Origin: an uncultured Candidatus Saccharibacteria bacterium | GTDB taxonomy: Bacteria > Patescibacteriota > UBA1384 > CAYGGE01 | DNA: 64,000 bases | Direction of reading: 5' to 3' | Assembly: GCA_964349485.1 (NCBI GenBank) | Contig: CAYGGE010000002.1 | Coordinates: 72,060 to 136,059, forward strand | Shown: positions 1-64,000 of the stretch, in pieces | Layout of the letters: each line of letters begins with the position of its first letter | Numbering within the stretch: position 1 is the first letter of the stretch | Notes under the pieces: generated by a model | Told to the model about the DNA's origin: nothing | Databases searched by the model: none | Seen by the model: the letters and a program-made list of their open reading frames with translations, nothing else | Made by a program: the position numbers and the translations under genes

Positions 1-226
1 AGGCCTAATTCTTGGCCTCCTTGTCGGTGTAAGCGGAAGTTTGGTTGGTCTCATGTTCGCCTTTGTTGTTGGCGCAGTAGTTAGTCTATTACTTATCGCG
101 ACACGAGCCAAATCACTCAAAGACGCTGTACCGTTTGGTCCGTTTCTAATCTTTGGGACCCTGGTGTCTACTTTCTGGGGGACGGGTATTGTTAACTGGT
201 ACCTGAGTATCATCGGGCTTAGTTAA
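1..226 (+). CDS. Prepilin peptidase (A24 family), C-terminal fragment. The ORF is open to the window start, so the gene begins upstream.
   Basis: The frame stays open from nt 2. The hydrophobic C-terminus contains a PFGPFLIFG motif typical of PilD-type prepilin peptidases, and pilin genes follow immediately. Confidence 0.5.
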   Translation, partial: GLILGLLVGVSGSLVGLMFAFVVGAVVSLLLIATRAKSLKDAVPFGPFLIFGTLVSTFWGTGIVNWYLSIIGLS

Positions 227-274
227 AGGAGGACTATCACTAGACGGGCGTTTACCCTTATAGAGCTACTGGTT

Positions 275-775
275 GTGATCGGGATAATCGGGATTATAGC
301 CAGTTTTCTGCTTGCCAGCTTGACGACAGCTAGTGCGAAAAGCCGTGACAGGCGGCGGATCATTGATCTTAAATTGATCCAGTCCGCACTTGAGCTCTAT
401 GCTAAGGGTGAAGTTGATGTCAGCTATCCTTATCCAACTTCAATCTATTCAGATCTGACATTTCGAAAATATCTGACTAAAACACCGACGGATCCACTTG
501 GTGAGCCGTACATTTATCTCGCGCCAGCTTGTGTCAAACCGGCATCATCTCCATCAGAGTTGGCATTAGTAGCCCAGCCTAAGACCGGTAGTCCAAGGGA
601 GTTAATCGGTCGCGATGACTCCGTTGGTGACTATTGCCAGAGCGAATTTGGTTTTGTGCCATATGCTTTAGTAACTAATTTAGAACAGCCTTCAACTGGA
701 ACCGATAACCATCGTTCCATTATCACAACCGGTCCGACCCAGTTTATCACCTCAAACCGACCACCACTTTACTGA
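275..775 (+). CDS. Type IV pilin-like protein. The true start is probably upstream, near nt 236.
   Basis: The in-frame upstream codons encode R-R-T-I-T-R-R-A-F-T-L-I-E-L-L-V-V, a prepilin-type N-terminal methylation motif. The ORF caller's GTG at 275 lies inside the hydrophobic helix. AAAGGAGG is at 225-232. Confidence 0.6.
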   Translation: MIGIIGIIASFLLASLTTASAKSRDRRRIIDLKLIQSALELYAKGEVDVSYPYPTSIYSDLTFRKYLTKTPTDPLGEPYIYLAPACVKPASSPSELALVAQPKTGSPRELIGRDDSVGDYCQSEFGFVPYALVTNLEQPSTGTDNHRSIITTGPTQFITSNRPPLY

Positions 776-791
776 AAAGAAAGACGTAACT

Positions 792-1328
792 ATGTTCGTT
801 TCTTCACGACAGAGCGTAACCCGAGGCTTTACCCTAATCGAGCTCATGATAGTGGTGGCTATTATTGGGCTTTTGTTGTCCTTTTCACTGGCAGGCATTA
901 CCTCTTCGCGAGTCCGGAGCCGCGATACGAAACGTTTAAGCGACCTTCGGATCATCCAATCAGCCCTCGAGCAACACGCCCTTGTCTATCCGAACCAACC
1001 TTATCCTCCGTTGACCGCTGGCTATTGCGGAAACGGTGTCGGTATCTACAACAACCCATGTTTTGCTGATTTTATCGGGTCAACACCACTTGATCCTGAG
1101 GGCTTGGCATATACTTACGTCAGGCCGGCATGTTTATATCGAACCGATTCCGTTCCGGTAACCACGATCATGACGAATGTAGTCGATAGTGCCGCGTGCC
1201 AAGTAAAGTCGACCACCGCTGTCTTTAGTCCTTCCTATGGGTTACATGCCTTACTTGAACGTGACAACCAAGAGGCCAGCAACGACCGTTCCCCCGATGA
1301 TGCCAGAAGCTATGATCTCATGCCATGA
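792..1328 (+). CDS. Type IV pilin (prepilin-type N-terminal cleavage/methylation domain); a paralog of the previous gene.
   Basis: N-terminus is MFVSSRQSVTRG|FTLIELMIVVAIIGLL, the classic G-FTLIE class-III signal. Size is about 170 aa. Confidence 0.7.
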   Translation: MFVSSRQSVTRGFTLIELMIVVAIIGLLLSFSLAGITSSRVRSRDTKRLSDLRIIQSALEQHALVYPNQPYPPLTAGYCGNGVGIYNNPCFADFIGSTPLDPEGLAYTYVRPACLYRTDSVPVTTIMTNVVDSAACQVKSTTAVFSPSYGLHALLERDNQEASNDRSPDDARSYDLMP

Positions 1329-1909
1329 TAAGTGCTAACCCTTTTCGCCAGGCATTTACCCTTATCGAGCTACTTATTACGATGGGCATTATTGTACTGA
1401 TTCTCTCGGTTACTTTGCCTGCTTTTAGTCGCTTTCAGAAGGAACAGGATTTAGTCAGTGCGGCCGAGACACTTCGTGACGCACTTCTCGAGACCCAAAA
1501 CCTTGCCCTATCACCTCGATCCCAGAAACCCGATACCGGCGATCGATACCGATTAGTTCTTGTTCCCCAATCAGCCGATACTCCGGCTAGTTATCGGATA
1601 GAAGAGCAAGTCGCATTCGATGATCCAAACTGGCAACAAGTTCAACAGGTCCGATTATCGAGATCGATTCAGTATCATCACATTAGCTACTGCGGTGTCA
1701 GCCAGCCTCAGATCGTCTACGCTATTAGTCAGCAAGGTCGGATTATTGAGCCTGTCATGAGCCAGGCTGGAAAGGCGAGTATCGATATCGTCTTAACCAG
1801 CAGGAACCTTCCCCAGAGCGACCAACGGGTAGTAGAGATTCAACTTGAGACTGGCAGGATCGATATTAGAGTTCAAAACCCACCACTCGATCTGAGGTTG
1901 TGTTCATGA
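1325..1909 (+). CDS. Pseudopilin / minor pilin (GspH/FimT-like)
   Basis: N-terminal motif QAFTLIELLITMGIIVLILS. The ATGA start overlaps the upstream gene. Confidence 0.6.
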   Translation: MISANPFRQAFTLIELLITMGIIVLILSVTLPAFSRFQKEQDLVSAAETLRDALLETQNLALSPRSQKPDTGDRYRLVLVPQSADTPASYRIEEQVAFDDPNWQQVQQVRLSRSIQYHHISYCGVSQPQIVYAISQQGRIIEPVMSQAGKASIDIVLTSRNLPQSDQRVVEIQLETGRIDIRVQNPPLDLRLCS

Positions 1910-2649
1910 CTACCTACTCAACGAGCGCTAAACAACGTGACGGTTTCGGTCTCATCGAGGTCATGTTTGCTGGTGCTGTTTTTGTAGTAGTGGTCGGTGG
2001 CATGGTAACGCTCGGTCGCTTGGCGTTACGCAATGCCGCCCTAGCGACACAACGAACGCAAGCGATGAACCTTGCCCAAGAGGGGATTGAGACAGTTCGT
2101 CAAATGCGCGATACTGCCTGGATCGATGACCTAATTTATCAGGAAGATGGCAGTACAGTCAAAGATTGGCAGACCTATGTTCATGATTGCTACAATCAGT
2201 CGACCGACGCTGGGGACAAGTTAAAATTTAGGCCGATTGCTTTCAATACTCAATATGCAATTTGTTACGATACTCTTGGTAACCCACCACTTAATCGTTA
2301 CGGACTGATGCCAATAGCTGCCAACTGTCAGGATATCAGTGTTGGCAATAAAGCCGACAGTTGTATCAGATTACTCGACGATCTAAACCAACATGACCCT
2401 GGAAGCCCACCCTATTACCGACGGACGATTGAATTTAGAGCAGTTCCTGCCACCACTGCTTCGGGAGGTTCATTGGAATTTCCCGGGCTACAACTGTTGG
2501 AAAGTGATGCCGATAATCAATCGATTTTATCACTCGACGCTGAACCTTATCACTTTGTTAATGTCATTGTGACTATCGAGTGGACGGCCTTCGACCGACC
2601 ATGGTCCGTCAAGCTAGAAACAATGTTAACTAACTGGCGAGGTAAATGA
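1900..2649 (+). CDS. Minor pilin (PilW/PulJ-like)
   Basis: N-terminal motif DGFGLIEVMFAGAVFVVVVGG. Translationally coupled to its neighbours. Confidence 0.55.
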   Translation: MFMTTYSTSAKQRDGFGLIEVMFAGAVFVVVVGGMVTLGRLALRNAALATQRTQAMNLAQEGIETVRQMRDTAWIDDLIYQEDGSTVKDWQTYVHDCYNQSTDAGDKLKFRPIAFNTQYAICYDTLGNPPLNRYGLMPIAANCQDISVGNKADSCIRLLDDLNQHDPGSPPYYRRTIEFRAVPATTASGGSLEFPGLQLLESDADNQSILSLDAEPYHFVNVIVTIEWTAFDRPWSVKLETMLTNWRGK

Positions 2650-3500
2650 TGCCGCTCCTGACCAAACGCAGTAGAAGAGCCTTCAGCTTGCTCGAAATCT
2701 TGATCGCCACAGCGATTTTCACCATGATCTTAGTCGCCGCTGTTGGTATCTTTACGAGCACCACAGCTAGTACAAGTACTTCAGGTCAATTACGCCTCAA
2801 TATCCAGACGGGTCGATTCATATTTGAGTCGTTAGCACGTGAAGTTCGTCTATCACGTGGTCTGGTCATGGCCGATCAAGACGCAACGGCCAAGAATCGA
2901 TTCATTATCCCGCCATTTCATATCATTAAAGAAGGGACGAGAGTCGTGGGGATCGCAATCTTTCAGGTTGAGAAAACTAGCTTCACTTCGGCTGGCGACC
3001 CAGAATATTCAGTAACTTGCCGTGTTTACAGCACATATGATACTGATCGATTAGCAGTTTGGACATATCGTAGCAGTAGACCAATGACGGCAGATAATAT
3101 ACGACAGAACATACCTTTAGAACAGTGCCGCCCTGTTGAGCCACTATATGGACCTGTTGATACGCCAGTTGACGTATCCGGTTTTGGACCGGCAGAATAT
3201 TGGCAAAATGTTGTTGGACCAAGTGATCTATTGCCACAACGTACCAAGCTCGGTCAGTTTAAGATTGTCAATTGGCACGATTACAGTTCCGCGGATAATC
3301 CTTTACTACTCGGCTCTCCAGACGATCTAAAAGTTCAACCGTTTATTCAGCTTCAGCTTTCTGTTTTAACTATCAACAAACTAACGGTTGGTCAAACTGG
3401 AAAAGAAGCGCGGACGACCTTAAGAAGTAACATCGTTCCACGAGATTTTTCGTCCAAATATGAAGTGGCCCAAGTTGGGGTGAGAGGAGTGGGTCAATGA
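2646..3500 (+). CDS. Minor pilin / pseudopilin
   Basis: N-terminal motif RRAFSLLEILIATAIFTMILV. The start overlaps the upstream stop. Confidence 0.55.
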   Translation: MMPLLTKRSRRAFSLLEILIATAIFTMILVAAVGIFTSTTASTSTSGQLRLNIQTGRFIFESLAREVRLSRGLVMADQDATAKNRFIIPPFHIIKEGTRVVGIAIFQVEKTSFTSAGDPEYSVTCRVYSTYDTDRLAVWTYRSSRPMTADNIRQNIPLEQCRPVEPLYGPVDTPVDVSGFGPAEYWQNVVGPSDLLPQRTKLGQFKIVNWHDYSSADNPLLLGSPDDLKVQPFIQLQLSVLTINKLTVGQTGKEARTTLRSNIVPRDFSSKYEVAQVGVRGVGQ

Positions 3501-4435
3501 CCATCAGCCGACGATCCAGACAGGGTAGTGCTCTAGTGATTACGATTTTAATAATCACGATCATTACCACACTGTCATTTACAGCGACTGGTTTGGCATT
3601 GTCTGAATTTCGGAAAGTTGCTGTGTTGCAGGATAGTATCTCAGCTTACTATACTGCTGAAGCGGGAATCGAACACGGTCTCATGCAACAACGACTTTGG
3701 AAAAACGCTGAACTGTCAAAAGAGTATTATGCGGCCCTCCAGAGTCCTTCTGCTGATCCGCAGTCGGTTGGTGACCTTGATACACCACAGATGTACTTGC
3801 TTAGCGGCCTAAATAGATTTGTTCTGGGTAACGCGTTGCCTGCGGATAACCCACTTTGGTACGGTCTAAAGATGAGGTACAAAAATGATCATATTGGTTC
3901 ACTCACATCAAGCAAACAGCCTGTGATCGGACCCGCATCACCCCGACTATTCCGTGATAGCGCCATGCAGTTAGCTGTACCGAAGGGTGCTAGACGAGTT
4001 GCCATAGCCTGGGAACCAACCGGAGGTAATACCACTATTCGACCAGGCCTTGATTTTAGTTATTTCCTCGAGATCACTATAACCTACAAAAAAATAGGTA
4101 CTGAGGCATTGCAGGTGGACCATCAAATTATTAGTAGTAGCCAACTTTTAAGCACAGGCTCGCCTAACGATATTACTCTTCCTGATGGCACCGAATCGAT
4201 TCGAATTAAACCTTGGGACATGGACAGTGTACTGCTGAGTCTGGTTATGTATGACGCCAACAGTCAACCGTTACTATTCGACCGTCAGGTTACCACGATT
4301 AATGCTACGGGGACAGTCGGCCAAGCCAAGCGAACTATCGACGTCTCAATCAATCGTTCTAGTCAAAACTTACTAGAAGCTTCGGATTTCTTACTCCTGA
4401 CTGGAGATAGTCCAATCATCATTAATGGCGATTAA
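3497..4435 (+). CDS. PilX/GspK-like minor pilin
   Basis: N-terminal QGSALVITILIITIITTL followed by AEAGIE, resembling the PilX N-terminal domain. It is the last gene of the pilin operon. Confidence 0.5.
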   Translation: MTISRRSRQGSALVITILIITIITTLSFTATGLALSEFRKVAVLQDSISAYYTAEAGIEHGLMQQRLWKNAELSKEYYAALQSPSADPQSVGDLDTPQMYLLSGLNRFVLGNALPADNPLWYGLKMRYKNDHIGSLTSSKQPVIGPASPRLFRDSAMQLAVPKGARRVAIAWEPTGGNTTIRPGLDFSYFLEITITYKKIGTEALQVDHQIISSSQLLSTGSPNDITLPDGTESIRIKPWDMDSVLLSLVMYDANSQPLLFDRQVTTINATGTVGQAKRTIDVSINRSSQNLLEASDFLLLTGDSPIIINGD

Positions 4436-4522
4436 CTTAGTTCTCACCAACCTAGACGAACAGGTGAAAAGGACATATAATAAATCCATCGTTGCGATGA
4501 CGGATATTTTGCTTGATGTCAA

Positions 4523-4987
4523 TTGAGGAGTAGTGTGAGCGATATAACTAAACTAGTAATCAATACCGACGGTGGAGCGCGAAACAATCCAGGTCCGGCG
4601 GGCATCGGGGCAGTTATTAGTAACAAAGCTGGAGAGGTATTGGCTGAGGTCTCTGAGTTTATCGGCTCTACGACAAATAACCAAGCAGAATACCAAGCCC
4701 TGATCGCTGGCCTACAAGCCGCCATTCAATATCTGGATACGATTAGTCAACAAACGGTCGTAACCGAAGTAAGTATCTTTACCGATAGCGAATTAATGGC
4801 GTATCAGATCCAAGGAAAATATAAAGTGAAAAATAGCGAACTCCAGCCTCTTCATGAACATGCCCGCTCACTCCTCGGAAAGTTTGCTGGCTACACGATT
4901 ACTCCAATCCGTCGAGAAAAAAACCAGGTCGCCGATAAGCTCGTTAACCAAGCGATCGATGCAGCGCTAGCCCAGGTAGGTCACTAA
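4523..4987 (+). CDS. rnhA: Ribonuclease HI
   Basis: Motifs INTDGGARNNPGPAGIGAV, TNNQAEYQALIAGL and FTDSELM match RNase H. The start is likely the GTG at 4535, after GAGGAG. Confidence 0.75.
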   Translation: MRSSVSDITKLVINTDGGARNNPGPAGIGAVISNKAGEVLAEVSEFIGSTTNNQAEYQALIAGLQAAIQYLDTISQQTVVTEVSIFTDSELMAYQIQGKYKVKNSELQPLHEHARSLLGKFAGYTITPIRREKNQVADKLVNQAIDAALAQVGH

Positions 4988-7887
4988 TGTTTAAGCCATT
5001 TGATACTCAGAAAAGTTTGCCTCAAGTAGAAGAAGAGGTGCTTAAGCTATGGAAAGAGCAAGGCACATTTGAACAATCGGTTGCTATAAGAAATGGTAGT
5101 GAACAATTCGTATTTTACGAAGGTCCACCAACCGCCAACGGCAAGCCGGGCATTCATCACGTCATGGCCAGAACGTTTAAAGACGTCATTTGTCGTTTTC
5201 AAACCATGAAAGGTAAACAAGTCATCCGCAAAGCCGGTTGGGATACCCACGGTTTACCGGTTGAATTACAAGTAGAAAAAGCCCTCGGTCTCAAAAATAA
5301 GCAGGATATCGAAGCCTATGGCATCGCAGAGTTTAATGCCAAATGCCGAGAATCTGTCTGGCAGTACAAAGAAGAGTTTGAGATTGTCACTGACCGCATG
5401 GGTTATTGGGTAGATCTATCCGACCCATATATTACCTACAGTAAAGAATATATCGAAAGCGTTTGGTGGGGTGTTAAGCAAGTTTGGGGAAAAGACTATA
5501 TTTATCAGGCTCACAAGGTTGTTCCATACTGTACAAGGTGTGGTACATCACTTTCCTTGGCAGAGGTTGCTCAAGGATATAAGAACGTGGAAGAGAACTC
5601 TGTCTACGTAAAGTTCAGAATTACGGACGACAGTTTACAGCTGCACGGTAAACCAGCGTTCGTTTTAGCCTGGACGACCACACCTTGGACTTTGCCGGGC
5701 AATGTTGCTTTGGCCGTAGGGGAGAGGTTCAGCTATGTTGCAGTCGAACACAACAGTGAAATATTAATTCTGGCCAAGGAGCGTCTAGCCGATCTAGTGA
5801 AAAAGGGTGTGGTTAGCGACAATATCATTGCGACTTATACGGGAAGTGATCTAGCGAACATTGAGTACGAGCCCCTATTTACTGATGCCCTTGAGGCAAA
5901 CGACAAAGCCTTTAAAGTATATACCGCAGATTTTGTAACTACTGAAGATGGCACCGGAATTGTTCATACAGCAGTCATGTACGGTGAAGATGACTACATT
6001 TTGGGCACAAAGATTGGTTTACCGAAACAACATACTGTCGATGAGCAAGGTAACTTTGTCGCTTCGGTAGGTCAAGGATTGGCCGGCCGTTACGTAAGGG
6101 ATACCGTGACCGAACAGATCATCTTGAAGTATCTTGAAGAAAAAAACCGGGTACTGAGAGTCCTTAAGTATAAACACGATTATCCTTTCTGCTGGCGATG
6201 CGACACTGCACTTTTGTACTACGCCCGAAACTCTTGGTTTATTCGTATCGATGATAAGCTTCGAGAACGACTGGTTGAGTTGAATCAGGAGATTAAGTGG
6301 GTGCCAGAGCATGTCAAAGTCGGTCGCTTTGGCAACTGGCTTGAAAATCTTCGCGACTGGGCGATCAGCCGAGAACGCTACTGGGGTACCCCGATGCCGA
6401 TTTGGGTTTGCGTGACCGAAAATACTCATCGTGCATGTATTGGTAGTATCGAAGAACTGGAATCACTCGCTACCGATAATTCAAAGCAGATGATTCGTAA
6501 TCCTGGGTTTGACCTGCATAAACCCTATATCGACGATATCGAATTAACGTGTCCTGACTGCGGCAAGATCATGAAACGCGTTCCCGAGGTCCTCGATGTG
6601 TGGCTAGATTCAGGTTCCATGCCCTTTGCCCAGTGGCATTATCCAAACCAGAATCAAGATCTTTTCAGTAAGCAGTATCCAGCAAACTTTATTAGTGAAG
6701 GGATCGATCAAACTCGAGGCTGGTTCAATTCACTTCATATTCTTTCGACAATCATCTTCGATTCGGTTGCCTATAAGTCAGTTATCACTCAGAACTTGGT
6801 CAACGATGAACATGGCAAAAAGATGTCGAAATCTAAAGGCAACATCGTCGATCCACTCCTGGTCATGAACGAATTCGGGGCCGATGCATTACGATTTTAC
6901 TTTCTGTCGGTTAATCGACCAGGCGATAATAAAAACTTCTCGACCAAAGCAGTTCAGGACATCTATCGCAAAAATATTGCAATATGGTGGAACGTCGTTA
7001 GCTTCTTCCTGACATATGCAAGTGTCGATAATTGGGAACCGGGACAAACGGGTGAGAAAACGCTACTCGATCACTGGATTCGGGCAAGAGTGGGGGAGAC
7101 CGCGTCTAAGATCGATGTTGCCCTAACTGACCTCGATACCTTTACGGCAGCTCGAAGCTTAACTGAGCTAATCGATGATCTATCAACCTGGTACTTACGT
7201 CGAAGCCGAAAACGACGTGACACAGCTTTTTACTCTACGCTCTATGAAGTGCTACGTAACGTGTCAAGGATCGCGGCGCCCTTCATGCCATTTACAGCTG
7301 AGGCAACATATCAGAGCCTCAAAGCTGATGGCGATGAAGACTCAGTACATCTAACTCAATACCCTTTACATATCGATCAAGATAAATCGATCATCGCAGA
7401 TATGAATATGGTTCGTGACATTGTACGCTTGGGTCACACTGCGCGTGCTTCTTACGGAATAAAACTGCGACAGCCACTATCGCGTATATCGGTTAACCGA
7501 TCGTTGTCAGCCGAATTAGAGGAGATCGTTGCCGACGAGCTCAATGTCAAAGAAGTTGTACACGAGCCTTCGCAACAGGAGCTTACGGTCACGATTGATC
7601 CAACTCTCACCCCCGAGCTCAAGAAAGAAGGTTTAGTTCGTGAGTTGATTCGTGAGCTGCAGGATGCTCGGAAGAAAGCGGGTTGCAGGCCGGGCGAACA
7701 GGTTATCATAGAATACGAAACTGAAAGTTTGGTGATGATCGATGTTATCCGCGACCACCAAGAGCTACTAGAAACCGAAACGACCAGTAAGATGGCTCCA
7801 AAAGTTGGGAACGCTCCTTATACATACGAGACTAATGTTTCTATAAACGATGAACCCCTTTGGTTAGGGCTCAAATATGCTCACTAG
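4987..7887 (+). CDS. ileS: Isoleucyl-tRNA synthetase
   Basis: HIGH-type motif PPTANGKPGIHHV, KMSKSKGN, and an editing-domain region. Length 966 aa. The ATG overlaps the rnhA stop (ATGA). Confidence 0.9.
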   Translation: MFKPFDTQKSLPQVEEEVLKLWKEQGTFEQSVAIRNGSEQFVFYEGPPTANGKPGIHHVMARTFKDVICRFQTMKGKQVIRKAGWDTHGLPVELQVEKALGLKNKQDIEAYGIAEFNAKCRESVWQYKEEFEIVTDRMGYWVDLSDPYITYSKEYIESVWWGVKQVWGKDYIYQAHKVVPYCTRCGTSLSLAEVAQGYKNVEENSVYVKFRITDDSLQLHGKPAFVLAWTTTPWTLPGNVALAVGERFSYVAVEHNSEILILAKERLADLVKKGVVSDNIIATYTGSDLANIEYEPLFTDALEANDKAFKVYTADFVTTEDGTGIVHTAVMYGEDDYILGTKIGLPKQHTVDEQGNFVASVGQGLAGRYVRDTVTEQIILKYLEEKNRVLRVLKYKHDYPFCWRCDTALLYYARNSWFIRIDDKLRERLVELNQEIKWVPEHVKVGRFGNWLENLRDWAISRERYWGTPMPIWVCVTENTHRACIGSIEELESLATDNSKQMIRNPGFDLHKPYIDDIELTCPDCGKIMKRVPEVLDVWLDSGSMPFAQWHYPNQNQDLFSKQYPANFISEGIDQTRGWFNSLHILSTIIFDSVAYKSVITQNLVNDEHGKKMSKSKGNIVDPLLVMNEFGADALRFYFLSVNRPGDNKNFSTKAVQDIYRKNIAIWWNVVSFFLTYASVDNWEPGQTGEKTLLDHWIRARVGETASKIDVALTDLDTFTAARSLTELIDDLSTWYLRRSRKRRDTAFYSTLYEVLRNVSRIAAPFMPFTAEATYQSLKADGDEDSVHLTQYPLHIDQDKSIIADMNMVRDIVRLGHTARASYGIKLRQPLSRISVNRSLSAELEEIVADELNVKEVVHEPSQQELTVTIDPTLTPELKKEGLVRELIRELQDARKKAGCRPGEQVIIEYETESLVMIDVIRDHQELLETETTSKMAPKVGNAPYTYETNVSINDEPLWLGLKYAH

Positions 7888-8962
7888 ATTGCGTCGGTTA
7901 GACTGGATATTAACCGTTGTCGTCTTACTACTCACCCTTATCGGCGTTGTGGCTATCTACACCATTACCTTTCCAACGGTTGGCTTTGCTTTAGCTCGCA
8001 GTCAGCTAATTTTTGCAGGAATCGGTCTTGTTTTGGCGACTCTGTTCATGTCGATTGACTACCGGAGTTGGACATCGCTATCTGTCTTCTTGTATATACT
8101 GGGAGTTGTGTTGCTTGGAGCCGTGTTTATTGTTGGTTCTGAGCAGTTCGGGGCGGTTCGATGGCTCGATCTTGGCGTTTTTCAACTACAGCCATCGGAA
8201 GTCATGAAACTGTTCTTAATACTCATCATGGCCCGGTTGCTTTCTCGTTGGGGCGAAGCCATCACCTGGCAACGGATGAGTATCATGATTATCGTCACTA
8301 TCTTACCTTTCACAATGGTCTTTCTTCAGCCCGACTTGGGTACAGCGAGTGTTTTAGCGGTTATTAGTTTCGGTTTTCTGGCCTACGCTAAGCTACCAGC
8401 TCGGTGGTGGGCCGTTCTTCTCGGTGTAGCCATTGTCTGTCTACCAATTTTATACGTCAATCTCCAACCATATCAAAAAGATCGAATTGAGACCTTCGTA
8501 ACTCCTAGCCACGATGTTTTAGGTGAAGGCTACAATGTTCGTCAAGCAAAAATAGCGATAGGCTCAGGCGGATTACTCGGCCAAGGTCTGGGGCAGGGGA
8601 GTCAGAGCCAGCTGAACTTTTTGCCAGTTGCGCATACCGACTTCATCTTCGCTGGATTAGCTGAAGCAACCGGTCTCCTCGGTAGTACAATCCTACTCTT
8701 ACTCTATCTTGTCATGTTTGGTCGAATCTACCGATTGGCAGAACTCGCTAAAGATAGTTTGGGCATGTATCTGGCCATTGGTATCGTCGTAATGCTTTCC
8801 TTCCAGACGATAGTAAATATTGGCATGAATATTGGCTTACTACCGGTTACTGGCATCCCGTTACCTTTTGTCTCTTACGGAGGAACCGCCTTACTGCTCA
8901 ACTATATTTGCTTGGGGATTCTGCAAAGTATGTACGTAAGGCATAAGAAGATTACTTTTTAG
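7877..8962 (+). CDS. SEDS-family peptidoglycan glycosyltransferase (FtsW/RodA)
   Basis: Ten-TM profile with PDLGTASVL and GIPLPFVSYGGTALL signature motifs. Overlaps the ileS end by 11 nt. Confidence 0.8.
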   Translation: MLTRLRRLDWILTVVVLLLTLIGVVAIYTITFPTVGFALARSQLIFAGIGLVLATLFMSIDYRSWTSLSVFLYILGVVLLGAVFIVGSEQFGAVRWLDLGVFQLQPSEVMKLFLILIMARLLSRWGEAITWQRMSIMIIVTILPFTMVFLQPDLGTASVLAVISFGFLAYAKLPARWWAVLLGVAIVCLPILYVNLQPYQKDRIETFVTPSHDVLGEGYNVRQAKIAIGSGGLLGQGLGQGSQSQLNFLPVAHTDFIFAGLAEATGLLGSTILLLLYLVMFGRIYRLAELAKDSLGMYLAIGIVVMLSFQTIVNIGMNIGLLPVTGIPLPFVSYGGTALLLNYICLGILQSMYVRHKKITF

Positions 8963-8971
8963 ATATCAGTC

Positions 8972-9000
8972 TTGACCTTTTCCTAGACACAGTGTATGAT
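8972..9000 (+). promoter_or_regulatory. sigma70-like promoter TTGACC-17 nt-TATGAT upstream of rplU
   Basis: Near-consensus -35 (8972-8977) and -10 (8995-9000) with a 17-nt spacer, about 33 nt upstream of the rplU ATG. Confidence 0.45.
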
Positions 9001-9032
9001 AACAGAGAAATTAGCGAAAACTAGGAGTATTA

Positions 9033-9302
9033 ATGTCTGTTGCTGTCATTAGCCTGGGCGGTAAGCAATTTACCGTTACGCCCGGGAAGATTATTGGTGT
9101 TCCACACTTGGAGAAACCGGTTGGCGATACGTTGGAATTGTCTGATCTGCTTAATGGTGCTTTGGTTACGGCAACGGTCGTAGAGCAGTCGAAAGATGAC
9201 AAGATTCGAGTAGTTAAGTTCAAGAATAAGACTCGTTACACCCGAACAATCGGACATCGTAGCCTTGTCACAACCCTAAAAATTGAGAAAATCGGTGCCT
9301 AG
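9033..9302 (+). CDS. rplU: Ribosomal protein bL21
   Basis: MSVAVISLGGKQFTV...KFKNKTRYTRTIGHRSLVTTLKIEKI matches the L21 consensus. Confidence 0.8.
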   Translation: MSVAVISLGGKQFTVTPGKIIGVPHLEKPVGDTLELSDLLNGALVTATVVEQSKDDKIRVVKFKNKTRYTRTIGHRSLVTTLKIEKIGA

Positions 9303-9311
9303 CCCGATTAG

Positions 9312-9509
9312 ATGAAAGGGAGCATGAGCGTCTTTCTAGACTATATTAAAGGTTCAATTAGTGAATTGCGACAAGTCACCTGGCCAACGCGTCAAGCTGT
9401 GCTTCAGTATACAGCCATAATCGTTGTCTCAATTATTATCGCCATGCTAATAGTCTCGGTAATTGACTACGGTCTCAGCTATGTAGTAGACCGATTCCTA
9501 ATTAAATAA
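9312..9509 (+). CDS. secE: Preprotein translocase subunit SecE
   Basis: 65 aa. ELRQVTWPTRQ motif followed by a single TM segment. Canonical position before nusG. Confidence 0.75.
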   Translation: MKGSMSVFLDYIKGSISELRQVTWPTRQAVLQYTAIIVVSIIIAMLIVSVIDYGLSYVVDRFLIK

Positions 9510-9539
9510 TGAACTGGTAAGTTTATTCCCGGAGGCACT

Positions 9540-10193
9540 ATGTCGAAGCAATCCAATGTCAAAACTGATGAATTAGCTGATCACGAATCAGCCGCCGACA
9601 GCGGTCAACTTTTACATATGGTATCAAATGGTCAAGATCGACCGATGCTCAACCTCCAGAAGCAGGAAGGTCGTCGTGGCTGGTACGTGATTCATACTTA
9701 TGCTGGCTACGAGGATCAAGTAGCGGATAGTCTTCATCAACGTGCCGAATCATTCGCGATGCAAGATAAGATATTTAACATTATCGTGCCCAAAGAGAAA
9801 CAGATTGAAATTAAGAACGGTAAGCGCCGAACGGTTGAGAAACGCATCTTCCCGGGCTATGTCATGGTCGAGATGATCGTGACTGACGATTCCTGGTACG
9901 TGGTGCGTAATACGCCGAACGTGACTGGCTTCATCGGTCTGGGCGTACAACCAACTCCTATTGAACCAGAAGAGGTTGTACGGATCCAAAAAAGGATGGG
10001 TGTCGACGAGCCTAAGTATAAGATTGAGTTGAAGCCAGATGAACTGGTCAAGATCAACGACGGCCCACTTAAGGGCTTTGAAGGTAAGGTCACAGAAGTC
10101 GACGAAGATAAGGGTAAAGTTAAGGTCTCCGTCTCGATGTTTGGTCGTGAAACACCTGTCACCTTAGACTTTTTACAGGTTAAGAAGATATAA
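9540..10193 (+). CDS. nusG: Transcription antiterminator NusG, with an N-terminal extension of about 45 aa
   Basis: WYVIHTYAGYE (NGN domain), FPGYVMVEM, and C-terminal KOW region KINDGPLKGFEGKV. RBS GGAGG lies upstream. Confidence 0.85.
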   Translation: MSKQSNVKTDELADHESAADSGQLLHMVSNGQDRPMLNLQKQEGRRGWYVIHTYAGYEDQVADSLHQRAESFAMQDKIFNIIVPKEKQIEIKNGKRRTVEKRIFPGYVMVEMIVTDDSWYVVRNTPNVTGFIGLGVQPTPIEPEEVVRIQKRMGVDEPKYKIELKPDELVKINDGPLKGFEGKVTEVDEDKGKVKVSVSMFGRETPVTLDFLQVKKI

Positions 10194-10216
10194 ATACTAG
10201 ATTCTGAAAGGGACTT

Positions 10217-10636
10217 ATGGCTAAAAAAGTAGTAAAAGTTTTGAAGGTTCAAGCTCCTGCCGGCAAGGCAGTTCCTGGTCAGTCACTCGGTCCGGTACTG
10301 GGTGGTGCCGGTGTGAGTATTATGGAATTTGTGACCCAGTTTAATGAAAAAACCAAGGATAAAAAAGGGATCATCCCGGCTGTTATCTCAGTTTACGATG
10401 ATCGGACTTTTGACTTTGTGACCATGGAGCCACCGGTTGCCGAGCTGATCAAAGAAGCAACCGGTTTGGAAAAAGGGTCGGGGATCCCCAACAAGACCAA
10501 AGTTGGTTCATTGTCTGATGAACAGGTTACAGCCATCGCTACCCAAAAAATGCCAGACTTGAATGCCCGCGACATTGAAGCCGCCAAACAGACAGTTCGT
10601 GGAACTGCACGTAGTATGGGTGTAGATATAAAATAG
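10217..10636 (+). CDS. rplK: Ribosomal protein uL11
   Basis: MAKKVVKVLKVQAPAGKAVPGQSLGPVLGGAGV... is the canonical L11 sequence. Confidence 0.9.
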   Translation: MAKKVVKVLKVQAPAGKAVPGQSLGPVLGGAGVSIMEFVTQFNEKTKDKKGIIPAVISVYDDRTFDFVTMEPPVAELIKEATGLEKGSGIPNKTKVGSLSDEQVTAIATQKMPDLNARDIEAAKQTVRGTARSMGVDIK

Positions 10637-10660
10637 ATCTCAACCATCGTATATGAGAAA

Positions 10661-10688
10661 AAGCTACCGCTTGCGCAGTAGCTTTTTC
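10661..10688 (+). terminator. Rho-independent terminator after rplK
   Basis: A-run, then hairpin aagctac-N10-gtagctt, then TTTTT. Confidence 0.5.
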
Positions 10689-10868
10689 TTTAATCCCCTC
10701 CGTGCCTCCTATTCCTCCTTGGAAGGAGTTTTACCATTCTCTATATTGTAATGTAGAATGGGAAACAGGTGCGCTAGAGAGAGTAACAGCCAGAACCGTG
10801 GTTCTAAACGTGTCTCTCCCTGTTAACTCATTCAGCTAACAAATACATTATAGCAAATAATTTGCAAT

Positions 10869-11945
10869 ATGTCAAGGTCTAAGTTGAAACCTTCTAGCGA
10901 GCAAACGGCCGTAATTGGTCTACATACGCCAAAAATTGGCTCAAAGACGCTGTTTGCTTTGCGTTCGCTTTATGGGTCATATGAAAAGGCATATCAAGCA
11001 TATCAGATGAAGAAATTGTCTAATCTGACCGATGCTCAAAAGATAAGTCTTGCTGAACATCAACCGCTCCTGCCCCGGATCGTTCAACTAATTGACCAGT
11101 ACGATATTAAAATTGTTCTCTACGGTGACCCAGACTACCCAAGCTTATTGTCTGAAATGACTGATCCACCAGCTGTGCTTTATGTACGAGGGTCGATAGG
11201 GGAGCATCAACGGATTGCTATCGTTGGTTCTCGTCGATCGACGCCATATGGTCTACGGGCAGCAACCGATCTTGCCAGCGAGGCAGCAAAATCTGGTATA
11301 AACGTTGTTTCTGGTTTGGCTCTCGGGATCGATGCCGCCGCACACAAAGGTGCCTTGGTAGCTGGTGGACAGACTATCGGTATACTCGCCTGTGGCGTTG
11401 AACAAATTTACCCAGCAAGTCATCGACAGCTGGCATTGCAGACGATCAAACAAGGTGGGGCTTTAGTCAGTGAATTTCCGCTCCTTACACCACCTTACCG
11501 AGGTAACTTTCTGGTTCGTAATCGTCTTATCGCGGCGTTTACCCCGCTAACAGTGGTAATTGAGGCGGCGCCAGCAAGTGGGGCACTGGTGACCGCTCGG
11601 TTAGCCCTCGACTACAACCGAGACGTTTGGGCCTTACCTGGTGACATTTACCGCGAGAGTTCAATTGGTCCTAATCAACTCATTGCCAGCGGTGCGACAC
11701 CGTTTATCGGCGCAGGTCAGTTAGCTGACTACTTTAACGTTGAATCGGCTCCTGCCATCGTACACGAAGTTACCCCGGATGATCAACTTCTACTATCAGC
11801 CATTAGTAAAACAGGGACACATATCGACGACTTAGCAGAGGCACTATCCCTTGACATTGCGGCCACGAACAGTAGAGTGATACTGTTAGAGCTAAAAGGT
11901 CTCGTCGTGGATAGTGGAGCTGGAATCTTCAGACGAGTGATTTAA
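10869..11945 (+). CDS. dprA: DNA processing protein DprA/Smf
   Basis: IAIVGSRRSTPYG, GIDAAAH, and Rossmann-like core. The smf-topA adjacency is widely conserved. Confidence 0.85.
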   Translation: MSRSKLKPSSEQTAVIGLHTPKIGSKTLFALRSLYGSYEKAYQAYQMKKLSNLTDAQKISLAEHQPLLPRIVQLIDQYDIKIVLYGDPDYPSLLSEMTDPPAVLYVRGSIGEHQRIAIVGSRRSTPYGLRAATDLASEAAKSGINVVSGLALGIDAAAHKGALVAGGQTIGILACGVEQIYPASHRQLALQTIKQGGALVSEFPLLTPPYRGNFLVRNRLIAAFTPLTVVIEAAPASGALVTARLALDYNRDVWALPGDIYRESSIGPNQLIASGATPFIGAGQLADYFNVESAPAIVHEVTPDDQLLLSAISKTGTHIDDLAEALSLDIAATNSRVILLELKGLVVDSGAGIFRRVI

Positions 11946-11981
11946 TGCCTTTTTTGTTTGCTATAATCTGCAAAGGAACAT

Positions 11982-14039
11982 ATGAATCTAGTGATTGTTG
12001 AGTCTCCGAGTAAGGGTAAAACTATTGAGCAATATCTCGGTAAGGACTACAAAGTTTTAGCTTCGTATGGACATGTTCGTGATCTGCCAAAGAGTAAGAT
12101 TGGGATCGATACCGAACATGATTATGAACCGAGTTATATTATCCCTACAAAGGCTAAGAAGGTGCTCACTCAGTTGAAAAACGAAGCCAAGGTCAGCGAT
12201 TTGATCTTTCTGGCGACTGATTACGACCGTGAAGGGGAGGCGATTGCGTGGCATATTGCTGAGGCTCTCGGAATGAAGGGTGATAATTCAAAGCTGAAAC
12301 GGATTACTTTTCATGAGATTACTAAAGAAGCGATTCTAGAATCGATTAAACAACCACGAGCCCTCGACATGGACTTGGTTAATGCCCAGCAGGCACGTCG
12401 AGTTCTAGACCGTCTCGTCGGTTATAAACTTAGTCCCTTCCTCTGGAAGAAGATATATACCGGTCTATCGGCTGGCCGAGTCCAGTCGGTCGCTGTCCGA
12501 CTGATCGTTGATCGTGAACGGGAGATTCAAGCTTTTATACCAACAGAATATTGGTCGATCGAAGCTGATCTTGAAGCCAAGAAGGAGGCTTTTACAGGCA
12601 TCTTAATTAAACGCAACGAAGAAAAAATTGAGAAATTATCCCTGGTTAACAAGGGTGAAGCAGATGCTATGGTGTCCGATCTCGATAGTGCAACCTACAG
12701 AGTGGCAGGCCTAGACAAACGTACGGTCGCGCGTCACCCACACGGTCCATTTACCACCTCAACTCTTCAGCAGACAGCTTCACACCAGTTGGGCTATAGC
12801 GCCAAACGAACCATGTCCATTGCCCAGCGACTCTACGAAGCCGGTCACATTACCTACATGCGAACTGATTCGACCAATCTTTCGAACCAAGCAGTCAGCG
12901 CAGCGCGAAGTTATATCGAAAAAAGCTTCGGCGCGAAGTATCTCTCCGAGAAAACCCGAATCTACAAAACACGCTCTAAAGGGGCGCAAGAAGCCCACGA
13001 GGCGATTAGACCGACTCACCCAGACAAATCTCCGGACGAGATGGTCACACAGCTTAATGAAGAACAGGCCAAGCTCTACGAACTCATCTGGAAACGCTTA
13101 ATTGCCTGTCAGATGGAGAGCGCGAGCCTAGAGCAGGTGACTCTTCAAGTAGCGGCCAAGGGTAAGCAAGATAGCTATACTTTTCGAGCTAATGGTCAAA
13201 ACGTCCTGTTTGAAGGTTTCCTACGTCTATGGCAGGAGAAACTTGAATCAAAGACCCTGCCAGAACTCGTAGTTGGCGACCCAGTTGATCTGCTGAAATT
13301 GCGTAGCGAACAACACCTTACTGAGCCACCAGCCCGATTTAACGAAGCTAGTCTGATCAAAACACTTGAAGAGAACGGGATTGGACGACCGTCGACCTAT
13401 GCACCAACCATATCAACAATAGTGGATCGGGGTTATGTGGTGATCGAAAACCGCCAACTCCTTCCACAGGAAGTCGGCTTCATCGTTATTGATCTCCTCA
13501 AAGAACATTTTCCGAATATTGTTGACGTCAATTTTACTGCAACGATTGAAGAAGATTTTGATAAGATCGCTGAAGGGGCGCGGGAATGGCAGAAAGTAAT
13601 CGATGCTTTTTACCAACCATTTGAAACTCTCTTGAAGGAAAAAGAAGTCTCAGTCGAGAAAAGAAAGACAGAAGAAGCAACCGATCAAGTCTGTGAGCTT
13701 TGCGGTAAGCCAATGGTCATCAAGTTAGGTCGCTTTGGTCGTTTCCTCGCCTGTACCGGTTTCCCTGAGTGTAAAAATACCAAGGCTATCCTAAAATCAA
13801 CTGGGATCATGTGTCCAAAGTGCAATGAAGCTGAGTTAGCCGAGAGAAAAACTAGACGCCGACGTACTTTTTGGGGTTGCGCTCAATACCCAAAATGTGA
13901 CTTTGCCACCTGGGATGATCCAATAAAAGTACCCCCAGTTTACGACCCGAATGCTGTAAAGGTTGAGAAGCCTGAGCCGAAGGCAGTTACTAAGCGGAAG
14001 ACTAAGACAAAAGCAAAGACTAAAAAAAAGAGTAAGTAA
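11982..14039 (+). CDS. topA: DNA topoisomerase I
   Basis: N-terminal Toprim sequence MNLVIVESPSKGKTIEQYLG, C-terminal C4 zinc ribbons, and a Lys-rich tail. Confidence 0.9.
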   Translation: MNLVIVESPSKGKTIEQYLGKDYKVLASYGHVRDLPKSKIGIDTEHDYEPSYIIPTKAKKVLTQLKNEAKVSDLIFLATDYDREGEAIAWHIAEALGMKGDNSKLKRITFHEITKEAILESIKQPRALDMDLVNAQQARRVLDRLVGYKLSPFLWKKIYTGLSAGRVQSVAVRLIVDREREIQAFIPTEYWSIEADLEAKKEAFTGILIKRNEEKIEKLSLVNKGEADAMVSDLDSATYRVAGLDKRTVARHPHGPFTTSTLQQTASHQLGYSAKRTMSIAQRLYEAGHITYMRTDSTNLSNQAVSAARSYIEKSFGAKYLSEKTRIYKTRSKGAQEAHEAIRPTHPDKSPDEMVTQLNEEQAKLYELIWKRLIACQMESASLEQVTLQVAAKGKQDSYTFRANGQNVLFEGFLRLWQEKLESKTLPELVVGDPVDLLKLRSEQHLTEPPARFNEASLIKTLEENGIGRPSTYAPTISTIVDRGYVVIENRQLLPQEVGFIVIDLLKEHFPNIVDVNFTATIEEDFDKIAEGAREWQKVIDAFYQPFETLLKEKEVSVEKRKTEEATDQVCELCGKPMVIKLGRFGRFLACTGFPECKNTKAILKSTGIMCPKCNEAELAERKTRRRRTFWGCAQYPKCDFATWDDPIKVPPVYDPNAVKVEKPEPKAVTKRKTKTKAKTKKKSK

Positions 14040-14052
14040 GTCCGACTGCATT

Positions 14053-14110
14053 GTTCTCTGGTTATCTAGTTACAAACCAGATAACCAGATCGCGCAGCGA
14101 ACCAGAGAAC
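14053..14110. repeat. Nested inverted repeat between topA and recR
   Basis: gttctctggtt (14053-63) pairs with aaccagagaac (14100-10). Inner ggttatctag and ccagataacc arms are also present. There is no T-run. Confidence 0.4.
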
Positions 14111-14126
14111 TAGTGAACTGATCAAC

Positions 14127-14738
14127 ATGAACTACATCCCCAAGTCAGTCCAACGTGCTATCGATCAACTCGCCCGTTTGCCAGGCATCGGACCGAAAAC
14201 GGCCGGCCGATTGGCATTTTATTTGCTAAGTCGATCTGTAGACGATGTGAATCAACTAGGTGAATCGATTACGCACCTCCGTCAGGGCTTAGTAACTTGT
14301 CAAACCTGTTTTACCATCGCTGAAGCCAATCCTTGTCCCTTGTGTAGCGATCCAAAAAGAGATCAAACAGTGATTGCAGTGGTAGAGGCGCCGATCGATG
14401 TGGTGCCGCTTGAAAAAGCTCAGTTTCACGGTCGTTATCAGGTATTGGGTGGAGCAATTTCGCCGATTCAAGGTATTGGTCCTGGCGAATTGAATCTTGC
14501 GCCACTGTTTGCTCGATTGAAAACCGATTCAGGCATCCGCGAAGTTATACTCGCCACCAATCCAACTCTTGAAGGCGAAGCGACCGCTATGTATATTGAT
14601 AAGGAGATCAGCAAACTGACTCTCGATCAAAAAGTGCTTGTCACTCGGATCGCGCGTGGTCTGCCAATAGGTGGTGATCTGGAGTACGCCGACGAAATGA
14701 CGGTTACTCGGGCTCTCGAGGGACGGAAAGAATACTAG
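14127..14738 (+). CDS. recR: Recombination protein RecR
   Basis: HhH motif LPGIGPKTA, C4 zinc finger CQTCFTIAEANPCPLC, and a Toprim domain. Confidence 0.9.
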   Translation: MNYIPKSVQRAIDQLARLPGIGPKTAGRLAFYLLSRSVDDVNQLGESITHLRQGLVTCQTCFTIAEANPCPLCSDPKRDQTVIAVVEAPIDVVPLEKAQFHGRYQVLGGAISPIQGIGPGELNLAPLFARLKTDSGIREVILATNPTLEGEATAMYIDKEISKLTLDQKVLVTRIARGLPIGGDLEYADEMTVTRALEGRKEY

Positions 14739-14751
14739 TTATGGAGGAAAG

Positions 14752-14982
14752 ATGTCTAATATTGATGCAACAAATGGTGAGTGCTTGATCTGTGGCTTAC
14801 CTGGTACCGTTGGATTGCACTGCAGTGACCCCGACTGCCAGGGTTTAGTTGAAAAAATTGAAGATGGCAACTCTAAAGCGGAAGGCGAAGTAAGCGACCG
14901 CTACGACGATGATGATCTAAAAACAGACAACGTCGTATCCCTTGAAGAAGTGGCCGAAGAAGAATTGGCCGAAGACGATTAA
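14752..14982 (+). CDS. Small zinc-ribbon protein with an acidic C-terminal tail (hypothetical)
   Basis: 76 aa. CLICG...HCSDPDCQ four-cysteine motif, then a D/E-rich tail. RBS GGAGGAAAG precedes the ATG. Its stop abuts the cysS start. Confidence 0.45.
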   Translation: MSNIDATNGECLICGLPGTVGLHCSDPDCQGLVEKIEDGNSKAEGEVSDRYDDDDLKTDNVVSLEEVAEEELAEDD

Positions 14983-14989
14983 AACTATT

Positions 14990-16312
14990 ATGAAGCTCTA
15001 TAATACTCAGACTCGAAAAATTGATACGTTTACCCCGCTACACGACAAGCATGTTGGCATGTATACCTGTGGGCCGACGGTCTATGACCGGGCTCATATT
15101 GGCAATATGCGGACCTATCTCATGACCGATCTCTTGGTGAGGACACTCCGATTTCTGGGTTACGACGTGACTCACGTCATGAATATTACCGATATCGATG
15201 ATAAGACGATCAATCGCGCGGCTGAAGAGGGGATTTCGCTGTCAGAGTTAACGCAACGCTATGAAGAGCTGTTTTTCCGAGATCTAGCTCGATTGAAGAT
15301 TGAACTGCCTGATGTGACCCCACGTGCAACCGAGCATTTTCCCGAGATGAAACAGCTTTTAAACCAGTTGGTAGAAAAAGGGGCAGCCTACGAGAAGAAC
15401 GGTGAAGTCTATTTTGATATCTCGAAATTCAAGGATTACGGAAAGCTGAGCCTGCTCGACAAACGAGAGATTAAACCTGGTGCCAGAGTAGCCGTTGACG
15501 AATATGGCAAAGACGATGTCAACGACTTTGTCCTTTGGAAAGTCGACGACATTACTAAAACTCACGACAATGAACTAACAAAGAGCTCTGGTCGACCTGG
15601 TTGGCACCTAGAATGTTCCGCCATGAGCATGAAGTATCTCGGGCCAACGCTCGATATCCACGCCGGGGGGACCGATCTGCTCTTCCCGCATCATGAAAAT
15701 GAGATTGCCCAGAGTGAAGCCGCGACGGAGAAGCCTTTTGCTCGTTACTTTGTTCATGGCGAGTTTTTAACTGTTGAAGGCAAGAAGATGAGTAAGTCGC
15801 TAGGGAATATGTATACCATGCAGGAAATCATCGAACAGGGCGTTGATCCTCTGGCTTTTCGATACCTCATATTGACTACTCATTATCGAAGTAAACTGAA
15901 CTTTACCTGGGACTCGCTTGAAGCGGCTTCAAGGGCGCTTGAAGGTGTCCGACAGCTGGCGTTTCGTGACACGGAGAAGGAAGATCTACAGAAACAACAT
16001 GTTCTTGAACAGGGCTACGACGCCTTAAATAATGATCTCGATTTTCCCAAATTGCTCGCCCTATTGCATCAAACAGGGGATTATAGCCTATGGTTGGCTT
16101 TTGAACCTGTTTTAGGCCTTGGTTTGACCGAGAAAGCCACTGAGATTTCGACTGAAATTCAAGACCTCCTCAAGCAACGGGATGAAGCGAGACGAAATGG
16201 CGACTATGCACAGGCCGATCAGTACCGAGTCACTATTGCTACAAAAGGATACGCTATCGAAGACTTACCTGATGGAACCCAACGTCTCTTGCCAAAATTG
16301 CTTGACAAATAG
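14990..16312 (+). CDS. cysS: Cysteinyl-tRNA synthetase
   Basis: [14 protein letters not shown] start consensus, HIGN (HIGH), KMSKSLGN, and a zinc-binding Cys. The ORF caller's earlier ATG at 14942 would overlap the upstream gene. Confidence 0.9.
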
Positions 16313-16335
16313 CCGAGAGCGTGCTATTATGACGG

Positions 16336-16370
16336 GTACTGAATTAATGGTTTGACCAATAATTCAGTAC
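16336..16370. terminator. 15-bp inverted repeat hairpin downstream of cysS, with no U-tract
   Basis: gtactgaattaatgg-tttga-ccaataattcagtac with one mismatch. Confidence 0.35.
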
Positions 16371-16659
16371 TACTACAACTCAATAATCAGCGAACCAATA
16401 AGGAGGGTGCGCTAGTTAGCTGTTACTCCAATTCACCGGGGTGGTAGTGTCTACACTGGGAGATGTGGAGAGGATCCAATACTTTATAGGATCATTTACT
16501 CTGCCCCTAAACCTTGAAGACTGGTTGTTTCTAGGAGCTTGCTTCGAGCGATAACGAGACCCTTCCAAGGATCCTGGTGTGGACAGTGCCACTCCGTTTT
16601 GTATCTGAATATCACTTACTCATCGTAGTTTGGCTAAACTAGTGGCCGTTAACTAAGAA

Positions 16660-17289
16660 ATGGACTATATGAAAAACATTTTCATTGCCTTATTGTTAGC
16701 AACAACTATTCTCTTCAGTCTACCAGCTTCGGTCCGGGCCTCTTATTCTGGCCGGGCTAACACCGCGGCCCTCTTAGGTGCGGCCTATATGTATGCGAAT
16801 TATCAGGCCACTGGCAATGTTGGTTTGCCGTATATGGTTTACCCATTTGCTAGGTATGGTTATGGTGGCTCCAATTACTATCAACCGACCCAAACAATCT
16901 GCACCTGCACGAACTACCCAGTTTATAGCACCTACGCCAATTACGGCGGGTATGGTAACTATGCTGGTTATGGCGCTTATGGTTACGGCTCACCATATAT
17001 GTCATACCCCTACAGTTCAATGAACTATTCTGCTTACAACCACCCTATCTACAGTGGTTCTTATGGGTATCCTACTTCAGCATTGAACAATAATTTTTTG
17101 CTTTCTACACTGTATTACTACTCCCAAAACCGGACGTCAAATCTGGTCACTAATCCTGTCCAACCGGCGCCAGTTCGATCAGTAGAATCTCAATATGACT
17201 ACAACGGTACACCAAGCTATGGCTCAGGTTTCGATTACAACGGTACGCCAGACACTAGTTCCTGGGACTATAGCGGTCAAACTCATTAA
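16660..17289 (+). CDS. Secreted Tyr/Gly-rich low-complexity protein
   Basis: Signal peptide MDYMKNIFIALLLATTILFSLPASVRA. The mature part is dominated by Y, G, S and N, with repeated YDYNGTP(S/D) units. Confidence 0.6.
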   Translation: MDYMKNIFIALLLATTILFSLPASVRASYSGRANTAALLGAAYMYANYQATGNVGLPYMVYPFARYGYGGSNYYQPTQTICTCTNYPVYSTYANYGGYGNYAGYGAYGYGSPYMSYPYSSMNYSAYNHPIYSGSYGYPTSALNNNFLLSTLYYYSQNRTSNLVTNPVQPAPVRSVESQYDYNGTPSYGSGFDYNGTPDTSSWDYSGQTH

Positions 17290-17424
17290 ATTGTAATTAG
17301 CTCAGCTGGTCCTAACGAGGGCCAGCGAGTTGGTTATAATGACCACATTTGCCCTGCCGAGTGATCGGCGAGGCGTAACTTTACAGCTCATACGTTCCGG
17401 CGAAGCCGGAGAAGGAGGAAGGGG

Positions 17425-18399
17425 ATGCGCCCCAAATGGTTCGTTTTGCTGGTCTGGGGGATGTTTTTTCTTCTGATCAGCGTTGCGCCGGTGCATGCAG
17501 ATGTTGCCGGTGGCGGATTTACCGCTATTCGTCGGGAGTTCCACCGGGAGACCGGTGACTTTCGTCTGGTGGCCGAACTCTACGCGCCCGGATACCGCGA
17601 CGCCTACTGGGCGTGGCTTTCCGGGAGTGAGGAGCTTCTCAAGGCGCCGAACGTCGGTTCCGTGAAGCTCTCGTTCATCTTGGTAACCGAAGACGGTAAG
17701 CCCGTCCGATACGCCAAGTGGACGAACGATCAGCGTAAGGAGACTAAAGACTGGGAGGATCTGAAATATGGTCCTAACGGCTTTGAGCTCGACTATCCGC
17801 TCGATCGCGCCCGCCCCGGTGTCCACACGGTTCATTTCGTGGGCGGGATCAAAGATGGGCAGCGGAACTATACCAAGGTCTGGCTGCTCGTCGATCTAAC
17901 AATCGGTGGCCGCAAGAAGACCAGGTATCAGACCGAGGCCCTCCAGTTCATGGTTTACGACCTCCCCGTTGGGCGCAATCGCGTCGACCCACAGCTGCTT
18001 GTTAACTCCCAAGAGGAGATGGCAGCCGGTGGATCGTCGCTGATCGGCCCGGCAATCGAGGAAGACGAACCTGAACCGGCTGACAAGAAAGGAAAGCGTC
18101 AGCCGACAGATACGCCGTCACGACAGGAGCGATCCAACCTGATCCTCAGTTTCAACGGCTTTACCTCCTGGGCGCATGTCGTCTGGGACACAGGTAAGGA
18201 ATCGTGGTGCGAGGTCAGCGGTACGAAGACTGTCACAGTGCCTCGCGATGCTCGGGCGGTCGACGTCTACATTGTCAATTCCGATGGGGAACAGGGCGGC
18301 TACCGTATCAAGAATAGCGGAGCTCTCCGGAGCTTCGATGTTCCGACGGATGGTCGCCTGCTCACTATCACTGTCAATCGCACCCGCCGCGGCGGGTAG
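17425..18399 (+). CDS. Secreted hypothetical protein encoded in the GC-rich island
   Basis: Signal peptide ending VHADVAGG. Codon usage is GC-rich. No recognisable family. Confidence 0.55.
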   Translation: MRPKWFVLLVWGMFFLLISVAPVHADVAGGGFTAIRREFHRETGDFRLVAELYAPGYRDAYWAWLSGSEELLKAPNVGSVKLSFILVTEDGKPVRYAKWTNDQRKETKDWEDLKYGPNGFELDYPLDRARPGVHTVHFVGGIKDGQRNYTKVWLLVDLTIGGRKKTRYQTEALQFMVYDLPVGRNRVDPQLLVNSQEEMAAGGSSLIGPAIEEDEPEPADKKGKRQPTDTPSRQERSNLILSFNGFTSWAHVVWDTGKESWCEVSGTKTVTVPRDARAVDVYIVNSDGEQGGYRIKNSGALRSFDVPTDGRLLTITVNRTRRGG

Positions 18400-18405
18400 A
18401 AGGAT

Positions 18406-19734
18406 ATGGGAAAGAAAATGAAGCGCCTTTTATGGTTGCTTTCCCTCCTGCTTGCCGCGGGAGGTGTCTGTACACCGGTGCAGGCAGAGGACTTGGCGCC
18501 ACGCCTCGACGAAATAAGGTGGCGCCTCGCTGGTTATGTCTCAGCAGGGGCGCTTCAGCCTCACGAACCGGCAATCATCGAAGAGGAGGTGGTGAATAAG
18601 GGCTACACTATCTCAACGATACCAACGGGTACTGCGACGCCGAACTGGTGCACCCCCCGTAAGGGTGCCCGAGCCTTCCAGTACAAGCCGGGAACCTACC
18701 GTACGCCCTATCCGATCCAGGTCGCAGTCTTCGACGACAAGCGGCTGGTATCGGTACGGGCATTCATGGTCGGTTCCAAGGGATGTTTCAACCTCGTCGG
18801 TTGGACCTCACCAGTAGCCGCTCCTGCTCCACCGCCTCCCTGCAAGGGTGAGGTGGAGATCTGCAAGAAGCTTCGGGACGGGAGAGGCGAGCTGGCCAAC
18901 CACCAGTTTCGCCTCCTCGGCCCGAACGGGTTCGACGCAGTGCTCATTACCGACGCCAGCGGCGCTGCCAAGAAGGGCGATCTTTCCCTCGGGGAATACA
19001 CCCTTCTTGAAGTTCCACGCGAACACTACAAGCGCGTTGAACCGCAGATGCCGTACCGCTTCACTCTGTCGCGCGAGCGCCAGAAGGAGGTGGTGATGGT
19101 AGTCAACGAGTACTGCCCGCCAGTTGTGCAGCCCCCTCCACCGCCTCCCTGCAAGGGTGAGGTGGAGATCTGCAAGAAGCTTCGGGACGGGAGAGGCGAG
19201 CTGGCCAACCACCAGTTTCGCCTCCTCGGCCCGAACGGGTTCGACGCAGTGCTCATTACCGACGCCAGCGGCGCTGCCAAGAAGGGCGATCTTTCCCTCG
19301 GGGAATACACCCTTCTTGAAGTTCCACGCGAACACTACAAGCGCGTTGAACCGCAGATGCCGTACCGCTTCACTCTGTCGCGCGAGCGCCAGAAGGAGGT
19401 GGTGATGGTAGTCAACGAGTACTGCCCGCCTCCTGCGCCGCAACTACCTGATTTCGAGGGCACCAGCACGGTGCCAGAAATTCCGGTAGTAGTGGAGGCA
19501 CCCGCTCCTCCCGCAAGAGAGAAGAGCGCCTACCGGACCGGCCGACCTAGCAAGACGGTCGATCGGCAGGTTGTCGCTGGCGGTGGTGGATACAGTCGAG
19601 CCACTGAACGACGGGTGATCAGTCGGCACAACCATCATTTCATCCATCGGCACCGTCCTCACAGTAAAGGGATCAAAACCCCTGACGACGATGAAGATGG
19701 TGACACCCCTACGGGGCGGTTGCCGCCCCGTTAA
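18406..19734 (+). CDS. Secreted protein with two identical Cna-B/SpaA-like (prealbumin-fold) domains and a basic His-rich tail
   Basis: Signal peptide present. The domain has the pattern FRLLGPNGFDAVLITDASGAAKKGDLSLGEYTLLEVPREHYK (F.L...G...T.ASG...L..G.Y.L.E...P..Y), duplicated exactly. A PPPPC motif precedes each copy. Confidence 0.6.
   Translation: MGKKMKRLLWLLSLLLAAGGVCTPVQAEDLAPRLDEIRWRLAGYVSAGALQPHEPAIIEEEVVNKGYTISTIPTGTATPNWCTPRKGARAFQYKPGTYRTPYPIQVAVFDDKRLVSVRAFMVGSKGCFNLVGWTSPVAAPAPPPPCKGEVEICKKLRDGRGELANHQFRLLGPNGFDAVLITDASGAAKKGDLSLGEYTLLEVPREHYKRVEPQMPYRFTLSRERQKEVVMVVNEYCPPVVQPPPPPPCKGEVEICKKLRDGRGELANHQFRLLGPNGFDAVLITDASGAAKKGDLSLGEYTLLEVPREHYKRVEPQMPYRFTLSRERQKEVVMVVNEYCPPPAPQLPDFEGTSTVPEIPVVVEAPAPPAREKSAYRTGRPSKTVDRQVVAGGGGYSRATERRVISRHNHHFIHRHRPHSKGIKTPDDDEDGDTPTGRLPPR
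18827..19429 (+). repeat. Exact tandem direct repeat: 2 x 294 nt with a 309-nt period, inside the CDS
   Basis: 18827-19120 and 19136-19429 read identically nucleotide for nucleotide. They are separated by a 15-nt divergent linker. Confidence 0.85.
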
Positions 19735-19967
19735 ATTGCTGAAAGGCAGAACATAGCTGAGGGCCGGAGGGTCCGTTGCCATGGGGGAGAGAGATTCTTT
19801 CCCCCTGGCCAGTCCATCTTTCGAAGCAAACGAGAAGTTTGATCTCTTGACTCCGCTCGAGACGACAAAGTCGATTTCCGTTTTCTCCGAAAGAGATTAA
19901 TCGCTCATGTCACGTAGTGGTAAACTACCAAACATAGCAATAAATATTCATAACCAAAGAAGGAAAA

Positions 19968-22772
19968 ATGCACATGATGCAATTTCTCAATAAGACTAAA
20001 TCGGTCATCTACCTGCTTCTTGCTGCAGTCCTTTTTGGCCAGGCAATAAGTTATGCCAATGTCACGAAAGCAAGTATTGACGGTCCCGTTCAAGTGTTGA
20101 CCGCCGTTCAAAACTATACTCATGACACGGCTATGTTGCCATCGGTTAACGCACAAGTGGATGAACAGGTGCAATTCCGGGTTTTCGTCAAGAATACGTC
20201 CGGCGATGAACGATTAAATGGGGTTCGCGTTCGAACCGAGCTTGATCCATTCTTAGAGTACGTTGCAGGTTCAACAAAGTTGGAGTTCCACACCGCCCAA
20301 TTCGATGATATGCCGGATGGTATTGTTAGTGGCGGACTAGATTTACCTGAGTTTCCTCGACATAAGACAGCCTACTTATACTTCCTAGCCAAGGTTAAGA
20401 ATGGCGCTTCCGGTACTTTGACACAGATATCGCACGTGACTTACCAAAACTTCCACGCCACCGATACTACAGCTCGTGTCGTCGTTGGTGGCAGCAATGA
20501 AGTCGTGCCGCCCCGTATGCTTGTCGATACGGCTGTAATCAATTTGGGAACCAACCCGAACCCGAGCGATCCGAGCGCTGATTGGCGTGATCGGGTGATG
20601 GCAGAAGTTAATGATACGGTGGGTATCTCTATTGAAGTGCAAAATGACCATCCGACTGCTACTAATTCTCGACTTAAAGAGGTCACGGTTAAGGCTAGCA
20701 AGAACGATATCAACGGCGGATTCCGGGTTCGAGGTACAGCCTCGGCTGATAACCACGAAGATCGAATCAACGATGCATTTATCGATACAAACGCCAATAT
20801 CTTGAACTATGTGAGTGGTTCGGCGCGTACATACTTTTACGATGCCTCCGGAACTCTTGTCTCTCTGCCCCTTGGTGACGCAGTTATGAGTAATGGGGTC
20901 AGTGTTGGGGATATCGATGCCGGTCGTCTGGCTAAAGCCAAATACGTCTACTTCGAGATGCGCTTAGCCGATCGACAGACTAGCGGTACGATACAGATCG
21001 AAAAGCACTTGTACAAAAATGGTGGCTGGGTACAAAATCCTGATCCGGATAAACAGGTCGACTTCGTCTTTACGTTACCGAGTGGCACTGAACTAACTGT
21101 TCGAACCGATAATCATGGTTCAGCGGTCATGGATAACCTGCCCTTTGGTACCTATACTGTTCGTGAGATTGTCCCAGTCAGTTATGAGTTGGTTGAACTA
21201 ACTCCATCACAATTCACTCTTGACGAAGGTAATCTTGTTCAACAGGTAGTGGCACAGAATAAACAGCTCATCGTTACAGATGACAAAGGTAACCTGACCA
21301 TTGTCAAATTCATCGACACAGACGGTGATGGGGTTCAGGATGCAAATGAAGGTCCTCAAGCTGGTGTAACCTTTACAGTGAGTGGTCCAAACAACTATTC
21401 GGTCACCCGGGTAACCAATGCCGATGGTCATATTGAATTGACCGACTTGGCGCTTGGAGCCTACACGGCTACTGAAACGGTTCCTTTGGGCTATACGGTG
21501 ACAACAGCAAACCCACAAAATAGTGAAGTCATAGCTAACCAAACCCGAACCTTAGCCTTTGGTAATAAACCAATTGTGGTTACACCTAAGGGTAATCTTC
21601 AGATCATTAAGTTCGAAGATAAGAACGCCAACCGGGTCCAAGACGCTGGTGAACCATTCATGGCCGACGTGGTCTTTACCGTAACCGGTCCAAACGGTTA
21701 CAGCGTGACGCGTAACACAGCGGACAATGGTCAAATCAATCTAACTGATCTGCCTTTTGGTTCATACGAGGTGACTGAACAAGTGCCAAGTGGTTTCCGT
21801 GTGACTACCGACAACCCGCAAACTAGTGTGGTGGAAGCTAACGACGCGGCTGTTGTTCGATTTGGTAATCAACAGATCCCTACTGAAACGCACAAGGGTA
21901 GCCTGAAGATTATCAAGTTTGAAGATAAAAATGGTAATCGTGAATTCGATTCAGACGAACCGACTATGAAAGCTATCGCCTTTAAGATTACCGGACCTGC
22001 CGGTTTCAGTCTAACTAAACTAACCGATGATCACGGGGTTATCTTACTAGAGAACCTTGACCTCGGTACCTACACCGCGACTGAAAATGTTCCTGAAGGA
22101 TATCGATCAACCACCGATAACCCACAGAGTGGCCAAGTAACTGTGAACGTCATGAAGGTCTTGCGGTTTGGTAACCAGAAGGTAGTCATCGTTACGCCGA
22201 CCCCAACTCCTACGTCTCCTAAATTGCAACTGACTAAGTACGTCGGTAACGCCAGTCGTAACGAAGCGACCGACAAGACGGCCACTAATGCTTCGGCTGG
22301 TCAGACAGTTAGTTGGAGACTACTAGTTAAGAGTTTGGGTGATGTTACACTCAAACAACTAAAACTCGAAGACACCTTACCGGCTAACGTCAAACTAGTT
22401 GGCGATATTGTCATTACAAGAGACGGTCAAAAAGCCAAATTGCTTGGCTTAACTCGCGACGCGGTATTGATAGGTGACTTAGCTAAAGGTCAAGAAGTAA
22501 CGATTGAGTTCCAAACTGTGATCAGCGCTGATGTGGCTTGTCACAACGAGCTAACGAATAACGCAGCCGCTTATGCTGATAACCACGATCGGGTCTACAG
22601 CCAAGCCAAGGTCTTGACCGAGTGTGTGATAGCCGATCCGGCCCAACAGGCGCTCGTCCCAACCGGTGCAAACGAAGCCCTACTGTCCTTGGTTCTTTCT
22701 GGACTAAGTGTCATGGGCTACACCTACACAAGACAGCGAAAAACTCTCGACAAGCTTATTGCTCGATTCTGA
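19968..22772 (+). CDS. Cell-surface protein with a sortase-type sorting signal (LVPTG), four SdrD-B/Cna-B-like repeats and DUF11-like end domains
   Basis: Signal peptide present. There are four repeats of about 100 aa with the pattern (K)G(N/S)L.I.KF.D.(N/D)G...D..E.....V.F.VTGP.G(Y/F)S.T..T.D.G.I.L.DL..G.Y...E.VP.G(Y/F). The C-terminus is LVPTG, then a hydrophobic stretch, then RQRK. Confidence 0.7.
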   Translation: MHMMQFLNKTKSVIYLLLAAVLFGQAISYANVTKASIDGPVQVLTAVQNYTHDTAMLPSVNAQVDEQVQFRVFVKNTSGDERLNGVRVRTELDPFLEYVAGSTKLEFHTAQFDDMPDGIVSGGLDLPEFPRHKTAYLYFLAKVKNGASGTLTQISHVTYQNFHATDTTARVVVGGSNEVVPPRMLVDTAVINLGTNPNPSDPSADWRDRVMAEVNDTVGISIEVQNDHPTATNSRLKEVTVKASKNDINGGFRVRGTASADNHEDRINDAFIDTNANILNYVSGSARTYFYDASGTLVSLPLGDAVMSNGVSVGDIDAGRLAKAKYVYFEMRLADRQTSGTIQIEKHLYKNGGWVQNPDPDKQVDFVFTLPSGTELTVRTDNHGSAVMDNLPFGTYTVREIVPVSYELVELTPSQFTLDEGNLVQQVVAQNKQLIVTDDKGNLTIVKFIDTDGDGVQDANEGPQAGVTFTVSGPNNYSVTRVTNADGHIELTDLALGAYTATETVPLGYTVTTANPQNSEVIANQTRTLAFGNKPIVVTPKGNLQIIKFEDKNANRVQDAGEPFMADVVFTVTGPNGYSVTRNTADNGQINLTDLPFGSYEVTEQVPSGFRVTTDNPQTSVVEANDAAVVRFGNQQIPTETHKGSLKIIKFEDKNGNREFDSDEPTMKAIAFKITGPAGFSLTKLTDDHGVILLENLDLGTYTATENVPEGYRSTTDNPQSGQVTVNVMKVLRFGNQKVVIVTPTPTPTSPKLQLTKYVGNASRNEATDKTATNASAGQTVSWRLLVKSLGDVTLKQLKLEDTLPANVKLVGDIVITRDGQKAKLLGLTRDAVLIGDLAKGQEVTIEFQTVISADVACHNELTNNAAAYADNHDRVYSQAKVLTECVIADPAQQALVPTGANEALLSLVLSGLSVMGYTYTRQRKTLDKLIARF

Positions 22773-22786
22773 AAAGAGTAAGGGCC

Positions 22787-22828
22787 AAAGACAAAGAAGA
22801 ACGCCACGCCGCGTTCTTCTTTGTCTTC
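22787..22828 (+). terminator. Strong stem-loop after the surface-protein gene
   Basis: aaagacaaagaagaacgc / gcgttcttctttgtcttc forms a perfect stem of about 17 bp with a 6-nt loop. Confidence 0.5.
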
Positions 22829-22879
22829 TAGCTTATAGTCATATATCAACCTATCAATCCCTTATGGTAAGATAAATCT

Positions 22880-23878
22880 ATGGAAGACCGACTTATTGAA
22901 CTAGCCAAACTACTGGGGATCGATACTAAACGTCATCGAATTACCGAAATAGAGACTGCAATGGAAGCAGCTGATTTTTGGCAAGACCATGAAACTGCCG
23001 GCCGACTATCACAAGAATTGACTCGTCTCAAGGAAGTAGTTGAACAGTACGAATTAGTGCTACTCGACCCAACTGATCCCGAAGCCAAAAAACTACTCGA
23101 GAAACTTGAGTTTGAGACGCTGTTTAGCGGACAATATGATCACCAGAATGTTATTCTGAGCATCCATGCCGGTGCTGGAGGGACTGAAGCTCAAGACTGG
23201 GCAGCGATGTTGTTACGGATGTTTCAGCGTTACGCAGAGCGAAAGGCATGGCAAACTCGGTTGATCGATCTGTCGCATGGAGAAGAAGCGGGTATCAAGT
23301 CAGCAACTTTAGAGTTGCAAGGACCCCAAGCCTATGGATTATTAAAAAGTGAAGCAGGTGTCCACCGATTAGTGCGGATCTCGCCATTTGATGCGGATAA
23401 AGCCAGACACACCTCATTTGTACTTGTTGAAATCACTCCTGAAGTTGATAACCTAAAAGCAATTGACATTAAGCCCGATGACCTAAGGATTGATGTCTAT
23501 CGGTCTGGCGGTCACGGTGGTCAAAGTGTTAATACAACGGACTCAGCTGTCAGAATTACACATCTTCCGACCGGATTAGTAGTAACTAGTCAAAATGAAC
23601 GAAGCCAACTGCAGAACAAAGAACTTGCCATGAAGGTTCTCGTCTCACGACTACTTGCAAAGCAAAACGAAGACCAACGCAAACGTGATGTCGAATTGCG
23701 GGGCGAACATGTTTCTGCCGAGTGGGGGAACCAGATTCGCTCATATGTCTTACATCCTTATCAAATGGTCAAAGATCATCGGACAGAAATTGAGACCAGC
23801 AATACCGAGGCGGTACTGGGCGGTGATCTCGACATGTTCGTAGAAGGGTATTTACGAATGCAGGTAAACAAGGCATAA
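22880..23878 (+). CDS. prfB: Peptide chain release factor 2, with no programmed frameshift
   Basis: SPFDADKARHTSF (the RF2-specific SPF motif) and GGQ (SGGHGGQSVN). It is a single ORF with an in-frame stop 9 nt upstream of the ATG. Confidence 0.85.
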   Translation: MEDRLIELAKLLGIDTKRHRITEIETAMEAADFWQDHETAGRLSQELTRLKEVVEQYELVLLDPTDPEAKKLLEKLEFETLFSGQYDHQNVILSIHAGAGGTEAQDWAAMLLRMFQRYAERKAWQTRLIDLSHGEEAGIKSATLELQGPQAYGLLKSEAGVHRLVRISPFDADKARHTSFVLVEITPEVDNLKAIDIKPDDLRIDVYRSGGHGGQSVNTTDSAVRITHLPTGLVVTSQNERSQLQNKELAMKVLVSRLLAKQNEDQRKRDVELRGEHVSAEWGNQIRSYVLHPYQMVKDHRTEIETSNTEAVLGGDLDMFVEGYLRMQVNKA

Positions 23879-23913
23879 TGTCAGAGTTCATTAACTAACG
23901 TAATGGAGTAACG

Positions 23914-24219
23914 ATGCTTGATAAAATGAAACAGCTTTACGACATGCAGAAGAAGGCGAAGCAAGTCCAGAAAGAACTTAAAGAGACGGAGATTGAAGCC
24001 AAGTCGAACGATGGCAACGTGACAGTTGTCTTTAACGGTGAGGTCCGGATCATTAGTATCGCGATCGAGGAAGCCCTGCTCGTGCCAGAGAAGAAATTTG
24101 AGTTAGAGCAAGCCATCAAGAATACCGTCGCTCAAGCCATCTCGAAAGCCCAAGGCATCGCCGCCGAAAAAGCTAAAGGCATGATGGGGGATTTAGGAAT
24201 TAATTTACCAGGGATGTAA
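23914..24219 (+). CDS. ybaB: Nucleoid-associated protein YbaB/EbfC
   Basis: About 100 aa. MLDKMKQLYDMQKKAKQVQKEL...VTVVFNGEVRII matches the family pattern. Confidence 0.75.
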   Translation: MLDKMKQLYDMQKKAKQVQKELKETEIEAKSNDGNVTVVFNGEVRIISIAIEEALLVPEKKFELEQAIKNTVAQAISKAQGIAAEKAKGMMGDLGINLPGM

Positions 24220-24242
24220 TTCGCTAAAGAGTAAAAATCATC

Positions 24243-24839
24243 ATGAAATTGATCGTAGGTTTGGGCAATCCAGGCAAGGAGTACGAGAAGACTCGTCATA
24301 ACGTTGGGTTTATGGTTCTTGATGCTCTGACCGATCATCTAGAAACAGAATTTTGTGATATGTCACGGTTCTCGGCCTCGACAGCTGAGTTCAATAGTCA
24401 TGGTGAAAAAGTTGTCCTCCTTAAGCCCCAGACCTTCATGAATAAGTCGGGTGAGTCGGTTGCTAAATTTGCCTCCTATTACAAACTAGAGCCCAAAGAT
24501 ATTTGGATTATTAGTGACGATCTTGACATGCCTTTAGGGCGAATTCGAATCCGTCACGAAGGTAGCTCCGGTGGTCATAACGGCTTGAATTCAATTATCG
24601 AATCTTTGGGCAATGAAGAGTTCACGCGTATTCGCCTAGGCATTGAGGAATTTACCGGTGTCACAGATAGTACCGTCGCACTGCGATCTGAACCAGAGGC
24701 CTCGGTTTTCGTTCTTCAACCATTTACTAAACGTGAAGAGCAATTGCGCGACAAAGTGATTGAAGCGACTCGTGATATCTTGCTTCAGGGATTAGGGTCA
24801 ACGCCCCTGACTGCTCATACAATTGAAGTCGCTAGTTGA
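24243..24839 (+). CDS. pth: Peptidyl-tRNA hydrolase
   Basis: MKLIVGLGNPGKEYEKTRHNVGF is a canonical Pth N-terminus. Confidence 0.85.
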   Translation: MKLIVGLGNPGKEYEKTRHNVGFMVLDALTDHLETEFCDMSRFSASTAEFNSHGEKVVLLKPQTFMNKSGESVAKFASYYKLEPKDIWIISDDLDMPLGRIRIRHEGSSGGHNGLNSIIESLGNEEFTRIRLGIEEFTGVTDSTVALRSEPEASVFVLQPFTKREEQLRDKVIEATRDILLQGLGSTPLTAHTIEVAS

Positions 24840-24894
24840 CTTACGACCGTTAACTTGTTAGAATAACAGATATAAAAAAATAAGTGGGAGGACT

Positions 24895-25704
24895 TTGTCC
24901 GTTACTACCACAGAAAGGTCAACTATGGCCGCAAAAAAGGAAACTGACCGAGTTTCAAGAGAAGTCGAAGCTAACGAGATTACATCTCTCGAAGCTAAAT
25001 TAGATGCGATGAAGGCTGTCAATGATACGCAAAGCGAATCAGGGAATGAATCGACTGAAATCGTTGCTAAGACTAAAAAGTCCTCAAAGACTACTAAGCC
25101 AAAAAAAGCGGCTCATGGCACTAAACATCAATCAGCTGTAAAACTGGTTGAACACCTGAAGAGTTACCAACTTTCTGAGGCTCTTGAATTAGTCAAAAAG
25201 ACCTCATATACCGCCTTCGATGGTGCACTTGATGTTCATGTTCGACTAGCGGCCGCAAAAAAGTCTGATGATAACGTTCGTGGAACTGTTACTCTACCGC
25301 ACGGAACTGGTAAGGAGAAGCGGGTTGTCATCATCGACGAACCGATGATCGAGAAGATCGAAAAGGGTTGGCTCGACTTCGATATCGCCGTCACTACTCC
25401 AGAGATGATGCCAAAACTAGCCAAACTAGCTAAAGTACTCGGACCAAAAGGTCTGATGCCTAATCCAAAATCGGGTACGGTTAGTACAGAACCAGAGAAG
25501 ATTGCCCAAGAGCTCAAGGTTGGACGGGTTGAGTTTAAAGCCGATTCACTCGGCAATATTCACCAATCGATTGGACGAGTTTCCTGGGACGATGCCAAAC
25601 TGATCGAAAATTTCCAGGTCTTTATCGCGGCCTTACCAAAGAGCCGTCTAAAATCGGTCACGATCGCCCCGACTATGGGTCCTGGGGTTAAAGTCAGCCT
25701 TTAA
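24895..25704 (+). CDS. rplA: Ribosomal protein uL1 with a Lys-rich N-terminal extension of about 65 aa
   Basis: The core ...[41 protein letters not shown]... matches L1. TTG start after GGGAGG. An alternative ATG lies at 24925. Confidence 0.8.
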
Positions 25705-25729
25705 ATAGCGCCGAAATGAGATGAAAAAA

Positions 25730-25754
25730 CCAGCAGTTACTCGCTGGTTTTTTT
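25730..25754 (+). terminator. Rho-independent terminator after rplA
   Basis: Hairpin ccagc-agttactc-gctgg followed by TTTTTTT. Confidence 0.6.
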
Positions 25755-25810
25755 CTATCCTTGCCGAATGATCGACAATCAGCTATCGTAGTATCAGAGG
25801 GGAGGGAACA

Positions 25811-26224
25811 GTGCCACGAGGAGACGTGAAAACGTTTAGCGACGAGATTATCGTACCGGTAATCAGTTTTTTGACACTGCTTGCAGGTGTACTTGGTGTC
25901 TTAAATTTTCTTTATGATCCAATCTTCAGTGCTGAATCGATCGTCGCCCTGGCCGCTTCGATCATGGCCTTTCCTGGTGGTATCCACCTCTGGCATTTTC
26001 GACATCTCGGTTGGTTGATGACTTTGTCGGTATTCGGTGTCTCAGAACTCCTTGTCCTGACTTCGCATGTGACTTCAAGCGAGATACTTGGCCCCGTCTA
26101 TTTCTTCGTCTTTACGTTGTTTTACGGTGTGCAGGCCTATTATCTTCTGGTTAGGCGTGATCTGTTCAATTATCCAGATTTCCACGCCCGAGCGCGTAAG
26201 ATGGCGACAGTACTTGACGAATAG
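25811..26224 (+). CDS. Small integral membrane protein (hypothetical) between rplA and rplJ
   Basis: 137 aa with 3-4 predicted TM helices. GTG start 4 nt after GGAGGG. Confidence 0.45.
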   Translation: MPRGDVKTFSDEIIVPVISFLTLLAGVLGVLNFLYDPIFSAESIVALAASIMAFPGGIHLWHFRHLGWLMTLSVFGVSELLVLTSHVTSSEILGPVYFFVFTLFYGVQAYYLLVRRDLFNYPDFHARARKMATVLDE

Positions 26225-26320
26225 ACGTTTAATCTGTATACTCACACCATATAGCCAGAGACTGTAGGGGTCCCGCTTCTAAGAGTTAGGGAATTAAACG
26301 GTCGGACCTACTGAGGCTTG

Positions 26321-26417
26321 ATCTAGTTGAACTGGTTTTCTAGTTGTCTGGTTTTTTTACCGGAGAACAAGAGAACTAGACAACTAGATAACAAAACTCT
26401 GGATACCCAGAGTTTTT
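26321..26417 (+). promoter_or_regulatory. rplJ (L10) leader: alternative stem-loops ending in a terminator/attenuator hairpin
   Basis: Tandem tctagttg(a/t)(a/c)ctggtttt units, the complementary aactagacaactag, and a terminal ctctgg-ata-cccagag hairpin followed by TTTTT (26397-26417), just upstream of the rplJ RBS AAGAGGAG. Confidence 0.55.
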
Positions 26418-26437
26418 ATTTAACCAAGAGGAGTGGT

Positions 26438-26959
26438 ATGAATATTACCCGAGCCATGAAGGAAGAGCGATTAGCGGAAACACGTGACCTTGTTGCTAAA
26501 CAACAGGCGATCATTTTCGTCAAATACCTCGGTCTTTCAGCCATTGACGTCGATACGGCCCGTCGCGATATCGAAGCGAGCGGTGCAAAATATCTCGTTA
26601 CCAAGAACACGCTCCTTCGTATTGCCTTAACTGATTCAAATTTACCAACCGAGATTGAAGCTATAACCCAGCCAATCGCTACAGTTTTTGCCTTAGAGGA
26701 CCAAGTCGCTACGGCCAAAGCGATCGTCAAAGCTAACAAAACCTTCGAAGGTCTCCAGATTTTGGGTGGGATCATCGATGGTGAGTTAGTTGACGAGGCG
26801 ACCATTCGAACCTTGGCAACCTTGCCAGGCAGACAAGAATTGCTGGCCAAATTGGTTGGTTCAGTTGCGGCTCCCTTATCTGGATTGGTTTCAGTCCTGT
26901 CTGGGAATCTGCGCGGCTTAGTCTCCGTTTTGCACCAATACGAACAGAAAAAAGCGTAA
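26438..26959 (+). CDS. rplJ: Ribosomal protein uL10
   Basis: MNITRAMKEERLAETRDLVAKQQAIIFVKYLGLSAIDVDTARRD matches L10. AAGAGGAG lies 6 nt upstream. The longer ORF from 26327 is rejected. Confidence 0.85.
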   Translation: MNITRAMKEERLAETRDLVAKQQAIIFVKYLGLSAIDVDTARRDIEASGAKYLVTKNTLLRIALTDSNLPTEIEAITQPIATVFALEDQVATAKAIVKANKTFEGLQILGGIIDGELVDEATIRTLATLPGRQELLAKLVGSVAAPLSGLVSVLSGNLRGLVSVLHQYEQKKA

Positions 26960-26986
26960 TCAATAGTTTATAACGAAGGAATATAT

Positions 26987-27613
26987 ATGTCAGACCAAGA
27001 CAATGATCAATCAAATGTAGTTGGTGACGCCGGTCAACTCGACGCTACCGACGAAGAGGCTGCTAAAGATGTAGCCGTCGAAGAAGGCGCCGGAACAACT
27101 GAATCGATTGACGCCGAAGAGGCTGCAATCAACACCGATAACGAAACTGCAACCGAAATAAATAATCCTACGGAGGAAACCATGTCTGAAGAAACCACAA
27201 CTCCAGAAGTAGAGGAAACTGCCGCTGCAACTGGCGAATTTGCCGATCTTATCAAGCAAATCGAAGAATTGCCTGTTGCCAAGTTGGCCTCACTCGTTAA
27301 GGCTCTCGAAGAGCGCTTCGGCGTCTCAGCTGCCGCTCCTATGATGATGGCCGGTGGTGCTGCAGCCGGTGGCGCAGCTACTGAACCAGCTGAAGAGAAG
27401 ACCAGTTTCGACGTCGTCCTGACCTCAGGTGGCGCCAACAAGATTGCCGCGATTAAAGCTGTTCGTGAGATCAAGCCTGATCTAGGCCTCAAAGAAGCTA
27501 AGGATCTAGTCGAAGCTGCTCCTAAGGATGTCCTGAAGGGTGCTAAGAAAGAAGACGCCGAAGCCGCCAAAGCCAAGCTCGAAGCCGCCGGCGCAACTGT
27601 TGAAATGAAGTAA
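26987..27613 (+). CDS. rplL: Ribosomal protein bL12 (L7/L12), possibly with a 65-aa acidic N-terminal extension. An alternative start is at 27182.
   Basis: The C-terminal 143 aa match L12 ([11 protein letters not shown]..., [35 protein letters not shown]). The first ATG (26987) follows AAGGA, and the internal ATG (27182) follows GGAGG. Confidence 0.8.
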
Positions 27614-27640
27614 GTAAATCAATTTGCCCACGTAGAAAGA

Positions 27641-27667
27641 AGCTCCACTTAAAAGGAGCTTTTTTCT
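27641..27667 (+). terminator. Rho-independent terminator after rplL
   Basis: Hairpin agctcc-acttaaaa-ggagct followed by TTTTTCTTT. Confidence 0.6.
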
Positions 27668-27679
27668 TTATTTCGACAG

Positions 27680-27708
27680 CTGACAACTCGATATAGATCA
27701 GGTATAAT
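27680..27708 (+). promoter_or_regulatory. sigma70-like promoter CTGACA-17-TATAAT ending 6 nt before the tgt ATG; the transcript is probably leaderless
   Basis: -35 at 27680-85, -10 at 27703-08, ATG at 27715. There is no SD sequence. Confidence 0.4.
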
Positions 27709-27714
27709 CGACCT

Positions 27715-28947
27715 ATGCTCACATTTACTATTAGGGAAAAAGACCAGCAGACGCTAGCCCGTCGGGCTGAGATAGAGTTGGCTCACGGAACTGTTCAAAC
27801 CCCGGCTTTTATGCCGGTGGGAACGGTTGGGGTAGTCAAAACACTTCTTCCTAGCGAGGTGTGGGATCTTGGGGCTGAGATCACTCTTGGCAATACTTAC
27901 CATCTATATTTAAGACCTGGTCATGAGGCTATAAAAGTCTTTGGCGGTATCCAATCGTGGAATAAATGGCAAGGTCCAGTTCTGACTGATTCAGGTGGTT
28001 ACCAGGTATTTAGTTTAGGCAATAAAGCCCTGACCGGTGTTTCTGGCATGCAAGAGGCGGCTCATAAAGAAGGTTTTTACGATGCCGATACGATGCAGGC
28101 GGGCAATGTCCGAATTACCGAAGAAGGGGCCGAGTTTACCTCTCATATCGATGGTAGCAAGCATAAATTTACTCCCGAAAATGTCGTCGATACCCAAATT
28201 GCCCTCGGTTCGGATATTATGATGGTGCTCGATGAGTGCGTTGAGTACCCGGCAACAGAGGATCGAGCCAAGAGCTCTATGGAGCGAACTCATCGCTGGG
28301 CCAAACGAGCGATCGATCATTTTGAACAGTTGCAGGTAGGGGATAGCGACATTGTGAAGAAGCATAATCTATTTGGTATCGCTCAAGGCTCAACATTTTC
28401 AGAATTGCGTAAAGAATCAGTGGAATATATTGCCTCCCTACCGTTTGATGGTATCGCCGTTGGCGGTGTCTCAGTGGGTGAAGGCAAAGAGCACATGTAT
28501 CAAGTCATGGATTGGACCGGTCCTTTACTTCAACCAGAAAGACCACATTACCTCATGGGAATAGGGGAGCCCGAAGACCTAATTAGAGCCGTAGCTAATG
28601 GCTATGATATGTTTGATTGTGTACTGCCAACTCGTCTGGGCCGATACGGCGTAATCTGGCACGTGAATCGAGATAGCGCCGGTCGGTATGAGAGCTTTGA
28701 AAAGTGGGATCTCCGCGGAGCTCGGTTTAGGACCGACCAAGCAGTAATCGATCACACCTGCGACTGTCCAACCTGTAAGGCTGGCTATTCCCGTGCCTAC
28801 ATTGCTCACTTACTACGTGAGAGAGAAGTCACAGGTATCCGTCTTACTACCGTTCATAATCTACGGACCATCTTGCGTTTGATGGAAGATATTCGAGTAG
28901 CCCTAGATGGTGGAATATTTTCTACCAAATTTAAGCCTTTCATTTGA
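27715..28947 (+). CDS. tgt: Queuine tRNA-ribosyltransferase
   Basis: VQTPAFMPVGT, LTDSGGYQV, and the zinc site CDCPTCKAGYSRAYIAHL. Confidence 0.85.
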   Translation: MLTFTIREKDQQTLARRAEIELAHGTVQTPAFMPVGTVGVVKTLLPSEVWDLGAEITLGNTYHLYLRPGHEAIKVFGGIQSWNKWQGPVLTDSGGYQVFSLGNKALTGVSGMQEAAHKEGFYDADTMQAGNVRITEEGAEFTSHIDGSKHKFTPENVVDTQIALGSDIMMVLDECVEYPATEDRAKSSMERTHRWAKRAIDHFEQLQVGDSDIVKKHNLFGIAQGSTFSELRKESVEYIASLPFDGIAVGGVSVGEGKEHMYQVMDWTGPLLQPERPHYLMGIGEPEDLIRAVANGYDMFDCVLPTRLGRYGVIWHVNRDSAGRYESFEKWDLRGARFRTDQAVIDHTCDCPTCKAGYSRAYIAHLLREREVTGIRLTTVHNLRTILRLMEDIRVALDGGIFSTKFKPFI

Positions 28948-29040
28948 CTATTGTTGTTTGGATTTCCGGATTTCTCTTGTGGTCTAGTCGTCAGGGAGAA
29001 AACATTCTATAATATGATTAACCAAATAGGAGGTTTGACC

Positions 29041-29403
29041 ATGGCTGGAACTTTGCCTCAACCCCACGTGCCAGGTGAGCCTGACCACATTTTAGGAGTA
29101 CGTACAGAGGCGGTTGTTCCTCCTCTCACTCCAGAGGTTCGAACAGTTGTGGTACCCACTCAGGTTGGAACGGAAGCGAGACTTGTAGCACCTACTGTTC
29201 CGATATCACTAGAGAACACTATGCCCGTAGGAGTAGACCCGCTTGCGGCGCAGATCGATACTGCTGTCCACGAGCTGACATCTGCTCCTCAGGGAGCTAC
29301 GCTTACAGAAATGTCGATTGCCGAGGGTCTAGAGATAGCTACTGAGCAAGGTAGGACTGACGCAGAGGCCGGTGAAGCAGTTGAGCGGGCTGCAAGTTAC
29401 TAG
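29041..29403 (+). CDS. Hypothetical small Pro/Val/Thr-rich protein
   Basis: 120 aa starting from the ATG with GGAGG 7 nt upstream. The longer 28951 ORF lacks an RBS. No family recognised. Confidence 0.4.
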   Translation: MAGTLPQPHVPGEPDHILGVRTEAVVPPLTPEVRTVVVPTQVGTEARLVAPTVPISLENTMPVGVDPLAAQIDTAVHELTSAPQGATLTEMSIAEGLEIATEQGRTDAEAGEAVERAASY

Positions 29404-29418
29404 CACTAGAGGAGGGGA

Positions 29419-31890
29419 GTGGAACAGGATATCTACACAACTGCCCAGCCGTCGTTGATTGGCCCGGTTATCCTGGTCCTTTTAGCTTTAGCCGTTACCT
29501 TCTTGCTGGTAGCCTATTTCTGGTATTTACGTCGACTCAAATTTAAACGAGCGGCCAACTGGGTCATGCTCTTGGTCTCTGTCCCTAAGGAATCGAGCCA
29601 CGGCAAAGACGAACAGCAGAAGCCTCAGGAATGGCGCGAAGTGGTCTCGGTAGCAGAACAGATGTTTGCCAGCTTTGGTTCGCTTTACAGTACTCATCCA
29701 ATAGATTTAATCTTTGGTCAGACTCATCTATCGTTCGAAATTGTGGTTAGAAATAATGAGATATTATTTTACGTCGGCTGTTCTCGGGCGAATCGTGAAG
29801 TAGTCGAGAAGACTATCTATGCCTTCTATCCCGCTGCAATCATTGAAGAGAGCAGAGAGTTTCGGATTTTTGATAAATCATTCCAAGTTCGCAGCGCCAC
29901 ACTTCGTCTGGCGAAATACTATGTTTACCCAATCAAGAGCTATAAAACCCTTGAGGCGGACCCGTTAAACAACATCACCAATGCACTATCCAAAATGGGG
30001 GAGCAGGGGAGAGCAACAATCCAGTTTATTATCCGTCCGGCTAGTGATCGGTGGCGCTTGCGGGTTGAAGAGGCAAGCCATCTGATTGGCGTGGGTCAAG
30101 GCTATGATGTCCATCACAACTCTACCATCCGCATGTTTCGGGAAATAAAACGAGTCATCAGCCCGCCTAAAGAAGAAGCCTCAACAAACCGAATGCGGAC
30201 GCCGATTCAAGAAGAAAAACTAAAAAATCTTTCTGAAAAAGCTAGTACCTCAGGCTTTCATGTAGTTAGTCGCATAATCGCCGCCGCCCCGACAGCCGCC
30301 GAGGCTGATGCCTATCTTGCCAATATTGTTGCCGCCTTCTCCCAATTCCAAAACCCAGCCGCTAATGGCTTTAAGTATGAAAAGATGAGTGGCGAACGGT
30401 GGTTTGTAACCGACTTCGTCCTTCGAGCCTTCACCGGACGCTGGATGATCCTTAATACCGAAGAACTCGGCTCGTTGTTTCATTTCCCAAATCAATTTGT
30501 CGATACTCCCAATATTCGATGGTTGCGTGCTAAACGGGCTCCGGCACCGCCCAGCCTGCCCAAAGAGGGGCTCTATATTGGCGATAACATGTTTAGGGGC
30601 GATAAGACGAATATTTTTCTTAAGAAAGAAGACCGTCGTCGACACCTTTATATGATTGGTATGACTGGCACGGGTAAAACGACATTGTTTGAAAACATGA
30701 TCCTACAGGACATCAAAGCTGGCCACGGTATCTGCTATATCGATCCCCATGGTGATACAGCAGAAGGTTTGCTGTCTAAGATACCTCGTGAGAGAGCCGA
30801 AGATGTCATCTACTTTGATCCAGGCGATCTTGACCGACCGTTCGGATTGAACATGCTTGAGTGGAAGACGGCCGAAGAAAAGGACTTTTTGGTTCAAGAG
30901 ATTATTCAAATCTTCTACAAACTGTTTGACCCGAACCAAACTGGTATTGTCGGACCACAATTTGAACACTGGTTGCGTAACGCCGCCTTGACGCTTATGG
31001 ATTGGCCTGAAGGTGGAACCTTAATTGAGATCCCTCGGCTATTCACTGACGATGCTTATCGTGACTTGCGAGTCGAGAAACTTCAAGATCCTGTCGTAAA
31101 AGCCTTCTGGACACAACAGATGGCCAAAACTGCCGACTTCCATAAGTCGGAGATGTTCAATTACTTCATCTCCAAATTCGGTCGGTTTATGACAAACACG
31201 ATGATGCGCAATATTATCGGCCAACCCAAGGGTTCGTTCGATATTGCCGAAGCGATGAATAGTGGGAAGATCCTCATCGTCAACCTTTCCAAAGGTAAGA
31301 TGGGTGAGGTCAACGCAAACTTGATTGGCATGATATTAGTCGCCAAGATTTACACCGCCGCCATGGCTCGGCACAATATTCCTGAAGAACAACGTAAAGA
31401 CTTCTATCTATACGTCGACGAGTTCCAGAATCTGGCGACCGATACATTTGCCTCAATTCTCTCCGAGGCTCGAAAATATAGACTCGCTTTGTCTATAACC
31501 AACCAGTACATCTCCCAGCTCCAAGAGCCAATCCGTGATGCAATCATTGGGAACGTAGGAACTATCATCTCCTACCGAATCGGAGTGCCTGACGCTGAGT
31601 TCTTAGAGAAAGAGTTTCAGCCAGTCTTTAATTTTCACGACCTGAATAATCTTGAACGCTACAACGCGTACATTAAATTGCTAGTCGATAATTCACCGAG
31701 CCGACCGTTTTCGGTGAAAATTAATAAAGATGATACACCGTCGATTCCCGAGATTGGCCACGGTGTCCGTCAGTTATCTCGGTTACGCTACGGTCGCGAT
31801 CGCGGTCTCGTCGACGCCGAAATCTACGAACGGACCAAGATTATGGACGCACCGGCCGCCAAGGGGACCGATCCGCTATCACCAAGTTAG
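29419..31890 (+). CDS. Membrane-anchored FtsK-HerA superfamily ATPase, closest to type IV coupling proteins (VirD4/TraG/TrwB-like 'T4SS DNA-binding domain' proteins); paralog 1
   Basis: N-terminal TM helix. An unassigned domain of about 350 aa. Walker A GMTGTGKTT, then YIDPHGD, Walker B FYLYVDEFQN, and ARKYRLALSITNQYISQL...IGNVGTIISYRIG. Confidence 0.6.
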   Translation: MEQDIYTTAQPSLIGPVILVLLALAVTFLLVAYFWYLRRLKFKRAANWVMLLVSVPKESSHGKDEQQKPQEWREVVSVAEQMFASFGSLYSTHPIDLIFGQTHLSFEIVVRNNEILFYVGCSRANREVVEKTIYAFYPAAIIEESREFRIFDKSFQVRSATLRLAKYYVYPIKSYKTLEADPLNNITNALSKMGEQGRATIQFIIRPASDRWRLRVEEASHLIGVGQGYDVHHNSTIRMFREIKRVISPPKEEASTNRMRTPIQEEKLKNLSEKASTSGFHVVSRIIAAAPTAAEADAYLANIVAAFSQFQNPAANGFKYEKMSGERWFVTDFVLRAFTGRWMILNTEELGSLFHFPNQFVDTPNIRWLRAKRAPAPPSLPKEGLYIGDNMFRGDKTNIFLKKEDRRRHLYMIGMTGTGKTTLFENMILQDIKAGHGICYIDPHGDTAEGLLSKIPRERAEDVIYFDPGDLDRPFGLNMLEWKTAEEKDFLVQEIIQIFYKLFDPNQTGIVGPQFEHWLRNAALTLMDWPEGGTLIEIPRLFTDDAYRDLRVEKLQDPVVKAFWTQQMAKTADFHKSEMFNYFISKFGRFMTNTMMRNIIGQPKGSFDIAEAMNSGKILIVNLSKGKMGEVNANLIGMILVAKIYTAAMARHNIPEEQRKDFYLYVDEFQNLATDTFASILSEARKYRLALSITNQYISQLQEPIRDAIIGNVGTIISYRIGVPDAEFLEKEFQPVFNFHDLNNLERYNAYIKLLVDNSPSRPFSVKINKDDTPSIPEIGHGVRQLSRLRYGRDRGLVDAEIYERTKIMDAPAAKGTDPLSPS

Positions 31891-31961
31891 ATGTAATAAG
31901 AGTACCGTTCCTAACTGATTTATGGTATAGTACACTGTGATGTAAAAAGGACAACGAAGCC

Positions 31962-34900
31962 ATGGATTTCTTTCTCTTTCTTGTACGAGTGCTGGTTTAT
32001 CTGACCCTGATTGTAGGCCCGGTAGCTATCATTTATATTGTCATCAAGATTCGTGAGACCTCAAAAACGATCGAAGCCGTGACCAGCAAAACTAATACGT
32101 TGCTACGTATTTTAGTCCCGAAACAGAACGAGAAGACACCTCAAGCCGCCCAAGAAATGTTTGCGGCGATTCATGGTATCTATCGAGCTGATCAGACAGT
32201 CCAAGATCATCTCTCTTTTGAACTTGCGGCGAGGGATCAGTATATCCAATTTTTTGTGCATGTACCGAGCGACCTTAAGGATTATGTCGAGGGTCAAATC
32301 TACGCTCAATATCCAACTGTCGAAATTAGCGAGGTTTCTGACTATACCGAGATCGATCTGGCCAATTGGTCAGTGGCTGCTGCTGAACTGGTCTTAACTA
32401 AGCCAGACATCTTTCCAATCAAAACCTACCAGAACTTTACCGTTGATCCATTGGCGGCGGTTACCGGAGTGCTCTCAAAAATTGAAGAAGGTGAGCAGAT
32501 TTGGGTTCAGATCTTAACTCGGCCGATTCCTGACACCTGGCAAGCGAAAACCCTTCAGTACGTCAAGATGATCGAGAGTGGCAAGAAGCCGAATGACGGT
32601 AAGTTAACTATCGGTAAAATTCTCAAGGGAACAGCCGGTGTAGCTGTCGAATTTGCCCGTACGGCGGCTGGTGGACCAATTGTTGAGGGCGAAAAAAAAG
32701 AAGCGGTTAAGCCAGCACTCCCAGGGCCAGTTAGTGAAGGCTTACGAGCGGCTGAGGCAAAAACTACCAAACTGGGTTATGAAACCGTTATCCGACTATG
32801 TGCCATTGGGCGTGACGAAAAAGCAGCGATTGCGCGGATAAATAATCTTTATGGTGCCTTCAAGCAGTTCAATATTAGCAATATGAACGGTTTTGATTTA
32901 AGTCGAGTCTCTACCGAGAAAGATAAGATCCTGCCGGTCTTTCAGACCAGAGCATTCCCAGCACAAGGTTATATTTTTAATGTGGAAGAATTGGCTTCAA
33001 TCTTTCATCTACCGAGCGTAAGCGTTGAAACGCCTTCCATCGTTTGGGCTGGGGCGAAAAAAGGCGAACCGCCGGCTAACTTGCCCATCGAAGGTTTGGT
33101 TAACCCAGACGATGTGACCTTGTTTGCCCAAACTAATTACCGACATTTTGCTCATCGTTTTGGAATCAGAACTCCAGATCGACGCTATCATATGTACGCC
33201 GTTGGTAAGACGGGTACGGGTAAATCTACCATGTTACGTAACATGATCATCGATGATATCCAAAAGAATCGTGGTGTCTGTGTGGTTGACCCTCATGGTG
33301 ACCTCATCAACCATGTGCTTGACTACATCCCTGAGCACCGGATCAAAGATGTTGTCTACTTTAACCCAGCAGATCGTGAGCATCCGGTTGGGTTTAACCT
33401 GTTGGAATCAGTTGATCCTGATTTGCGCAGTATCGTCGCTTCTGGACTTATGAGTATTTTTACCAAACTGTGGGCCAATGTATGGTCGGCTCGTATGGAA
33501 TACATTTTGCGTAACACCGTTTTAGCTTTACTCGAGTATCCTGAAGCAACTTTACTTGAGATAATGAAGATTTTGGTGGACCCCGTCTTCCGACGCAAAG
33601 TACTCTACTATGTGAAAGACCCAGTAATACGAGACTTCTTTTTAAATGAATATGAAAAATATGAGCCGAAGTTCCGAACTGAGGCGATTGCACCACTCCA
33701 GAATAAAGTCGGACAGTTTCTTTCCTCCTCAACGATCCGCAATATTATGGGTCAGATGCACTCGACGATTGACATGCGAGAGATAATGGACAGCGGGAAG
33801 ATTCTCCTTGTTGACTTAGCGGTCGGGAAGATAGGTGAAGATAACGCGGCCTTGCTCGGTTCGATGATTATCACCAAGATCCAATTGGCGGCTATGGGAC
33901 GCGCCGACACTCCGGAAGACGAACGACGTGATTTCTATCTCTATGTTGATGAGTTTCAGAACTTTGCTACTGAGTCGTTTGCGGCAATCCTATCTGAAGC
34001 GCGCAAGTATCACCTTAATCTCATCATCACGCATCAGTACATCGCTCAGATGCCAGAAGTTGTGGCTAGTGCGGTCTTCGGCAATGTTGGAACGATCGTT
34101 GCCTTCCGGGTAGGAGCCTCAGACGCGGGCGCTTTAGCTAGAGAATTCGAACCGGTTTTTGACGCGAACGATCTAGTAAATCTCGACAATTATCAAGTCT
34201 ATCTAAAGATGGCTATCGATGCCAGAACTGCTACGCCGTTTTCAGCTCTCACACTAGCGCCATTTGTCGGCAGAAATGAACATCGTGAAACTGCGATCAA
34301 ACAGAGTATTGAAAAATATACTCGATTACGGGGCGAAGTTGAAGAAGAAATATTGACACGTAATGAGGCGAACACCGGCAAGATTGGGACGTTTAGAGAA
34401 ATTGATGGTGAGGTAGTCTATGAGGAAGAATTGAAACCGTACGAGCCGATGAACCCATTACCTAAGAGTACGACTATCGACGGAGTTGAGGTATGGAAAG
34501 TGCGCGATAAAGAAGGCAAACCGTTCTATGTTAGTCCTAGAGACTACGACGCCTTCATGGCCGATAAGGGCAAGCCATCTGATCGCGTAGGGTCAGAGCA
34601 GGGGAGTAGCGACTCGCAAAAGAGTGGCACATTAAACCATGTCGCAGGACCGCTATTACCAGCAGATAAACCGAAGTCGGCTTTAGTTCCACCGCCCAAA
34701 GTGCGAGTGATAGCGCAAGCTACGGTAAATAGAGCTTCTGAGGATCCTAATATTGTGCGACATAATAGATCACGCAATAAGGGTAGTAATCGGGGTAATC
34801 CACCAACGGGCGGTAATAATCAAGTCTCCTCTCCGTCGGTCCCAGCAAACGTAGGTCAGGGGAGTCATGACGCAAATCAGGGTGTGCTCATCGAGACAAA

Positions 34901-35093
34901 ACCTGTCCCAGCGACAGAATTAATTAAGGATACCAACCATATGTTGCCAACCATTACCGAGCCTAAGACACACGATGTAGTAGTAGCGCCCCCAAAACAG
35001 GTCGATCCAACTGTAACCATTGCCGCTAAATACAATGATCTTGACGATCCTAACGACGATCAAGGCGCTATATTGCCAATCCATGAGCTCTAA
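31962..35093 (+). CDS. Membrane-anchored T4CP/FtsK-like ATPase; paralog 2, with a C-terminal Pro/Ser/basic disordered tail of about 260 aa
   Basis: Same architecture as the upstream gene: Walker A GKTGTGKST, VVDPHGD, FYLYVDEFQNF, and ARKYHLNLIITHQYIAQM...GNVGTIVAFRVG. The N-terminal domains are alignable (SFEIVV.../SFELAA..., DPLNNITNALSKM/DPLAAVTGVLSKI). Confidence 0.6.
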   Translation: MDFFLFLVRVLVYLTLIVGPVAIIYIVIKIRETSKTIEAVTSKTNTLLRILVPKQNEKTPQAAQEMFAAIHGIYRADQTVQDHLSFELAARDQYIQFFVHVPSDLKDYVEGQIYAQYPTVEISEVSDYTEIDLANWSVAAAELVLTKPDIFPIKTYQNFTVDPLAAVTGVLSKIEEGEQIWVQILTRPIPDTWQAKTLQYVKMIESGKKPNDGKLTIGKILKGTAGVAVEFARTAAGGPIVEGEKKEAVKPALPGPVSEGLRAAEAKTTKLGYETVIRLCAIGRDEKAAIARINNLYGAFKQFNISNMNGFDLSRVSTEKDKILPVFQTRAFPAQGYIFNVEELASIFHLPSVSVETPSIVWAGAKKGEPPANLPIEGLVNPDDVTLFAQTNYRHFAHRFGIRTPDRRYHMYAVGKTGTGKSTMLRNMIIDDIQKNRGVCVVDPHGDLINHVLDYIPEHRIKDVVYFNPADREHPVGFNLLESVDPDLRSIVASGLMSIFTKLWANVWSARMEYILRNTVLALLEYPEATLLEIMKILVDPVFRRKVLYYVKDPVIRDFFLNEYEKYEPKFRTEAIAPLQNKVGQFLSSSTIRNIMGQMHSTIDMREIMDSGKILLVDLAVGKIGEDNAALLGSMIITKIQLAAMGRADTPEDERRDFYLYVDEFQNFATESFAAILSEARKYHLNLIITHQYIAQMPEVVASAVFGNVGTIVAFRVGASDAGALAREFEPVFDANDLVNLDNYQVYLKMAIDARTATPFSALTLAPFVGRNEHRETAIKQSIEKYTRLRGEVEEEILTRNEANTGKIGTFREIDGEVVYEEELKPYEPMNPLPKSTTIDGVEVWKVRDKEGKPFYVSPRDYDAFMADKGKPSDRVGSEQGSSDSQKSGTLNHVAGPLLPADKPKSALVPPPKVRVIAQATVNRASEDPNIVRHNRSRNKGSNRGNPPTGGNNQVSSPSVPANVGQGSHDANQGVLIETKPVPATELIKDTNHMLPTITEPKTHDVVVAPPKQVDPTVTIAAKYNDLDDPNDDQGAILPIHEL

Positions 35094-35858
35094 TACCGGG
35101 TAGGTTAAGTAGGGGAATTGAACCTGTCGGAACCTGTTAAAAGTAATAACAGACAGGGGAGACTGTCGAAAGAAATATTACCAATGAATAATGACTCTAA
35201 TGGGATAGACGTCGTTTAAGGGTATGAGAGATTCACTTGACGATATGCCGTACTGGCTGATATGAAGGAATATTCGATTCTATCCATAAATCCATCAGTT
35301 TTGCTTGCAGTATTGTTATACGATAGTTTACCTGCTAGCTCTTTGTGCAATCCCCTTAGCATCGGAGCACTTTCTCGTCAGTCGCACAATGTATCTTATG
35401 CGACGTAATACGGATAATAAAGTATACATTCATCTTCTACATCCTGGATTACTATTGAATTCTATAACGATCTATCTAAACGAGTTTTAGGGCTGTGATT
35501 ATAGGATAACAACGCGTACACAGTCTCAATATCTAGACTAATGACACGAACCTGAAATCGTCAAACCACTACCCCGAGACATTTATAGTATATGCTATGG
35601 CTACGACAACGTGGTTACGGCAGTATAAGCTATAATTCGTTCCACATTTGCAAATCGTATTTGATTATTAACTCTCCCCTATCATCACGGGTCCTCACTG
35701 GTCAATTCGCCTTCCAAATGAGTAGATGCCAAGCCAAAATCGCCTATTTAACGGGTTAAAAGGCATTACAATTGGCCAGGACATAACAAGGAATCATGAT
35801 ACGATAAATGTGTCACACTAGTTAAAAAAAAGAGACCTTGGTGGTTTAGAACAATACT

Positions 35859-36773
35859 TTAGGCCGCCTGTCGACGCATCAACCATTGCTGCCAAATGAC
35901 GAGCAAGGGCGTAGCGACGAAGATCGACGAGTAGGTCCCGAAACTCATACCGATAATCAGAGTAATTACAAATGGTCGTAGACTATCTCCACCGAGGAAT
36001 GCCAAGGCGATCAGTACTAAGAGTGTAGTTATTGAGGTGTTCAACGATCGATTTAAGGTTTGGGTTAAAGCCTCATTGGTAGACGACTCGAAGGCTTGTG
36101 GGGTCGCGATCGGTGTGTGGCGCATGTTTTCGCGTAAGCGATCGAACACGACAATTGTATCATGTACCGAGAAACCCATGATTGTTAGTAAGGCTGTGAT
36201 GAACAGCGCATTGACCTCGTAACCGAGATAATAACTAAGGATGGCAAATAGTCCTATGGTTACGGCGATGTCGTGAATGAGAGTAAATACGGCGACGAAC
36301 CCAAAGCGCCAACTCGAGGCAGGCCTGGGAACACTCCGAAATGAATAGGCGATATATAGGATGATCGCGATCGAGGCGATAATGACGGCCTGTATCGCCT
36401 TTTGAGTCAAATCATTCCCGACAGTCGGTCCTACACTCTCAAACCGACTGATGAGGACTTTATGCTTCTCCCATTTCTCCGGAAGTCTCCCCTCTTTTTC
36501 CTTGGTTAAGGTCTCCGTTTTTAAGATGACACCTCCATCACCAGTTACCTGGCTGGTGACATTTTCGATCCCGGTTTCCCGGAGATCTTTTTTGAGGCTC
36601 TCCAGCGCTTCGTCGCTAATCTTTTGCTCCTTACCCGTAATCTCAATCAGTGTCCCACCTGTGAAGTCGATGCCAATTTTGAGACCCCAGACACTTAGAC
36701 TGATGATCCCCGCTACGATGAACAATCCCGAGATTGAGAGCCATAGCCATTTTTTCTTGCCGAGTAATTGCAT
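35859..36773 (-). CDS. secF: Protein translocase subunit SecF
   Basis: IDFTGGTLIEI motif, then six TM helices. Confidence 0.85.
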   Translation of the reverse strand: MQLLGKKKWLWLSISGLFIVAGIISLSVWGLKIGIDFTGGTLIEITGKEQKISDEALESLKKDLRETGIENVTSQVTGDGGVILKTETLTKEKEGRLPEKWEKHKVLISRFESVGPTVGNDLTQKAIQAVIIASIAIILYIAYSFRSVPRPASSWRFGFVAVFTLIHDIAVTIGLFAILSYYLGYEVNALFITALLTIMGFSVHDTIVVFDRLRENMRHTPIATPQAFESSTNEALTQTLNRSLNTSITTLLVLIALAFLGGDSLRPFVITLIIGMSFGTYSSIFVATPLLVIWQQWLMRRQAA

Positions 36774-36784
36774 ACTAATCCTTA

Positions 36785-38047
36785 CTATCTGATGTACTTA
36801 AGGTTAAAATTCAATAATGTTCGAGTGATGGTGATAGCTGTAAACATAGAGACTAAAATACCGATGATCAGGGTGACGGCAAAGCCTCTTATTAGTCCAG
36901 ATCCGAATTCAAAGAGTATTACGGCAGTGATTATGCTAGAGACATTTGAATCGCGAATCGAGTTCCAAGCACGAGCGAACCCAGCTTCGAGGGCAGAAGC
37001 CGTGTTGCGACCTACGGCTAGCTCCTCCTTCATCCGTTCGAAGATGAGGATATTGGCATCAACGGCCATGCCGATCGAGAGGATAAACCCAGCTATTCCT
37101 GCTAGGGTCAAAGTGATTGGGACCAATTTGAATAGGCTGATCATGATTAAGGTATAGATTACCAAGGCAACAATTGCCACAAAACCTTTAAATCGATATT
37201 GGACAACCATGAAGATTCCAACTAGGATCATGCCGACGAGTCCGGCGACTAAACTGGCCTTAATTGAGGCATCGCCTAGGGTCGCTCCTATGGTTCGCTC
37301 TTCGATAACTTTAATCGAAACTGGCAGTGCCCCACCATTGATCAAAGTCGCCAGCTCTTTGGCCTCAGGTATGCTAAACTGGCCTGTGATCACGGCCTCG
37401 CCCCCGTTAATCTCGCCTTGAACTGTTGGGGCGGAGATGATCTGTCGGTCAAGTAAGATGTAGATTGGTTTACCGACGTTAACCCGAGTAGCATCGGCGA
37501 ACTTCTTGGCGCCTTCGTTATTGAATTTGAGCGATACTTGAGGAAGACCAGTACTATCATCGAAAATAACCGTTGCTTTCTTCAGGTGTTCGCCACCGAC
37601 TAAGGTCGCGGCATCGGTTGGGAACGGGTTGCCGTCAGGATCGGCCATCAGTTCGGCAATAAATCGAAGTTTGGCCGTTTGACCGATCAAGCTTTTGGCA
37701 TTATTTACGTTATCTACCCCAGCTAGCTCAACGACAACCGTATCCTTATCGCCAATTTTCCCAGTTTGGATCACTGGTTCAGACACCCCAAGGGAATTAA
37801 TACGACGCTCGATGACGTTTTTGAGGCTAACCATCGCCTCAGCCTTATCTTTAGGGGCTAAATTTTTGGTATCTGCCTCATAGACCAAATGCGTGCCGCC
37901 AGCGAGGTCAAGACCTTCATGAATTTTGAGTTCTTTATGGTAACTTTTGATCGAAATATCTGGAGCCGTTGGCCAAGTCACATAGCCGGCAAATAATACA
38001 ATCAGGACGATGACAATCAGCTTCCAGTTGATCCGTTTGCGGCGCAT
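36785..38047 (-). CDS. secD: Protein translocase subunit SecD
   Basis: SecD periplasmic domain followed by a C-terminal six-TM bundle. The start is placed at MRRKRINWKL. It lies upstream of secF. Confidence 0.85.
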   Translation of the reverse strand: MRRKRINWKLIVIVLIVLFAGYVTWPTAPDISIKSYHKELKIHEGLDLAGGTHLVYEADTKNLAPKDKAEAMVSLKNVIERRINSLGVSEPVIQTGKIGDKDTVVVELAGVDNVNNAKSLIGQTAKLRFIAELMADPDGNPFPTDAATLVGGEHLKKATVIFDDSTGLPQVSLKFNNEGAKKFADATRVNVGKPIYILLDRQIISAPTVQGEINGGEAVITGQFSIPEAKELATLINGGALPVSIKVIEERTIGATLGDASIKASLVAGLVGMILVGIFMVVQYRFKGFVAIVALVIYTLIMISLFKLVPITLTLAGIAGFILSIGMAVDANILIFERMKEELAVGRNTASALEAGFARAWNSIRDSNVSSIITAVILFEFGSGLIRGFAVTLIIGILVSMFTAITITRTLLNFNLKYIR

Positions 38048-38134
38048 AATAACTCCTAAATATGTCGTACAATATACGAATACAGAATAACCTACCATAT
38101 GTAGTATAGACTATGCTATCTAGTCAGACAAGAC

Positions 38135-38701
38135 TCAGTCCTTTGGGCCAGACGTAGAGTCTAGTCGTGTAGCTCGTTCGGTGATCGTATCAACTACAGC
38201 TTGAAGATCAAGTGTCGAGGTCTCGAAGACCCAATCGATGCCTGTTGGATCGGTAATATCGATTGTATAGAGGGCTTTATAGTGCTCAATCAGCTCTTGG
38301 TCATATTGAGCTAAGCCAGCGGATGTGCCATCGTGGCGACTAGCAAAGCGCGCCGCCCTCGCTTCGTAGCTTGGATTAAGCCAAATCTTGAGGTCGATCG
38401 TTGGTTGGTGTAAACCAAGTGTCTTGTAGATTCGAGAGTCATCGAGCCAACAAGCTAAGTCACTGGCGACTACCCCGCTTTCGTTATTGTGCAAAAACTC
38501 AATCTGTTGGGTATCCATCAGCCGATCAATCGATGGATCGTTCTTCTTCGCTTTGGCGTGCATGTACTCAAAATCAACCTGCATGTCGTCAGCCAATGTT
38601 CGTAGGGTATACGTGTTAAGGGCAATCCCGAGTCGTTCACTGACCGCTTTGGCGGTTGAAGTTGTCCCGGCACTGCCTAATCCTGAAATGGCAATTTTCA
38701 T
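38135..38701 (-). CDS. Cytidylate-kinase-like protein (archaeal-type CMP kinase family) with a degenerate P-loop
   Basis: MKIAISGLGSAGTTSTAKAVSERLG resembles Cmk-2 family proteins, but the Walker A Lys is replaced by Thr (GxxxxGTT). C-terminal YEARAARFASRH is also present. Confidence 0.45.
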   Translation of the reverse strand: MKIAISGLGSAGTTSTAKAVSERLGIALNTYTLRTLADDMQVDFEYMHAKAKKNDPSIDRLMDTQQIEFLHNNESGVVASDLACWLDDSRIYKTLGLHQPTIDLKIWLNPSYEARAARFASRHDGTSAGLAQYDQELIEHYKALYTIDITDPTGIDWVFETSTLDLQAVVDTITERATRLDSTSGPKD

Positions 38702-38724
38702 TGGTCCCCTAACTTACTATCAGT

Positions 38725-39177
38725 TTACTTAGTCTTACTCTTATTGGAAAGCAGTACGGCTTGTCCGTGATGTAGAATATCGAGTCTCGTAATAATCGAG
38801 AGTGGACTGGGCAGATTATCAAGGGTAAACCAACCGATTGCCTCACACTTTTTGGGTTCGCAGATCTTGGGCATCTCGCCATCTTTTATTATGGCGAGAA
38901 AGGTCGTAGCGACCCAATGTTGGCCTTCAGCCGGGATGAGGTGGTCCTCCGCTGGGAACTGTTCAATAATCTCGATGTCGACCCCATACTCTTCCTTCAT
39001 CTCTCGACGTACTGCGTCAGCCAGTATCTCACCGAACTCGACACTACCGCCGGGTGTTTCCCAGTGACCGCGTTCGTTTTTCACGTTTTGGCTGCGTTTC
39101 GACAAAAACAATTCGCCTTTTTCATTGATGATCATCGCCCCGGCGGAAACGCCAATGTAATCAATCCCCTTTTTCAT
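38725..39177 (-). CDS. NUDIX hydrolase
   Basis: Nudix box GGSVEFGEILADAVRREMKEEYGV. Confidence 0.8.
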   Translation of the reverse strand: MKKGIDYIGVSAGAMIINEKGELFLSKRSQNVKNERGHWETPGGSVEFGEILADAVRREMKEEYGVDIEIIEQFPAEDHLIPAEGQHWVATTFLAIIKDGEMPKICEPKKCEAIGWFTLDNLPSPLSIITRLDILHHGQAVLLSNKSKTK

Positions 39178-39956
39178 AGGGCCTCAAGCTTAGCTTTGAT
39201 GATGGCCAAATCGTTAGGCAAGGGCGAAGTAACGTCAACGGTCTCCCCTGTTTCGGGGTGGGTAAATGACAGCCGCTTGGCGTGGAGAAACTGGCGCGCT
39301 AACCCCCAGTCTTTGGCGATATTGCGACTCGGCTTGGTTTGGTAGGTCTGATCCCCGAGAACTGGCCAGCCCTTGTATTTCATATGAACACGGATCTGGT
39401 GCATCCGTCCACTATGCAAGCTTACCGTCACCAAACTGATTGGTATATTCTGCCCCTTATATCGATAGTACCAGGTCTGATCCGTCTTGTAATCGGTTCT
39501 CGATTCCTTGCCTTTCCCAGTAAAACTGACCGCCATCTCGCGCCGTTTGCGCGGGTTTCGGACGATAAACGTAACGATACTCCCCTCTTCTGGGTCTGGA
39601 TTACCCACGACTAAAGTCACATACTCTTTCTGTACTTCTCGATTCTTGAACAATGCCTGAAGTTTCTGCCCCAGATCCGGGGTCTTGGCGATAACCAATA
39701 AGCCTGATGTATCTTTATCTAATCGATGGACAATGCCTGGTCGGAAGTACAGCGGATCAGGGTTGCTGGCATATGCTTTGACGATATCCGGATGTTCTTC
39801 CTTGATCCAGTCAGTCAGCAACGGGCTTCTTTGAAGATTGAAATCTGACAATTGGTCACTTGTCGGATTACCGGCTCCCTCGTGCACAATAACCCCGGCC
39901 GGTTTATCGACAACCAGGAGAAACTGATCTTCATAGATAACGGGTATCTTAATCAT
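39174..39956 (-). CDS. RluA-family pseudouridine synthase
   Basis: LLVVDKPAGV...HRLDKDTSGLLVIAKT catalytic-Asp motif. No S4 domain. Confidence 0.8.
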   Translation of the reverse strand: MIKIPVIYEDQFLLVVDKPAGVIVHEGAGNPTSDQLSDFNLQRSPLLTDWIKEEHPDIVKAYASNPDPLYFRPGIVHRLDKDTSGLLVIAKTPDLGQKLQALFKNREVQKEYVTLVVGNPDPEEGSIVTFIVRNPRKRREMAVSFTGKGKESRTDYKTDQTWYYRYKGQNIPISLVTVSLHSGRMHQIRVHMKYKGWPVLGDQTYQTKPSRNIAKDWGLARQFLHAKRLSFTHPETGETVDVTSPLPNDLAIIKAKLEAL

Positions 39957-39957
39957 A

Positions 39958-40845
39958 TTAGCGAATTATTGACTGGATTTGTGTGGCGTTGGTGATACGT
40001 ACTCTTTTTAGCAGATGAGGCGACTGTTGCCAATCGGCGCCGCTACTGACGCCATATTTTGTGGTCGTGGCTGTTTTATAGCCAGCCTCTTTAACGATCT
40101 GGAGAGTTGTATCGTTATATTTGCCTACTGGATAACAGAAAGTGGTCACTGGTTTGCCGATTAGTTGCTCGAGCGCTACCTTACTCTCAACGATCTGTCT
40201 ACGTTGTTCGACGGCACCTAGTCGATTCAATTCATGATGACTAACCGTATGAGCTCCAATTTCATGTCCTGCTTCAGCTAATTTCTTCACCTGTTCAGCA
40301 GTCAGGTAACCGGGCTTATCGATAAAATCACTTACAATATAGAATACGCCCCTCATGCCAGCATCCTCAAGTGTTGTGGCCGCCACCATCGCGTCAGCGT
40401 AACCATCGTCGAAAGTTAAGATAATTGGGTTCTCTGGCACGGCTCGTTCAAGATTCGAAAATGTAGTGGCGCTAAAGCCAGCTGATTTAATCTTCGCTAA
40501 TTGTTTAGCGAAGTTCGTTGGCGAGACTGATAGGTTAGCGCCAACCTTGTCTTTCGGTTTTGAATTAATTCGAATGTAGTGGTACATGAGGATGGGCAAT
40601 TTCCGTTCCAAAGGTAACGTCAACGATTGAGTCGTCGCCACATCGGCCGTCGACAAAGGTATTGGCAAGTAAGCTAATTGGGTGCTCACTGACTGCGTTT
40701 TCACTCGAGCTAAAGGTGCCGGGGCTTCTGTGATGACAAGACCAAATGTAACCATTAAAAAAAATATCGATACGATCAAGATCGATCGAGTAATGTAAGG
40801 ATCATTATGCAGTTTTGGGTGCTGTACTGGGCTAACTTTAGTCAA
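39958..40845 (-). CDS. Polysaccharide deacetylase (NodB/CE4 family), membrane-anchored
   Basis: N-terminal TM helix. ILTFDDGYAD...GHEIGAHTVSHHEL motif. Confidence 0.75.
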   Translation of the reverse strand: MTKVSPVQHPKLHNDPYITRSILIVSIFFLMVTFGLVITEAPAPLARVKTQSVSTQLAYLPIPLSTADVATTQSLTLPLERKLPILMYHYIRINSKPKDKVGANLSVSPTNFAKQLAKIKSAGFSATTFSNLERAVPENPIILTFDDGYADAMVAATTLEDAGMRGVFYIVSDFIDKPGYLTAEQVKKLAEAGHEIGAHTVSHHELNRLGAVEQRRQIVESKVALEQLIGKPVTTFCYPVGKYNDTTLQIVKEAGYKTATTTKYGVSSGADWQQSPHLLKRVRITNATQIQSIIR

Positions 40846-40880
40846 TAAACCTGCTTTGCTGCGATTGGTATTTCAGTATA

Positions 40881-41612
40881 TCAGCTTTTCCCCTTCGAGA
40901 GAACAGGTTGAGCTTTTTCTTGCTTTCGACGAGGGATGAAGATGAAGGCAAGAGCCATCCATAAGATCATCACAGGGATGAAGAGCCAGCTACTGAATAG
41001 CTTTATGACATATGGGCCAGTTAGATAACTGATTAGGCCCCAGATACTATCCCATATGATGAGCGAGATAGCTGACCAGAGGGCAACGGTTTTAAACGGC
41101 ATGTTGATGACGCCAGCACCTGTAGTGACAATTGCTGCAAGGTTAGGGTGAAAAAAGCTAGTTAACATGATTCGTGGTCCTTTTTCTCGAAGTGTGTCCT
41201 GCATCCCTTCTATGACATCGCCATAGCCAAACTTGAGTAATAGTTTATAGACACCATGTTTACCAAGCCAATAGTTAAACAGATAAGACAGGTAGAAACC
41301 GATGATAATTAAGGTGACGTAAAAAGGTACGGACTGATGATTGTTGACGGCAAATGCTACCCCGAGCAGAATTGCTGTTGATCCAGGATAGTAGAGGTTA
41401 ATGACAAAGATGCCCTCGATAATTGCTGAGATAAAGACGAACCATGCACCGTACTCTCGATACCAATTCTGAAGTTGCTCCGTTATCTCCGCTGGAGTAG
41501 CGATGACACCACTAAAACGAAGATAAAGAACCAAAACAAAAAGTCCAATCGAGACGATGATCCCAATTTTCTCGCCTAATTCCTGCTCTTCCTTGGTCGG
41601 TAAATTACTCAT
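40881..41612 (-). CDS. Polytopic membrane protein (possibly DedA/VTT family)
   Basis: About 6 TM helices. The family call is tentative. Confidence 0.35.
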   Translation of the reverse strand: MSNLPTKEEQELGEKIGIIVSIGLFVLVLYLRFSGVIATPAEITEQLQNWYREYGAWFVFISAIIEGIFVINLYYPGSTAILLGVAFAVNNHQSVPFYVTLIIIGFYLSYLFNYWLGKHGVYKLLLKFGYGDVIEGMQDTLREKGPRIMLTSFFHPNLAAIVTTGAGVINMPFKTVALWSAISLIIWDSIWGLISYLTGPYVIKLFSSWLFIPVMILWMALAFIFIPRRKQEKAQPVLSKGKS

Positions 41613-41793
41613 ATACTTATTGTACGCTAGTTATACATACAAGTTAAAAGCTGTGGATAACTTAGTCCATAAAGCATGCTTGTAATTGATACCTGACGTT
41701 GGTATATTAACTTTAATTTTGTGCACCTTTGTTCGCCATTCCCGTCTGGCGAGCATTTTTTAAAGGGGCCTTGCCCCGGAAAGTGATACCTTC

Positions 41794-42090
41794 ATGCGTC
41801 GGTCTTGGAGAGATAAAAGTGACCAGCGACTGGCTGACACTTATCATGTGGGAGCGCTGACGATTCACGTTGTGGGCTGTGCTCACCGAGTGATCACGCG
41901 TCACGATCCGACTTCCCTGGAGGTGTATCTTATATACCTCGCTGACTCTTGGCTGGGCAAGGCCGTCAGTGGCATGACTAAGTACGGCTTCCTAGATGGA
42001 GTCATCGTCTGGAGTTACGACCGAGTTGCGGCTGTCCTCACTGTCCAGATTTCGACGGAGGCGTTGCAGATTGTCTTCCCGCCCGGGTGA
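41794..42090 (+). CDS. Orphan 98-aa ORF (hypothetical). The coding status is uncertain.
   Basis: A promoter-like TTGTAA-17-TATATT lies at 41683-41713, and a strong terminator lies downstream. Sampled GC is about 57%. No family recognised. Confidence 0.25.
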   Translation: MRRSWRDKSDQRLADTYHVGALTIHVVGCAHRVITRHDPTSLEVYLIYLADSWLGKAVSGMTKYGFLDGVIVWSYDRVAAVLTVQISTEALQIVFPPG

Positions 42091-42106
42091 TTACCCAGGC
42101 AACTAG

Positions 42107-42150
42107 CAAATGGGCGGTTCGCTGAGCGGACCGCCCATAGCTTTTTTTAG
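42107..42150 (+). terminator. Rho-independent terminator (gggcggt-tcgctgagcgg-accgccc + TTTTTTT); may act bidirectionally
   Basis: A 7-bp GC-rich stem plus a U-tract on the plus strand. On the minus strand an A-run precedes it, after the helicase gene. Confidence 0.55.
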
Positions 42151-42168
42151 TTCTCACTATTCTTTCGT

Positions 42169-45100
42169 CTAGATATCACAGAAGTCACAAGGCGGTCGAT
42201 TCGGGTCCTCGATGTGCGGAAACTCTAGGCTTAACATCTGGGCATAGATCGTCTTGATCAGTTCTTTGAGGTCTTTAGTCTCTTCTTTGGTAATCTCAAA
42301 AATCTCCGTCGTGAACCGTTCGTCATCGTCGACGAAAGCCAGGCCAGTCTCCTTCACCTTATAAGGAAACTGTTTGTCGAGTTCGCAGAGCATTTGATAA
42401 AAAATCAATTGACGCTTATAGTCTTCGTCTGCACTGACAGTCTTGCCTTCGATCTCGTTACGGCTACGTGCTCGGCCGGTTTTATAGTCGATGATTCGCA
42501 CAGTTTTACTCGGGCCGTCGATGAGTTCTAATTTATCCAGTTTGCCAGTGATGTTGATATCACCTTCGGGACTGGGGATCACGATATGGTGCGTATCGAA
42601 ACCGTATTCCACGTCGACTGTAGGATTCACTGAACGTAAGTGAGTCTCAAAATAGTGGGTTAGGACAGTTGTTCCCTTGCGCAAAAAAGCCTCAAAGTCG
42701 ACGGGGTTCAGGATCTCTTTGGCTAACGCCTCCCGAAAGGCCGCGAGTAGGTCGTCAAGAGCTGGTACGTGTTTGTTCGCTTTGTGTTGTATGAAAAAGG
42801 CCTGCATGGCGGCATGGACGGCGGTACCGTAACCTTGGCTAGCGGTTTTAGCCGTCGGAATGCGCAAGATGTTTTTATACAGATAGCCTTTCGGACAGCG
42901 CAGATAGTTGTTTAAGCCTGTTGGGGTGATCGGTTGTTCTCGAATCAACTGGCGAAGATATTCCGCTTCCTGCTCGCTGAAGTGAGCCTCTACGATCGGA
43001 CTAAACAGGGCCAGGAGATGAGCGCCGGCCTCTGCCTCACTAGCCGTCGTATCAATTCTACACAAGGCATCTTCTCCAATTTCAGAGAGAAATTGGCTCG
43101 GCAATTGTTCTTTACCGTTTTTCCGCATGGCGTGGGTGAGATATAGACAACGCTTGGCTCTAGTGAGGGCGACGTAAAATAAGCGTCGATCATCTTCATT
43201 TTTTTCGTCTTGCGTGCTAACCGTATGACCAATCAAGCCGAATGGTAGTTTCAATGAACTACGACGGGTCGCATTGCCCCAGTGCTTATCGACTAGATTT
43301 GGCAAAAAGACATGCTCAAACTCTAGGCCTTTAGCCTTATGAGCGGTCATCAGTCGAATAACTCCCTGGTTTGCTCCGGTATTGAGCGGTGACGGTACGA
43401 GCTGGATGCGGTTAGCGATCAGTAAATCAAAGTGCTCAAGGAGCTTCGATAGATTAAGTAAGGGATCCTTAGTCGCCAGTTTTTTGACCTCATCGAAGAA
43501 GCGACGTAAGCGATGGAGCCGTTCGATCTTGGTGGTTGATTCAAGGATTTGGGCGAGTAACCCGGACTCTCGGATGACAATCTCCAGAAATTCGGGCATT
43601 GAGGTATTGAGTGATGCGACTCGCCATTCCCCGAGATTCTTGTAAATATCCTGAAAAGCTGTCGGGTTATTCAGTGTTACTTCTAAAGTGTTTCCCGCCA
43701 GTTGGTCAAGGACATCGATGATACTGGTCCGATTCTTAGCCCGGTAGGCAGTCAATCTTAGCAGATCGATTCCATCAATCTTGCTAAAGTCGTAGTGCAA
43801 TAACTCAAACAGCGACCGAGAATCGGTCGGTTCGTTGATGGCTCGTAGCATGGTCAGCAGTCGGCGGATATCGATATCGACCAGCACATTACTTCCCCGC
43901 TCTAGGCTAAAGGCGATGCCTAATCGGCATAGGATATCGGCAAAACTATCCGCCTCGCGGTTCTCTTTGTAGATAATCGCAATCTCTTGTGGGAGACTCC
44001 CTGCTTCGATCAGCGACATAATTTTTTGAGCGATCCAGTACTGCTCTGTCTCTGGTGAGCTAAAAGCCGCGAGGCAGACCGGTGCGTAATTCTTTTCAGA
44101 CAGGTTAGACGATTCGTCATTCGTAAATATTACGTTACTTGCCACCAACTCATCGCTAATCCCTCCAATATGTTGGGTAATCCGCTCATTAGCTTGAACA
44201 ATAACTTTTTGAGCGGTATCCAGAATTGATTGATGCGACCGGTAGTTCTGTCTTAAGCTAACAACTTTCATCTCTGGGTACTTACGATAAAAGGCCAGCA
44301 TGTTGGCCATCGACGCTCCCTGGAAGCGGAAAATGGATTGCTTATCGTCCCCCACTACAAATAGGTTAGGACTGTCGAAGAAATCGGCTACCAGCTCGAC
44401 AAGCCGGTTCTGGGCACTGTTGGTGTCCTGGTATTCGTCGACTAAAATATATTGAAATCGTTCCTGGTAATAGGCCTTGAGATCGGCATCTTCTTCGAGC
44501 TTTTTGACAATGAACAGGATCATGTCGGCATAGTCGTAGAGGCCCTTTTCTTCCAGTTTCTGTTGATAGGCCGTATAGATTGTGGCCAGCTCCTGACATT
44601 TCTCGAGCTGTTTTATCTCTTCGGCGATTACGGCCTTCATCTTCCCCTTGTGAGCACCTTTTTCATGCATACTCGTTGGATCATTAGACAATTGCTCAAT
44701 GCTCGATTCGGTGATCTTTCGTAATTCAGCTGGCGAGATATTTTCATTCTTCAAATCCCCTATTCGGCCGATGATCTCGCTAGTGTAATGATACGGCGCA
44801 CGAGGCGGGCGGAGATCTTTGAGCTCTAATGAATCAATTAAATTCTCGATGATCTCAATTTGCTCAATCTCGTCGATCTGTACAAGCTCCCGGGCAAACT
44901 GAAACTTGTAAGGAAATTCGCCGATGATACTATTGGCAAAACCGTGAAAGGTATATATCCCCACGCCATATGCGGAGGATCCAATCACCGAGACTAAGCG
45001 CTTTCGCATGTTGGCGGCGGCTGAATCGGTAAAGGTCAGCGCCAAGATATTACGCGGATTCAATTGTGTCTTCTGCAAGATGGTGGCAATCCGGAGCGTC

Positions 45101-45228
45101 AAAATCTGCGTCTTCCCACTACCCGGGCCGGCAATCACCATGACCGGTCCCTCAATGGTATCGACAGCCGCTTTTTGTTCGGGATTGAGTTGGTTGTAGA
45201 GATCGTCAAAACTGACTTTGGGTATCAT
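42169..45228 (-). CDS. UvrD/PcrA-family helicase fused to a C-terminal RecB/Cas4-like PD-(D/E)xK nuclease with a Cys cluster (AddA-like)
   Basis: Walker A AGPGSGKTQ, helicase motifs (VDEYQDTN, QNYRS...) and a C-terminal IDYKTGRA nuclease motif plus C...CDFCD. The start is placed at MIPKVSFDDL, preceded by GAGGTG. Confidence 0.75.
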   Translation of the reverse strand: MIPKVSFDDLYNQLNPEQKAAVDTIEGPVMVIAGPGSGKTQILTLRIATILQKTQLNPRNILALTFTDSAAANMRKRLVSVIGSSAYGVGIYTFHGFANSIIGEFPYKFQFARELVQIDEIEQIEIIENLIDSLELKDLRPPRAPYHYTSEIIGRIGDLKNENISPAELRKITESSIEQLSNDPTSMHEKGAHKGKMKAVIAEEIKQLEKCQELATIYTAYQQKLEEKGLYDYADMILFIVKKLEEDADLKAYYQERFQYILVDEYQDTNSAQNRLVELVADFFDSPNLFVVGDDKQSIFRFQGASMANMLAFYRKYPEMKVVSLRQNYRSHQSILDTAQKVIVQANERITQHIGGISDELVASNVIFTNDESSNLSEKNYAPVCLAAFSSPETEQYWIAQKIMSLIEAGSLPQEIAIIYKENREADSFADILCRLGIAFSLERGSNVLVDIDIRRLLTMLRAINEPTDSRSLFELLHYDFSKIDGIDLLRLTAYRAKNRTSIIDVLDQLAGNTLEVTLNNPTAFQDIYKNLGEWRVASLNTSMPEFLEIVIRESGLLAQILESTTKIERLHRLRRFFDEVKKLATKDPLLNLSKLLEHFDLLIANRIQLVPSPLNTGANQGVIRLMTAHKAKGLEFEHVFLPNLVDKHWGNATRRSSLKLPFGLIGHTVSTQDEKNEDDRRLFYVALTRAKRCLYLTHAMRKNGKEQLPSQFLSEIGEDALCRIDTTASEAEAGAHLLALFSPIVEAHFSEQEAEYLRQLIREQPITPTGLNNYLRCPKGYLYKNILRIPTAKTASQGYGTAVHAAMQAFFIQHKANKHVPALDDLLAAFREALAKEILNPVDFEAFLRKGTTVLTHYFETHLRSVNPTVDVEYGFDTHHIVIPSPEGDINITGKLDKLELIDGPSKTVRIIDYKTGRARSRNEIEGKTVSADEDYKRQLIFYQMLCELDKQFPYKVKETGLAFVDDDERFTTEIFEITKEETKDLKELIKTIYAQMLSLEFPHIEDPNRPPCDFCDI

Positions 45229-45229
45229 A

Positions 45230-46387
45230 TTAGAGCACCTCATCTTCCATAGGCTCCTTACCGATCTCCCCGAGTTCGATCTCGGGTAGCGTCGACATGG
45301 CAGAACCGATAATACCTTGCAAGTCGCCACTCATGCCAATCATGTTGTCGATGACTCGTCCGATCTGTTTTTCCCGTTTGGCCCAGATTAAGGTATAGGC
45401 TCGCTTCTCTTTCTCAAGATCATCGTGCATGGTGGTCACTGCGTCACGGGTTGCCTCTACTCGTTGGGTGAAGGCGGGGCTGGTTAGGTAGTTGTAGACG
45501 ACTTCCATCTTTTCATTCTTCCCCACAACCGATAGCTTGGTAACCGTGATCTCAATCAGGCTACTACGTAGTAGCTTTGCTAAGCTAACTAAGCAGTCAT
45601 AACGGGTAATGTAGATCCCCTCTTTGAACCCGAAGGTAATAATATCTGAAGGCAGAACGCTTGTGATGAGCACTGCAACTTCAGCCTTTTTTGCTCGCTG
45701 ATCATCTTTTAGTTTGGTAATCCAGCCGGGTGACCAGTTCTTGGTATTTTTTGATTCCCAGATAATCGCTCCGCACTCTCGGCCGGCGGTGTCGCGAACT
45801 TTCTGGATGACATCGGCGCCGTTCACCCCTTTAGCGACCGGTATAATCTCATCGTAGGGAAACTCTTGACGTAGCAACTCTTCGAGCTCCAGCTCCAGGG
45901 TCTCTCCCTGAGACTGCTGTGATCCTTGCTGTAGCTTAATACGGAGATCTTCATTCATCTTCATGGCGTCTTGAAGCTTCCGGTCTTTCTCAGCGTCACG
46001 CAGGCGGTGCTCTTCAAGCATCTGCATGGCAACTGCCTGGCGAATCTTCTCCCGCTCTTCGTCTAGCTGACGTTGTTTCTCTATCTCAAAGTTACGTCGT
46101 TCTTCTTCGAGGATATTTTTTTGTTTGCGTAACTCAAGCTCAGCCGTGTGAGCTTCCTCGAGTTTCTTATTTTTTTCTTCAAGCTCTTCTTTGAGAAGCT
46201 TGCTTTCGTCACCTAGCTTCTCGGCAGCCTTCTCCTGCGCAACCTTCCAAAGTTTTGCCTTCTCTTCTTGGAGCCTTGTCGTAAACTGGGCCTCATACTT
46301 CTCTTCAAAGCGATGACTTAAAGCATCGTCAGGCGAGAACTGTTTCTCGCAGTTGGGGCAGGTTATCATCATGCTCTGATCAGCCAT
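45230..46387 (-). CDS. Zinc-ribbon + coiled-coil + PD-(D/E)xK-like C-terminal domain protein (DUF2130-like)
   Basis: N-terminal CPNCEK zinc ribbon, about 150 aa of E/K/R-rich coiled coil, and a C-terminal domain with D...IWESK (E-x-K) spacing. Its stop lies 1 nt from the helicase ATG. Confidence 0.5.
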   Translation of the reverse strand: MADQSMMITCPNCEKQFSPDDALSHRFEEKYEAQFTTRLQEEKAKLWKVAQEKAAEKLGDESKLLKEELEEKNKKLEEAHTAELELRKQKNILEEERRNFEIEKQRQLDEEREKIRQAVAMQMLEEHRLRDAEKDRKLQDAMKMNEDLRIKLQQGSQQSQGETLELELEELLRQEFPYDEIIPVAKGVNGADVIQKVRDTAGRECGAIIWESKNTKNWSPGWITKLKDDQRAKKAEVAVLITSVLPSDIITFGFKEGIYITRYDCLVSLAKLLRSSLIEITVTKLSVVGKNEKMEVVYNYLTSPAFTQRVEATRDAVTTMHDDLEKEKRAYTLIWAKREKQIGRVIDNMIGMSGDLQGIIGSAMSTLPEIELGEIGKEPMEDEVL

Positions 46388-46672
46388 AGGGTTACTCCTT
46401 GTTCGGTAGTTGTTCGTACTGGCATTGGCTCATTGATTATACTACAAAAAACCCACCTTGCGGTGGGCATTTTGTTCATATAATGAGAGGTGCGCTCTTG
46501 TCTCCGGTAAGGGATGAAGAGTGATGACCTACCAGGCATGCACATAAGGAGGGGGAACTGCACATGATCCTGGTAGATCGTCGCTCTCCAACTACGAAGA
46601 AATAAGTATAACAGAATATACTAAACTTGTCAACACCTGTTGTTCTATATTCATTATGGCTTAGACCAGCTG

Positions 46673-47818
46673 TTATTTCCCGTTTAGGTGTTCTTTATAC
46701 CATGTCATTAGGCCACCAAGAGCTGGGAGGGTTAGACCGATGAAGACGGCTAAACTTAACAACCAACCAATAACAGGTGTGGCGGTAAGGATAGCCAGTA
46801 CCAGAACCCCCAGGAATAAGGCTAGCCAGATGTTGCCTTTTTGATTGACTGATTCGGCAAGGAAGGTTCCAACGGTGATTGAGCCGATGACACATGAAAA
46901 CATGAGCAGTGGAATGTATAGAGCCAAACCGATCACGCCAATTGGCCAGCCGACAAGTGTAATGAAGGCAAATATGCTGACAACGGGGATGACAATCCAA
47001 GCTACAACACCTCTACCAAACAGCTCTTTCCAGTTGGACCGAATATTTTCAGTCACAGTGGTCACTTTCTTGGGGGCTAACCAGATAAGGAGAGCGCCGA
47101 GGATTAGGCTACTCAATAAACTGAAAAGCCATGCGCCAATGACGAAAGGAAAGAATAAGAACAAGAACACGGATGCTTCATTGTCATTACTTTCAAATTT
47201 TGGCTTGGTTCGTTCGGTCTTACCGGCTACCATAACTTGGTCAAGACCTTTGGCATCAGTGTCAGATCCGTAGGACAGGTCGACTCCGATCGATCCACCA
47301 GTGAAGGTCAAGCGATTAATCTCGCCTTTGAGTGTGCCACCAACGACCGCGTTGCTGGTCATTTGATCGACTGAGGCTTTGACATCACCCTTAACCGTTC
47401 CATTAAGAGTCAGTTCTGCGGCCCCTACATAGAGGTCACCGTTGATGATTGTTCCCTCTTTAATGATCACAGTTGAACCGGCAACGTAGACATCGTGGAC
47501 ATATTCTCCCGATATGGTAACCGTATTTCCCGCGGCAAACGCATTGTAACCAGCACCCTTGTCTATAGTAACAGTGTTACCGGCAGCATAGACACTCCGA
47601 TCGCCTCTTTCGCTGACGACTACGGTACTGCCCGCCGCAAATAGTTCACCGAAAACTGGGGCACTGATGTTGACGTTTTGACCGGCTAAAAATGCATCGT
47701 CACGGATCTCTTTGTTGATCGTAGTCGTACCATTTTCCGTAAACGTGGCCGCCTGGGCAGTTGGGCCGATGAACAGTCCGCATACGACAATAAAACTAAG
47801 AATGATTCGTTGCCACAT
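46673..47818 (-). CDS. Secreted/membrane protein with an N-terminal beta-helix-like repeat domain (AAG(N/S)TV(T/V)I) and a C-terminal six-TM domain
   Basis: Signal peptide present. Repeated bactofilin-like (F/Y)AAG(N/S)TV.I units. The C-terminal half is hydrophobic. Confidence 0.5.
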   Translation of the reverse strand: MWQRIILSFIVVCGLFIGPTAQAATFTENGTTTINKEIRDDAFLAGQNVNISAPVFGELFAAGSTVVVSERGDRSVYAAGNTVTIDKGAGYNAFAAGNTVTISGEYVHDVYVAGSTVIIKEGTIINGDLYVGAAELTLNGTVKGDVKASVDQMTSNAVVGGTLKGEINRLTFTGGSIGVDLSYGSDTDAKGLDQVMVAGKTERTKPKFESNDNEASVFLFLFFPFVIGAWLFSLLSSLILGALLIWLAPKKVTTVTENIRSNWKELFGRGVVAWIVIPVVSIFAFITLVGWPIGVIGLALYIPLLMFSCVIGSITVGTFLAESVNQKGNIWLALFLGVLVLAILTATPVIGWLLSLAVFIGLTLPALGGLMTWYKEHLNGK

Positions 47819-47883
47819 ACTGGTCCTTTGTGATGATTAATTATGATATTCAGCCAATAATCGTATCATAAGTACTTCGAGTG

Positions 47884-49428
47884 TCAATGTGATTGCTCCT
47901 GTTCGATCAACGATTGGCCAGTCATGGAGCTTGGAGGCTCCAGTTTGAGCATGTCCAGGATCGTTGGTGCAACATCTTTGAGCCCTCCGCCATCACGTAG
48001 CTTCGTCCGACTGGCGTTTTCAATAACAATGCAAGGCACTGGGTTCGCAGTGTGCGCCGTATGTGCCTCACCGGTAACAGGATCAACCATCTGTTCTGCG
48101 TTGCCGTGGTCAGCACTGATGAAAAGAGCGCCATTATGGGCAAGTACTTCCTTCACTAATCGGCCAAGCTCTACATCAAGCGTTTCGACAGCTTCGATGA
48201 TGGCGGGCTGATTGGCCGTATGCCCGACCATATCAGCGTTCGCATAGTTAACGAATATGAAATCAGTTGAGTCAAGCTTCTCGAGTGCGGTGTCGGTGAT
48301 CGTTTGTGCTCTCATCTCTGGCGCTAAATCTGGTGTCTTGAATTCTTTATTACTAGGGATCAACAAAAACTCTTCACCGTTGTGGGCGGTCTCTTGACCC
48401 CCATTCAGGAAATAGGTGGCATGAGCATATTTTTCTGTTTCAGCGATATGGATTTGTTTCAATCCTGCCTCGGCGATTATTTCCGCTAAGGAGGTCGCGA
48501 CCTTGACTGGACTATAGGCAACGATATTGTGACAGTCGATGCCGTAATCTGTCATGGTTACAAAGTTAAGATCCATCGCTTGAACTTGCTCGCCGATCTT
48601 TTGCGATAGTTGACGGGCACGATCGGGGCGGAAATTGGTGAAGATGATCCCGTCGTGCTGATTGACCGTATAGGCCGTGCCGTCTGGCTTATGAATAATG
48701 TACGGTTCAATCATCTCGTCATATTCATGGCGAGCGTAGCACGAACTAGCCGTGTTCGAGGGTGTGTCGCCGATCGGGCAGATTAAATCAGCCGTTCCAT
48801 GCCAGATGGCATTGAAGGCCTTGTCGGTTCGGTCCCAGTTCTTATCGCGATCCATGCTCCAATAGCGACCACTCATAGTCGCAATCGCGCCTACCCCGAT
48901 TTCGTGTAACAATGCTTCGAGCTTACCTAGCGAATCTTGGCCTTCTGTCCGGCTACAGTCGCGCCCGTCGAGAAAGGCATGAACGACGAGTTTTTTTACA
49001 CCTTTTTTGGCGGCCACTCGTATCGTTTCGAATAGGTGATTTTCATGAGAGTGAACACCGCCACAACTTAACAGACCAATCACATGAAGCTGGCTATCGT
49101 GTTGCCTCACATGATCAATGGCGCCAGCTATGGCCGGATTATGCTCGAACTGTCCGCTGGCGATTTCGTGATCGATACGCACAAGATCTTGATATATTAC
49201 GGCCCCAGTACCGATGGTCATGTGCCCAACCTCACTGTTGCCCATCTGCCCTTTAGGTAAACCCACGGCTTCACCAGAAGCCTGAAGGGTGGTGTAAGGG
49301 TATGTCTGAACAAAGTGGTCGTAATTTGGCGTTTGGGCTACGTCGATACCATTGGTCGGTCCAGGTTTAGCCACTCCCCAGCCATCGAGTATAACTAGGA
49401 CGACTGGCTTAGGTCGTTGATCATTCAT
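47884..49428 (-). CDS. gpmI: 2,3-bisphosphoglycerate-independent phosphoglycerate mutase
   Basis: VVLVILDGWG N-terminus. 514 aa. Metal-binding HGNAE and DHG motifs. Confidence 0.9.
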   Translation of the reverse strand: MNDQRPKPVVLVILDGWGVAKPGPTNGIDVAQTPNYDHFVQTYPYTTLQASGEAVGLPKGQMGNSEVGHMTIGTGAVIYQDLVRIDHEIASGQFEHNPAIAGAIDHVRQHDSQLHVIGLLSCGGVHSHENHLFETIRVAAKKGVKKLVVHAFLDGRDCSRTEGQDSLGKLEALLHEIGVGAIATMSGRYWSMDRDKNWDRTDKAFNAIWHGTADLICPIGDTPSNTASSCYARHEYDEMIEPYIIHKPDGTAYTVNQHDGIIFTNFRPDRARQLSQKIGEQVQAMDLNFVTMTDYGIDCHNIVAYSPVKVATSLAEIIAEAGLKQIHIAETEKYAHATYFLNGGQETAHNGEEFLLIPSNKEFKTPDLAPEMRAQTITDTALEKLDSTDFIFVNYANADMVGHTANQPAIIEAVETLDVELGRLVKEVLAHNGALFISADHGNAEQMVDPVTGEAHTAHTANPVPCIVIENASRTKLRDGGGLKDVAPTILDMLKLEPPSSMTGQSLIEQEQSH

Positions 49429-49454
49429 GCTCGCCTCTACTTAATTAATGAAAA

Positions 49455-50738
49455 CTAGCGTTGAAACGCGTTCAAGCCAGCATATTTCGCATTATCCCCT
49501 AAACTCTCTTCGATGCGCAGTAGTTGATTGTACTTGGCAATTCTATCAGTTCGTGAAAGCGAACCCGTTTTAATCTGTCCTGTGCCTAAGCCAACGGCTA
49601 GATCGGCAATTGTAGTATCTTCAGTTTCTCCTGAGCGGTGAGAGATTATCACAGCAAACCCATTATTCCTAGCTAGATCAACTGTCTCGATGGTTTCGGT
49701 GACTGTGCCGATCTGATTAAGTTTGATCAGAATTGCGTTAGTCGCCTTAAGGCCTATGCCTTTTTGTAGAAACTTTGGATTAGTCACAAAGAGATCGTCC
49801 CCTACTATCTGGATTTGTCGACCCATCTGTTCAGTCATGGACTGATAGCCAGTCCAGTCGGCCTCGTTAAGCGGATCTTCGATCGAAACAATCGGGTAGG
49901 CATTAACCCAGCGTTTATAGAGCTCAATAAGTTCACTAGTCGTAAACTGACAATTCTCCAGAGAAAATTGATAGGCGTTCGAGCTATACAGCTCACTGGC
50001 CGCTACATCGAGAGCGAAGACGATGTCCTTACCCAAATCGTAGCCGGCATCTTTAGTTGCTTGGCTAAGCAGTGTGAACGCCGCCTCATTTTCTTTGAGT
50101 GGAGGCGCAAAACCGCCCTCATCACCAACGGTTGTGCTGTGGCCGGATTGCTTGAGAATTGATTTAAGGGCAGAGAAGACCTCGGCCCCCATACGTAAGG
50201 CCTCTTTGAAAGTTCTGGCGCCAACCGGGAGGATCATGAACTCCTGGATGTCAGTCGATTGGTCGGCATGTTTACCACCATTAATCACATTGATGAGTGG
50301 TACGGGCAGTTGATAGCTACGAGGTGCGGTGCTTGAAAGACTCTGAAAGTAGGCGTATAGGGGAAGTTTTCGACTGGTCGCAATAGCTTTGGCTAAGGCC
50401 ATGGAAACGCTAAGTATCGCATTGGCTCCAAGATGACTCTTGTTGTCCGTGCCATCAAGGTGAATTAATAAATTGTCGATGATTGACTGCTCTGCCTCTT
50501 TTCCGATCAATTCTTTGGCGATAATTTCGTTAACGTTATGTATCGCTTTTTTTACTCCTCTTCCGTTGTAGCGAGCATCTGCATCGCGTAACTCAATTGC
50601 TTCGTGACTGCCGACAGATGCTCCAGATGGCACAGAAGCCCGACCGAAAGACCCATCGCTGAGTGACAAGTCAACCTCCACGGTAGGAGTGCCGCGTGAA
50701 TCAAGTATTTCTCGCCCTAAGATATGTGTAATTATGAT
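49455..50738 (-). CDS. eno: Enolase. The start codon is non-canonical or missing (see findings).
   Basis: SHEAIELRD, DDLFVTN, and SHRSGETED motifs are present. The conserved N-terminal ILGREILDSRGTPTVEV is encoded upstream of the first GTG. AGGGAG lies 6 nt before an in-frame ATC. Confidence 0.85.
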   Translation of the reverse strand: MIITHILGREILDSRGTPTVEVDLSLSDGSFGRASVPSGASVGSHEAIELRDADARYNGRGVKKAIHNVNEIIAKELIGKEAEQSIIDNLLIHLDGTDNKSHLGANAILSVSMALAKAIATSRKLPLYAYFQSLSSTAPRSYQLPVPLINVINGGKHADQSTDIQEFMILPVGARTFKEALRMGAEVFSALKSILKQSGHSTTVGDEGGFAPPLKENEAAFTLLSQATKDAGYDLGKDIVFALDVAASELYSSNAYQFSLENCQFTTSELIELYKRWVNAYPIVSIEDPLNEADWTGYQSMTEQMGRQIQIVGDDLFVTNPKFLQKGIGLKATNAILIKLNQIGTVTETIETVDLARNNGFAVIISHRSGETEDTTIADLAVGLGTGQIKTGSLSRTDRIAKYNQLLRIEESLGDNAKYAGLNAFQR

Positions 50739-50848
50739 AGCTAACTCCCTATCGTTACCATACTACTTTTTTAGCCGTTTGTAAGTCTAGGTGGCTGACC
50801 AAAACGGCCAACCATGAAATATGTATATCTGCTAGAAAAATCGTCGAT

Positions 50849-52627
50849 CTAGTCGATAGCCTGCTCTAACCTGGTAATAAATTCTCCAATAACTGACAGA
50901 CCGTCTTCCCAGAAATCTGGTCGGCTAATGTCTAATCCGACTATTGCCAAACTCTCTTTAGGGGTTAGTGAACCACCGGCACGGAGGATGTCCAGATAGG
51001 CTGGGACGAAGGCATTACCTTGTTCCTTATATTGTTTGTATAGGGCCAAGACACATAATTGAGCAAAGGCGTACGAATATACATAAAATGGCATTTCGAA
51101 GATGTGATTGACATACATCCAGGTATTTTTGTGCTCGTCGGTGTATGTTAATGCAGCTTTAAATGGGGCTTTCATCGTCTCATGCCAGAGGTTGTCGATC
51201 TCGTCTTTCGATAACTCCCCTTCTTTCCGGCGGAGTTCGTGAACCGCTTGCTCAAATCGGAACATCGTCGTTTGGCGGAAAACAGTGGCGAAGGTGCCTT
51301 CAATATGAGCCATGAGTAGCGTAGTTTTGTCGTCCTTACTAATGTTCGGATCGCCAATCAGTTTTTCAAATAGTAGAGTCTCGCCGAACACACTGGCAAT
51401 CTCAGCCAGGGCCAAGGAGGGGTGAATCTCGAGAAAGACATTCTTTTGCGCGGCTAGAACGTCGTGAATCGCGTGCCCTAACTCATGAGCCAGGGTCATG
51501 ACGTCACGGGGCGAATTGGTATGATTCAATAAGACGTAGGGATATAGATCAGTGTCGCCAAAGGCACAGAAGGCCCCACCACGCTTCGTTTTTCCCGGGA
51601 ACCAGTCGATATGCTCTTTCTCGTACATCTGCCGTACTATTTCAGCCATCTCCGGAGAAAAATCTCCATAGGCATGTTCTACCATGGTCTTAGCCTCTTC
51701 GGCATTAATCTCCGCCTTAGTTTCGGGGAGCGGCGCGTAGCGGTCATACCAATGTAACGTATCAGTCTTTAAGATCTTCTTCTTAAGGTTGTAGTAGCGT
51801 GTGACTAGGCTGTACGACTGCTCTACAGCAGTAGCCATGGCCAGGACGGTCGGCTTGTCGACGTTGTCCGACATGAATCGGGATTGCTCGGGAAACTCAT
51901 ACTGACGTAACCGGTCGGTCATCGCTTTGTCTTGGAGTAACGAGTTGAAAATGGCCGGCGTAGTCTGATCGTTTTTTGCCAGGCTCTTATGGAGAACTAT
52001 GGCGGCTTGCTGGCGAGTAGAGGCATCGGAACTATGAAACTGAGTTAGTAATTCTTCAAGGGTGATCGTCTTACCGTTCCAATCACATTCTAGCGTGTCA
52101 GTCGTGATTTCGAATAGATGAGTTAAAGCCTGCCAACTGGTCTGGCTCTTGTCTGCTAGAATCTTCTCTTCGGGCTCGGATAGGACATGCTTCGAAGCCT
52201 CGTACTGTTCTCTAATAAAGTGTTTATATGGCGATAGAATGTCTGCTTTAAGATACTCTTGCCAGCGATCTCTAGGGATCTGGGCTAGTTCTACTTGAAT
52301 AAAGATCGTCTGCTTGGCACGATCGATGATTTGCTCGTCGATCTTTTTTCGAAACCGAGTTATTTCATTTACACCAATGTTGGTACTCTCTAGGAGGCTG
52401 GCAAAGAGATCAATGCGGTGGAAGATGCGGCTCAACTGTTCCCAGGTGGTAATCAGTTGATGCAGATCGGATGATGTGAGATTGGTGATCTTACCTCGAT
52501 ACATATCAAGGGTTTTGATCAGTGCGTCTGCTTCGTTTAACGATGTCGCAATAGCTGGGTCGTTTACTCCAGCATAGAGATCAGTCAGCCGCCATTTTGT
52601 TGACTTAGTTTTAGTATCCATTATCAT
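50849..52627 (-). CDS. pepF: Oligoendopeptidase F (M3B family)
   Basis: HELGHAIH zinc motif. About 590 aa. Confidence 0.8.
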   Translation of the reverse strand: MIMDTKTKSTKWRLTDLYAGVNDPAIATSLNEADALIKTLDMYRGKITNLTSSDLHQLITTWEQLSRIFHRIDLFASLLESTNIGVNEITRFRKKIDEQIIDRAKQTIFIQVELAQIPRDRWQEYLKADILSPYKHFIREQYEASKHVLSEPEEKILADKSQTSWQALTHLFEITTDTLECDWNGKTITLEELLTQFHSSDASTRQQAAIVLHKSLAKNDQTTPAIFNSLLQDKAMTDRLRQYEFPEQSRFMSDNVDKPTVLAMATAVEQSYSLVTRYYNLKKKILKTDTLHWYDRYAPLPETKAEINAEEAKTMVEHAYGDFSPEMAEIVRQMYEKEHIDWFPGKTKRGGAFCAFGDTDLYPYVLLNHTNSPRDVMTLAHELGHAIHDVLAAQKNVFLEIHPSLALAEIASVFGETLLFEKLIGDPNISKDDKTTLLMAHIEGTFATVFRQTTMFRFEQAVHELRRKEGELSKDEIDNLWHETMKAPFKAALTYTDEHKNTWMYVNHIFEMPFYVYSYAFAQLCVLALYKQYKEQGNAFVPAYLDILRAGGSLTPKESLAIVGLDISRPDFWEDGLSVIGEFITRLEQAID

Positions 52628-52691
52628 AATATACGGATCAAATGTGAACCTGTAAACAGTCTGTGGCTATACCACGAGGAGTAAGTATGGG

Positions 52692-52976
52692 TTAGGCTAG
52701 TGCCGCGTTCAAGTGCTTGGTTAGATCTTCTTTTGATTGATAGCCAATTAAAACCTGAACAACCCTATCATCTTTGACAATGTGGATCGTTGGTATACTC
52801 ATGATCCCTGCGGCGTTAGCTCGTTCTACTTCCTTGTCAACGTCGACTTTTTCGAACTCTACTTTTCCTTTATAATCCTTTTCAATTTCCTCAAAGACTG
52901 GCTCCATAGCTTTACACGGTCCGCACCAGTGGGCGAAGTGATCGATCAGTTTTACATTTGGCTTGGTGTCAGGCAT
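52692..52976 (-). CDS. trxA: Thioredoxin
   Basis: WCGPCK active site. 94 aa. Confidence 0.85.
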   Translation of the reverse strand: MPDTKPNVKLIDHFAHWCGPCKAMEPVFEEIEKDYKGKVEFEKVDVDKEVERANAAGIMSIPTIHIVKDDRVVQVLIGYQSKEDLTKHLNAALA

Positions 52977-53037
52977 GCTCCTCCTTCGTCCGAATAATAA
53001 TTATGAGTATCAATTGTATATCTACGGGCTACTTTGA

Positions 53038-53586
53038 TCAAGCGACCTTTACTGCGACATTTTTTGTCTTTGGAAATGAAAACAGCGAGATTTTACTCAT
53101 GGCAAGTTCGTACGCTCCAAACAAGACACCGGTGTATAACAGATCGCCGACTAATGAGTTGCGGAAAAACGGTAAGGCTAGAATATAACTTTCGAGGAGT
53201 CCGGTGAGATTTTTGGTGTACATGGGGGTAAATGCCCAGACGGCAGCGTTGGTGGCGAGGTAGAAAATAATCGAACCGGCAACTGAAGCGGCGGCAATCG
53301 TACTGAGCTTGTAGTGTCTATGAACCAGCAGACCGATCCCAAAACTTACTGCAAAGCTAACATAGACTGCGACCATGACTTCCCAGGTATAAAAACCGAT
53401 GAACGCATCTGAGATCAATAAGGCAACGATCGGGGCGAGACCGGCCAATAGTCTAGCTCTGGCCGATTGAGCTTGCCAGGCGGTAGCCCCAGCAAACAAT
53501 GCTAGTGCAGCGACGGGTGTGATATTGGCAGCATGTGGGACTAAACGACCAGCGACCACAAAAACAATGAGGAAGAGATAAAGCAT
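53038..53586 (-). CDS. Integral membrane protein (possible ECF-transporter S-component-like substrate binder)
   Basis: 182 aa with 5-6 TM helices. It lies adjacent to the DUF4430/prenyltransferase-repeat cluster. The family call is speculative. Confidence 0.35.
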   Translation of the reverse strand: MLYLFLIVFVVAGRLVPHAANITPVAALALFAGATAWQAQSARARLLAGLAPIVALLISDAFIGFYTWEVMVAVYVSFAVSFGIGLLVHRHYKLSTIAAASVAGSIIFYLATNAAVWAFTPMYTKNLTGLLESYILALPFFRNSLVGDLLYTGVLFGAYELAMSKISLFSFPKTKNVAVKVA

Positions 53587-53748
53587 CGGAGCTCCTATGA
53601 AATATTAGTAAAGCAGTGAGCTGTACGTCGCCACTAAGCCGATAATGATGATCACCACAATGATCCATACAACAGTTTTTTTCATACCACTCCTTAACGT
53701 AATTACTTTAGATATCGTAGCGGTTTTAGGGTCCTGACGCAAATTGGC

Positions 53749-55221
53749 TTAAGAGAACCGACTAGCTGTCCCCCAGCCTACTAAACCCAGTCCAGCGACG
53801 ATCATAGCAGATGCGATTTGCCAGCCGTTAGACGGCTCAACCTCCTTATTTTGACCCAGAACTGTGGGATCTGAATTCGCCATCTTGTGATCGTCTGCTT
53901 GGCTTGGCTTCTCGGTTGCTGGCAGTGCTGTGGCTAAGCTCACCTCTACGGCAGTTGGTTGTGCAATATCCCTTACGGTTGAGACTATCTGGTTAAGCAC
54001 TGTTCTCTCCGATGGTTGAGGCGATGGCGTTACGGTTACGAAGGCAACCACAGTTGGGGCTGGCGTGGGTGTAACCGAAGGATTGAGCGATGGAGCCGGT
54101 GAGGGTGAGGTGGCTGGTGTGGGGGTAGAGGTAGAGATTACTGTTGGAGTTGGCGAGGTTTTGATAGTGGGTGTTGGACTTGGCGTAGGTGGCTGCGTTG
54201 CTGTGACAGTTGGCGAAGGACTAGCGGTCGGTTCCTCAGTCGGAAATTGACTTGGCGCGGGAGTAGGCGTTGGTTCCGCACTCGGCGTTGACGATGGATT
54301 GGGTGATGTTGTGACAATCACCGCTACCGGTAAAGCTTTGCCGGCAAAGGCAATTGCGGCAAATGAGCTAGTAAACGAGTCAGGTTCGTTACCTGGTCCC
54401 CAACTAACGCCCCCACTCTCATTCTGTAGTGTAGTCAGATAATCAATCGGATTAGCCCCATTGCGCACCCAACTGTATGGATCTTCGCCGAGTGAACGAA
54501 TTGCGCTGATTACCCAAGCGGTACTTGAACCGTCGGCCATAGAACTAGCCACAAACGGGAAACCACCCGAATCTTTTTGAAGGGAGATCAAATAATCACG
54601 GGCGCCCTCACGATCGTAAGTGTCGGTCCAACCGCGATGTAAGGCCAGTTCAAGCGCTTGGATGGCGACTGCTGTGTTATTACTATCCCCATTGCCCTCA
54701 CTACTCCAGCTGAACGAACCGTTAGGCTGTTGATGACTGACCAGATAATTCAGGCTGTTAGACACCACTGGATCAGTGATCGACTCATTGGCCGCAATTA
54801 AGGCCAAGATGCCGAAAATATCATCATTGAGTAGCTCAGGCGAGCCGATTTGATTGTCTTGAGTCTTAGACTTTAAGGTGGCGACGAGGTCGGTGTTGCC
54901 AAAGTTTTTCGGATCTCGACCACCGGCGATGACTGCTAAAATAGTCCGTTCGAGGTCAGTTGCGGGCGCGTTTGCCATGTCACCAAGGTTATCTTCAAGA
55001 TATGCCACGGTTTGATTGCTACTTAGTCCGTTGGCTGACAGAGCCTGTAAGGCCCAACTGGAAAAGCCGACCCCACCAATGCTCCCACTTGGCTCACGCA
55101 AAGAAAGTAGGTAGTTGGCAGCCTTTTCTGCTTGTGGTGCACTGGTCTCGGTCGCTACTACATAGCTTGAGATACCGAGCGTCAAAACGATGAGGAGTGA
55201 AATTATAAATAGTTTTTGCAT
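53749..55221 (-). CDS. Surface protein with prenyltransferase/squalene-hopene-cyclase-type alpha-alpha-toroid repeats, a Pro/Thr-rich stalk and a C-terminal TM anchor
   Basis: Signal peptide present. Repeats QQPNGSF, LQKDSGGF, and QNESGGVSW (the Q-x-x-x-G-x-W/F repeat class). A PT-rich linker of about 110 aa. C-terminal hydrophobic anchor. Confidence 0.55.
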   Translation of the reverse strand: MQKLFIISLLIVLTLGISSYVVATETSAPQAEKAANYLLSLREPSGSIGGVGFSSWALQALSANGLSSNQTVAYLEDNLGDMANAPATDLERTILAVIAGGRDPKNFGNTDLVATLKSKTQDNQIGSPELLNDDIFGILALIAANESITDPVVSNSLNYLVSHQQPNGSFSWSSEGNGDSNNTAVAIQALELALHRGWTDTYDREGARDYLISLQKDSGGFPFVASSMADGSSTAWVISAIRSLGEDPYSWVRNGANPIDYLTTLQNESGGVSWGPGNEPDSFTSSFAAIAFAGKALPVAVIVTTSPNPSSTPSAEPTPTPAPSQFPTEEPTASPSPTVTATQPPTPSPTPTIKTSPTPTVISTSTPTPATSPSPAPSLNPSVTPTPAPTVVAFVTVTPSPQPSERTVLNQIVSTVRDIAQPTAVEVSLATALPATEKPSQADDHKMANSDPTVLGQNKEVEPSNGWQIASAMIVAGLGLVGWGTASRFS

Positions 55222-55281
55222 GAAGGTATATTTATTTTATTCGGTTGGAGGGAGGGCGAGAGGCCCTGCCTCCCGCCCTCA

Positions 55282-55731
55282 TTACGTGTAAGGGCCGTCT
55301 GGGTTGGTGTTCATGAGCAGTACCTGCTGATGAGGTTCCACTATCTGTGTCGATAGCCCAGCACCTGCTCCGAGAATGAAGTACACTGGACTAGCCAGAT
55401 CGACTGGGCGTAGCTGTCTCGGCCCGACGAACAAGCACCAATACTTTCCGGTAGCTGGGTTGTTTTCCATCCCACGAGCACTGGTCAGCATGGTTCCGTT
55501 AACCGACCAATATTGATAGCGAAACACACCGTACTGCACTCGATATTGGCGGTGCATGGACCACAATGCGTCCAGGATTGTGCCACCGCGGTTAATGTAG
55601 ACAGTCCTCGTCAGAGGCCGACCTTCACCTGTGTCGATGGTGATTCGGACGGCCTGCTTGCGGGTCAAGGCCTGACAGGCGCTACTTAGTAAGCTCGACA
55701 GGCATGCGCAAAATAAAAACCGGCGGGTCAT
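55282..55731 (-). CDS. DUF4430-like (transcobalamin-like beta-grasp) secreted protein
   Basis: Signal peptide present. Pattern T.LDAL...Y.V.Y....VN...YW...VG......G...V..GD.V.F. Confidence 0.45.
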   Translation of the reverse strand: MTRRFLFCACLSSLLSSACQALTRKQAVRITIDTGEGRPLTRTVYINRGGTILDALWSMHRQYRVQYGVFRYQYWSVNGTMLTSARGMENNPATGKYWCLFVGPRQLRPVDLASPVYFILGAGAGLSTQIVEPHQQVLLMNTNPDGPYT

Positions 55732-55852
55732 CGTCTTTACCTTTCGACGACAACGGTCCCCTATTGAACCGTTAAGGTGCCCCGAAATAGGATTACTGCT
55801 TCGGGCAAGGAGAAGGAGAATGAATATCCCCTACCCACTTTCCCGATTCAGT

Positions 55853-56488
55853 CTAAGCGCAAGGGCTTTCGGCTTCGTTGGTCAGGAAGAGCTCGATACT
55901 ATCGCTGGCTTTAACCGTCTGGCTGCTGATCCCCTTGGAGACGCAGACATTGTTAACCGTATAGGTCCAGAATCGGTTATTGCCTTGACTCTGGCCATTG
56001 ATTTCGGTGATTAACTCGCCGAGACCAGTGTATGATTGCGTTTTAAAACTGAGACCACTAGTTTTGGCTTGATGTAGGACATCAATAACTTTGACTTCGC
56101 GATCGATTATCACAGTGTAACTGGTACCGGGAACCTTAATAGTGACGTTCTGTTGCTCTATAGGTAGTGCCGTGGGACTACTAGTTTGTGGTTGGTAGTC
56201 TGGTAGCGATACTACAGGGCTGTAGATTGGTAGATTGGTTTCGTTTATGTCGATGGGCAATGAGGCCGCAGTAGCCGTAGTGGTTTTCTTCTGAGTCGGC
56301 TTGGAAGTTGCTGTCCCTTTGACGGTACGGATCGGACTAGCTGTGGCAATAGCCGGTATTGAAACTGAGGGCTCTGGTGAAGGTGTGGCAGATGCCAAAT
56401 GGACCGGCGAATATTGGGGTAGATTGGCGACGTTCTTGTTCTGGTTTCCGCGCAGGCCGTAGATGATCCCACCGATGATCAAAAGCAT
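55853..56488 (-). CDS. DUF4430-like secreted protein with a Ser/Thr/Pro-rich N-terminal linker
   Basis: C-terminal VIDVLHQA...FWTYTVNNV...ASDSIELFL matches DUF4430 conservation. A possible non-AUG start lies upstream (see findings). Confidence 0.45.
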   Translation of the reverse strand: MLLIIGGIIYGLRGNQNKNVANLPQYSPVHLASATPSPEPSVSIPAIATASPIRTVKGTATSKPTQKKTTTATAASLPIDINETNLPIYSPVVSLPDYQPQTSSPTALPIEQQNVTIKVPGTSYTVIIDREVKVIDVLHQAKTSGLSFKTQSYTGLGELITEINGQSQGNNRFWTYTVNNVCVSKGISSQTVKASDSIELFLTNEAESPCA

Positions 56489-56891
56489 GCCCAGGCTGAT
56501 CGCAATGGGGCTAATGGAACTAGATTTGTTTAGTTGATTGTTTATGGTCTGCTCCTAGGAAAGTGGTAAACAAAAAACCTATCTTGAGATAGGCAGATAA
56601 GAACTCCGTTAAAAAAAACGAAAACTCATCTAATGACCTGTCTCGAGGTTTAGAGGGGTTAACCAAACTGGTTTTCTGGCTTAGCGGCAGCTATTTCGAG
56701 CTATGCGAGAAACCTCGTTAAAACGGTAATTTCTCACATAGTTCGAAATAATTCTGACGATTTACAGTAGCGGACCTGTCCTTGATTTACACAAGGTTCC
56801 CAATCGTTTGGTTATAACATGAGGTTAAGGTGCACTTCCTACAGTACTTACTATATATAGCACTGTCAATGATAAATTATCCACAATATAG

Positions 56892-57968
56892 CTATGAACT
56901 TGCTGTGATTGGTGTTTCACGAGACAAAACAGGCCAGCCGATTAATTGTTCAAAATCGTATGGGTGCCAATCAGAGAGTTTTAAGATCACGCTTCTTGGA
57001 CGGTCCATGTCGGCGTATATGCTCCAGTTCGGCTTTGTAATGCCGAAGATACGGGCTGGGTTAGTACTGGTCAACTCAATAATTCGCTCATAACTGATCA
57101 ACTTCTTTGTCATAGCAGTCAATAATAGCGGTAAGGTGAGCTCTAAATTGGCGAAGCCTGAAGGGACCATGTCATAGTCGGTATCCTTCTCCTTGTAGTA
57201 CCAGGCTGCTGTGTCAGAACCAATGGTATCGATCGTGCCGTCCTCAATAGCATCCCATAGGGCTAATCGATCTTCACGGGGTCGAAGGGGTGGATTGACC
57301 TTGCCGTGGGTGCCCAAGCGATCCAGATCGTTTTCATCAAGAAATAAGTGATGCGGCGCCGCCTCAGCAAAGACTCGAATTCCTTTAGCTTTCGCCGCTC
57401 TGATTAGTTCGAGCTCCTCGCCAGTGGAAACATGACAGAGGTAGATTCGTCTGCCTGTTTCTCTGGACGCAGTAATCGCCTTGATGGTGGCACGTACAGC
57501 CGCGACCCGGTCAAATATCTGACCATGATGTTCAAGGGATAGCGGAGCACGAAGATTACTAAAATTACGTATCAAAGTAAACTCGTCTTCAGCATGGATC
57601 ATCACTATTTTATCGGTTGAAAGGAGCACCTGTCGCAGTTGTTCTTCTTTGGTGACGACTAGATCTTCCGGACCGGTACCTAACCAGAGTTTGATCGCAC
57701 TAACCGAGCGTAGTTGCTTGATATCTTCGCTATTCTGATCCGTTGCTACGGCCGTCATGAGCAACTTCGTCGGTAGGTCTTTAGTTAACTTTTCGTAATA
57801 AGCGAGGGTCAGTTTATCTGTTATTGGTGGATCGAGGTCAGGCATAATTTGGAGTGCAGCGTACCCAGCCCGCTTGGCCATTGTTGCAACTTCAAGCCAA
57901 TCCGACGGGTGGCCAGAAACCATGTGAACATGTGGGTCGATCAGAGCTGGTAGTCGTAAGATGGCCAT
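56892..57968 (-). CDS. pyrC: Dihydroorotase-like cyclic amidohydrolase
   Basis: DPHVH metal site, carbamylated-Lys context AIKLW, HAED, and GSDTAAW. Confidence 0.6.
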   Translation of the reverse strand: MAILRLPALIDPHVHMVSGHPSDWLEVATMAKRAGYAALQIMPDLDPPITDKLTLAYYEKLTKDLPTKLLMTAVATDQNSEDIKQLRSVSAIKLWLGTGPEDLVVTKEEQLRQVLLSTDKIVMIHAEDEFTLIRNFSNLRAPLSLEHHGQIFDRVAAVRATIKAITASRETGRRIYLCHVSTGEELELIRAAKAKGIRVFAEAAPHHLFLDENDLDRLGTHGKVNPPLRPREDRLALWDAIEDGTIDTIGSDTAAWYYKEKDTDYDMVPSGFANLELTLPLLLTAMTKKLISYERIIELTSTNPARIFGITKPNWSIYADMDRPRSVILKLSDWHPYDFEQLIGWPVLSRETPITASS

Positions 57969-58119
57969 TGGAGCTCTAGGATACCTGATAAGTCAGTTTT
58001 TCACAAGTTTTAATCGGCTATTAGTAAGGTATTAAAAACAGTTTGTAACAGTGAATTATCATTGTCTTCGCCTATGATGTATTATAGTTATAGATAATAC
58101 CCATATACGTAGGAGGCAT

Positions 58120-59712
58120 ATGAAACGTTTCATCTATACGGCAGTCGTACTAACTGTAGGGCTAACTAACATGCCTGTCCTGGCGCAAGTTAATTCACCT
58201 GAAACTATACCATCCGCTGTGCCATCTGCGACGAGTAGCAGCCAAGCGACAGATTCACCTGAGGCGAGTCCAGTCGTATCGACAGAGGCAACTGAAACTT
58301 CAAACTCTACAACAACTCCTAGAAGTAGTTGGTACTCAATTGTGGTCAAAAAACTACAACGGTTTTTCACCATAGACAAGGTCAAGCGATCACAACTAAC
58401 TCTAGAGCTCGGGGCTGCACTGCTTTCGCAAGTTCAAGCCGAGGAGGCTACTGGTCAGACTAGCAAGGCCCTTTCGACCCTGGATAAGTATAATCGTGAG
58501 ATGGGTTACCTTTCAGTCGCGTCAGCTGTTCTGGCTAAAAATACAGACGATCCAAGGATAACCACATTTCTTGATACCTTACTTGTCGAAAAAACGCAAC
58601 AACTCACGACTCTCGATACGATTGTTCCAGAATCAGCCGACTCAGTTGCTCGTAAACTAATCCGGATTCGATCGCAGGCCATTCGTGAGATCACGAAAAT
58701 TGTCTCTAACCCAGAACTGTCGACGGTAGAACGGGAAAGAAAATTGGCGAAAGTCATGGCGAAATATAGTGAGAAAGAGACGAGACTTGAAGCGAAGATT
58801 GCAAAGAAGCTCGCTTTAACTTCAGCAATGAGTGAGAATAATGAAGAACAGGTATTTGAAGTTGAGCTACAGGAACAAGAAGATAAGACACTCGAGGATG
58901 TCGACGAACTCGATCACGATTCGATCAATAAATTGGGCAAATCAATCAGTGGTCTTTCTATTGAACAGCGCCTACCCTTACTGGCCAGGTTACGCCTCAA
59001 GGTAGAGACTAATGACATTGATGACGATATCGATGAAGCTATAGACGAATTGGAGCACAATGCGTCGGCAAAGCGTCATGTGATCGGGCGACTGAGTGAC
59101 GACGATGATTTCGAAGATATAATTTCAGTTATCGAGGAAAGAGATGAAAAACTAAGTGAGCTACTCAAACAAAATAAGGAATTAGAAAAAAAGGATTCTG
59201 AGACCAAACGTGAAGAGCAAAAGAAGGCTAATGAACAAAAGCTTGAACAGTTGAAGGAAGCATCGAGTAAGAAACAGGAAAAATCGAAAAAGACCAAAGA
59301 GGACAAAATTGATAAGAAGGGTCGGTCGGCTGAATTGCCGAGCAATTCGACGGAGAAGACGGAACCAACAGCAAGGCCTTCTGCAACAACAGGTGCGACA
59401 GAGGCCTCAACCAGTGCTAGCTCAAGCCCCTCGAGCACCAAAGAGCCTTCTGAGCAAGAAAAAACTACAGTTGAAATTAAGATCAAAGAGGGTCGTTTCG
59501 ATAAAACGAGTTACAGCGTAAAGAAGGGTAGTCTGTTGACCGTCAAAGTTAAAAACGAGGACGACGATTCTCGAACCATAACCCTGTCCAATGGTCAGTC
59601 GTCAGGCGTGCTTGCTGAAGATCAAACCAAAAGTCTATCTGCGTTTACGATCAATGGGACCGTGACTTTTGAAAGCGCTGGCGTGGGTAGCGGATTAATC
59701 ACAGCTGAGTAG
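58120..59712 (+). CDS. Secreted protein with a K/E-rich coiled-coil centre and a C-terminal beta-rich domain (hypothetical)
   Basis: Signal peptide present. A long charged helical region, then a C-terminal domain of about 90 aa. No family recognised. Confidence 0.5.
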   Translation: MKRFIYTAVVLTVGLTNMPVLAQVNSPETIPSAVPSATSSSQATDSPEASPVVSTEATETSNSTTTPRSSWYSIVVKKLQRFFTIDKVKRSQLTLELGAALLSQVQAEEATGQTSKALSTLDKYNREMGYLSVASAVLAKNTDDPRITTFLDTLLVEKTQQLTTLDTIVPESADSVARKLIRIRSQAIREITKIVSNPELSTVERERKLAKVMAKYSEKETRLEAKIAKKLALTSAMSENNEEQVFEVELQEQEDKTLEDVDELDHDSINKLGKSISGLSIEQRLPLLARLRLKVETNDIDDDIDEAIDELEHNASAKRHVIGRLSDDDDFEDIISVIEERDEKLSELLKQNKELEKKDSETKREEQKKANEQKLEQLKEASSKKQEKSKKTKEDKIDKKGRSAELPSNSTEKTEPTARPSATTGATEASTSASSSPSSTKEPSEQEKTTVEIKIKEGRFDKTSYSVKKGSLLTVKVKNEDDDSRTITLSNGQSSGVLAEDQTKSLSAFTINGTVTFESAGVGSGLITAE

Positions 59713-59772
59713 TTCTATCACTTGACAGTCAACTTATTGACAACTTAGTCCCCAGTTCGCTAAGATGGGTTT

Positions 59773-59890
59773 ATGTTGTCACACCACTCCATTATTAGCA
59801 CCATTATTATCCCGACTTCCGTCGGCGGTGCTTTGGTGTAGATGTAGCAACAGTCTTGACCAACAGAACCCGCCGAAAGGCGGTTTTTTT
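59773..59890 (+). promoter_or_regulatory. Transcription attenuator: a 22-codon Ile-rich leader peptide (MLSHHSIISTIIIPTSVGGALV) followed by a GNRA-loop terminator hairpin and a U7 run
   Basis: Leader ORF 59773-59841 has 5 Ile codons in 8 positions. Hairpin ccgcc-gaaa-ggcgg plus TTTTTTT lies at 59867-59890, about 47 nt before the cimA ATG. An alternative frame is Leu-rich. Confidence 0.5.
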
Positions 59891-59936
59891 GTTTCGCCCT
59901 TTTCCAACGCGCTTTGCTACTTGAAAGGAATCGGTA

Positions 59937-61523
59937 ATGAGCAACCTTGTTCGTGTGTACGATGCCACCTTGCGTGACGGACGCCAAGGCGTCGGATTCA
60001 ACCTCTCTCTAGCCGGGATGTGCCAGGTTGCAACGCTACTCGATAGAGTAGGTGTTGATTATATCGAGGCTGGTTGGCCTGGAGCGGATAAGCTCTGGGA
60101 CGACTTCATGGCCGTGATCGGTCGTGGTGAGCTGAGTCTCGTCAATTCGAAGCTCGTTAGCTTCGGATCCACACGTCGGGCCAAGCTGACAGTCGAAACT
60201 GATGAGTTGTTGCGCAAGGTCGTGGACGCACCAGTTCCAGTCGTCACTCTCTTCGGCAAATGCTGGGATCGACACGTCATTGATGCATTGCAGACAAGCC
60301 TTGAGACTAATCTGCAGATGGTTGAACAGTCCTGTCGGTTCGCGTCACTAGCTGGGAAGGAAGTTATTTTTGACGCGGAACACTTCTTCCAAGGCTATCT
60401 CGAGGGTGACCGTTCTTACAGTCTAGATGTCTTAAACGCGGCTTGCCAGGGTGGAGCGACTACTCTGGCACTCTGTGACACCAATGGTATCGCCTACCCG
60501 TGGGATATCGAGATAGTGTTGGCCGATGTTACCAAGCGTTTCGGGAGTGTCGCGACAATCGGTGTCCATCTCCACAACGATCGAGGTATGGCCGATGCTA
60601 ACACCTTGAAGGCCATTCGGTGCGGTGCACGCCATTTGCAAGGAACGTTTAACGGTCACGCTGAACGTTCTGGCATGGCGAGCACGGCAACTATTCTGGC
60701 CAATCTCCACCTGAAAGGTCAGGACTGGCGTGTTCAACTGAGCCCATCCTTCACTCCAGAGCAACTGACTTCTGTGTCACATGAGATAAACGCGCTGGCT
60801 GGACTACGTGCGAACCATTGCCAGCCGTTTGTCGGCAACTCAACAGCTGCTCATGTGGCGGGTGTCCACACTTCAGCTTTAGGTCGAGGGGGTGGAAAGA
60901 TGTACCAGAGTCATGACCCCCTGATCTTCGGCCAGAGCCCGCGGATCGTCCTATCATCGTTAGCTGGTCGAGCGAGTGTGGTGGCATTTGCGCACTCGAT
61001 GTTGAAGACTGAAGTCACCGACCAACAAACTTGCCAGATCCTGGACCTCATTGTGGTCAACGAGAGCAAGGGTTATCGTTATGACACTTGTAGCGCCTCG
61101 TCCACTTTGCTCGTTGCTCGTTGCCTGTGGCCGGATCGACACTATCCTCTCGAGAACGTGGGTGGCTTTGTCCACTCGTCGCTTGAGTCAAGTTCGTCCG
61201 GCTCCATCGCCAATATCCGTAGTGACGATGGCCGATTGAGAGCAGGCGAAGGTAACGGTCCGGTCGACGCGATCGCTAACGCGATTCTTTGGTCGCTTGC
61301 AGACTCGCATCCGGCAAGGGAACTACGTTTCGTTCGCTATGATCCGCACCAGCTGGCTGACCAACCAGGCAGCAGTGCGACCATGCGGGTTGAGGTAACC
61401 TGGCATCATCCTATGCTAGGAGAATTGGTGACGCAAGGTGTTTCGCCGAACATCTTGAAAGCCTCAGAACTGGCCGTAGTTGAGGCCGTCCAGTATGTGT
61501 CACTGATGTCAAACATCGAGTGA
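59937..61523 (+). CDS. cimA: (R)-citramalate synthase / 2-isopropylmalate synthase family (Geobacter CimA-like subfamily)
   Basis: YDATLRDGRQG, YIEAGWPGA, FGSTRRAK, FGKCWDRHV, and HLHNDRGMA motifs, plus a C-terminal regulatory domain. 528 aa. Confidence 0.75.
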   Translation: MSNLVRVYDATLRDGRQGVGFNLSLAGMCQVATLLDRVGVDYIEAGWPGADKLWDDFMAVIGRGELSLVNSKLVSFGSTRRAKLTVETDELLRKVVDAPVPVVTLFGKCWDRHVIDALQTSLETNLQMVEQSCRFASLAGKEVIFDAEHFFQGYLEGDRSYSLDVLNAACQGGATTLALCDTNGIAYPWDIEIVLADVTKRFGSVATIGVHLHNDRGMADANTLKAIRCGARHLQGTFNGHAERSGMASTATILANLHLKGQDWRVQLSPSFTPEQLTSVSHEINALAGLRANHCQPFVGNSTAAHVAGVHTSALGRGGGKMYQSHDPLIFGQSPRIVLSSLAGRASVVAFAHSMLKTEVTDQQTCQILDLIVVNESKGYRYDTCSASSTLLVARCLWPDRHYPLENVGGFVHSSLESSSSGSIANIRSDDGRLRAGEGNGPVDAIANAILWSLADSHPARELRFVRYDPHQLADQPGSSATMRVEVTWHHPMLGELVTQGVSPNILKASELAVVEAVQYVSLMSNIE

Positions 61524-61600
61524 TCTATTGCATCTAGGCTGATGGGGTATATCAGCAACGTCCCGTCCGGAGTTTCCGGACGGGCGTTTTATTTATTTAA

Positions 61601-62608
61601 CTATTTTGCTAATACTGCGTAGTAGATGCCTTCAGGATGCTTACCGAAGTACATATACCAGGTTTTGCCGACTTTCAACAGTGTCGGGTCACCGGGTGGG
61701 ATACCGCCAAAGGCATTGTTCGGGTTGTTCTTATCGGCCAATTGCCAGCTAAACTTTGGGGTAGAGAATGTGCCATCTTTGAAGACGCTATAATAGACAC
61801 CCGTGTAGGTGCTCAAATACAGCCGGATCTGACCGTCGTAGTCGATGAGTTCCGGTCCATCAGACCAACCCTTTAGTGTAGTACTGGTTCGTGTATCGAC
61901 CGCAATCCCCTTTTTGGTCCAGGTTTTGCCGTCCGGCGAGGTCGCGTAGAGTAACAGTGTCGTTTCTCGATTAGGCACCAGCTCAGCTTGGTACTGCTGC
62001 GCCAAAGTTCCCCGATAGACCATGAGGTAACTGCCATCAGCCAATTTAAGGGTAGATGGTGCGGCCACATTGGTCAGGGCTAGTCCGGCATCATTTGCGG
62101 AGTTGATTCGTGTTCCAGCTTCATCGGTAAAGGTTAAGCCGTCTTTCGATGTAGCGCTCTTGATCGCCCCAGCACCTTGGAAGTTCATACGATATGAACC
62201 GTCAGGCAGAGTAAATACGTCTGGGAATGTTGCCATGACTTTTCGATTGCCAGCCTCTTTCTTCCAGTTGATGCCGTCAGTCGAAGTGGCCGAATAGATC
62301 TCAAAGTTATTACCAGCTACCTCCGGTTGCGTTGCTGCATACATCCGATACGAGCCATCGGCTAAGGTAACAATATCTGCGTCAGCATAGGTCCCCGCCA
62401 ATGCTGGTCCCGCGTCCTGCCACTCATTGGCCGGTTGTTTCGCTGTCAGGGGCGCACCATTTGGTGGCTGCATCGGTGCTCCTGCCTGAGGCCCCGGCGG
62501 CGTCACGGGCACCTCTTTCGGACGCATGATGAAGGCGACTAGGCCAATACCGGCAACAATCACCACGACTAATCCAACCCACAAAATAACTGATCCCCGT
62601 CTTTGCAT
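61601..62608 (-). CDS. Membrane-anchored BNR/Asp-box repeat beta-propeller protein (sialidase/glycosyl-hydrolase-like)
   Basis: N-terminal TM helix and a Pro-rich linker. Three S-x-D-G-x-x-W/F Asp-box motifs (ATSTDGINW, ATSKDGLTF, ATSPDGKTW). Confidence 0.55.
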   Translation of the reverse strand: MQRRGSVILWVGLVVVIVAGIGLVAFIMRPKEVPVTPPGPQAGAPMQPPNGAPLTAKQPANEWQDAGPALAGTYADADIVTLADGSYRMYAATQPEVAGNNFEIYSATSTDGINWKKEAGNRKVMATFPDVFTLPDGSYRMNFQGAGAIKSATSKDGLTFTDEAGTRINSANDAGLALTNVAAPSTLKLADGSYLMVYRGTLAQQYQAELVPNRETTLLLYATSPDGKTWTKKGIAVDTRTSTTLKGWSDGPELIDYDGQIRLYLSTYTGVYYSVFKDGTFSTPKFSWQLADKNNPNNAFGGIPPGDPTLLKVGKTWYMYFGKHPEGIYYAVLAK

Positions 62609-62696
62609 ATCCCCTCCTTTAGTTCTTCAATGGAGTCTTAATTGTAACCCCAACAGATCATGCTTAGCAACCGCGGGTGAATTTTCTTCTAGAGGG

Positions 62697-63461
62697 CTAG
62701 GTTGCTTTTCGAAATAGCCGACTCGCCAGTGGGCCGAAGATCGCGACGATGCCAACTCCCCAAGCTAGAGTGCGCCAGACAGCGTCGATTGACCCGGCCC
62801 CTGTAGTGAGGTAGCGGATTGCATTAACGACCTGGGTGACCGGTTGATTTTTAGCGAATACCTGCAGCCACTCAGGCATGGTTTGGACGGGCACGAAGAC
62901 CGCGCTGGCAAAGACCAGCGGGAAAATCCAGATAAAGCTTGAAACTTGGGCAGTTTCCGAGTCCTTGACCGCTAAGCCGATCGTGAGAGAGATCCAGGAA
63001 AAGGCAAAGCCAAAAAGTACTGCCAGTAAGATGGCCGCCACGGCTGACAAGAATCCTTGCTCAAAGCGGAATCCGAGACCGTAACCAACCGAGATCATGA
63101 TCAGGACGACGAAGACGTTACGTATTGCATCGGCCAACGTTCGTCCAGCTACAATTGAGCCTCGGGAGATGGGTAAGCTCGATAAACGGTCCACAACTCC
63201 TTTTGAGATATCTTCAGCCATGCCGACGCCGGTTTGGACAGACCCAAAAAGGGCTGTTTGCGCCAATATCCCCGGTAGCAGGAATGTAATATAAGCCACG
63301 TCATTTAAGGCGCCACTGCCGATCGCCCCGCCGAAAACGAAGTTAAAGAGCAGCAGAAAGATGATCGGTTGGATACTTGAGAAGAACAGAAGCTGAGGTG
63401 TCCGCTTGATACGGGTCAGGTTACGTAGCGCAATAGTAAAGATGTCTTGGAAGAAGGTCAT
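62697..63461 (-). CDS. ABC-2 type transporter permease
   Basis: Six-TM profile. The start overlaps the upstream ATPase stop. Confidence 0.7.
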   Translation of the reverse strand: MTFFQDIFTIALRNLTRIKRTPQLLFFSSIQPIIFLLLFNFVFGGAIGSGALNDVAYITFLLPGILAQTALFGSVQTGVGMAEDISKGVVDRLSSLPISRGSIVAGRTLADAIRNVFVVLIMISVGYGLGFRFEQGFLSAVAAILLAVLFGFAFSWISLTIGLAVKDSETAQVSSFIWIFPLVFASAVFVPVQTMPEWLQVFAKNQPVTQVVNAIRYLTTGAGSIDAVWRTLAWGVGIVAIFGPLASRLFRKAT

Positions 63462-64000
63462 TATGTATTCTCCTTTTTCTTTTTGCCGGTGACCGCTAAG
63501 AAAACGTCATCGAGGCTGGGCCGGTGGAAGGAGATTTCGTCTGGTTCAACGCCAGCTGTTTGAAGCGCTTGGGCAACTGCAAGGAGGGTCTTACTTCCTT
63601 GTTTGGCCGGCAGTCTAAATGCACCCGTTGCTTCAACCTCTGTTAATTCTGTTTTGTTGATGCCCTCAAGCACTACCCTACCTTTTTCTCGCCCGCTCTC
63701 TTTGAAGTGAATCTCTACGATATCCGCCCCAAGTGAGTTCTTAAGCTCGGCCGGCGTTCCCTGAACGGCGATCTTGCCGTGATCGATCATGGTGATGTAG
63801 TTACAAAGGGCGTCAGCTTCTTCGAGGTATTGAGTAGTCAGCAGTACTGTAGACCCATCTCGAGCCAAGCCACGGATAACCTCCCACAGCTCCAACCTGG
63901 TCCGTGGGTCAAGACCAGTCGTTGGCTCGTCTAGAAAGATGACTTTAGGTCGAAACATGAGGCTCGCTGCCAGATCGAGCCGACGACGCATGCCGCCGGA
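63461..64000 (-). CDS. ABC transporter ATP-binding protein; C-terminal part only, because the gene runs past the window end
   Basis: Walker B / D-loop region VIFLDEPTTGLDP and an H-loop region. The N-terminus with Walker A lies beyond nt 64000. Confidence 0.75.
   Translation of the reverse strand, partial: SGGMRRRLDLAASLMFRPKVIFLDEPTTGLDPRTRLELWEVIRGLARDGSTVLLTTQYLEEADALCNYITMIDHGKIAVQGTPAELKNSLGADIVEIHFKESGREKGRVVLEGINKTELTEVEATGAFRLPAKQGSKTLLAVAQALQTAGVEPDEISFHRPSLDDVFLAVTGKKKKENT

Follow-up and report, generated by a model that had tools for sequence, protein, structure and literature searches.

A GC-rich pair of secreted-protein genes occupies the same slot of a surface-protein locus in relatives of a Berkelbacteria-like bacterium

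How does a pair of neighboring surface-protein genes come to have a base composition unlike that of the genome around it? Attachment to other microbes is the presumed way of life of CPR/Patescibacteria, whose hosts and contact-mediating surface proteins are mostly unknown. In the 64-kb stretch of such DNA analyzed here (hereafter, the window), the original prediction described a GC-rich island encoding two secreted proteins and, from its composition and cargo, proposed that it had been acquired horizontally and inserted between a Tyr-rich secreted-protein gene and a sortase-substrate gene. We asked whether the composition is as described, and whether the block is an insertion in this genome or an older part of the locus.

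The elevated GC content is real: positions 17290-19900 have a GC content of 0.587, compared to 0.473 for the remaining window, and the 60-nt counts were reproduced both inside the block (0.617 at 17521-17580 and 0.583 at 18421-18480) and outside it (0.517 at 5101-5160, 0.433 at 20041-20100, and 0.550 at 30001-30060). In a 200-nt profile, GC content steps steeply at approximately 17300 and 19850; a two-change-point fit places the block, irrespective of strand, at 17351-19815 (GC 0.596 inside, 0.461 outside), while borders judged by eye run from approximately 17300 to 19890. The block is the highest-GC 2.6-kb segment of the 64 kb (0.589; mean 0.476, sd 0.025), the runner-up non-overlapping segment reaching 0.533. 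Its two genes, ORF2 (GC 0.585, GC3 0.683) and ORF3 (GC 0.605, GC3 0.675), stand apart from the remaining 50 ORFs of the window, which average 0.481 ± 0.024 in GC and 0.482 ± 0.053 in GC3. The compositional discontinuity (GC3 0.68 vs 0.48 ± 0.05) was thereby upheld, and most of the excess is synonymous. Recoding the block proteins with host codon preferences gave a GC of 0.524 and a GC3 of 0.475, compared to the observed 0.596 and 0.667, a synonymous share of approximately 60%; amino-acid composition, considered as the sole cause, accounts for only about 40% of the excess and was rejected. Usage is shifted towards codons ending in G or C in 18/18 degenerate amino-acid families, and codon usage in the block correlates with that of its own genome at an r of only 0.60, as against 0.87-0.90 with a contig of 65% GC, L014 (JGI 3300086673, Ga0683783_0000935), that carries homologues. 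The noncoding leader is likewise GC-rich (0.54, compared to 0.42 ± 0.05 in 26 other intergenic regions). Composition and codon usage unlike the host's, a trait of genomic islands, are thus found in the block. Secreted or highly expressed genes are not elevated in the same way: the adjoining secreted-protein genes are host-like (GC 0.451 and GC3 0.457 in the Tyr-rich gene, GC 0.475 in the large adhesin gene) and ribosomal-protein genes have ordinary GC with no comparable enrichment, so neither expression level nor export explains the high GC.

Both genes lie on the plus strand, ORF2 at 17425-18399 (324 aa) and ORF3 at 18418-19734 (438 aa, or 442 aa from an alternative ATG at 18406). Both proteins have signal peptides, as had been proposed: read directly from the sequence, each begins with a basic n-region followed by a hydrophobic core and then an AxA-like site, with predicted cleavage between …APVHA and DV and between …TPVQA and ED, sites that are kept in homologues. 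By the same reading, neither the ORF2 C-terminus (…NRTRRGG) nor the end of ORF3 (…KTPDDDEDGDTPTGRLPPR) carries an LPXTG-type sorting signal, and the latter has no hydrophobic segment. ORF2 belongs to an orphan family with no Pfam or NCBIfam match, represented by 6 homologues among 5.8e9 proteins and by 14 matches among 1.84e9 representatives. Behind the signal peptide, its layout comprises a beta-rich N-domain (residues ~40-200) and, beyond an acidic/Pro-rich linker (~210-235), a beta-sandwich at the C-terminus (~238-320), with the AF2 model at a pLDDT of 74. The N-domain is at least 41% identical among homologues, even in comparison with the L014 paralogues, and a dN/dS of about 0.13-0.25 marks ORF2 as a genuine coding gene on the plus strand. 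Antisense ORFs of 177, 211, and 112 aa were rejected as by-products of GC3-rich coding, the plus-strand ORFs having dN/dS well below 1. A scan of the JGI metagenome collection with the ORF2 N-domain alignment and with a clade-specific small Cys-rich protein returned nothing, and this collection evidently does not contain the clade.

The Cna-B-like domains expected in the second protein were recovered as two matches of ORF3 to Pfam SpaA (PF17802; score 54.1 bits, gathering cutoff 23.1, E = 1.8e-14, two stretches), which we take to be of the same fold class as Cna-B. Both show the usual G.Y.L.E…P..Y core and V.V.N end on inspection, and candidate isopeptide-triad residues are present (EICKK…LLEVP…VVNEY). 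In ORF3, these SpaA/prealbumin-like domains follow the signal peptide and an N-terminal domain, and after them come a Pro-rich segment, a C-terminal motif that recurs in gene 2 elsewhere, and a tail rich in basic residues and His; neither the N-domain nor the C-terminal motif matched a described family. Each SpaA domain corresponds to one unit of a plus-strand tandem duplication at 18827-19444, whose 309-bp units (18827-19135 and 19136-19444) differ at seven positions, all within the last 13 bases of the unit. Sister assemblies that are otherwise identical have a single unit, yielding a 335-aa product, and three contigs stop at 18856, inside the repeat. Because Pro-rich words dominated the candidates, a protein search with ORF3 recovered nothing beyond the protein of the window itself and the sister variant with one repeat.

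On its upstream side, the block adjoins a plus-strand gene for a Tyr/Gly-rich secreted protein (16660-17289, 209 aa) and, on its downstream side, a plus-strand gene for a large surface protein (19968-22772, 934 aa) with SpaA, SdrD_B, and DUF11 domains and a C-terminus in which LVPTG is followed by a hydrophobic stretch and a basic tail (RQRK). No sortase domain is recorded on genes within ±10 kb of the block. Scanning the genome collection with an alignment of the adhesin N-terminus gave nothing; a protein search with the same region found one unrelated DUF11 protein, which was set aside, its contig (L017) not being syntenic. Judged by titles and abstracts, no Berkelbacteria paper concerning this locus was found, and the sample accessions led to no publication.

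To place the block in an evolutionary context, the locus was compared to eight relatives: L012 and L015, which provide full context, and six short metagenomic contigs (L006-L011). Full context is thus available in three genomes, the window included, and the other relatives are contigs of 1.7-3.5 kb. A CysS scan of the genome collection returned one true relative, L012, and one irrelevant match (L013). L012 is the closest relative (CysS 75%, TopA 85%, and housekeeping genes 75-88% identical to the window), and L015 is more distant (CysS 62%, TopA 65%); across the eight relatives, housekeeping identity goes down to 62-69%. Had the block been inserted in this genome, as originally proposed, relatives might be expected to lack it; instead, all eight have either this gene pair or a GC-rich counterpart (GC 57-68%, GC3 0.59-0.79), an outcome that the original prediction had itself named as refuting it. 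Counting the window, cassette GC is 0.57-0.68 and GC3 0.59-0.79 in 9/9 loci, compared to a GC3 of 0.37-0.53 in the flanks. On the five contigs that span both sides, the pair lies between the Tyr-rich gene and the gene for the large LVPTG adhesin, and three shorter contigs show the upstream side alone or end within the pair. Homologues of the Tyr/Gly-rich gene lie upstream of the cassette in L008, L009, L012, and L015, and homologues of the adhesin gene lie downstream in L006, L007, L012, and L015, with its first codons visible in L011. Synteny in L012 and L015 is complete from topA to prfB, with the order topA-recR-small protein-cysS-Tyr-rich-[pair]-large adhesin-prfB kept in these two genomes and in the window, and at least one flank is visible in each of L006-L011. 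Wherever contigs reach far enough, then, the same slot holds a pair of the same composition, with no empty site. Synonymous sites are saturated in all comparisons, flanks and cassette alike (dS 1.1 to >3.9), and the closest cassettes from different loci share 72-75% protein identity.

Both hairpins reported at the borders of the block are present and recur in relatives. The upstream one (gctggtcc/gggccagc, 17305-17312/17319-17326) is the tip of a longer plus-strand hairpin that spans 17290-17340, directly 3' of the stop codon of the Tyr-rich gene, with a stem of approximately 23 bp and no U-tract after it; an equivalent hairpin lies 3' of the Tyr-rich gene in relatives. The leader that it opens (17290-17436; folding energy -66.9 kcal/mol, z = -5.7) holds a second plus-strand hairpin, GCCCUGCCGAGUGAUCGGCGAGGC at 17351-17374, and then a plus-strand element at 17395-17424 in which a CCGGC-loop-GCCGG stem-loop (17395-17411) adjoins and overlaps the Shine-Dalgarno run GGAGAAGGAGGAAGGGG (17408-17424). 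This last hairpin stands upstream of all ORF2-type genes (L006-L011 and L015) and of a 321-aa paralogue in L014, and it is not present before the unrelated gene 1 of L012. As it accompanies ORF2-type genes, including one in L014, homology of the cassette reaches into the noncoding leader. At the other end, GGGGGAGAGAGATTCTTTCCCCC forms a G-rich, terminator-like plus-strand hairpin after ORF3 (19783-19805), without a clean U-tract, and the fall in GC comes after it; a GGGG(G)AG…CTCCCC hairpin occupies the same relative position in L006, L007, L011, L012, and L015. No Rfam match was found within or beside the block. Structured leader, ORF2, ORF3, and G-rich hairpin would make up a compact two-gene unit, predicted to encode two Sec-exported, beta-sandwich-rich proteins.

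The slot is constant, and what it holds is not. Gene 1 of L012 (421 aa, GC3 0.70) has no detectable similarity to ORF2 (BLAST E>0.03), and distant homology between the two was rejected (hhalign probability 3.7%). Gene-2 N-domains are of different types among lineages: that of ORF3 has 65-69% identity with gene 2 in L008 and L009, in L010 gene 1 is of the ORF2 type and the N-domain of gene 2 is of the L012 type (47% identical), and in L015 an L012-type N-domain (54%) is joined to ORF3-like SpaA domains. C-terminal similarity to ORF3 is seen in L006, L007, L011, and L015. To judge by these alignments, gene-2 modules are shuffled between lineages and the content of the slot turns over. The sole homologues found outside syntenic Berkelbacteria-type loci are tandem copies on L014. 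In an NJ tree, gene 1 of L015 clusters with the three paralogues on L014 at 99% bootstrap (52-59% identity) and apart from the remaining Berkelbacteria copies, to which it is 39-56% identical. Between genomes, codon usage of the cassettes correlates at 0.81-0.89; the values are 0.83-0.92 with L014 and 0.32-0.60 with the cassette's own host. For the L015 cassette, a mixture of host and L014 codon usage fits better than a plain GC tilt (ΔlnL 15-20), whereas for the window and L012 cassettes a donor mixture and a one-parameter GC tilt fit equally well (ΔlnL ≤2.4). The L014 cassette genes have a GC3 of 0.75-0.87, slightly below that of its other genes (0.85-0.89).

These observations bear directly on the simplest account, in which an island was recently inserted in this genome between two pre-existing surface-protein genes. 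Atypical composition and codon usage are what such an event would leave behind, as are borders that are sharp, intergenic, and marked by hairpins. However, the slot is filled even in relatives whose CysS is only 62-75% identical, and no empty site was seen among the eight relatives, two of which have full context. As originally noted, there is no integrase: Pfam annotation of an identical contig (L001) records no integrase or transposase domain within ±10 kb, where only housekeeping and surface-protein genes are found, and ORF2 and ORF3 themselves contain no integrase, recombinase, or transposase domain. Neither a tRNA nor a tmRNA was found in the 64-kb window, and no direct repeats bracket the block. 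A diversity-generating retroelement is not indicated either, with no RT domain within ±10 kb and the 309-bp tandem duplication as the only long repeat. No relative of ORF2 was found in viral-contig, plasmid, or phage collections, leaving a phage- or plasmid-borne cassette unsupported. Finally, saturation of synonymous sites means that the GC excess is not the fading trace of a single recent transfer into this genome. The horizontal reading therefore stands as regards foreign-like composition and fails as regards recent insertion, given saturated dS and an occupied slot in relatives; on this comparison the block is not a recent insertion, and we regard such an event as very improbable. Still more improbable, to the point of being negligible, is a chimeric join of a GC-rich fragment from another organism to a metagenome contig. 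The window matches ENA and Logan metagenome contigs at 100% identity, one protein is recorded as an NCBI sequence from a contig of 150 kb, and the window apparently comes from a metagenome assembly, as this artefact would require, but the same junctions recur at 100% identity in five assemblies made independently from one population, and equivalent architecture appears in assemblies from other samples and species.

Two older histories then come into consideration. The one we favor, at roughly even odds, is that the block is an old cassette that encodes two surface proteins, descends from high-GC DNA, and has been replaced time and again while its slot was conserved. The slot is a fixed position in a locus of four surface-protein genes (for the Tyr/Gly-rich protein, ORF2, ORF3, and the large LVPTG-anchored adhesin) located between cysS and prfB in a Candidatus Berkelbacteria-like clade. 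The cassette would have been in the slot before the lineages diverged, and on more than one occasion since then a GC-rich gene pool would have supplied replacements or fresh imports of its content. Such replacement would explain both why every lineage keeps a pair of 57-68% GC in a genome of 41-51% GC and why the genes inside the slot differ between close relatives. With dS saturated in flanks and cassette, whatever a single transfer had passively left behind should no longer be visible. We infer that replacement proceeds by recombination in the conserved flanks, as we do the direction of transfer; among the loci compared, no near-identical cassettes in different backgrounds, recombination breakpoints, or donor alleles were found. 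The main rival, possible but in our view rather unlikely, is a native, vertically inherited pair whose GC is held high by a local force, candidates being mRNA selection (structured leader, transcript stability, translation rate), a recombination hot spot with GC-biased gene conversion, and a mutation bias specific to the transcription unit; homologues in the 65%-GC genome would then be exports from Berkelbacteria or ancient relatives. Slot and GC step are equal in 8/8 relatives despite saturated dS, the GC-rich stretch from leader to post-ORF3 hairpin matches an apparent single transcription unit, simply tilting host codon usage towards GC does as well as a donor mixture for two of the cassettes, the L014 copies have a GC3 slightly below their neighbors', and mobility signatures are missing, all of which suits vertical descent. 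However, the flanking Tyr-rich and large adhesin genes, equally fast-evolving and secreted, are not GC-enriched, and nor are ribosomal-protein genes; gene 1 of L012 is unrelated and yet GC-rich; and the codon usage of L015 is specifically L014-like. Gene conversion works on heteroduplex in homologous DNA and not on non-homologous inserts, and we know of no mechanism that raises GC3 by 0.2 across exactly one operon. Two of the observations behind repeated replacement could have other origins: the grouping of L015 with L014 could result from transfer the other way or from L014 being an unrecognised high-GC relative, and a larger ancestral cassette that lost different genes in different lineages could give the appearance that gene 1 was replaced in L012.

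If the cassette is indeed replaced repeatedly, it may serve variation of the cell surface or of host contact under diversifying selection. A bolder and distinctly improbable extension is that the slot acts as an integrase-free landing pad, with Berkelbacteria episymbionts repeatedly taking up or exchanging a GC-rich surface module of two proteins that comes from a high-GC bacterium like that of L014, maybe the organism that physically hosts them. In that case the cassette would be a record of host attachment or surface mimicry, perhaps also a means to it, and its codon usage would be a clue to which organism the host is. More generally, exchange with a host lineage would provide a sequence-based handle on host range. 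Were GC instead maintained in place, a single operon would sit 12-20 GC points above its genome after synonymous saturation, a natural test case for amelioration, biased gene conversion, and mRNA-level selection. On the evidence in hand, the locus, a compact, conserved yet hypervariable set of surface-protein genes whose middle two keep a foreign high-GC signature, is a modest comparative-genomics observation rather than a new kind of system.

The locus resembles known systems in part. The two PF17802 domains of ORF3 recall Gram-positive SpaA/Cna-B-type adhesins and pilins, although ORF2 and the N-domain and C-terminal motif of ORF3 match no described family; as in sortase-anchored adhesin loci, ORF3 adjoins a large SpaA/SdrD_B/DUF11 protein with an LVPTG sorting signal, but ORF3 itself lacks a sorting signal or membrane anchor, and no sortase gene lies within ±10 kb. 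Compositional discontinuity, foreign-like codon usage, and surface-protein cargo are shared with classical genomic islands, from which the block differs in having no integrase, tRNA, direct repeat, or empty site. In the model of Lawrence and Ochman, the composition of genomic islands passively ameliorates after transfer; unlike the outcome expected for one such transfer, the GC excess here persists across lineages with saturated synonymous sites. O-antigen and capsule gene clusters of Enterobacteriaceae are replaceable surface loci with atypical base composition and conserved flanks. Compared to these, the cassette is GC-rich rather than AT-rich, has two genes only, encodes proteins rather than polysaccharide-synthesis enzymes, and resides in a CPR bacterium, and its allelic exchange is something we infer. 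Like them, it occupies a fixed chromosomal slot between conserved flanking genes, its alleles all share a composition unlike the genome (9/9 loci), its content can be non-homologous in close relatives (L012 gene 1 and the gene-2 N-domains), and it encodes, without an integrase, products predicted to be exposed at the cell surface.

The window has a mean GC content of 47%, and only the region from 17 to 20 kb reaches 0.53-0.59 in 1-kb bins. The GC-rich island that the original prediction placed here is real: a 200-nt profile, which rises at ~17300 and falls at ~19850, agrees with a two-change-point fit delimiting a block at 17351-19815 (GC 0.596 inside versus 0.461 outside), and all five of the 60-nt hand counts behind the prediction were reproduced. 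Indeed, the block tops all 2.6-kb windows of the 64 kb (GC 0.589 versus a mean of 0.476, sd 0.025; runner-up, 0.533). It contains two plus-strand genes, ORF2 (17425-18399, 324 aa; GC 0.585, GC3 0.683) and ORF3 (18418-19734, 438 aa, extended to 442 aa if an ATG at 18406 is used; GC 0.605, GC3 0.675), compared with GC 0.481 ± 0.024 and GC3 0.482 ± 0.053 for the remaining 50 ORFs, and the 135-nt leader has a GC of 0.54 versus 0.42 ± 0.05 in 26 other intergenic regions. Ribosomal-protein genes and the secreted-protein genes flanking the block are of ordinary composition, so the first circumstance that the original prediction had named as refuting it, a generally high GC of secreted or highly expressed genes, does not apply. 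Recoding ORF2 and ORF3 with host codon preferences gave GC 0.524 and GC3 0.475 (observed, 0.596 and 0.667), which divides the GC excess into ~60% synonymous choice and ~40% amino-acid content (R, P, G and V up; I, L, S, N and Q down); G/C-ending codons are favoured in all 18 degenerate amino-acid families. Amino-acid content as the sole cause, accounting for only ~40% of the excess, was therefore ruled out. The plus-strand ORFs have a dN/dS of ~0.13-0.25 and are therefore real genes. Long minus-strand antisense ORFs (112-352 aa) also lie within the GC-rich blocks of the window (17302-17835, 18808-19443 and 19444-19782) and of the relative L012 (12843-13901 and 14318-15064); these most probably just reflect the high GC3 of the coding strand, as stop codons are AT-rich.

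Two further, milder GC rises (0.52-0.54) were observed in the window, at 53749-56839 and 59937-63991. In the former, genes on the minus strand follow a cobalamin riboswitch (56649-56839) and comprise a DUF4430 gene, an unassigned 149-aa ORF with a GC3 of 0.61 and a gene for a prenyltransferase-like protein; the latter encodes a LeuA-like enzyme, a BNR-repeat protein and an ABC-2 transporter. Both may be other accessory or acquired segments.

The GC-rich pair lies in a slot between a Tyr/Gly-rich secreted-protein gene (16660-17289, +) and a large adhesin gene (19968-22772, +). ORF2 matched no model in Pfam or NCBIfam, and its AlphaFold model (14 sequences, pLDDT 74) predicts a beta-rich N-terminal domain, a disordered acidic/Pro-rich linker and a C-terminal beta-sandwich, for which Foldseek returned only generic Ig-like matches in the PDB (E ≥1.7e-3, TM ≤0.21). 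Only six homologues were found among 5.8 billion proteins (41-56% identity), and a profile search with the family against 1.84 billion representatives gave 14 matches. In ORF3, a signal peptide and an orphan N-domain precede two SpaA domains (PF17802), which are the Cna-B-like domains of the original prediction, and a basic/His-rich tail; the SpaA domains are flanked on both sides by Cys-Pro-Pro linkers. Visual inspection of the sequence was the basis for calling signal peptides and candidate isopeptide residues. The SpaA domains form a 309-bp tandem duplication, present as two copies in the window (18827-19444) and as one in otherwise 100%-identical assemblies of the same population (335-aa product), and three Logan contigs stop at 18856, just inside the repeat; either the repeat was collapsed during short-read assembly or members of the population differ in copy number. 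The sequence of ORF3 contains no sorting signal, unlike that of a sortase substrate. The 934-aa protein downstream has SpaA, SdrD_B and DUF11 domains and ends in LVPTG, a hydrophobic segment and a basic tail. We infer a role in building or decorating the cell surface for all four genes of the locus, with the middle pair as its most variable part.

Relatives carry the same arrangement. A CysS-based scan of species-representative genomes found a sole close relative, an uncultured Candidatus Berkelbacteria bacterium MAG (L012; identity to the window: TopA 85%, CysS 75%, PrfB 83%, YbaB 88%), and contigs with ORF2 homologues were of three kinds: L006-L011, all six of them short; L015, of 28.7 kb, with full synteny from ileS to prfB (identity to the window: TopA 65%, CysS 62%, PrfB 69%); and L014, of 12.9 kb, with a uniform 65% GC and GC3 ~0.85. 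In L012 and L015, the two relatives with full context, topA is followed in turn by recR, a gene for a small Cys-rich protein, cysS, the Tyr-rich gene, a GC-rich pair, the gene for a large SpaA/DUF11 adhesin and prfB, with an additional 236-aa gene between adhesin and prfB in L012. GC3 of the pair (gene 1/gene 2) is 0.70/0.73 in L012 (flanks, 0.41-0.50) and 0.77/0.79 in L015 (0.37-0.56). Among the short contigs, both flanks are visible in L006 (0.64/0.63; flanks, 0.37-0.45), L007 (0.71/0.75; 0.40-0.44) and L011 (0.61/0.59; no flank value), and the upstream flank only in L008 (0.70/0.69; 0.46) and L009 (0.77/0.72; 0.40); the flank of L010 (0.68/0.67) is the last 25 codons of one upstream gene, too little for a value. 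The small Cys-rich protein (76 aa; window 14752-14982, +, between recR and cysS) combines a CxxC…C…C motif with a strongly acidic tail. Its identity is about 62-69% to the L012 protein, varying with the alignment used, and about 45% to that of L015; it has no match in Pfam and appears clade-specific.

Both hairpins that the original prediction set at the block boundaries exist, the first being the tip of a ~23-bp stem at 17290-17340 and the second lying at 19783-19805. In addition, a CCGGC-loop-GCCGG stem-loop abuts the Shine-Dalgarno sequence at 17395-17424; it precedes every ORF2-type gene in this way (window, L006-L011 and L015), stands before a 321-aa ORF2-type paralogue in L014 (about 7190-7238), is absent before the unrelated gene 1 of L012 and may act in translation or in mRNA stability. 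Wherever the end of gene 2 can be seen, a G-rich hairpin comes after it. What is inherited or moved thus seems to be the entire small operon, with its leader and terminal hairpin. In L015, the hairpin behind the Tyr-rich gene (about 9875-9890) has a run of nine G (GGTTGGGGGGGGGCGAACC) without equivalent in the window; homopolymers of this kind can cause phase variation. A separate conserved, structured noncoding element lies between cysS and the Tyr-rich gene (16302-16605, +). Here a near-consensus sigma-70-type promoter (TTGACA-17-TATTAT, 16302-16330) overlaps the cysS stop. The core behind it, ~170-200 nt long, shares 81% identity with L012 (flanking coding DNA, 71-73%) and is also kept in L015. 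RNAalifold on three sequences gave a ~24-bp closing helix with inner hairpins and compensatory changes in 12 of 50 pairs; no Rfam family matched. The element may act as a small RNA not described before, or the Tyr-rich gene may have it as a long structured leader.

The genes in the slot differ between lineages. From 16935 to 21210 the window has no nucleotide homology with L012, yet the flanking surface proteins encoded there are still recognisable (Tyr-rich N-terminus 68%, adhesin 49-61% identical). Gene 1 of L012 (421 aa), itself GC-rich, has no detectable similarity to ORF2 by BLAST or hhalign (probability 3.7%). Divergence beyond recognition is a less likely cause here than replacement or the differential loss of genes from a larger ancestor, because the ORF2 N-domain remains recognisable even in the more distant L015 (50%) and in L014 (41-47%). 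Gene 2 is modular: the N-domain type of the window recurs in L008 and L009 (65-69% identical), a second type is common to L012, L010 and L015 (47-54%), the window, L007 and L015 have SpaA domains and L006, L011 and L012 lack them, and most gene-2 proteins, those of L014 included, resemble one another in a C-terminal stretch that leads into a basic, Gly- or His-rich tail.

L014 carries three ORF2-type paralogues (448, 217 and 321 aa) in a tandem array (4049-8995), two of them followed by a gene-2-like protein, and its neighbouring genes (inositol-phosphate-synthase-like, methyltransferase, Macro, Nramp-like and CNNM) are typical of a larger genome. Its gene-2-like proteins have Pro-rich PPV(V/I)NV repeats and a long His/Asp/Lys-rich tail, an unusual C-terminus that looks metal-binding and is absent from the Berkelbacteria copies. 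In a neighbour-joining tree of the N-domain (about 190 columns, 12 sequences), gene 1 of L015 clusters with the L014 paralogues (99% bootstrap), apart from the other Berkelbacteria copies. Codon usage of the window, L012 and L015 cassettes correlates at 0.81-0.89 among themselves, 0.83-0.92 with L014 and 0.32-0.60 with their own hosts. For the L015 cassette, a mixture of host and L014 codons beats a simple GC tilt (ΔlnL 15-20); for those of the window and L012 the two models tie.

Five assemblies from the window's own population are 100% identical to it save for repeat number, which excludes a chimeric assembly and leaves an artefact with next to no probability. The original prediction took the block for an island inserted at this site; recent insertion into this genome is very improbable, as relatives have the GC-rich pair in the same slot with the same GC step, the second circumstance that the original prediction had named as refuting it, and synonymous sites are saturated in every comparison of flanks and cassette (dS 1.1 to above 3.9; the codon is identical at only 31-53% of conserved residues). 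The window also has no tRNA, the block has no flanking direct repeat, and, as predicted for integrases, neither integrase nor transposase lies within ±10 kb. Given saturated dS and a conserved GC step, the excess is therefore not an un-ameliorated trace of recent transfer; it is either maintained or renewed.

Maintenance would mean vertical inheritance with a local force holding GC high, consistent with the occurrence of the pair in all relatives found, with codon models that tie for the window and with a GC-rich stretch that coincides with one predicted transcription unit. We regard it as possible but rather unlikely: equally variable secreted neighbours are not GC-rich, and no mechanism is known that acts on exactly one operon. 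Renewal, the reading that we favour, is a roughly even call in our judgement: a cassette of high-GC ancestry would have settled in the conserved slot long ago, and the slot content would then have been replaced or re-imported repeatedly. Such replacement accounts for a GC excess that persists although dS is saturated, for an unrelated yet GC-rich gene 1 in the closest relative, for the mosaic gene 2 and for the affinity between L015 and L014.

Among known systems, a classical integrative island has five features, of which the block lacks four. ORF3 is a member of the SpaA-domain class and differs from sortase substrates in having no sorting signal. The closest analogy is with O-antigen and capsule loci, replaceable surface-structure loci of atypical composition between conserved flanks. 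Three of their four defining features are seen in the cassette; for the fourth, demonstrated allelic exchange, the grouping of L015 gene 1 with the L014 paralogues is a possible sign. We describe it as a compositionally atypical surface-protein cassette of proposed horizontal ancestry, unusual in that its GC richness is kept across deeply diverged lineages of a CPR clade.

Follow-up and report, generated by a model that had tools for sequence, protein, structure and literature searches.

What do two adjacent genes for coupling-protein-like ATPases do on a bacterial chromosome that shows no other type IV secretion gene beside them? Patescibacteria account for a sizable part of bacterial diversity and spend their lives attached to other microbes. 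[quoted passage not shown] The features of the window, that is, the whole 64-kb stretch of DNA analyzed, are as follows:

792-4435: minor pilins (Pfam scan of window ORFs)
10869-11945: DprA (Pfam scan of window ORFs)
27715-28947: flanking gene tgt
29041..29403, + strand: 120-aa orphan ORF, ATG after a GGAGG Shine-Dalgarno sequence
29419..31890, + strand: gene A, A-type DUF8128/T4CP-like ATPase, 823 aa, GTG start, GGAGG Shine-Dalgarno sequence
29455..29511, + strand: A, single N-terminal transmembrane (TM) helix, aa 13-31 (hydropathy scan)
29557..30528, + strand: A, DUF8128 domain, VirB4-N-terminal-domain-like fold, aa ~47-370
30571..31728, + strand: A, HerA/FtsK-superfamily P-loop motor, aa ~385-770
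30658-30684, + strand: A, Walker A
31402-31431, + strand: A, Walker B
31468-31518, + strand: A, ARKY/Q sensor region
31962..35093, + strand: gene B, B-type DUF8128/T4CP-like ATPase, 1043 aa, paralog of A
31989..32045, + strand: B, single N-terminal TM helix, aa 10-28 (hydropathy scan)
32079..33086, + strand: B, DUF8128 domain, aa ~40-375, 27% identity to A's domain
32985-33047, + strand: B, junction motif
33144..34271, + strand: B, P-loop motor, aa ~395-770 (TrwB_AAD_bind 43.9 bits, aa 408-717)
33204-33230, + strand: B, Walker A
33933-33962, + strand: B, Walker B
34362..35090, + strand: B, variable Pro-rich low-complexity C-terminal tail, aa ~801-1043 (composition)
35859-38098: flanking genes secF/secD

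The preliminary description of this DNA had reported two adjacent genes of common architecture, preceded by a 120-aa orphan, flanked by tgt and secDF and accompanied by type IV pilin genes near the window start, and all of these elements were recovered. A and B align collinearly from end to end (279/816 identical residues, 34%; E 8e-157), with 27% identity over the N-terminal 400 residues. The orphan ORF, which gene callers also predict at 120 aa on identical contigs, lies 15 nt 5ʹ of gene A; its product is acidic, Pro/Val-rich and free of TM segments, and has no match in Pfam, NCBIfam or PADLOC. A promoter/terminator scan gave no enrichment over shuffled sequences. As had been noted for the surroundings of the pair, no relaxase, VirB4, integrase or pilus-assembly ATPase was found when essentially all large ORFs of the 64-kb window were searched with Pfam. 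The window also contains no tRNA gene, its G+C content is uniform, and the neighbors of A and B are housekeeping genes, whose order (RF-YbaB-Pth-L1-L10-L7/L12-TGT-small ORF-A-B-secFD) is retained in other genomes at 51-54% identity. The earlier judgment that the locus is not a conjugative element is therefore upheld. The remnant of an integrated conjugative element, to which the T4CP-like sequence and the existence of relatives on plasmids could point, is already contradicted by these transfer, integration and synteny data, was rejected, and is hardly tenable.

Each protein carries one N-terminal TM helix, as previously described. The long helix at aa 14-46 of A is present in both structure models (AF2 model of full-length A: pLDDT 90.4, pTM 0.82), and the TM helix of A is directly followed by RRLKFKR, so that under the positive-inside rule an N-out/C-in orientation is predicted, with the remainder of A in the cytoplasm. 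The DUF8128 domain of A terminates in a conserved junction motif, EEL.S.FHFP....TP.I.W (aa 348-368), and the motor of A has a helical insertion at aa ~485-600. All the motor motifs quoted earlier occur in both sequences: Walker A (GMTGTGKTT in A, GKTGTGKST in B), I/VDPHGD, FYLYVDEFQN, ARKY..L.L.IT.QYI.Q and GNVGTI. The catalytic residues are intact in both paralogs, and those of the B motor are invariant in distant B-type sequences. The tail of B, once characterized as disordered, basic, Pro/Ser-rich and about 260 aa long, is indeed Pro-rich and of low complexity, but it is not basic, as its net charge is -6 and its sole basic patch covers aa 901-940. Orthologs of B are 846-1208 aa long, and identity coverage ends at ~75% of the query.

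The N-terminal domain had been regarded as alignable between the two copies and as belonging to no family. The first point holds, whereas the second does not: precomputed Pfam assignments place PF26449 (DUF8128) in both proteins and in every one of the 240 homologs listed, with the match falling in the N-terminal ~350 residues of A and B. At the level of fold, the DUF8128 domain resembles the N-terminal domain of VirB4. A literature search found no paper on PF26449 or DUF8128, and the domain can now receive a structural assignment, which is a gain for annotation. With our own DUF8128 profile, 5,615 representatives at 50% identity were detected (E <= 1e-3), and the domain was N-terminal in the best 150 of these matches; a word index returned >7,700 matches to the family. 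A and B are membrane-anchored T4CP-like ATPases in which a domain of VirB4-N-terminal fold, predicted to be cytoplasmic, precedes the motor.

The motor motifs had been judged closest to those of type IV coupling proteins (T4CPs), and profile searches bear this out. TrwB_AAD_bind matched A with 32.4 bits and B with the score listed above (gathering threshold 20.5), T4SS-DNA_transf reached 25.9 bits in A (gathering 20.1) and 19.6 bits, slightly under gathering, in B, TraG-D_C scored 22.1 bits against a gathering threshold of 22, and DUF87 was at or over gathering. The top NCBIfam matches were TraD/VirD4-type families, with SXT_TraD at E 4e-15, although its 55 bits compare with an equivalog cut-off of 366. 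In a PDB profile search, TrwB (1e-6) and DotL (8e-6) were the top solved structures by sequence, and VirB4 structures were not reached. Among VirB4 sequence models, TIGR00929, whose cut-off is 643.1 bits, gave 17.2 bits, and neither CagE_TrbE_VirB (PF03135) nor AAA_10 (PF12846) matched; no VirB3, VirB6 or VirB8 gene lies beside the genes in the window or in related loci. Placement within ordinary FtsK/SpoIIIE did not occur, since FtsK_SpoIIIE (PF01580) stayed under its Pfam gathering threshold and no 4TM, alpha or gamma (KOPS-reading) domain was present; nor was a HAS-barrel N-terminal domain or a NurA-type/effector partner, as in HerA, detected. The motor is T4CP-like by sequence and VirB4/T4CP-like by structure.

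The family has already been cataloged and counted as 'T4CP homologues' in a 2025 survey, which lists 5,713 of them in 2,918/3,035 genomes, 148 being near virB4 (PMC12102498), so that >97% lie away from virB4. VirB4 itself was found in 2,417 genomes, and some genomes may therefore have the family without a T4SS. We collected >600 loci from Saccharibacteria, Microgenomates, Parcubacteria, Peregrinibacteria and Gracilibacteria. Sequences of the family fell cleanly into 43 A-type and 29 B-type, which indicates an ancient duplication. What the preliminary description had called a duplicated motor is not a recent local duplication but two old orthologous lineages found across the phylum; the tandem A-B arrangement is confined to Berkelbacteria-like genomes. 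Vertical inheritance in a housekeeping context marks the pair as an old core component of the whole phylum and not as a mobile element. Very long family members (1,267-1,773 aa) contained no informative fused domain.

A same-strand gene (median 156 aa) lies <=200 nt upstream in 61/83 related loci, and the 120-aa orphan is the positional counterpart of the small gene ahead of the A-type in most Patescibacteria. The five families at position -1 showed no detectable homology to one another (hhalign probabilities <=0.2%), and a single family of small upstream genes, including the orphan and SEML1_0141 of Southlakia epibionticum, was accordingly rejected, position alone being conserved. Partners in other loci include a ~180-aa protein of no known family (c1/k2) and, upstream of the B-type, a Sigma70_r4+HARE-HTH protein (k1); these genes, which lie between A and B in relatives, are absent from the window (tblastn E>0.09). 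In other lineages the neighbors include the DNA-metabolism and division genes DnaX, Xer-like recombinase, DivIC, FtsQ, TopA and GyrB. In Microgenomates, a Xer-like recombinase adjoins the A-type in 14 loci and DivIC in 9 loci; DnaX occupies position +2 in 14 loci, and the B-type is followed by FtsQ-MurG in 6-8 loci.

Outside the phylum, full-length relatives occupy the coupling-protein position in real conjugation/T4SS clusters on Bacillus and haloarchaeal plasmids. On B. subtilis plasmid NRS6116_2, the 913-aa 'DUF87 domain-containing' protein WP_144625398.1 is a full-length homolog of A (E 9e-41); its gene lies immediately upstream of that for a 'replication-relaxation family protein', in a cluster that includes TcpD/TcpE and an AAA_10 VirB4-type ATPase. 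This relative was considered as the coupling protein of pLS20 and rejected in that role, the pLS20 T4CP being a canonical 2-TM VirD4. The haloarchaeal plasmids have two adjacent genes, one for a DUF8128-like 'hypothetical protein' of 376 aa (E 2e-17) and one for a T4CP-like ATPase of 1007 aa (E 3e-36) annotated as a 'TraM recognition domain' ATPase. Their cluster also includes a T4SS_pilin gene and another large ATPase. The presence of relatives inside genuine conjugation clusters favors a T4SS-linked role.

Published Tn-seq data for S. epibionticum bear on function. SEML1_0142 and SEML1_0293 are inferred to be the A- and B-type orthologs from synteny and gene sizes, the former from five-gene synteny with loci L051, L053 and L077. 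In both, the P-loop domain spans aa ~380-800, the Pfam matches are shared, and the neighbors are those seen in Saccharibacteria loci; in contrast to A and B, they lie at two separate loci, and the A-type has a ~200-aa tail. SEML1_0142 was essential at all three time points, the small upstream gene SEML1_0141 was scored GD/ES/ES, and SEML1_0293 was non-essential. The T4SS of this species is likewise essential and has no recognizable coupling protein (PMC10633639), and the chromosomal T4SS of Patescibacteria has been described with neither a recognizable coupling protein nor a relaxase.

On this evidence we read A and B, with modest confidence, as domesticated monoderm-type coupling ATPases that probably serve the chromosomal T4SS of the phylum, both partner and substrate being our inference. 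The reading has to face the lack of any T4SS gene in the window, the distance of nearly all family members from virB4, the wider occurrence of the family than of VirB4, and the DNA-metabolism/division neighbors in other lineages, which would fit a chromosome-related role as well. The scattering of the genes and their wide occurrence, together with conserved operon partners that are not T4SS components (the small upstream protein, c1/k2 and k1), would suit a stand-alone membrane motor that owes only its descent to coupling proteins and acts, independently of a T4SS, in an essential process specific to Patescibacteria. Such a motor seems unlikely, as six single TM helices would hardly form a conduit alone and the closest relatives outside the candidate phyla radiation are embedded in T4SS/conjugation clusters.

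A motor for DNA uptake in natural transformation, working with type IV pili, ComEC, ComFC and DprA in the manner of the VirB4-type ATPases of H. pylori ComB or archaeal Ced, is distinctly unlikely. In its favor, Patescibacteria are naturally competent and no motor appears among the com core components listed for them (ComEC, ComFC, DprA), minor pilins and DprA are encoded in the window, and Tn-seq shows the B-type gene to be dispensable, as the com genes are. Against it, the A-type ortholog is essential while comEC, comF and dprA are not, no com gene was found among conserved neighbors in 165 loci, and the faint NCBIfam matches to CedD and CedB cover the P-loop only and reach 17-23 bits where the cut-offs are 600-700. 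An FtsK-like translocase for chromosome segregation or division, with which A-type essentiality and the Xer-like recombinase, DivIC, DnaX and FtsQ-MurG neighbors would agree, is highly unlikely. S. epibionticum, the only relative in which FtsK was examined, has a canonical essential FtsK (4TM, alpha, motor, gamma), so that a substitute for FtsK was rejected; A and B fall short of the FtsK model in score and domains, and most of the neighbors in question run convergently or simply lie next to the genes in genomes that are very compact. PADLOC mad8 matches of 63 and 53 bits and weak HerA matches recall anti-phage ATPases of the HerA/DptH/MADS-like kind. A defense role is nonetheless very improbable and was dropped, because the resemblance is confined to the ATPase domain, no nuclease, Sir2, dnd or methylase partner is nearby, and the family is near-universal and vertically inherited, with an essential A-type.

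Each protein would form a hexameric ring at the cytoplasmic side of the membrane, and mixed A/B assemblies are possible. The N-terminal domain may, as in VirB4, serve for docking or pairing. ATP hydrolysis would drive a macromolecule, either DNA or an unfolded protein, into a channel in the envelope, most probably the chromosomal Patescibacteria T4SS encoded elsewhere in the genome. T4CP tails are known to recruit partners, as in TraD-TraM and DotL-IcmSW, and the variable tail of B would by analogy recruit substrates or adaptors. The lineage would have been domesticated from a monoderm-type conjugation system, with the A-type now in an essential non-conjugative job.

A bolder proposal, possible but tentative, is that DUF8128 ATPases form a third branch of T4SS motors, a living VirB4-T4CP intermediate, in which the A-type and its small upstream partner are the 'missing' essential coupling ATPase of the Patescibacteria T4SS, feeding a macromolecule exchanged with the host cell, and the B-type, which is dispensable and bears a tail, acts as a receptor for other substrates. 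The essentiality of the A-type paralog and its small neighbor in the published Tn-seq data, on which the 2025 survey did not remark, makes the question of T4SS coupling directly testable. A VirB4-like N-terminal domain on a coupling-protein-like motor is also relevant to the divergence of the two T4SS ATPase families.

Compared with known systems, A and B share with T4CPs (VirD4/TrwB/TraD/DotL) the HerA/FtsK-superfamily P-loop motor with Walker A and B, the N-terminal membrane anchor and, in B, a variable C-terminal tail; the helical insertion of the motor may correspond to the all-alpha domain that T4CPs carry within the nucleotide-binding domain. They differ in having a single TM helix where two are usual, in the ~320-aa VirB4-like DUF8128 domain that separates the anchor from the nucleotide-binding domain, and in being two ancient chromosomal paralogs per genome unlinked to relaxase/Dtr or T4SS genes, a linkage that the distant plasmid relatives do possess. 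Those relatives (Bacillus, haloarchaea) are homologous to A over the full length, DUF8128-like domain and junction motif included, at only 22-28% identity; the domain is a separate gene in haloarchaea, whereas it is fused in Patescibacteria and on the Bacillus plasmid. With VirB4/TrwK of R388 and Gram-positive VirB4, A and B have in common an N-terminal domain followed by a C-terminal RecA-like ATPase, and their covalent TM helix is reminiscent of VirB3-VirB4 fusions; however, they lack the VirB4 sequence signature and gene context, and Patescibacteria have a separate canonical VirB4. FtsK/SpoIIIE proteins belong to the same ATPase superfamily and are likewise membrane-anchored, but are set apart from A and B by their 4TM, alpha and gamma domains.

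The three open reading frames of the locus were present as the preliminary description had given them.

29041-29403: orphan gene, 120 aa, ORF confirmed
29419-31890: gene A, ATPase of 823 aa, starting at a GTG six bases downstream of GGAGG
31962-35093: gene B, paralog of A, 1043 aa, ORF confirmed

In public contigs of up to 150 kb the proteins were identical, and gene callers agreed on the calls. B is a collinear paralog of A (34% of about 800 residues identical, E 8e-157), both have one hydrophobic N-terminal helix, and every motif previously quoted for the pair was found in the sequence. The tail of B, described as basic and Pro/Ser-rich, is indeed Pro-rich, but not basic overall, its net charge being -6.

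As had been proposed, the motor domains resembled type IV coupling proteins (T4CPs). TrwB_AAD_bind scored 32 and 44 bits in the A/B pair against a Pfam gathering threshold of 20.5, and T4SS-DNA_transf, TraG-D_C and DUF87 were matched too, whereas FtsK_SpoIIIE reached only 13-14 bits of the 24 needed, short of the firm FtsK/SpoIIIE placement named beforehand as a refuting outcome. The top NCBIfam families were of the TraD and VirD4 types, with VirB4 models at 17-19 bits, and single-sequence and profile searches of the PDB retrieved TrwB (1e-6) and DotL (8e-6) and did not reach VirB4. Judged by sequence, the motor is coupling-protein-like. In structure comparison, the motor groups with VirB4, T4CP and HerA rather than with FtsK, and structure by itself cannot tell VirB4 affinity from T4CP affinity.

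Structure comparison of the motor domain (score)
Thermoanaerobacter VirB4 C-terminal domain: 30.2
DptH C-domain: 29.2
TrwB: 27.3
HerA: 25.8
DotL: 24.0
Cagbeta: 22.3
TcpA: 18.1
FtsK: 17.5

The Walker A lysine, the Walker B Asp-Glu and the sensor glutamines were invariant in 46 sequences of the A-type and B-type lineages, the two paralogous lineages of such ATPases in Patescibacteria, and again in 15 distant B-type sequences, from which it follows that both paralogs should be active ATPases.

The N-terminal domain, previously called unassigned, does have a Pfam accession, PF26449 (DUF8128, taken from precomputed Pfam hits), and no paper naming DUF8128 was found in the literature search. The first 400 residues were aligned for 48 proteins of the A-type and B-type, and the AF2 model of the domain had a pLDDT of 91.6 and a pTM of 0.86. 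When the suggested structure search was run with Foldseek, all 14 matches at E<=1e-3 were chains of TrwK, the VirB4 protein of R388 (best E 5.8e-7, with modest TM-scores of 0.35-0.41), in independent agreement with a VirB4-like fold of the DUF8128 domain. A and B thus follow the layout of VirB4, from anchor through N-terminal domain to motor, while the sequence of their motor is T4CP-like. For the homologs in Southlakia epibionticum, a Patescibacteria species, the structure-based annotation in print covers the P-loop domain only (PMC10633639).

The window is housekeeping DNA of a Berkelbacteria-like Patescibacteria genome, with named homologs from Candidatus Berkelbacteria, even G+C, no tRNA found and a cobalamin riboswitch as its sole Rfam match. 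Pfam scans of its large ORFs returned ribosomal proteins, RF, Pth, tgt, secDF, aminoacyl-tRNA synthetases and glycolysis genes, together with minor pilins (792-4435), DprA, TopA, RecR and an AddA-like helicase-nuclease, and, in agreement with the first reading, no VirB4, relaxase or integrase. The gene order RF-YbaB-Pth-L1-L10-L7/L12-TGT-small ORF-A-B-...-secF-secD was also found in three other genomes, in which the A protein shares no more than 51-54% identity with that of the window. Such neighbours and base composition, the lack of tRNAs and the order kept at this divergence indicate that the A-B locus is vertically inherited and is not an ICE, which bears out the earlier view that it was no obvious conjugative element; descent from an ICE as its remnant is likewise poorly supported.

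Between B and secF, positions 35094-35858 (765 nt) hold no ORF >61 aa and no Rfam match. In related genomes this place is taken by a small gene on the minus strand (DUF1290, or a 217-aa protein), and the stretch may be what is left of a gene, or an RNA that has escaped recognition. The riboswitch (56649-56839, minus strand; 34.8 bits, gathering 31.5) lies upstream of minus-strand genes at 53038-56488, which include a prenyltransferase-like alpha-alpha toroid protein and DUF6580, and may form with them a B12-uptake module in a reduced genome; in one related locus (L004), DUF6580 occurs with DUF4430 near the ATPase pair. A local G+C peak (18001-20000, 0.58 vs about 0.47 elsewhere) falls inside two large SpaA/SdrD_B/DUF11-repeat surface-protein genes (18406-22772).

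Among representatives at 50% identity, the DUF8128 profile matched 5,615 (E <= 1e-3), and in the best 150 of these matches the domain sits N-terminally. Taking one genome per species, more than 600 loci with 39-53% full-length identity to A spanned Berkelbacteria, Saccharibacteria, Microgenomates, Parcubacteria, Peregrinibacteria, Peribacteria and Gracilibacteria; the few records with non-CPR names look like mislabelled bins, since those checkable had CPR-typical neighbours. Of the full-length representatives, 43 fell to the A-type and 29 to the B-type, leaving no ambiguous case. Since A shares 40-53% identity with A-type proteins from other classes but 34% with B beside it, the duplication is older than much of the radiation. 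This distribution fits the published figure of about two VirD4-type homologues per genome (5,713 in 2,918 of 3,035 genomes, 148 of them near virB4, with VirB4 present in 2,417 genomes; PMC12102498). In the neighbourhood comparison that had been suggested, the window's synteny was kept in the three genomes, and the A-B tandem was confined to Berkelbacteria-like loci (L001-L009, L087, L089, L091), A-type and B-type genes lying at separate loci in the other lineages. B-type genes appeared split into ORFs of ~450 aa and ~550 aa under translation table 11 in L118, L120, L122, L124, L131, L132, L134, L139, L151, L152 and L158, which is probably artefactual, arising in lineages that recode UGA (genetic code 25), unlike the haloarchaeal split described below.

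A small non-membrane gene on the same strand lay upstream of the A-type gene at 61 of 83 loci (median 156 aa), and no homology was detected among the positional families of these genes or with the window's orphan. In many lineages, a protein of ~180-210 aa and no known family (c1/k2; no Pfam match) follows the A-type gene or lies between A and B (L005 12491-13060, L008 10490-11050, L012 11275-11907 and 16 more), with the conserved core EGVFDG..M...DG..Y.VP.NYASKSKLVEGD.LKLTI. Directly upstream of the B-type gene, 28 loci encode a Sigma70_r4 + HARE-HTH protein of ~350 aa (L090, L092, L096-L106 and others; L007 12467-13504, L008 11077-12114). Both proteins are absent from the window. DnaX, a Xer-like recombinase, DivIC, FtsQ-MurG, TopA and GyrB also recurred as neighbours, the A-type gene being accompanied by a convergent Xer-like tyrosine recombinase and a DivIC-family gene in L011, L018, L026, L029 and 10 more Microgenomates loci.

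Tn-seq classes of S. epibionticum genes (Wang et al. 2023, Table S1; PMC10633639)
SEML1_0141: 139 aa, immediately upstream of SEML1_0142; GD/ES/ES
SEML1_0142: 1019 aa, 'TraM recognition domain', P-loop aa 381-800; ES/ES/ES, essential
SEML1_0293: 921 aa, TrwB_AAD_bind; NE, non-essential
SEML1_0294: 349-aa 'RpoS', directly upstream of SEML1_0293; ES, essential

Each gene of the run SEML1_0141-0145 (small gene, ATPase, 193-aa minus-strand gene, minus-strand surface protein, gyrB) has its counterpart in the same order in L051, L053 and L077, which are A-type loci of Saccharibacteria, so that SEML1_0142 would be the A-type ortholog by synteny; sequence comparison showed no homology of the essential SEML1_0141 to the window's orphan. 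SEML1_0294-0293, a 349-aa sigma-like gene followed by an ATPase, has the layout of B-type loci; SEML1_0294, the counterpart there of the Sigma70_r4 + HARE-HTH protein, is essential even though the neighbouring SEML1_0293 is dispensable. A 2025 survey stated that the t4cp homologue of S. epibionticum is not essential (PMC12102498), which holds for the B-type copy only, since SEML1_0142 and its small upstream gene are listed as essential (PMC10633639).

The finding is real, and the pair is neither a routine ICE nor FtsK. The architecture and folds of the pair, the intactness of its catalytic residues, its old paralogy, its inheritance by vertical descent and the presence of relatives inside T4SS clusters are shown by the data. 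Beyond these, we infer that A and B assemble as rings at the membrane, that the N-terminal domain serves docking or pairing, that B's tail recruits, that the pair cooperates with the chromosomal T4SS, and what kind of substrate is moved. The T4SS of S. epibionticum was described without a recognisable coupling protein or relaxase (PMC10633639). That A and B act as a stand-alone motor is unlikely, and that they drive DNA uptake is less likely still. S. epibionticum has an FtsK of its own, canonical and essential, and its T4SS cluster, likewise essential, includes a canonical VirB4; a division-linked translocase is poorly supported, as is a defence ATPase. As far as the searched literature shows, it is new that DUF8128 has a VirB4-like fold, that the family falls into two orthologous lineages of ancient origin, that the A-type ortholog and the small gene preceding it are essential, and that relatives, fused in some cases and split in others, occur in conjugation clusters.

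Those relatives were found full-length by tblastn against plasmids. On haloarchaeal plasmids the unit is split over two genes. The first, for a 'hypothetical protein' of 376 aa, corresponds to A residues 80-379 with the junction motif (E 2e-17); it overlaps the beginning of the second, for a T4CP-like ATPase of 1007 aa that matches A residues 408-804 (E 3e-36), and the pair is clustered with a T4SS_pilin gene and a second ATPase of ~1,090 aa. A B. subtilis plasmid of 64 kb encodes a protein of 913 aa that aligned to A residues 104-797 (E 9e-41). The next gene downstream codes for a 'replication-relaxation family protein', and the cluster further contains TcpD, TcpE, a VirB4-type ATPase (AAA_10) and a peptidoglycan hydrolase. 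The N-terminal domain alone matched 36 plasmid records, mainly haloarchaeal with a few Bacillaceae. These clusters indicate that, in genuine transfer systems of monoderms and archaea, the place of the coupling protein is taken by the unit of DUF8128-like domain and T4CP-like motor, and the published VirB4 phylogeny places the Patescibacteria T4SS inside the same group as those systems.

Follow-up and report, generated by a model that had tools for sequence, protein, structure and literature searches.

The window analyzed here, a 64,000-nucleotide stretch from an uncultured Candidatus Saccharibacteria bacterium, carries about 57 genes, among which only three lack a canonical start codon beside their upstream stop: the genes for enolase, for a type IV pilin next to the prepilin peptidase gene pilD (pilin 1), and for a DUF4430 membrane protein. 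In all three, there is no usable ATG, GTG, or TTG, and a Shine–Dalgarno (SD) sequence is found at functional distance from an AUH codon (AUC, AUA, or AUU). The genes do not resemble pseudogenes: their reading frames stay open for 427, 179, and 230 codons (enolase, pilin 1, and DUF4430, respectively), and constraint on enolase is normal. Loss of the start codon is their sole lesion, and no frameshifted, split, or prematurely stopped genes were seen among the ~57 window genes.

Start regions of the enolase, pilin 1, and DUF4430 genes

Read from ATC 50738, the enolase gene occupies positions 49455–50738 of the minus strand (427 codons and a stop). Its product belongs to the enolase family, with a full-length match above the curated cut-off of TIGR01060 (eno; 636.9 bits, cut-off 300; model positions 1–423 of 425 on residues 3–426) and with the expected conserved residues: it retains 149 of 150 near-invariant columns, and the 119 homologues show 0–3 deviations. 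Positions 1–130 of Pfam Enolase_N map to residues 3–130, and solved enolases are collinear with the window protein from their residue 3. In the profile alignment, the family model starts at the ATT codon of the start region described below.

The enolase frame is bounded upstream by an in-frame TAG, located by translation at 50763–50765 of the minus strand. From there, it reads TAT GGT AAC GAT AGG GAG TTA GCT ATC (50738) ATA (50735) ATT (50732) ACA CAT ATC, continues with TTA GGG CGA GAA, and reaches ACC GTG (50681) further on; the translated peptide is YGNDRELAIIITHILGRE. The 27 codons from TAG 50765–50763 to GTG 50681 include no ATG, GTG, TTG, or CTG. A preliminary description of the locus had recognized this start-less gap, although it placed the stop at 50772–50774, and the TAA near 50773–50771 belongs to another frame. 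The residues K-S-S-I reported there also need correction, as the actual translation is K-K-*-Y-G-N-D-R-E-L-A-I-I-I-T-H-I-L-G-R-E.

The enolase SD, AGGGAG (50745–50750, minus strand), has an anti-SD duplex energy of −7.4 kcal/mol, which beats 71% of canonical starts. As first described, it lies 6 nt (spacer TTAGCT) ahead of the in-frame ATC-ATA-ATT run (50730–50738), whose codons are 5, 8, and 11 nt away from the GGAGT 5-mer. ATT is too distant from the SD (11 nt, compared with the usual 3–7 nt); this arrangement points to ATC 50738–50736 as the most likely start, with ATA as a possible one. A start at ATC 50738 puts 7 residues before G-R-E, and orthologues have 6–9, most often 8. Canonical starts, nearly all ATG, are located 6–9 codons before (A/G)RE in 199 of 199 enolase relatives examined, which comprise the 119 closest homologues and 80 GTDB loci.

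Two further features surround the enolase start. A mini-ORF of six codons in another frame (ATG GTA ACG ATA GGG AGT TAG; 50741–50761, minus strand) ends with its stop, TAG 50743–50741, 2 nt ahead of ATC 50738; no SD precedes its ATG at 50761. Within the gene, a decoy site (50667–50680, minus strand) consists of GGAGG in Val-Glu-Val codons, a 5-nt spacing, and TTG 50669, the start chosen by gene callers. Neither promoters nor terminators were predicted in the enolase leader (scan of 50600–50950). A weak TTGGCC-16-TAGACT, located ~45 nt upstream, aligns by eye with TTGACA-17-TAAAAT in L082, the locus of a related enolase.

Pilin 1, read from ATC 236, covers positions 236–775 of the plus strand and follows the 3′ end of pilD (2–226, plus strand), a gene that appears in L092 as a Peptidase_A24 gene of 249 aa; this adjacency is kept in relatives. 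The pilD stop, TAA 224–226, is in frame with pilin 1, 9 nt before ATC 236, and is followed by AGG AGG ACT, ATC (236–238), and ACT AGA CGG GCG TTT ACC CTT ATA GAG. The extended SD AAAGGAGG (225–232) has an energy of −11.7 kcal/mol, placing it in the top 8% of window starts, and leaves 3 nt to the ATC. Read from this codon, the leader (M)TRRA precedes the mature N-terminus FTLIELLVVIG, and the original account of the site (AAAGGAGG, ACT, ATC 236, and (M)TRRA followed by FTLIE) was accurate. TIGR02532 (IV_pilin_GFxxxE) positions 1–24 align with residues 3–26, and Pfam N_methyl (PF07963) matches too. The protein thus qualifies as a type IV prepilin, with (M)TRRA directly followed by FTLIELLVVIGIIGIIA and with pilD immediately upstream, only if it starts at ATC 236. 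The first canonical codon, GTG 275, lies within the hydrophobic helix, and the prepilin leader and FTLIE motif are encoded upstream of it.

The DUF4430 gene, read from ATA 56545, spans positions 55853–56545 of the minus strand and matches PF14478 on residues 155–220. Its start region consists of TAG (56557–56555), AGGAG (56556–56552), CAGACC, and ATA (56545–56543), in which the in-frame TAG and the following GAG together form the SD (−6.5 kcal/mol). The pattern of AGGAG, 6 nt, and ATA had been noticed before and holds, with the ATA at 56545. The first ATG, at 56488, falls midway through the transmembrane helix, half of which is encoded upstream of it, and has no SD (−0.9 kcal/mol); the orthologues P0122–P0124 align through SPxAIxLG, also upstream of this ATG. 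The DUF4430 operon is controlled by a cobalamin riboswitch (56649–56839, minus strand; Rfam RF00174, 34.8 bits, gathering score 31.5), which is followed by a terminator hairpin (56593–56578) and a T-run (56577–56572). The same riboswitch–terminator arrangement is found in L084, the locus of a related DUF4430 gene.

In both SD strength and spacing, the three AUH sites match genuine starts of the genome. The energies of −7.4, −11.7, and −6.5 kcal/mol (enolase, pilin 1, and DUF4430) compare with a canonical median of −5.85 kcal/mol (n = 52), and the spacings are 5, 3, and 5 nt, 24 of the 27 SD-bearing canonical starts in the window having 3–7 nt. Among random AUH triplets of the window, the SD reaches −6.5 kcal/mol in 4.7% and −11.7 kcal/mol in 0.07%. 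Together with its flanks, the window provides three candidate AUH starts in ~75 genes and ~82 kb. Further cases were found neither in the 18 kb of flanks, nor as start-less ORFs in intergenic gaps, nor in 45 kb of relatives; the initial suggestion that such initiation recurs in this organism was not borne out by the flanks or the relatives.

Agreement between assemblies and ancestral state of the starts

Wherever eleven contigs of the same genome overlap the window, their sequence agrees with it at 100.000% (0 mismatches, 0 gaps). The contigs derive from the Logan assemblies ERR3094294, ERR3094295, and ERR3094296 and from the ENA MEGAHIT-style assemblies ERZ27247817, ERZ27247828, and ERZ27247830, representing three sequencing runs and two assemblers, and cover each AUH site at least three times. 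The preliminary description had allowed for a consensus error hiding an ATG at these sites, but the assemblies of all three runs carry ATH. Because these independent assemblies are identical, sequence error is ruled out as an explanation. True ATG codons obscured by sequencing or assembly errors would be favored only by the prior implausibility of AUH starts, and several base changes would be needed to give enolase and DUF4430 an ATG at the ancestral position; we assign this reading a probability close to zero.

For each of the three genes, the closest orthologues in synteny have an ATG at or beside the homologous position. Since these nearest relatives keep ATG, the AUH state is a derived condition, particular to this genome, and the AUH codons, which are absent from the relatives examined, are not conserved. 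The databases searched contained no closer relatives than 71% amino-acid identity for enolase and 56–57% for pilin 1 and DUF4430, the best hits bearing the names Saccharibacteria and Patescibacteria, and a GTDB scan for close relatives gave none above 61% identity among the matches listed. With P0011 as outgroup, the window enolase has 31 unique changes versus 30, and its branch is not lengthened. With the outgroups P0003–P0012, the counts are 46–49 versus 18–22, on a topology that is unsafe because P0002 is equally close to those sequences and to the window enolase.

Alignments with these relatives show that the starts of all three genes were remodelled rather than hit once. For enolase, an ungapped 53-nt alignment made by eye, with GGCTAAAAA and CGAGA as anchors, puts AGGGAG at the same position as AAAGGAAG in L082; the L082 ATG aligns with the window GCT, and the SD position is unchanged. 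For DUF4430, ATG GAA GAG CAG ACA is coding in L084 where the window has TAG and AGGAG: the former ATG has disappeared, TAG has taken over codon 2, and TAG plus GAG make a new AGGAG 6 nt before ATA. At −6.5 kcal/mol, this SD falls short of its counterpart in the relative (−8.1 kcal/mol), which counts against an AUH start. In pilin 1, the leader has 5 residues, compared with 14 to over 21 in relatives, with RRA/F kept at the junction, and the SD reaches −11.7 kcal/mol, compared with −2.4 and −7.0 kcal/mol.

Upstream of the first canonical codon, we counted by eye 9 synonymous and 2 non-synonymous differences over 17 codons in enolase, 7 and 2 over 11 codons in pilin 1, and 5 and 2 over 8 codons in DUF4430. 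With the amino acids of these segments conserved, the ratios show that the codons in question are under purifying selection in all three genes, which argues against use of the next canonical codon (TTG 50669, GTG 275, and ATG 56488) to give N-terminally truncated proteins. The database proteins P0001 (enolase, 404 aa), P0125 (pilin, 166 aa), and P0121 (DUF4430, 211 aa) were all called in this shortened form, and TTG 50669 has an SD of −10.0 kcal/mol at 5 nt. However, this TTG is embedded in unusually strong local structure (−18 kcal/mol, exceeding 96% of real starts), and GTG 275 (−2.1 kcal/mol) and ATG 56488 lack an SD altogether. The shortened enolase would lose model positions 1–21, and the shortened DUF4430 protein half of its transmembrane helix. 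The shortened pilin would be neither processable nor assemblable, because its entire prepilin leader and the FTLIE motif are missing, and P0125 no longer matches Pfam N_methyl. Truncated enolases starting downstream, a possibility raised at the outset, are absent from the 119 closest homologues and the 80 GTDB loci alike (0/199). We therefore regard truncation as very improbable.

Probable initiation at AUH codons and competing readings

The explanation that we favor, with a probability of roughly 60%, is that enolase, pilin 1, and DUF4430 are intact and functional and that ribosomes begin each of them at a near-cognate AUH codon, most likely AUC in enolase (50738) and pilin 1 (236) and AUA in DUF4430 (56545). 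From the sequence, we infer initiation of ribosomes at AUH codons, the choice among the three enolase codons, and reduced expression. Pairing with the SD 3–5 nt upstream would position the 30S subunit, and fMet-tRNA (anticodon CAU) would then pair with the first two AUH bases, the third-position mismatch being tolerated. Because fMet-tRNA would read the AUH codon, the protein should begin with Met. Initiation factor 3 would disfavor such complexes, and for this reason the output per mRNA is expected to be well under that of an AUG allele, with the strong pilin SD partly compensating for the weak AUC start. Enolase and a pilin following pilD are normally highly expressed, and a start yielding 1–30% of AUG output in such genes is unexpected. 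Of the alternatives first proposed, AUH initiation stands as the best remaining explanation and an evolutionary start mutation agrees with the ATG of relatives, leaving sequence error as the one contradicted by the identical assemblies.

A start mutation would also underlie young null or near-null alleles, in which the ATG was lost, the AUH codon is incidental, and pseudogenes are in the making in a small genome under strong drift. All relatives have ATG, hence the state here is a loss; several further pilin genes lie around pilD and might make pilin 1 dispensable; and an ancestral SD would persist shortly after start loss. In addition, the window enolase carries T42V in the conserved SGASTG loop, which counts against a functional AUH start. 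Yet the DUF4430 SD is new and correctly spaced from ATA rather than ancestral, and that of pilin 1 exceeds its counterparts in strength. The enolase and DUF4430 starts differ from those of relatives by several substitutions, but the remaining 427 and 230 codons are open and conserved. Because start loss would make up a small fraction of inactivating mutations, three start lesions without any nonsense mutation or frameshift in ~75 genes would be very unlikely under random decay. On balance, null alleles seem unlikely to us, although a loss of function too recent to show against relatives this distant may have occurred.

A refinement of AUH initiation, rather than a separate explanation, would be termination-coupled reinitiation at the AUH codon, helped by the SD, after the pilD or mini-ORF stop, which would bypass 30S rejection of weak starts. 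The pilD stop (224–226) is close to ATC 236 within a gene pair conserved in relatives, and the mini-ORF (ATG 50761 to TAG 50743–50741) ends just before ATC 50738, so that one could speculate that it feeds termination–reinitiation at enolase. On the other hand, the mini-ORF lacks an SD and has no counterpart in L082, the upstream ATG there being in frame, and no upstream ORF ends near the ATA of DUF4430, which is directly preceded by the riboswitch terminator. Reinitiation as the common route is improbable on these grounds.

Initiation at AUH codons could also extend well beyond these genes, in a lineage with relaxed start-codon discrimination that uses AUC, AUA, and AUU as ordinary starts at percent-level frequency genome-wide. 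We consider this doubtful. Its causes may include an altered initiation factor 3 (IF3), changes in the initiator tRNA or the 16S P-site, or loss of RsmB/RsmD methylation; the RsmB and RsmD methylations guard against AUH initiation. The genes infC, fmt, rsmB, and rsmD were not found among the window genes. If discrimination were relaxed, standard gene finders would assign shortened N-termini to ~4% of genes.

Two other readings were rejected. An alternative genetic code does not apply, as TAA (22), TAG (18), and TGA (13) are all used as stops and table 11 yields full-length ORFs. Leaderless initiation is discounted by the absence of an AUG at the three sites, which have an SD upstream instead.

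Comparison with known non-canonical starts

Initiation at AUH codons is known but rare, and the frequency suggested here, 3 of ~75 genes, is unusually high. The AUU start of infC is widely regarded as conserved and as serving IF3 autoregulation; the AUH codons described here are not conserved, the relatives having ATG. As in E. coli infC and pcnB (both AUU), the sole possible start of a conserved protein is a near-cognate AUH codon preceded by an SD, and fMet-tRNA initiation with a third-position mismatch and reduced efficiency is predicted here as well. The codons differ, being AUC and AUA rather than AUU, as do the products, a glycolytic enzyme, a pilin, and a membrane protein instead of regulators. 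In E. coli reporters, AUA, AUC, and AUU give 1–2% of AUG output with an N-terminal Met (10.1101/063800).

In S. aureus, AUH starts behind extended SDs reach ~10–30% of AUG output, and the non-canonical starts comprise infC AUA, cvfC1 AUU, ccpN AUA, and citZ AUA (PMC13009471). The citZ AUA, a lineage-specific start change in central metabolism with ~10% of AUG expression (PMC13009471), is the closest parallel to enolase. Pairing of AUH starts with a strong or extended SD is common to both organisms, although only the pilin SD (8 nt) is extended here, those of enolase and DUF4430 being ordinary. S. aureus has four such sites in its whole genome, compared with three in ~82 kb here, and its sites were mapped by start-site ribosome profiling, whereas ours are deduced from DNA. 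Start-codon turnover under selection in prokaryotes (PMC5622118) provides a further likeness: within a lineage, a weaker start takes the place of an ancestral AUG, and the stronger SD of pilin 1 and the new one of DUF4430 may represent nearby compensation. That study concerns exchanges among AUG, GUG, and UUG, and replacement by AUH falls outside this canonical set.

If real, these genes would rank among the densest clusters of AUH-initiated genes reported on the basis of sequence, compared with two confirmed cases in E. coli and four in S. aureus. That a core glycolytic enzyme and a pilin are affected would suggest deliberate down-tuning of expression or looser start-codon proofreading. Gene callers shortened all three database proteins, and like truncations could bias functional inventories of uncultured bacteria.

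The start regions also bear some likeness to prfB-type frameshifting or readthrough, in that AGGGAG lies just before the TAG of the mini-ORF and the pilD TAA is in frame with pilin 1. A frameshift from the mini-ORF into enolase would have to be −1, but the stretch from ATG 50761 to ATC 50738 contains no slippery heptamer; a +1 shift enters the third frame, which soon stops. A PilD–pilin fusion by readthrough of the pilD TAA was rejected as well, the pilD stop and the pilin start being out of frame in the related locus L088. TAA is the commonest stop of the window (22/53), which was likewise counted against such readthrough.

Start regions of the enolase, pilin and DUF4430 genes

The enolase frame on the minus strand reads TAG(50765-50763) TAT GGT AAC GAT AGG GAG TTA GCT ATC ATA ATT ACA CAT ATC TTA GGG CGA GAA ... 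ACC GTG(50681). ATG, GTG, TTG and CTG are all absent from the 27 codons running from the stop up to this GTG, which bears out the preliminary description in that no canonical start precedes the conserved N-terminus. Its upstream stop and peptide need correction: the TAA at 50772-50774 belongs to a different frame, and the residues are not K-S-S-I but Y-G-N-D-R-E-L-A-I-I-I-T-H-I-L-G-R-E. The SD-like AGGGAG (50750-50745) does stand 6 bases (TTAGCT) ahead of ATC 50738, ATA 50735 and ATT 50732. Counted from the GGAGG-like 5-mer, these codons follow at 5, 8 and 11 nt, respectively. The gap is 3-7 nt in 24 of the 27 window starts with such a motif, so enolase most likely starts at ATC 50738 rather than at ATA or ATT.

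The NCBIfam enolase model TIGR01060 (636.9 bits; cut-off, 300) covers residues 3-426 of the ATC-read protein with its positions 1-423. Position 1 of Pfam Enolase_N falls on the ATT codon, and alignment with solved enolase structures begins at their residue 3. Starting at GTG 50681 or TTG 50669 would cost the first 17-21 model positions; the GGAGG ahead of TTG 50669 is a product of Val-Glu-Val codons, and this codon lies within a structure of -18 kcal/mol; 96% of real starts are less strongly structured.

The other two loci are exactly as previously described. Pilin 1 begins on the plus strand with TAA(224-226) AGG AGG ACT ATC(236) ACT AGA CGG GCG TTT ACC CTT ATA GAG, and no canonical codon occurs before GTG 275. 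The pilin model TIGR02532 requires the leader and F-T-L-I-E, both of which lie wholly upstream of this GTG. In the DUF4430 gene (minus strand), TAG(56557-56555) overlaps AGGAG(56556-56552), followed by CAGACC and ATA(56545). The first ATG, 56488, marks the midpoint of the protein's only transmembrane helix, and orthologues, whose N-terminus is MEEQTTE, align through S-P-x-A-I-x-L-G, upstream of it. No SD is present at GTG 275 or ATG 56488. N-terminally truncated products from downstream starts are thus unlikely, since the required segments of all three proteins precede such starts. The public calls of all three proteins (P0001, enolase; P0125, pilin 1; P0121, DUF4430 protein) are N-terminally truncated, and this holds whichever reading is true.

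Comparison with relatives

Sequence error, which the preliminary description had offered as an alternative for the ATH codons, is rejected: 11 same-organism contigs from independent assemblies (Logan assemblies of ERR3094294, ERR3094295 and ERR3094296; ENA assemblies ERZ27247817, ERZ27247828 and ERZ27247830) are 100.000% identical to the window and gap-free in every overlap, and cover each of the three start regions several times.

All 80 GTDB enolase loci among the matches listed have a canonical start, nearly always ATG, 6-9 codons ahead of (A/G)-R-E. At least six residues (mode, 8) precede this motif in all 119 closest database homologues, none of which has a truncated N-terminus. The nearest relative's enolase (P0002, locus L082) is 71% identical with conserved gene order, and its start reads AAAGGAAG-CC-ATG-GCC-AAA-ATT. 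In an ungapped 53-nt leader alignment made by eye, with GGCTAAAAA as upstream and CGAGA as downstream anchor, the relative's SD aligns on the window AGGGAG and its ATG on GCT, the codon directly preceding ATC.

The pilin orthologues in two relatives' loci, L088 and L091, start at ATG and carry long leaders (MKQLVPLTANYRSG|F and M-S-N-V-R-Y-Q-...-N-R-R-A|F, respectively), compared with which the window leader is shortened to (M)TRRA. The start reads pilD-TAA-GGAGAT-ATG-AGC in L091 and pilD-TAA-AGGAGGACT-ATC-ACT in the window; since these layouts match, the ATC occupies the place of the L091 ATG. In L084, the relative's DUF4430 locus, the bases after the riboswitch terminator are GAGGAG-TTATC-ATG GAA GAG CAG ACA, against ...TCC TAG GAG CAG ACC ATA in the window. 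The ancestral ATG has been lost and codon 2 is now a stop that, with the GAG after it, supplies a new AGGAG 6 nt ahead of ATA. With ATG in the nearest relatives of all three genes, the AUH (AUC, AUA or AUU) state is, on these comparisons, derived from an ATG start.

Ahead of the first canonical start, differences from the relatives are mostly synonymous, in line with continued selection: counted by eye, they number 9 synonymous and 2 non-synonymous in 17 enolase codons, 7 and 2 in 11 pilin codons, and 5 and 2 in 8 DUF4430 codons. Likewise, the enolase keeps 149 of 150 near-invariant columns (at least 97% invariant, 120 sequences), where ordinary homologues show 0-3 deviations, and with the outgroup enolase P0011 its branch shows no lengthening relative to P0002 (31 versus 30 unique changes); other outgroups give no information, as the tree is unclear. 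The sole deviation is Val for Thr at residue 42 (T42V; 50613-50615, minus strand) in the SGASTG metal-binding loop.

Probable initiation at AUH codons

The 52 confident window starts (46 ATG, 3 GTG and 3 TTG) have SD energies with a median of -5.85 kcal/mol. The corresponding values are -7.4 kcal/mol for enolase, slightly stronger than the relative's -5.9, -11.7 for the pilin, stronger than the relatives' -2.4 and -7.0, and -6.5 for DUF4430, weaker than the relative's -8.1. Among all the window's AUH triplets, just 4.7% are at -6.5 kcal/mol or stronger and 0.07% at -11.7 or stronger. The motif-to-codon gap is 3 nt for the pilin ATC and 5 nt for the DUF4430 ATA.

We consider SD-driven fMet-tRNA initiation at AUC or AUA the best explanation for all three genes, with a probability of about 0.6. 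SD pairing would drive initiation at AUC (enolase, pilin) or AUA (DUF4430), read by fMet-tRNA as the initiator, by the same mechanism as in E. coli infC and pcnB and S. aureus ccpN, cvfC1 and citZ. Such codons give 1-2% of AUG output in E. coli reporters (10.1101/063800) and 10-30% with an extended SD in S. aureus (PMC13009471). A close parallel to enolase is citZ, a central metabolic gene whose change to AUA is specific to the NCTC 8325 lineage of S. aureus (PMC13009471). Reinitiation by ribosomes terminating just upstream, a variant of this explanation, would suit the pilin (pilD TAA 9 nt ahead of ATC) and enolase (mini-ORF TAG 2 nt ahead of ATC) but is inapplicable to DUF4430, and we regard it as improbable. 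Frameshifting, readthrough, leaderless initiation and an alternative genetic code were each graded unlikely.

In random gene decay, nonsense and frameshift lesions are expected to dominate. All three ORFs read open at full length, and by ortholog length comparison and domain coverage none of about 57 window genes proved split or frameshifted; finding three start-codon changes alone therefore argues for retained, if reduced, expression. The main rival, very recent loss of function in the three genes, is rather unlikely, given that two of the three starts were remodelled in several steps and no other lesion is present.

At all three sites no canonical start is available and an SD predicted to be functional is present; at none is the codon conserved in relatives. 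The sites probably belong to the known AUH-start genes, of which two are confirmed in E. coli (10.1101/063800) and four sites are known in S. aureus (PMC13009471), and the mechanism would not be new; they stand out by how densely they occur and by the kinds of gene concerned. Three such probable starts fall in about 75 genes; at a true rate of about 0.1%, the level in E. coli or S. aureus, we calculate the chance of three or more to be of order 1e-4. The relative has none in about 45 genes, a contrast not significant alone. No further cases were found in 9.7 kb left and 8.6 kb right of the window, among start-less ORFs in intergenic gaps or in 45 kb of relatives. An equal rate in the rest of the genome would mean relaxed start-codon selection in the organism, a more interesting finding that we consider doubtful.

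Other features of the region

A complete type IV pilus cluster (1-4435, plus strand; 1-9952 in L092, a same-organism contig reaching past the left window end) is syntenic with L088 and contains a large surface protein, PilO, PilB, PilT, PilC, two pilins, PilD, at least five pilin-like genes and a PilX-like gene; ATG is missing only in the first pilin after pilD. Upstream of the DUF4430 gene, a cobalamin riboswitch (RF00174, 34.8 bits) and its intrinsic terminator hairpin (56572-56839, minus strand) control a three-gene operon (53749-56545, minus strand). Besides DUF4430, this operon encodes a lipoprotein-like protein of 149 aa and a prenyltransferase/SCO2321-like membrane protein of 490 aa. 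It probably serves cobalamin capture or uptake, and the relative has the same layout (L084 1-3531).

Ribosomal protein L7/L12 (26987-27613, plus strand) has a very acidic 84-residue N-terminal extension ahead of its dimerisation domain, with L12 model position 6 at residue 85; an internal ATG (27182) behind GGAGG would leave 19 residues of it. Ribosomal protein L1 (24895-25704, plus strand) is long (269 aa), with a TTG start behind GGGAGG; its match to the L1 model is split in two, suggestive of an insertion. The release factor 2 gene (22880-23878, plus strand; TIGR00020, 445 bits) encodes just 332 aa with a shortened N-terminal domain, and has neither an upstream short ORF nor a CTT-TGA programmed +1 frameshift site. 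Two large adjacent genes (29419-35093, plus strand) encode TrwB/VirD4-like and HerA-like ATPases (823 and 1043 aa); the following 766 nt (35093-35859) lack a convincing ORF and match nothing in Rfam. Past the right window end (L096 6493-8050), ribonucleotide reductase and an ABC transporter flank a gene for a 291-aa TIR-domain protein and an adjoining Y1 (IS200-type) transposase gene, a pair that is possibly a small insertion of mobile or defence type. Finally, TTTACA-17 nt-TATATT (52627-52670, minus strand) directly abuts the ATG of an M3 oligoendopeptidase gene, and the relative (L082 2950-2995) has TTTACA-17-TATAGT 6 nt before ATG, which suggests a conserved promoter yielding leaderless or nearly leaderless mRNA.
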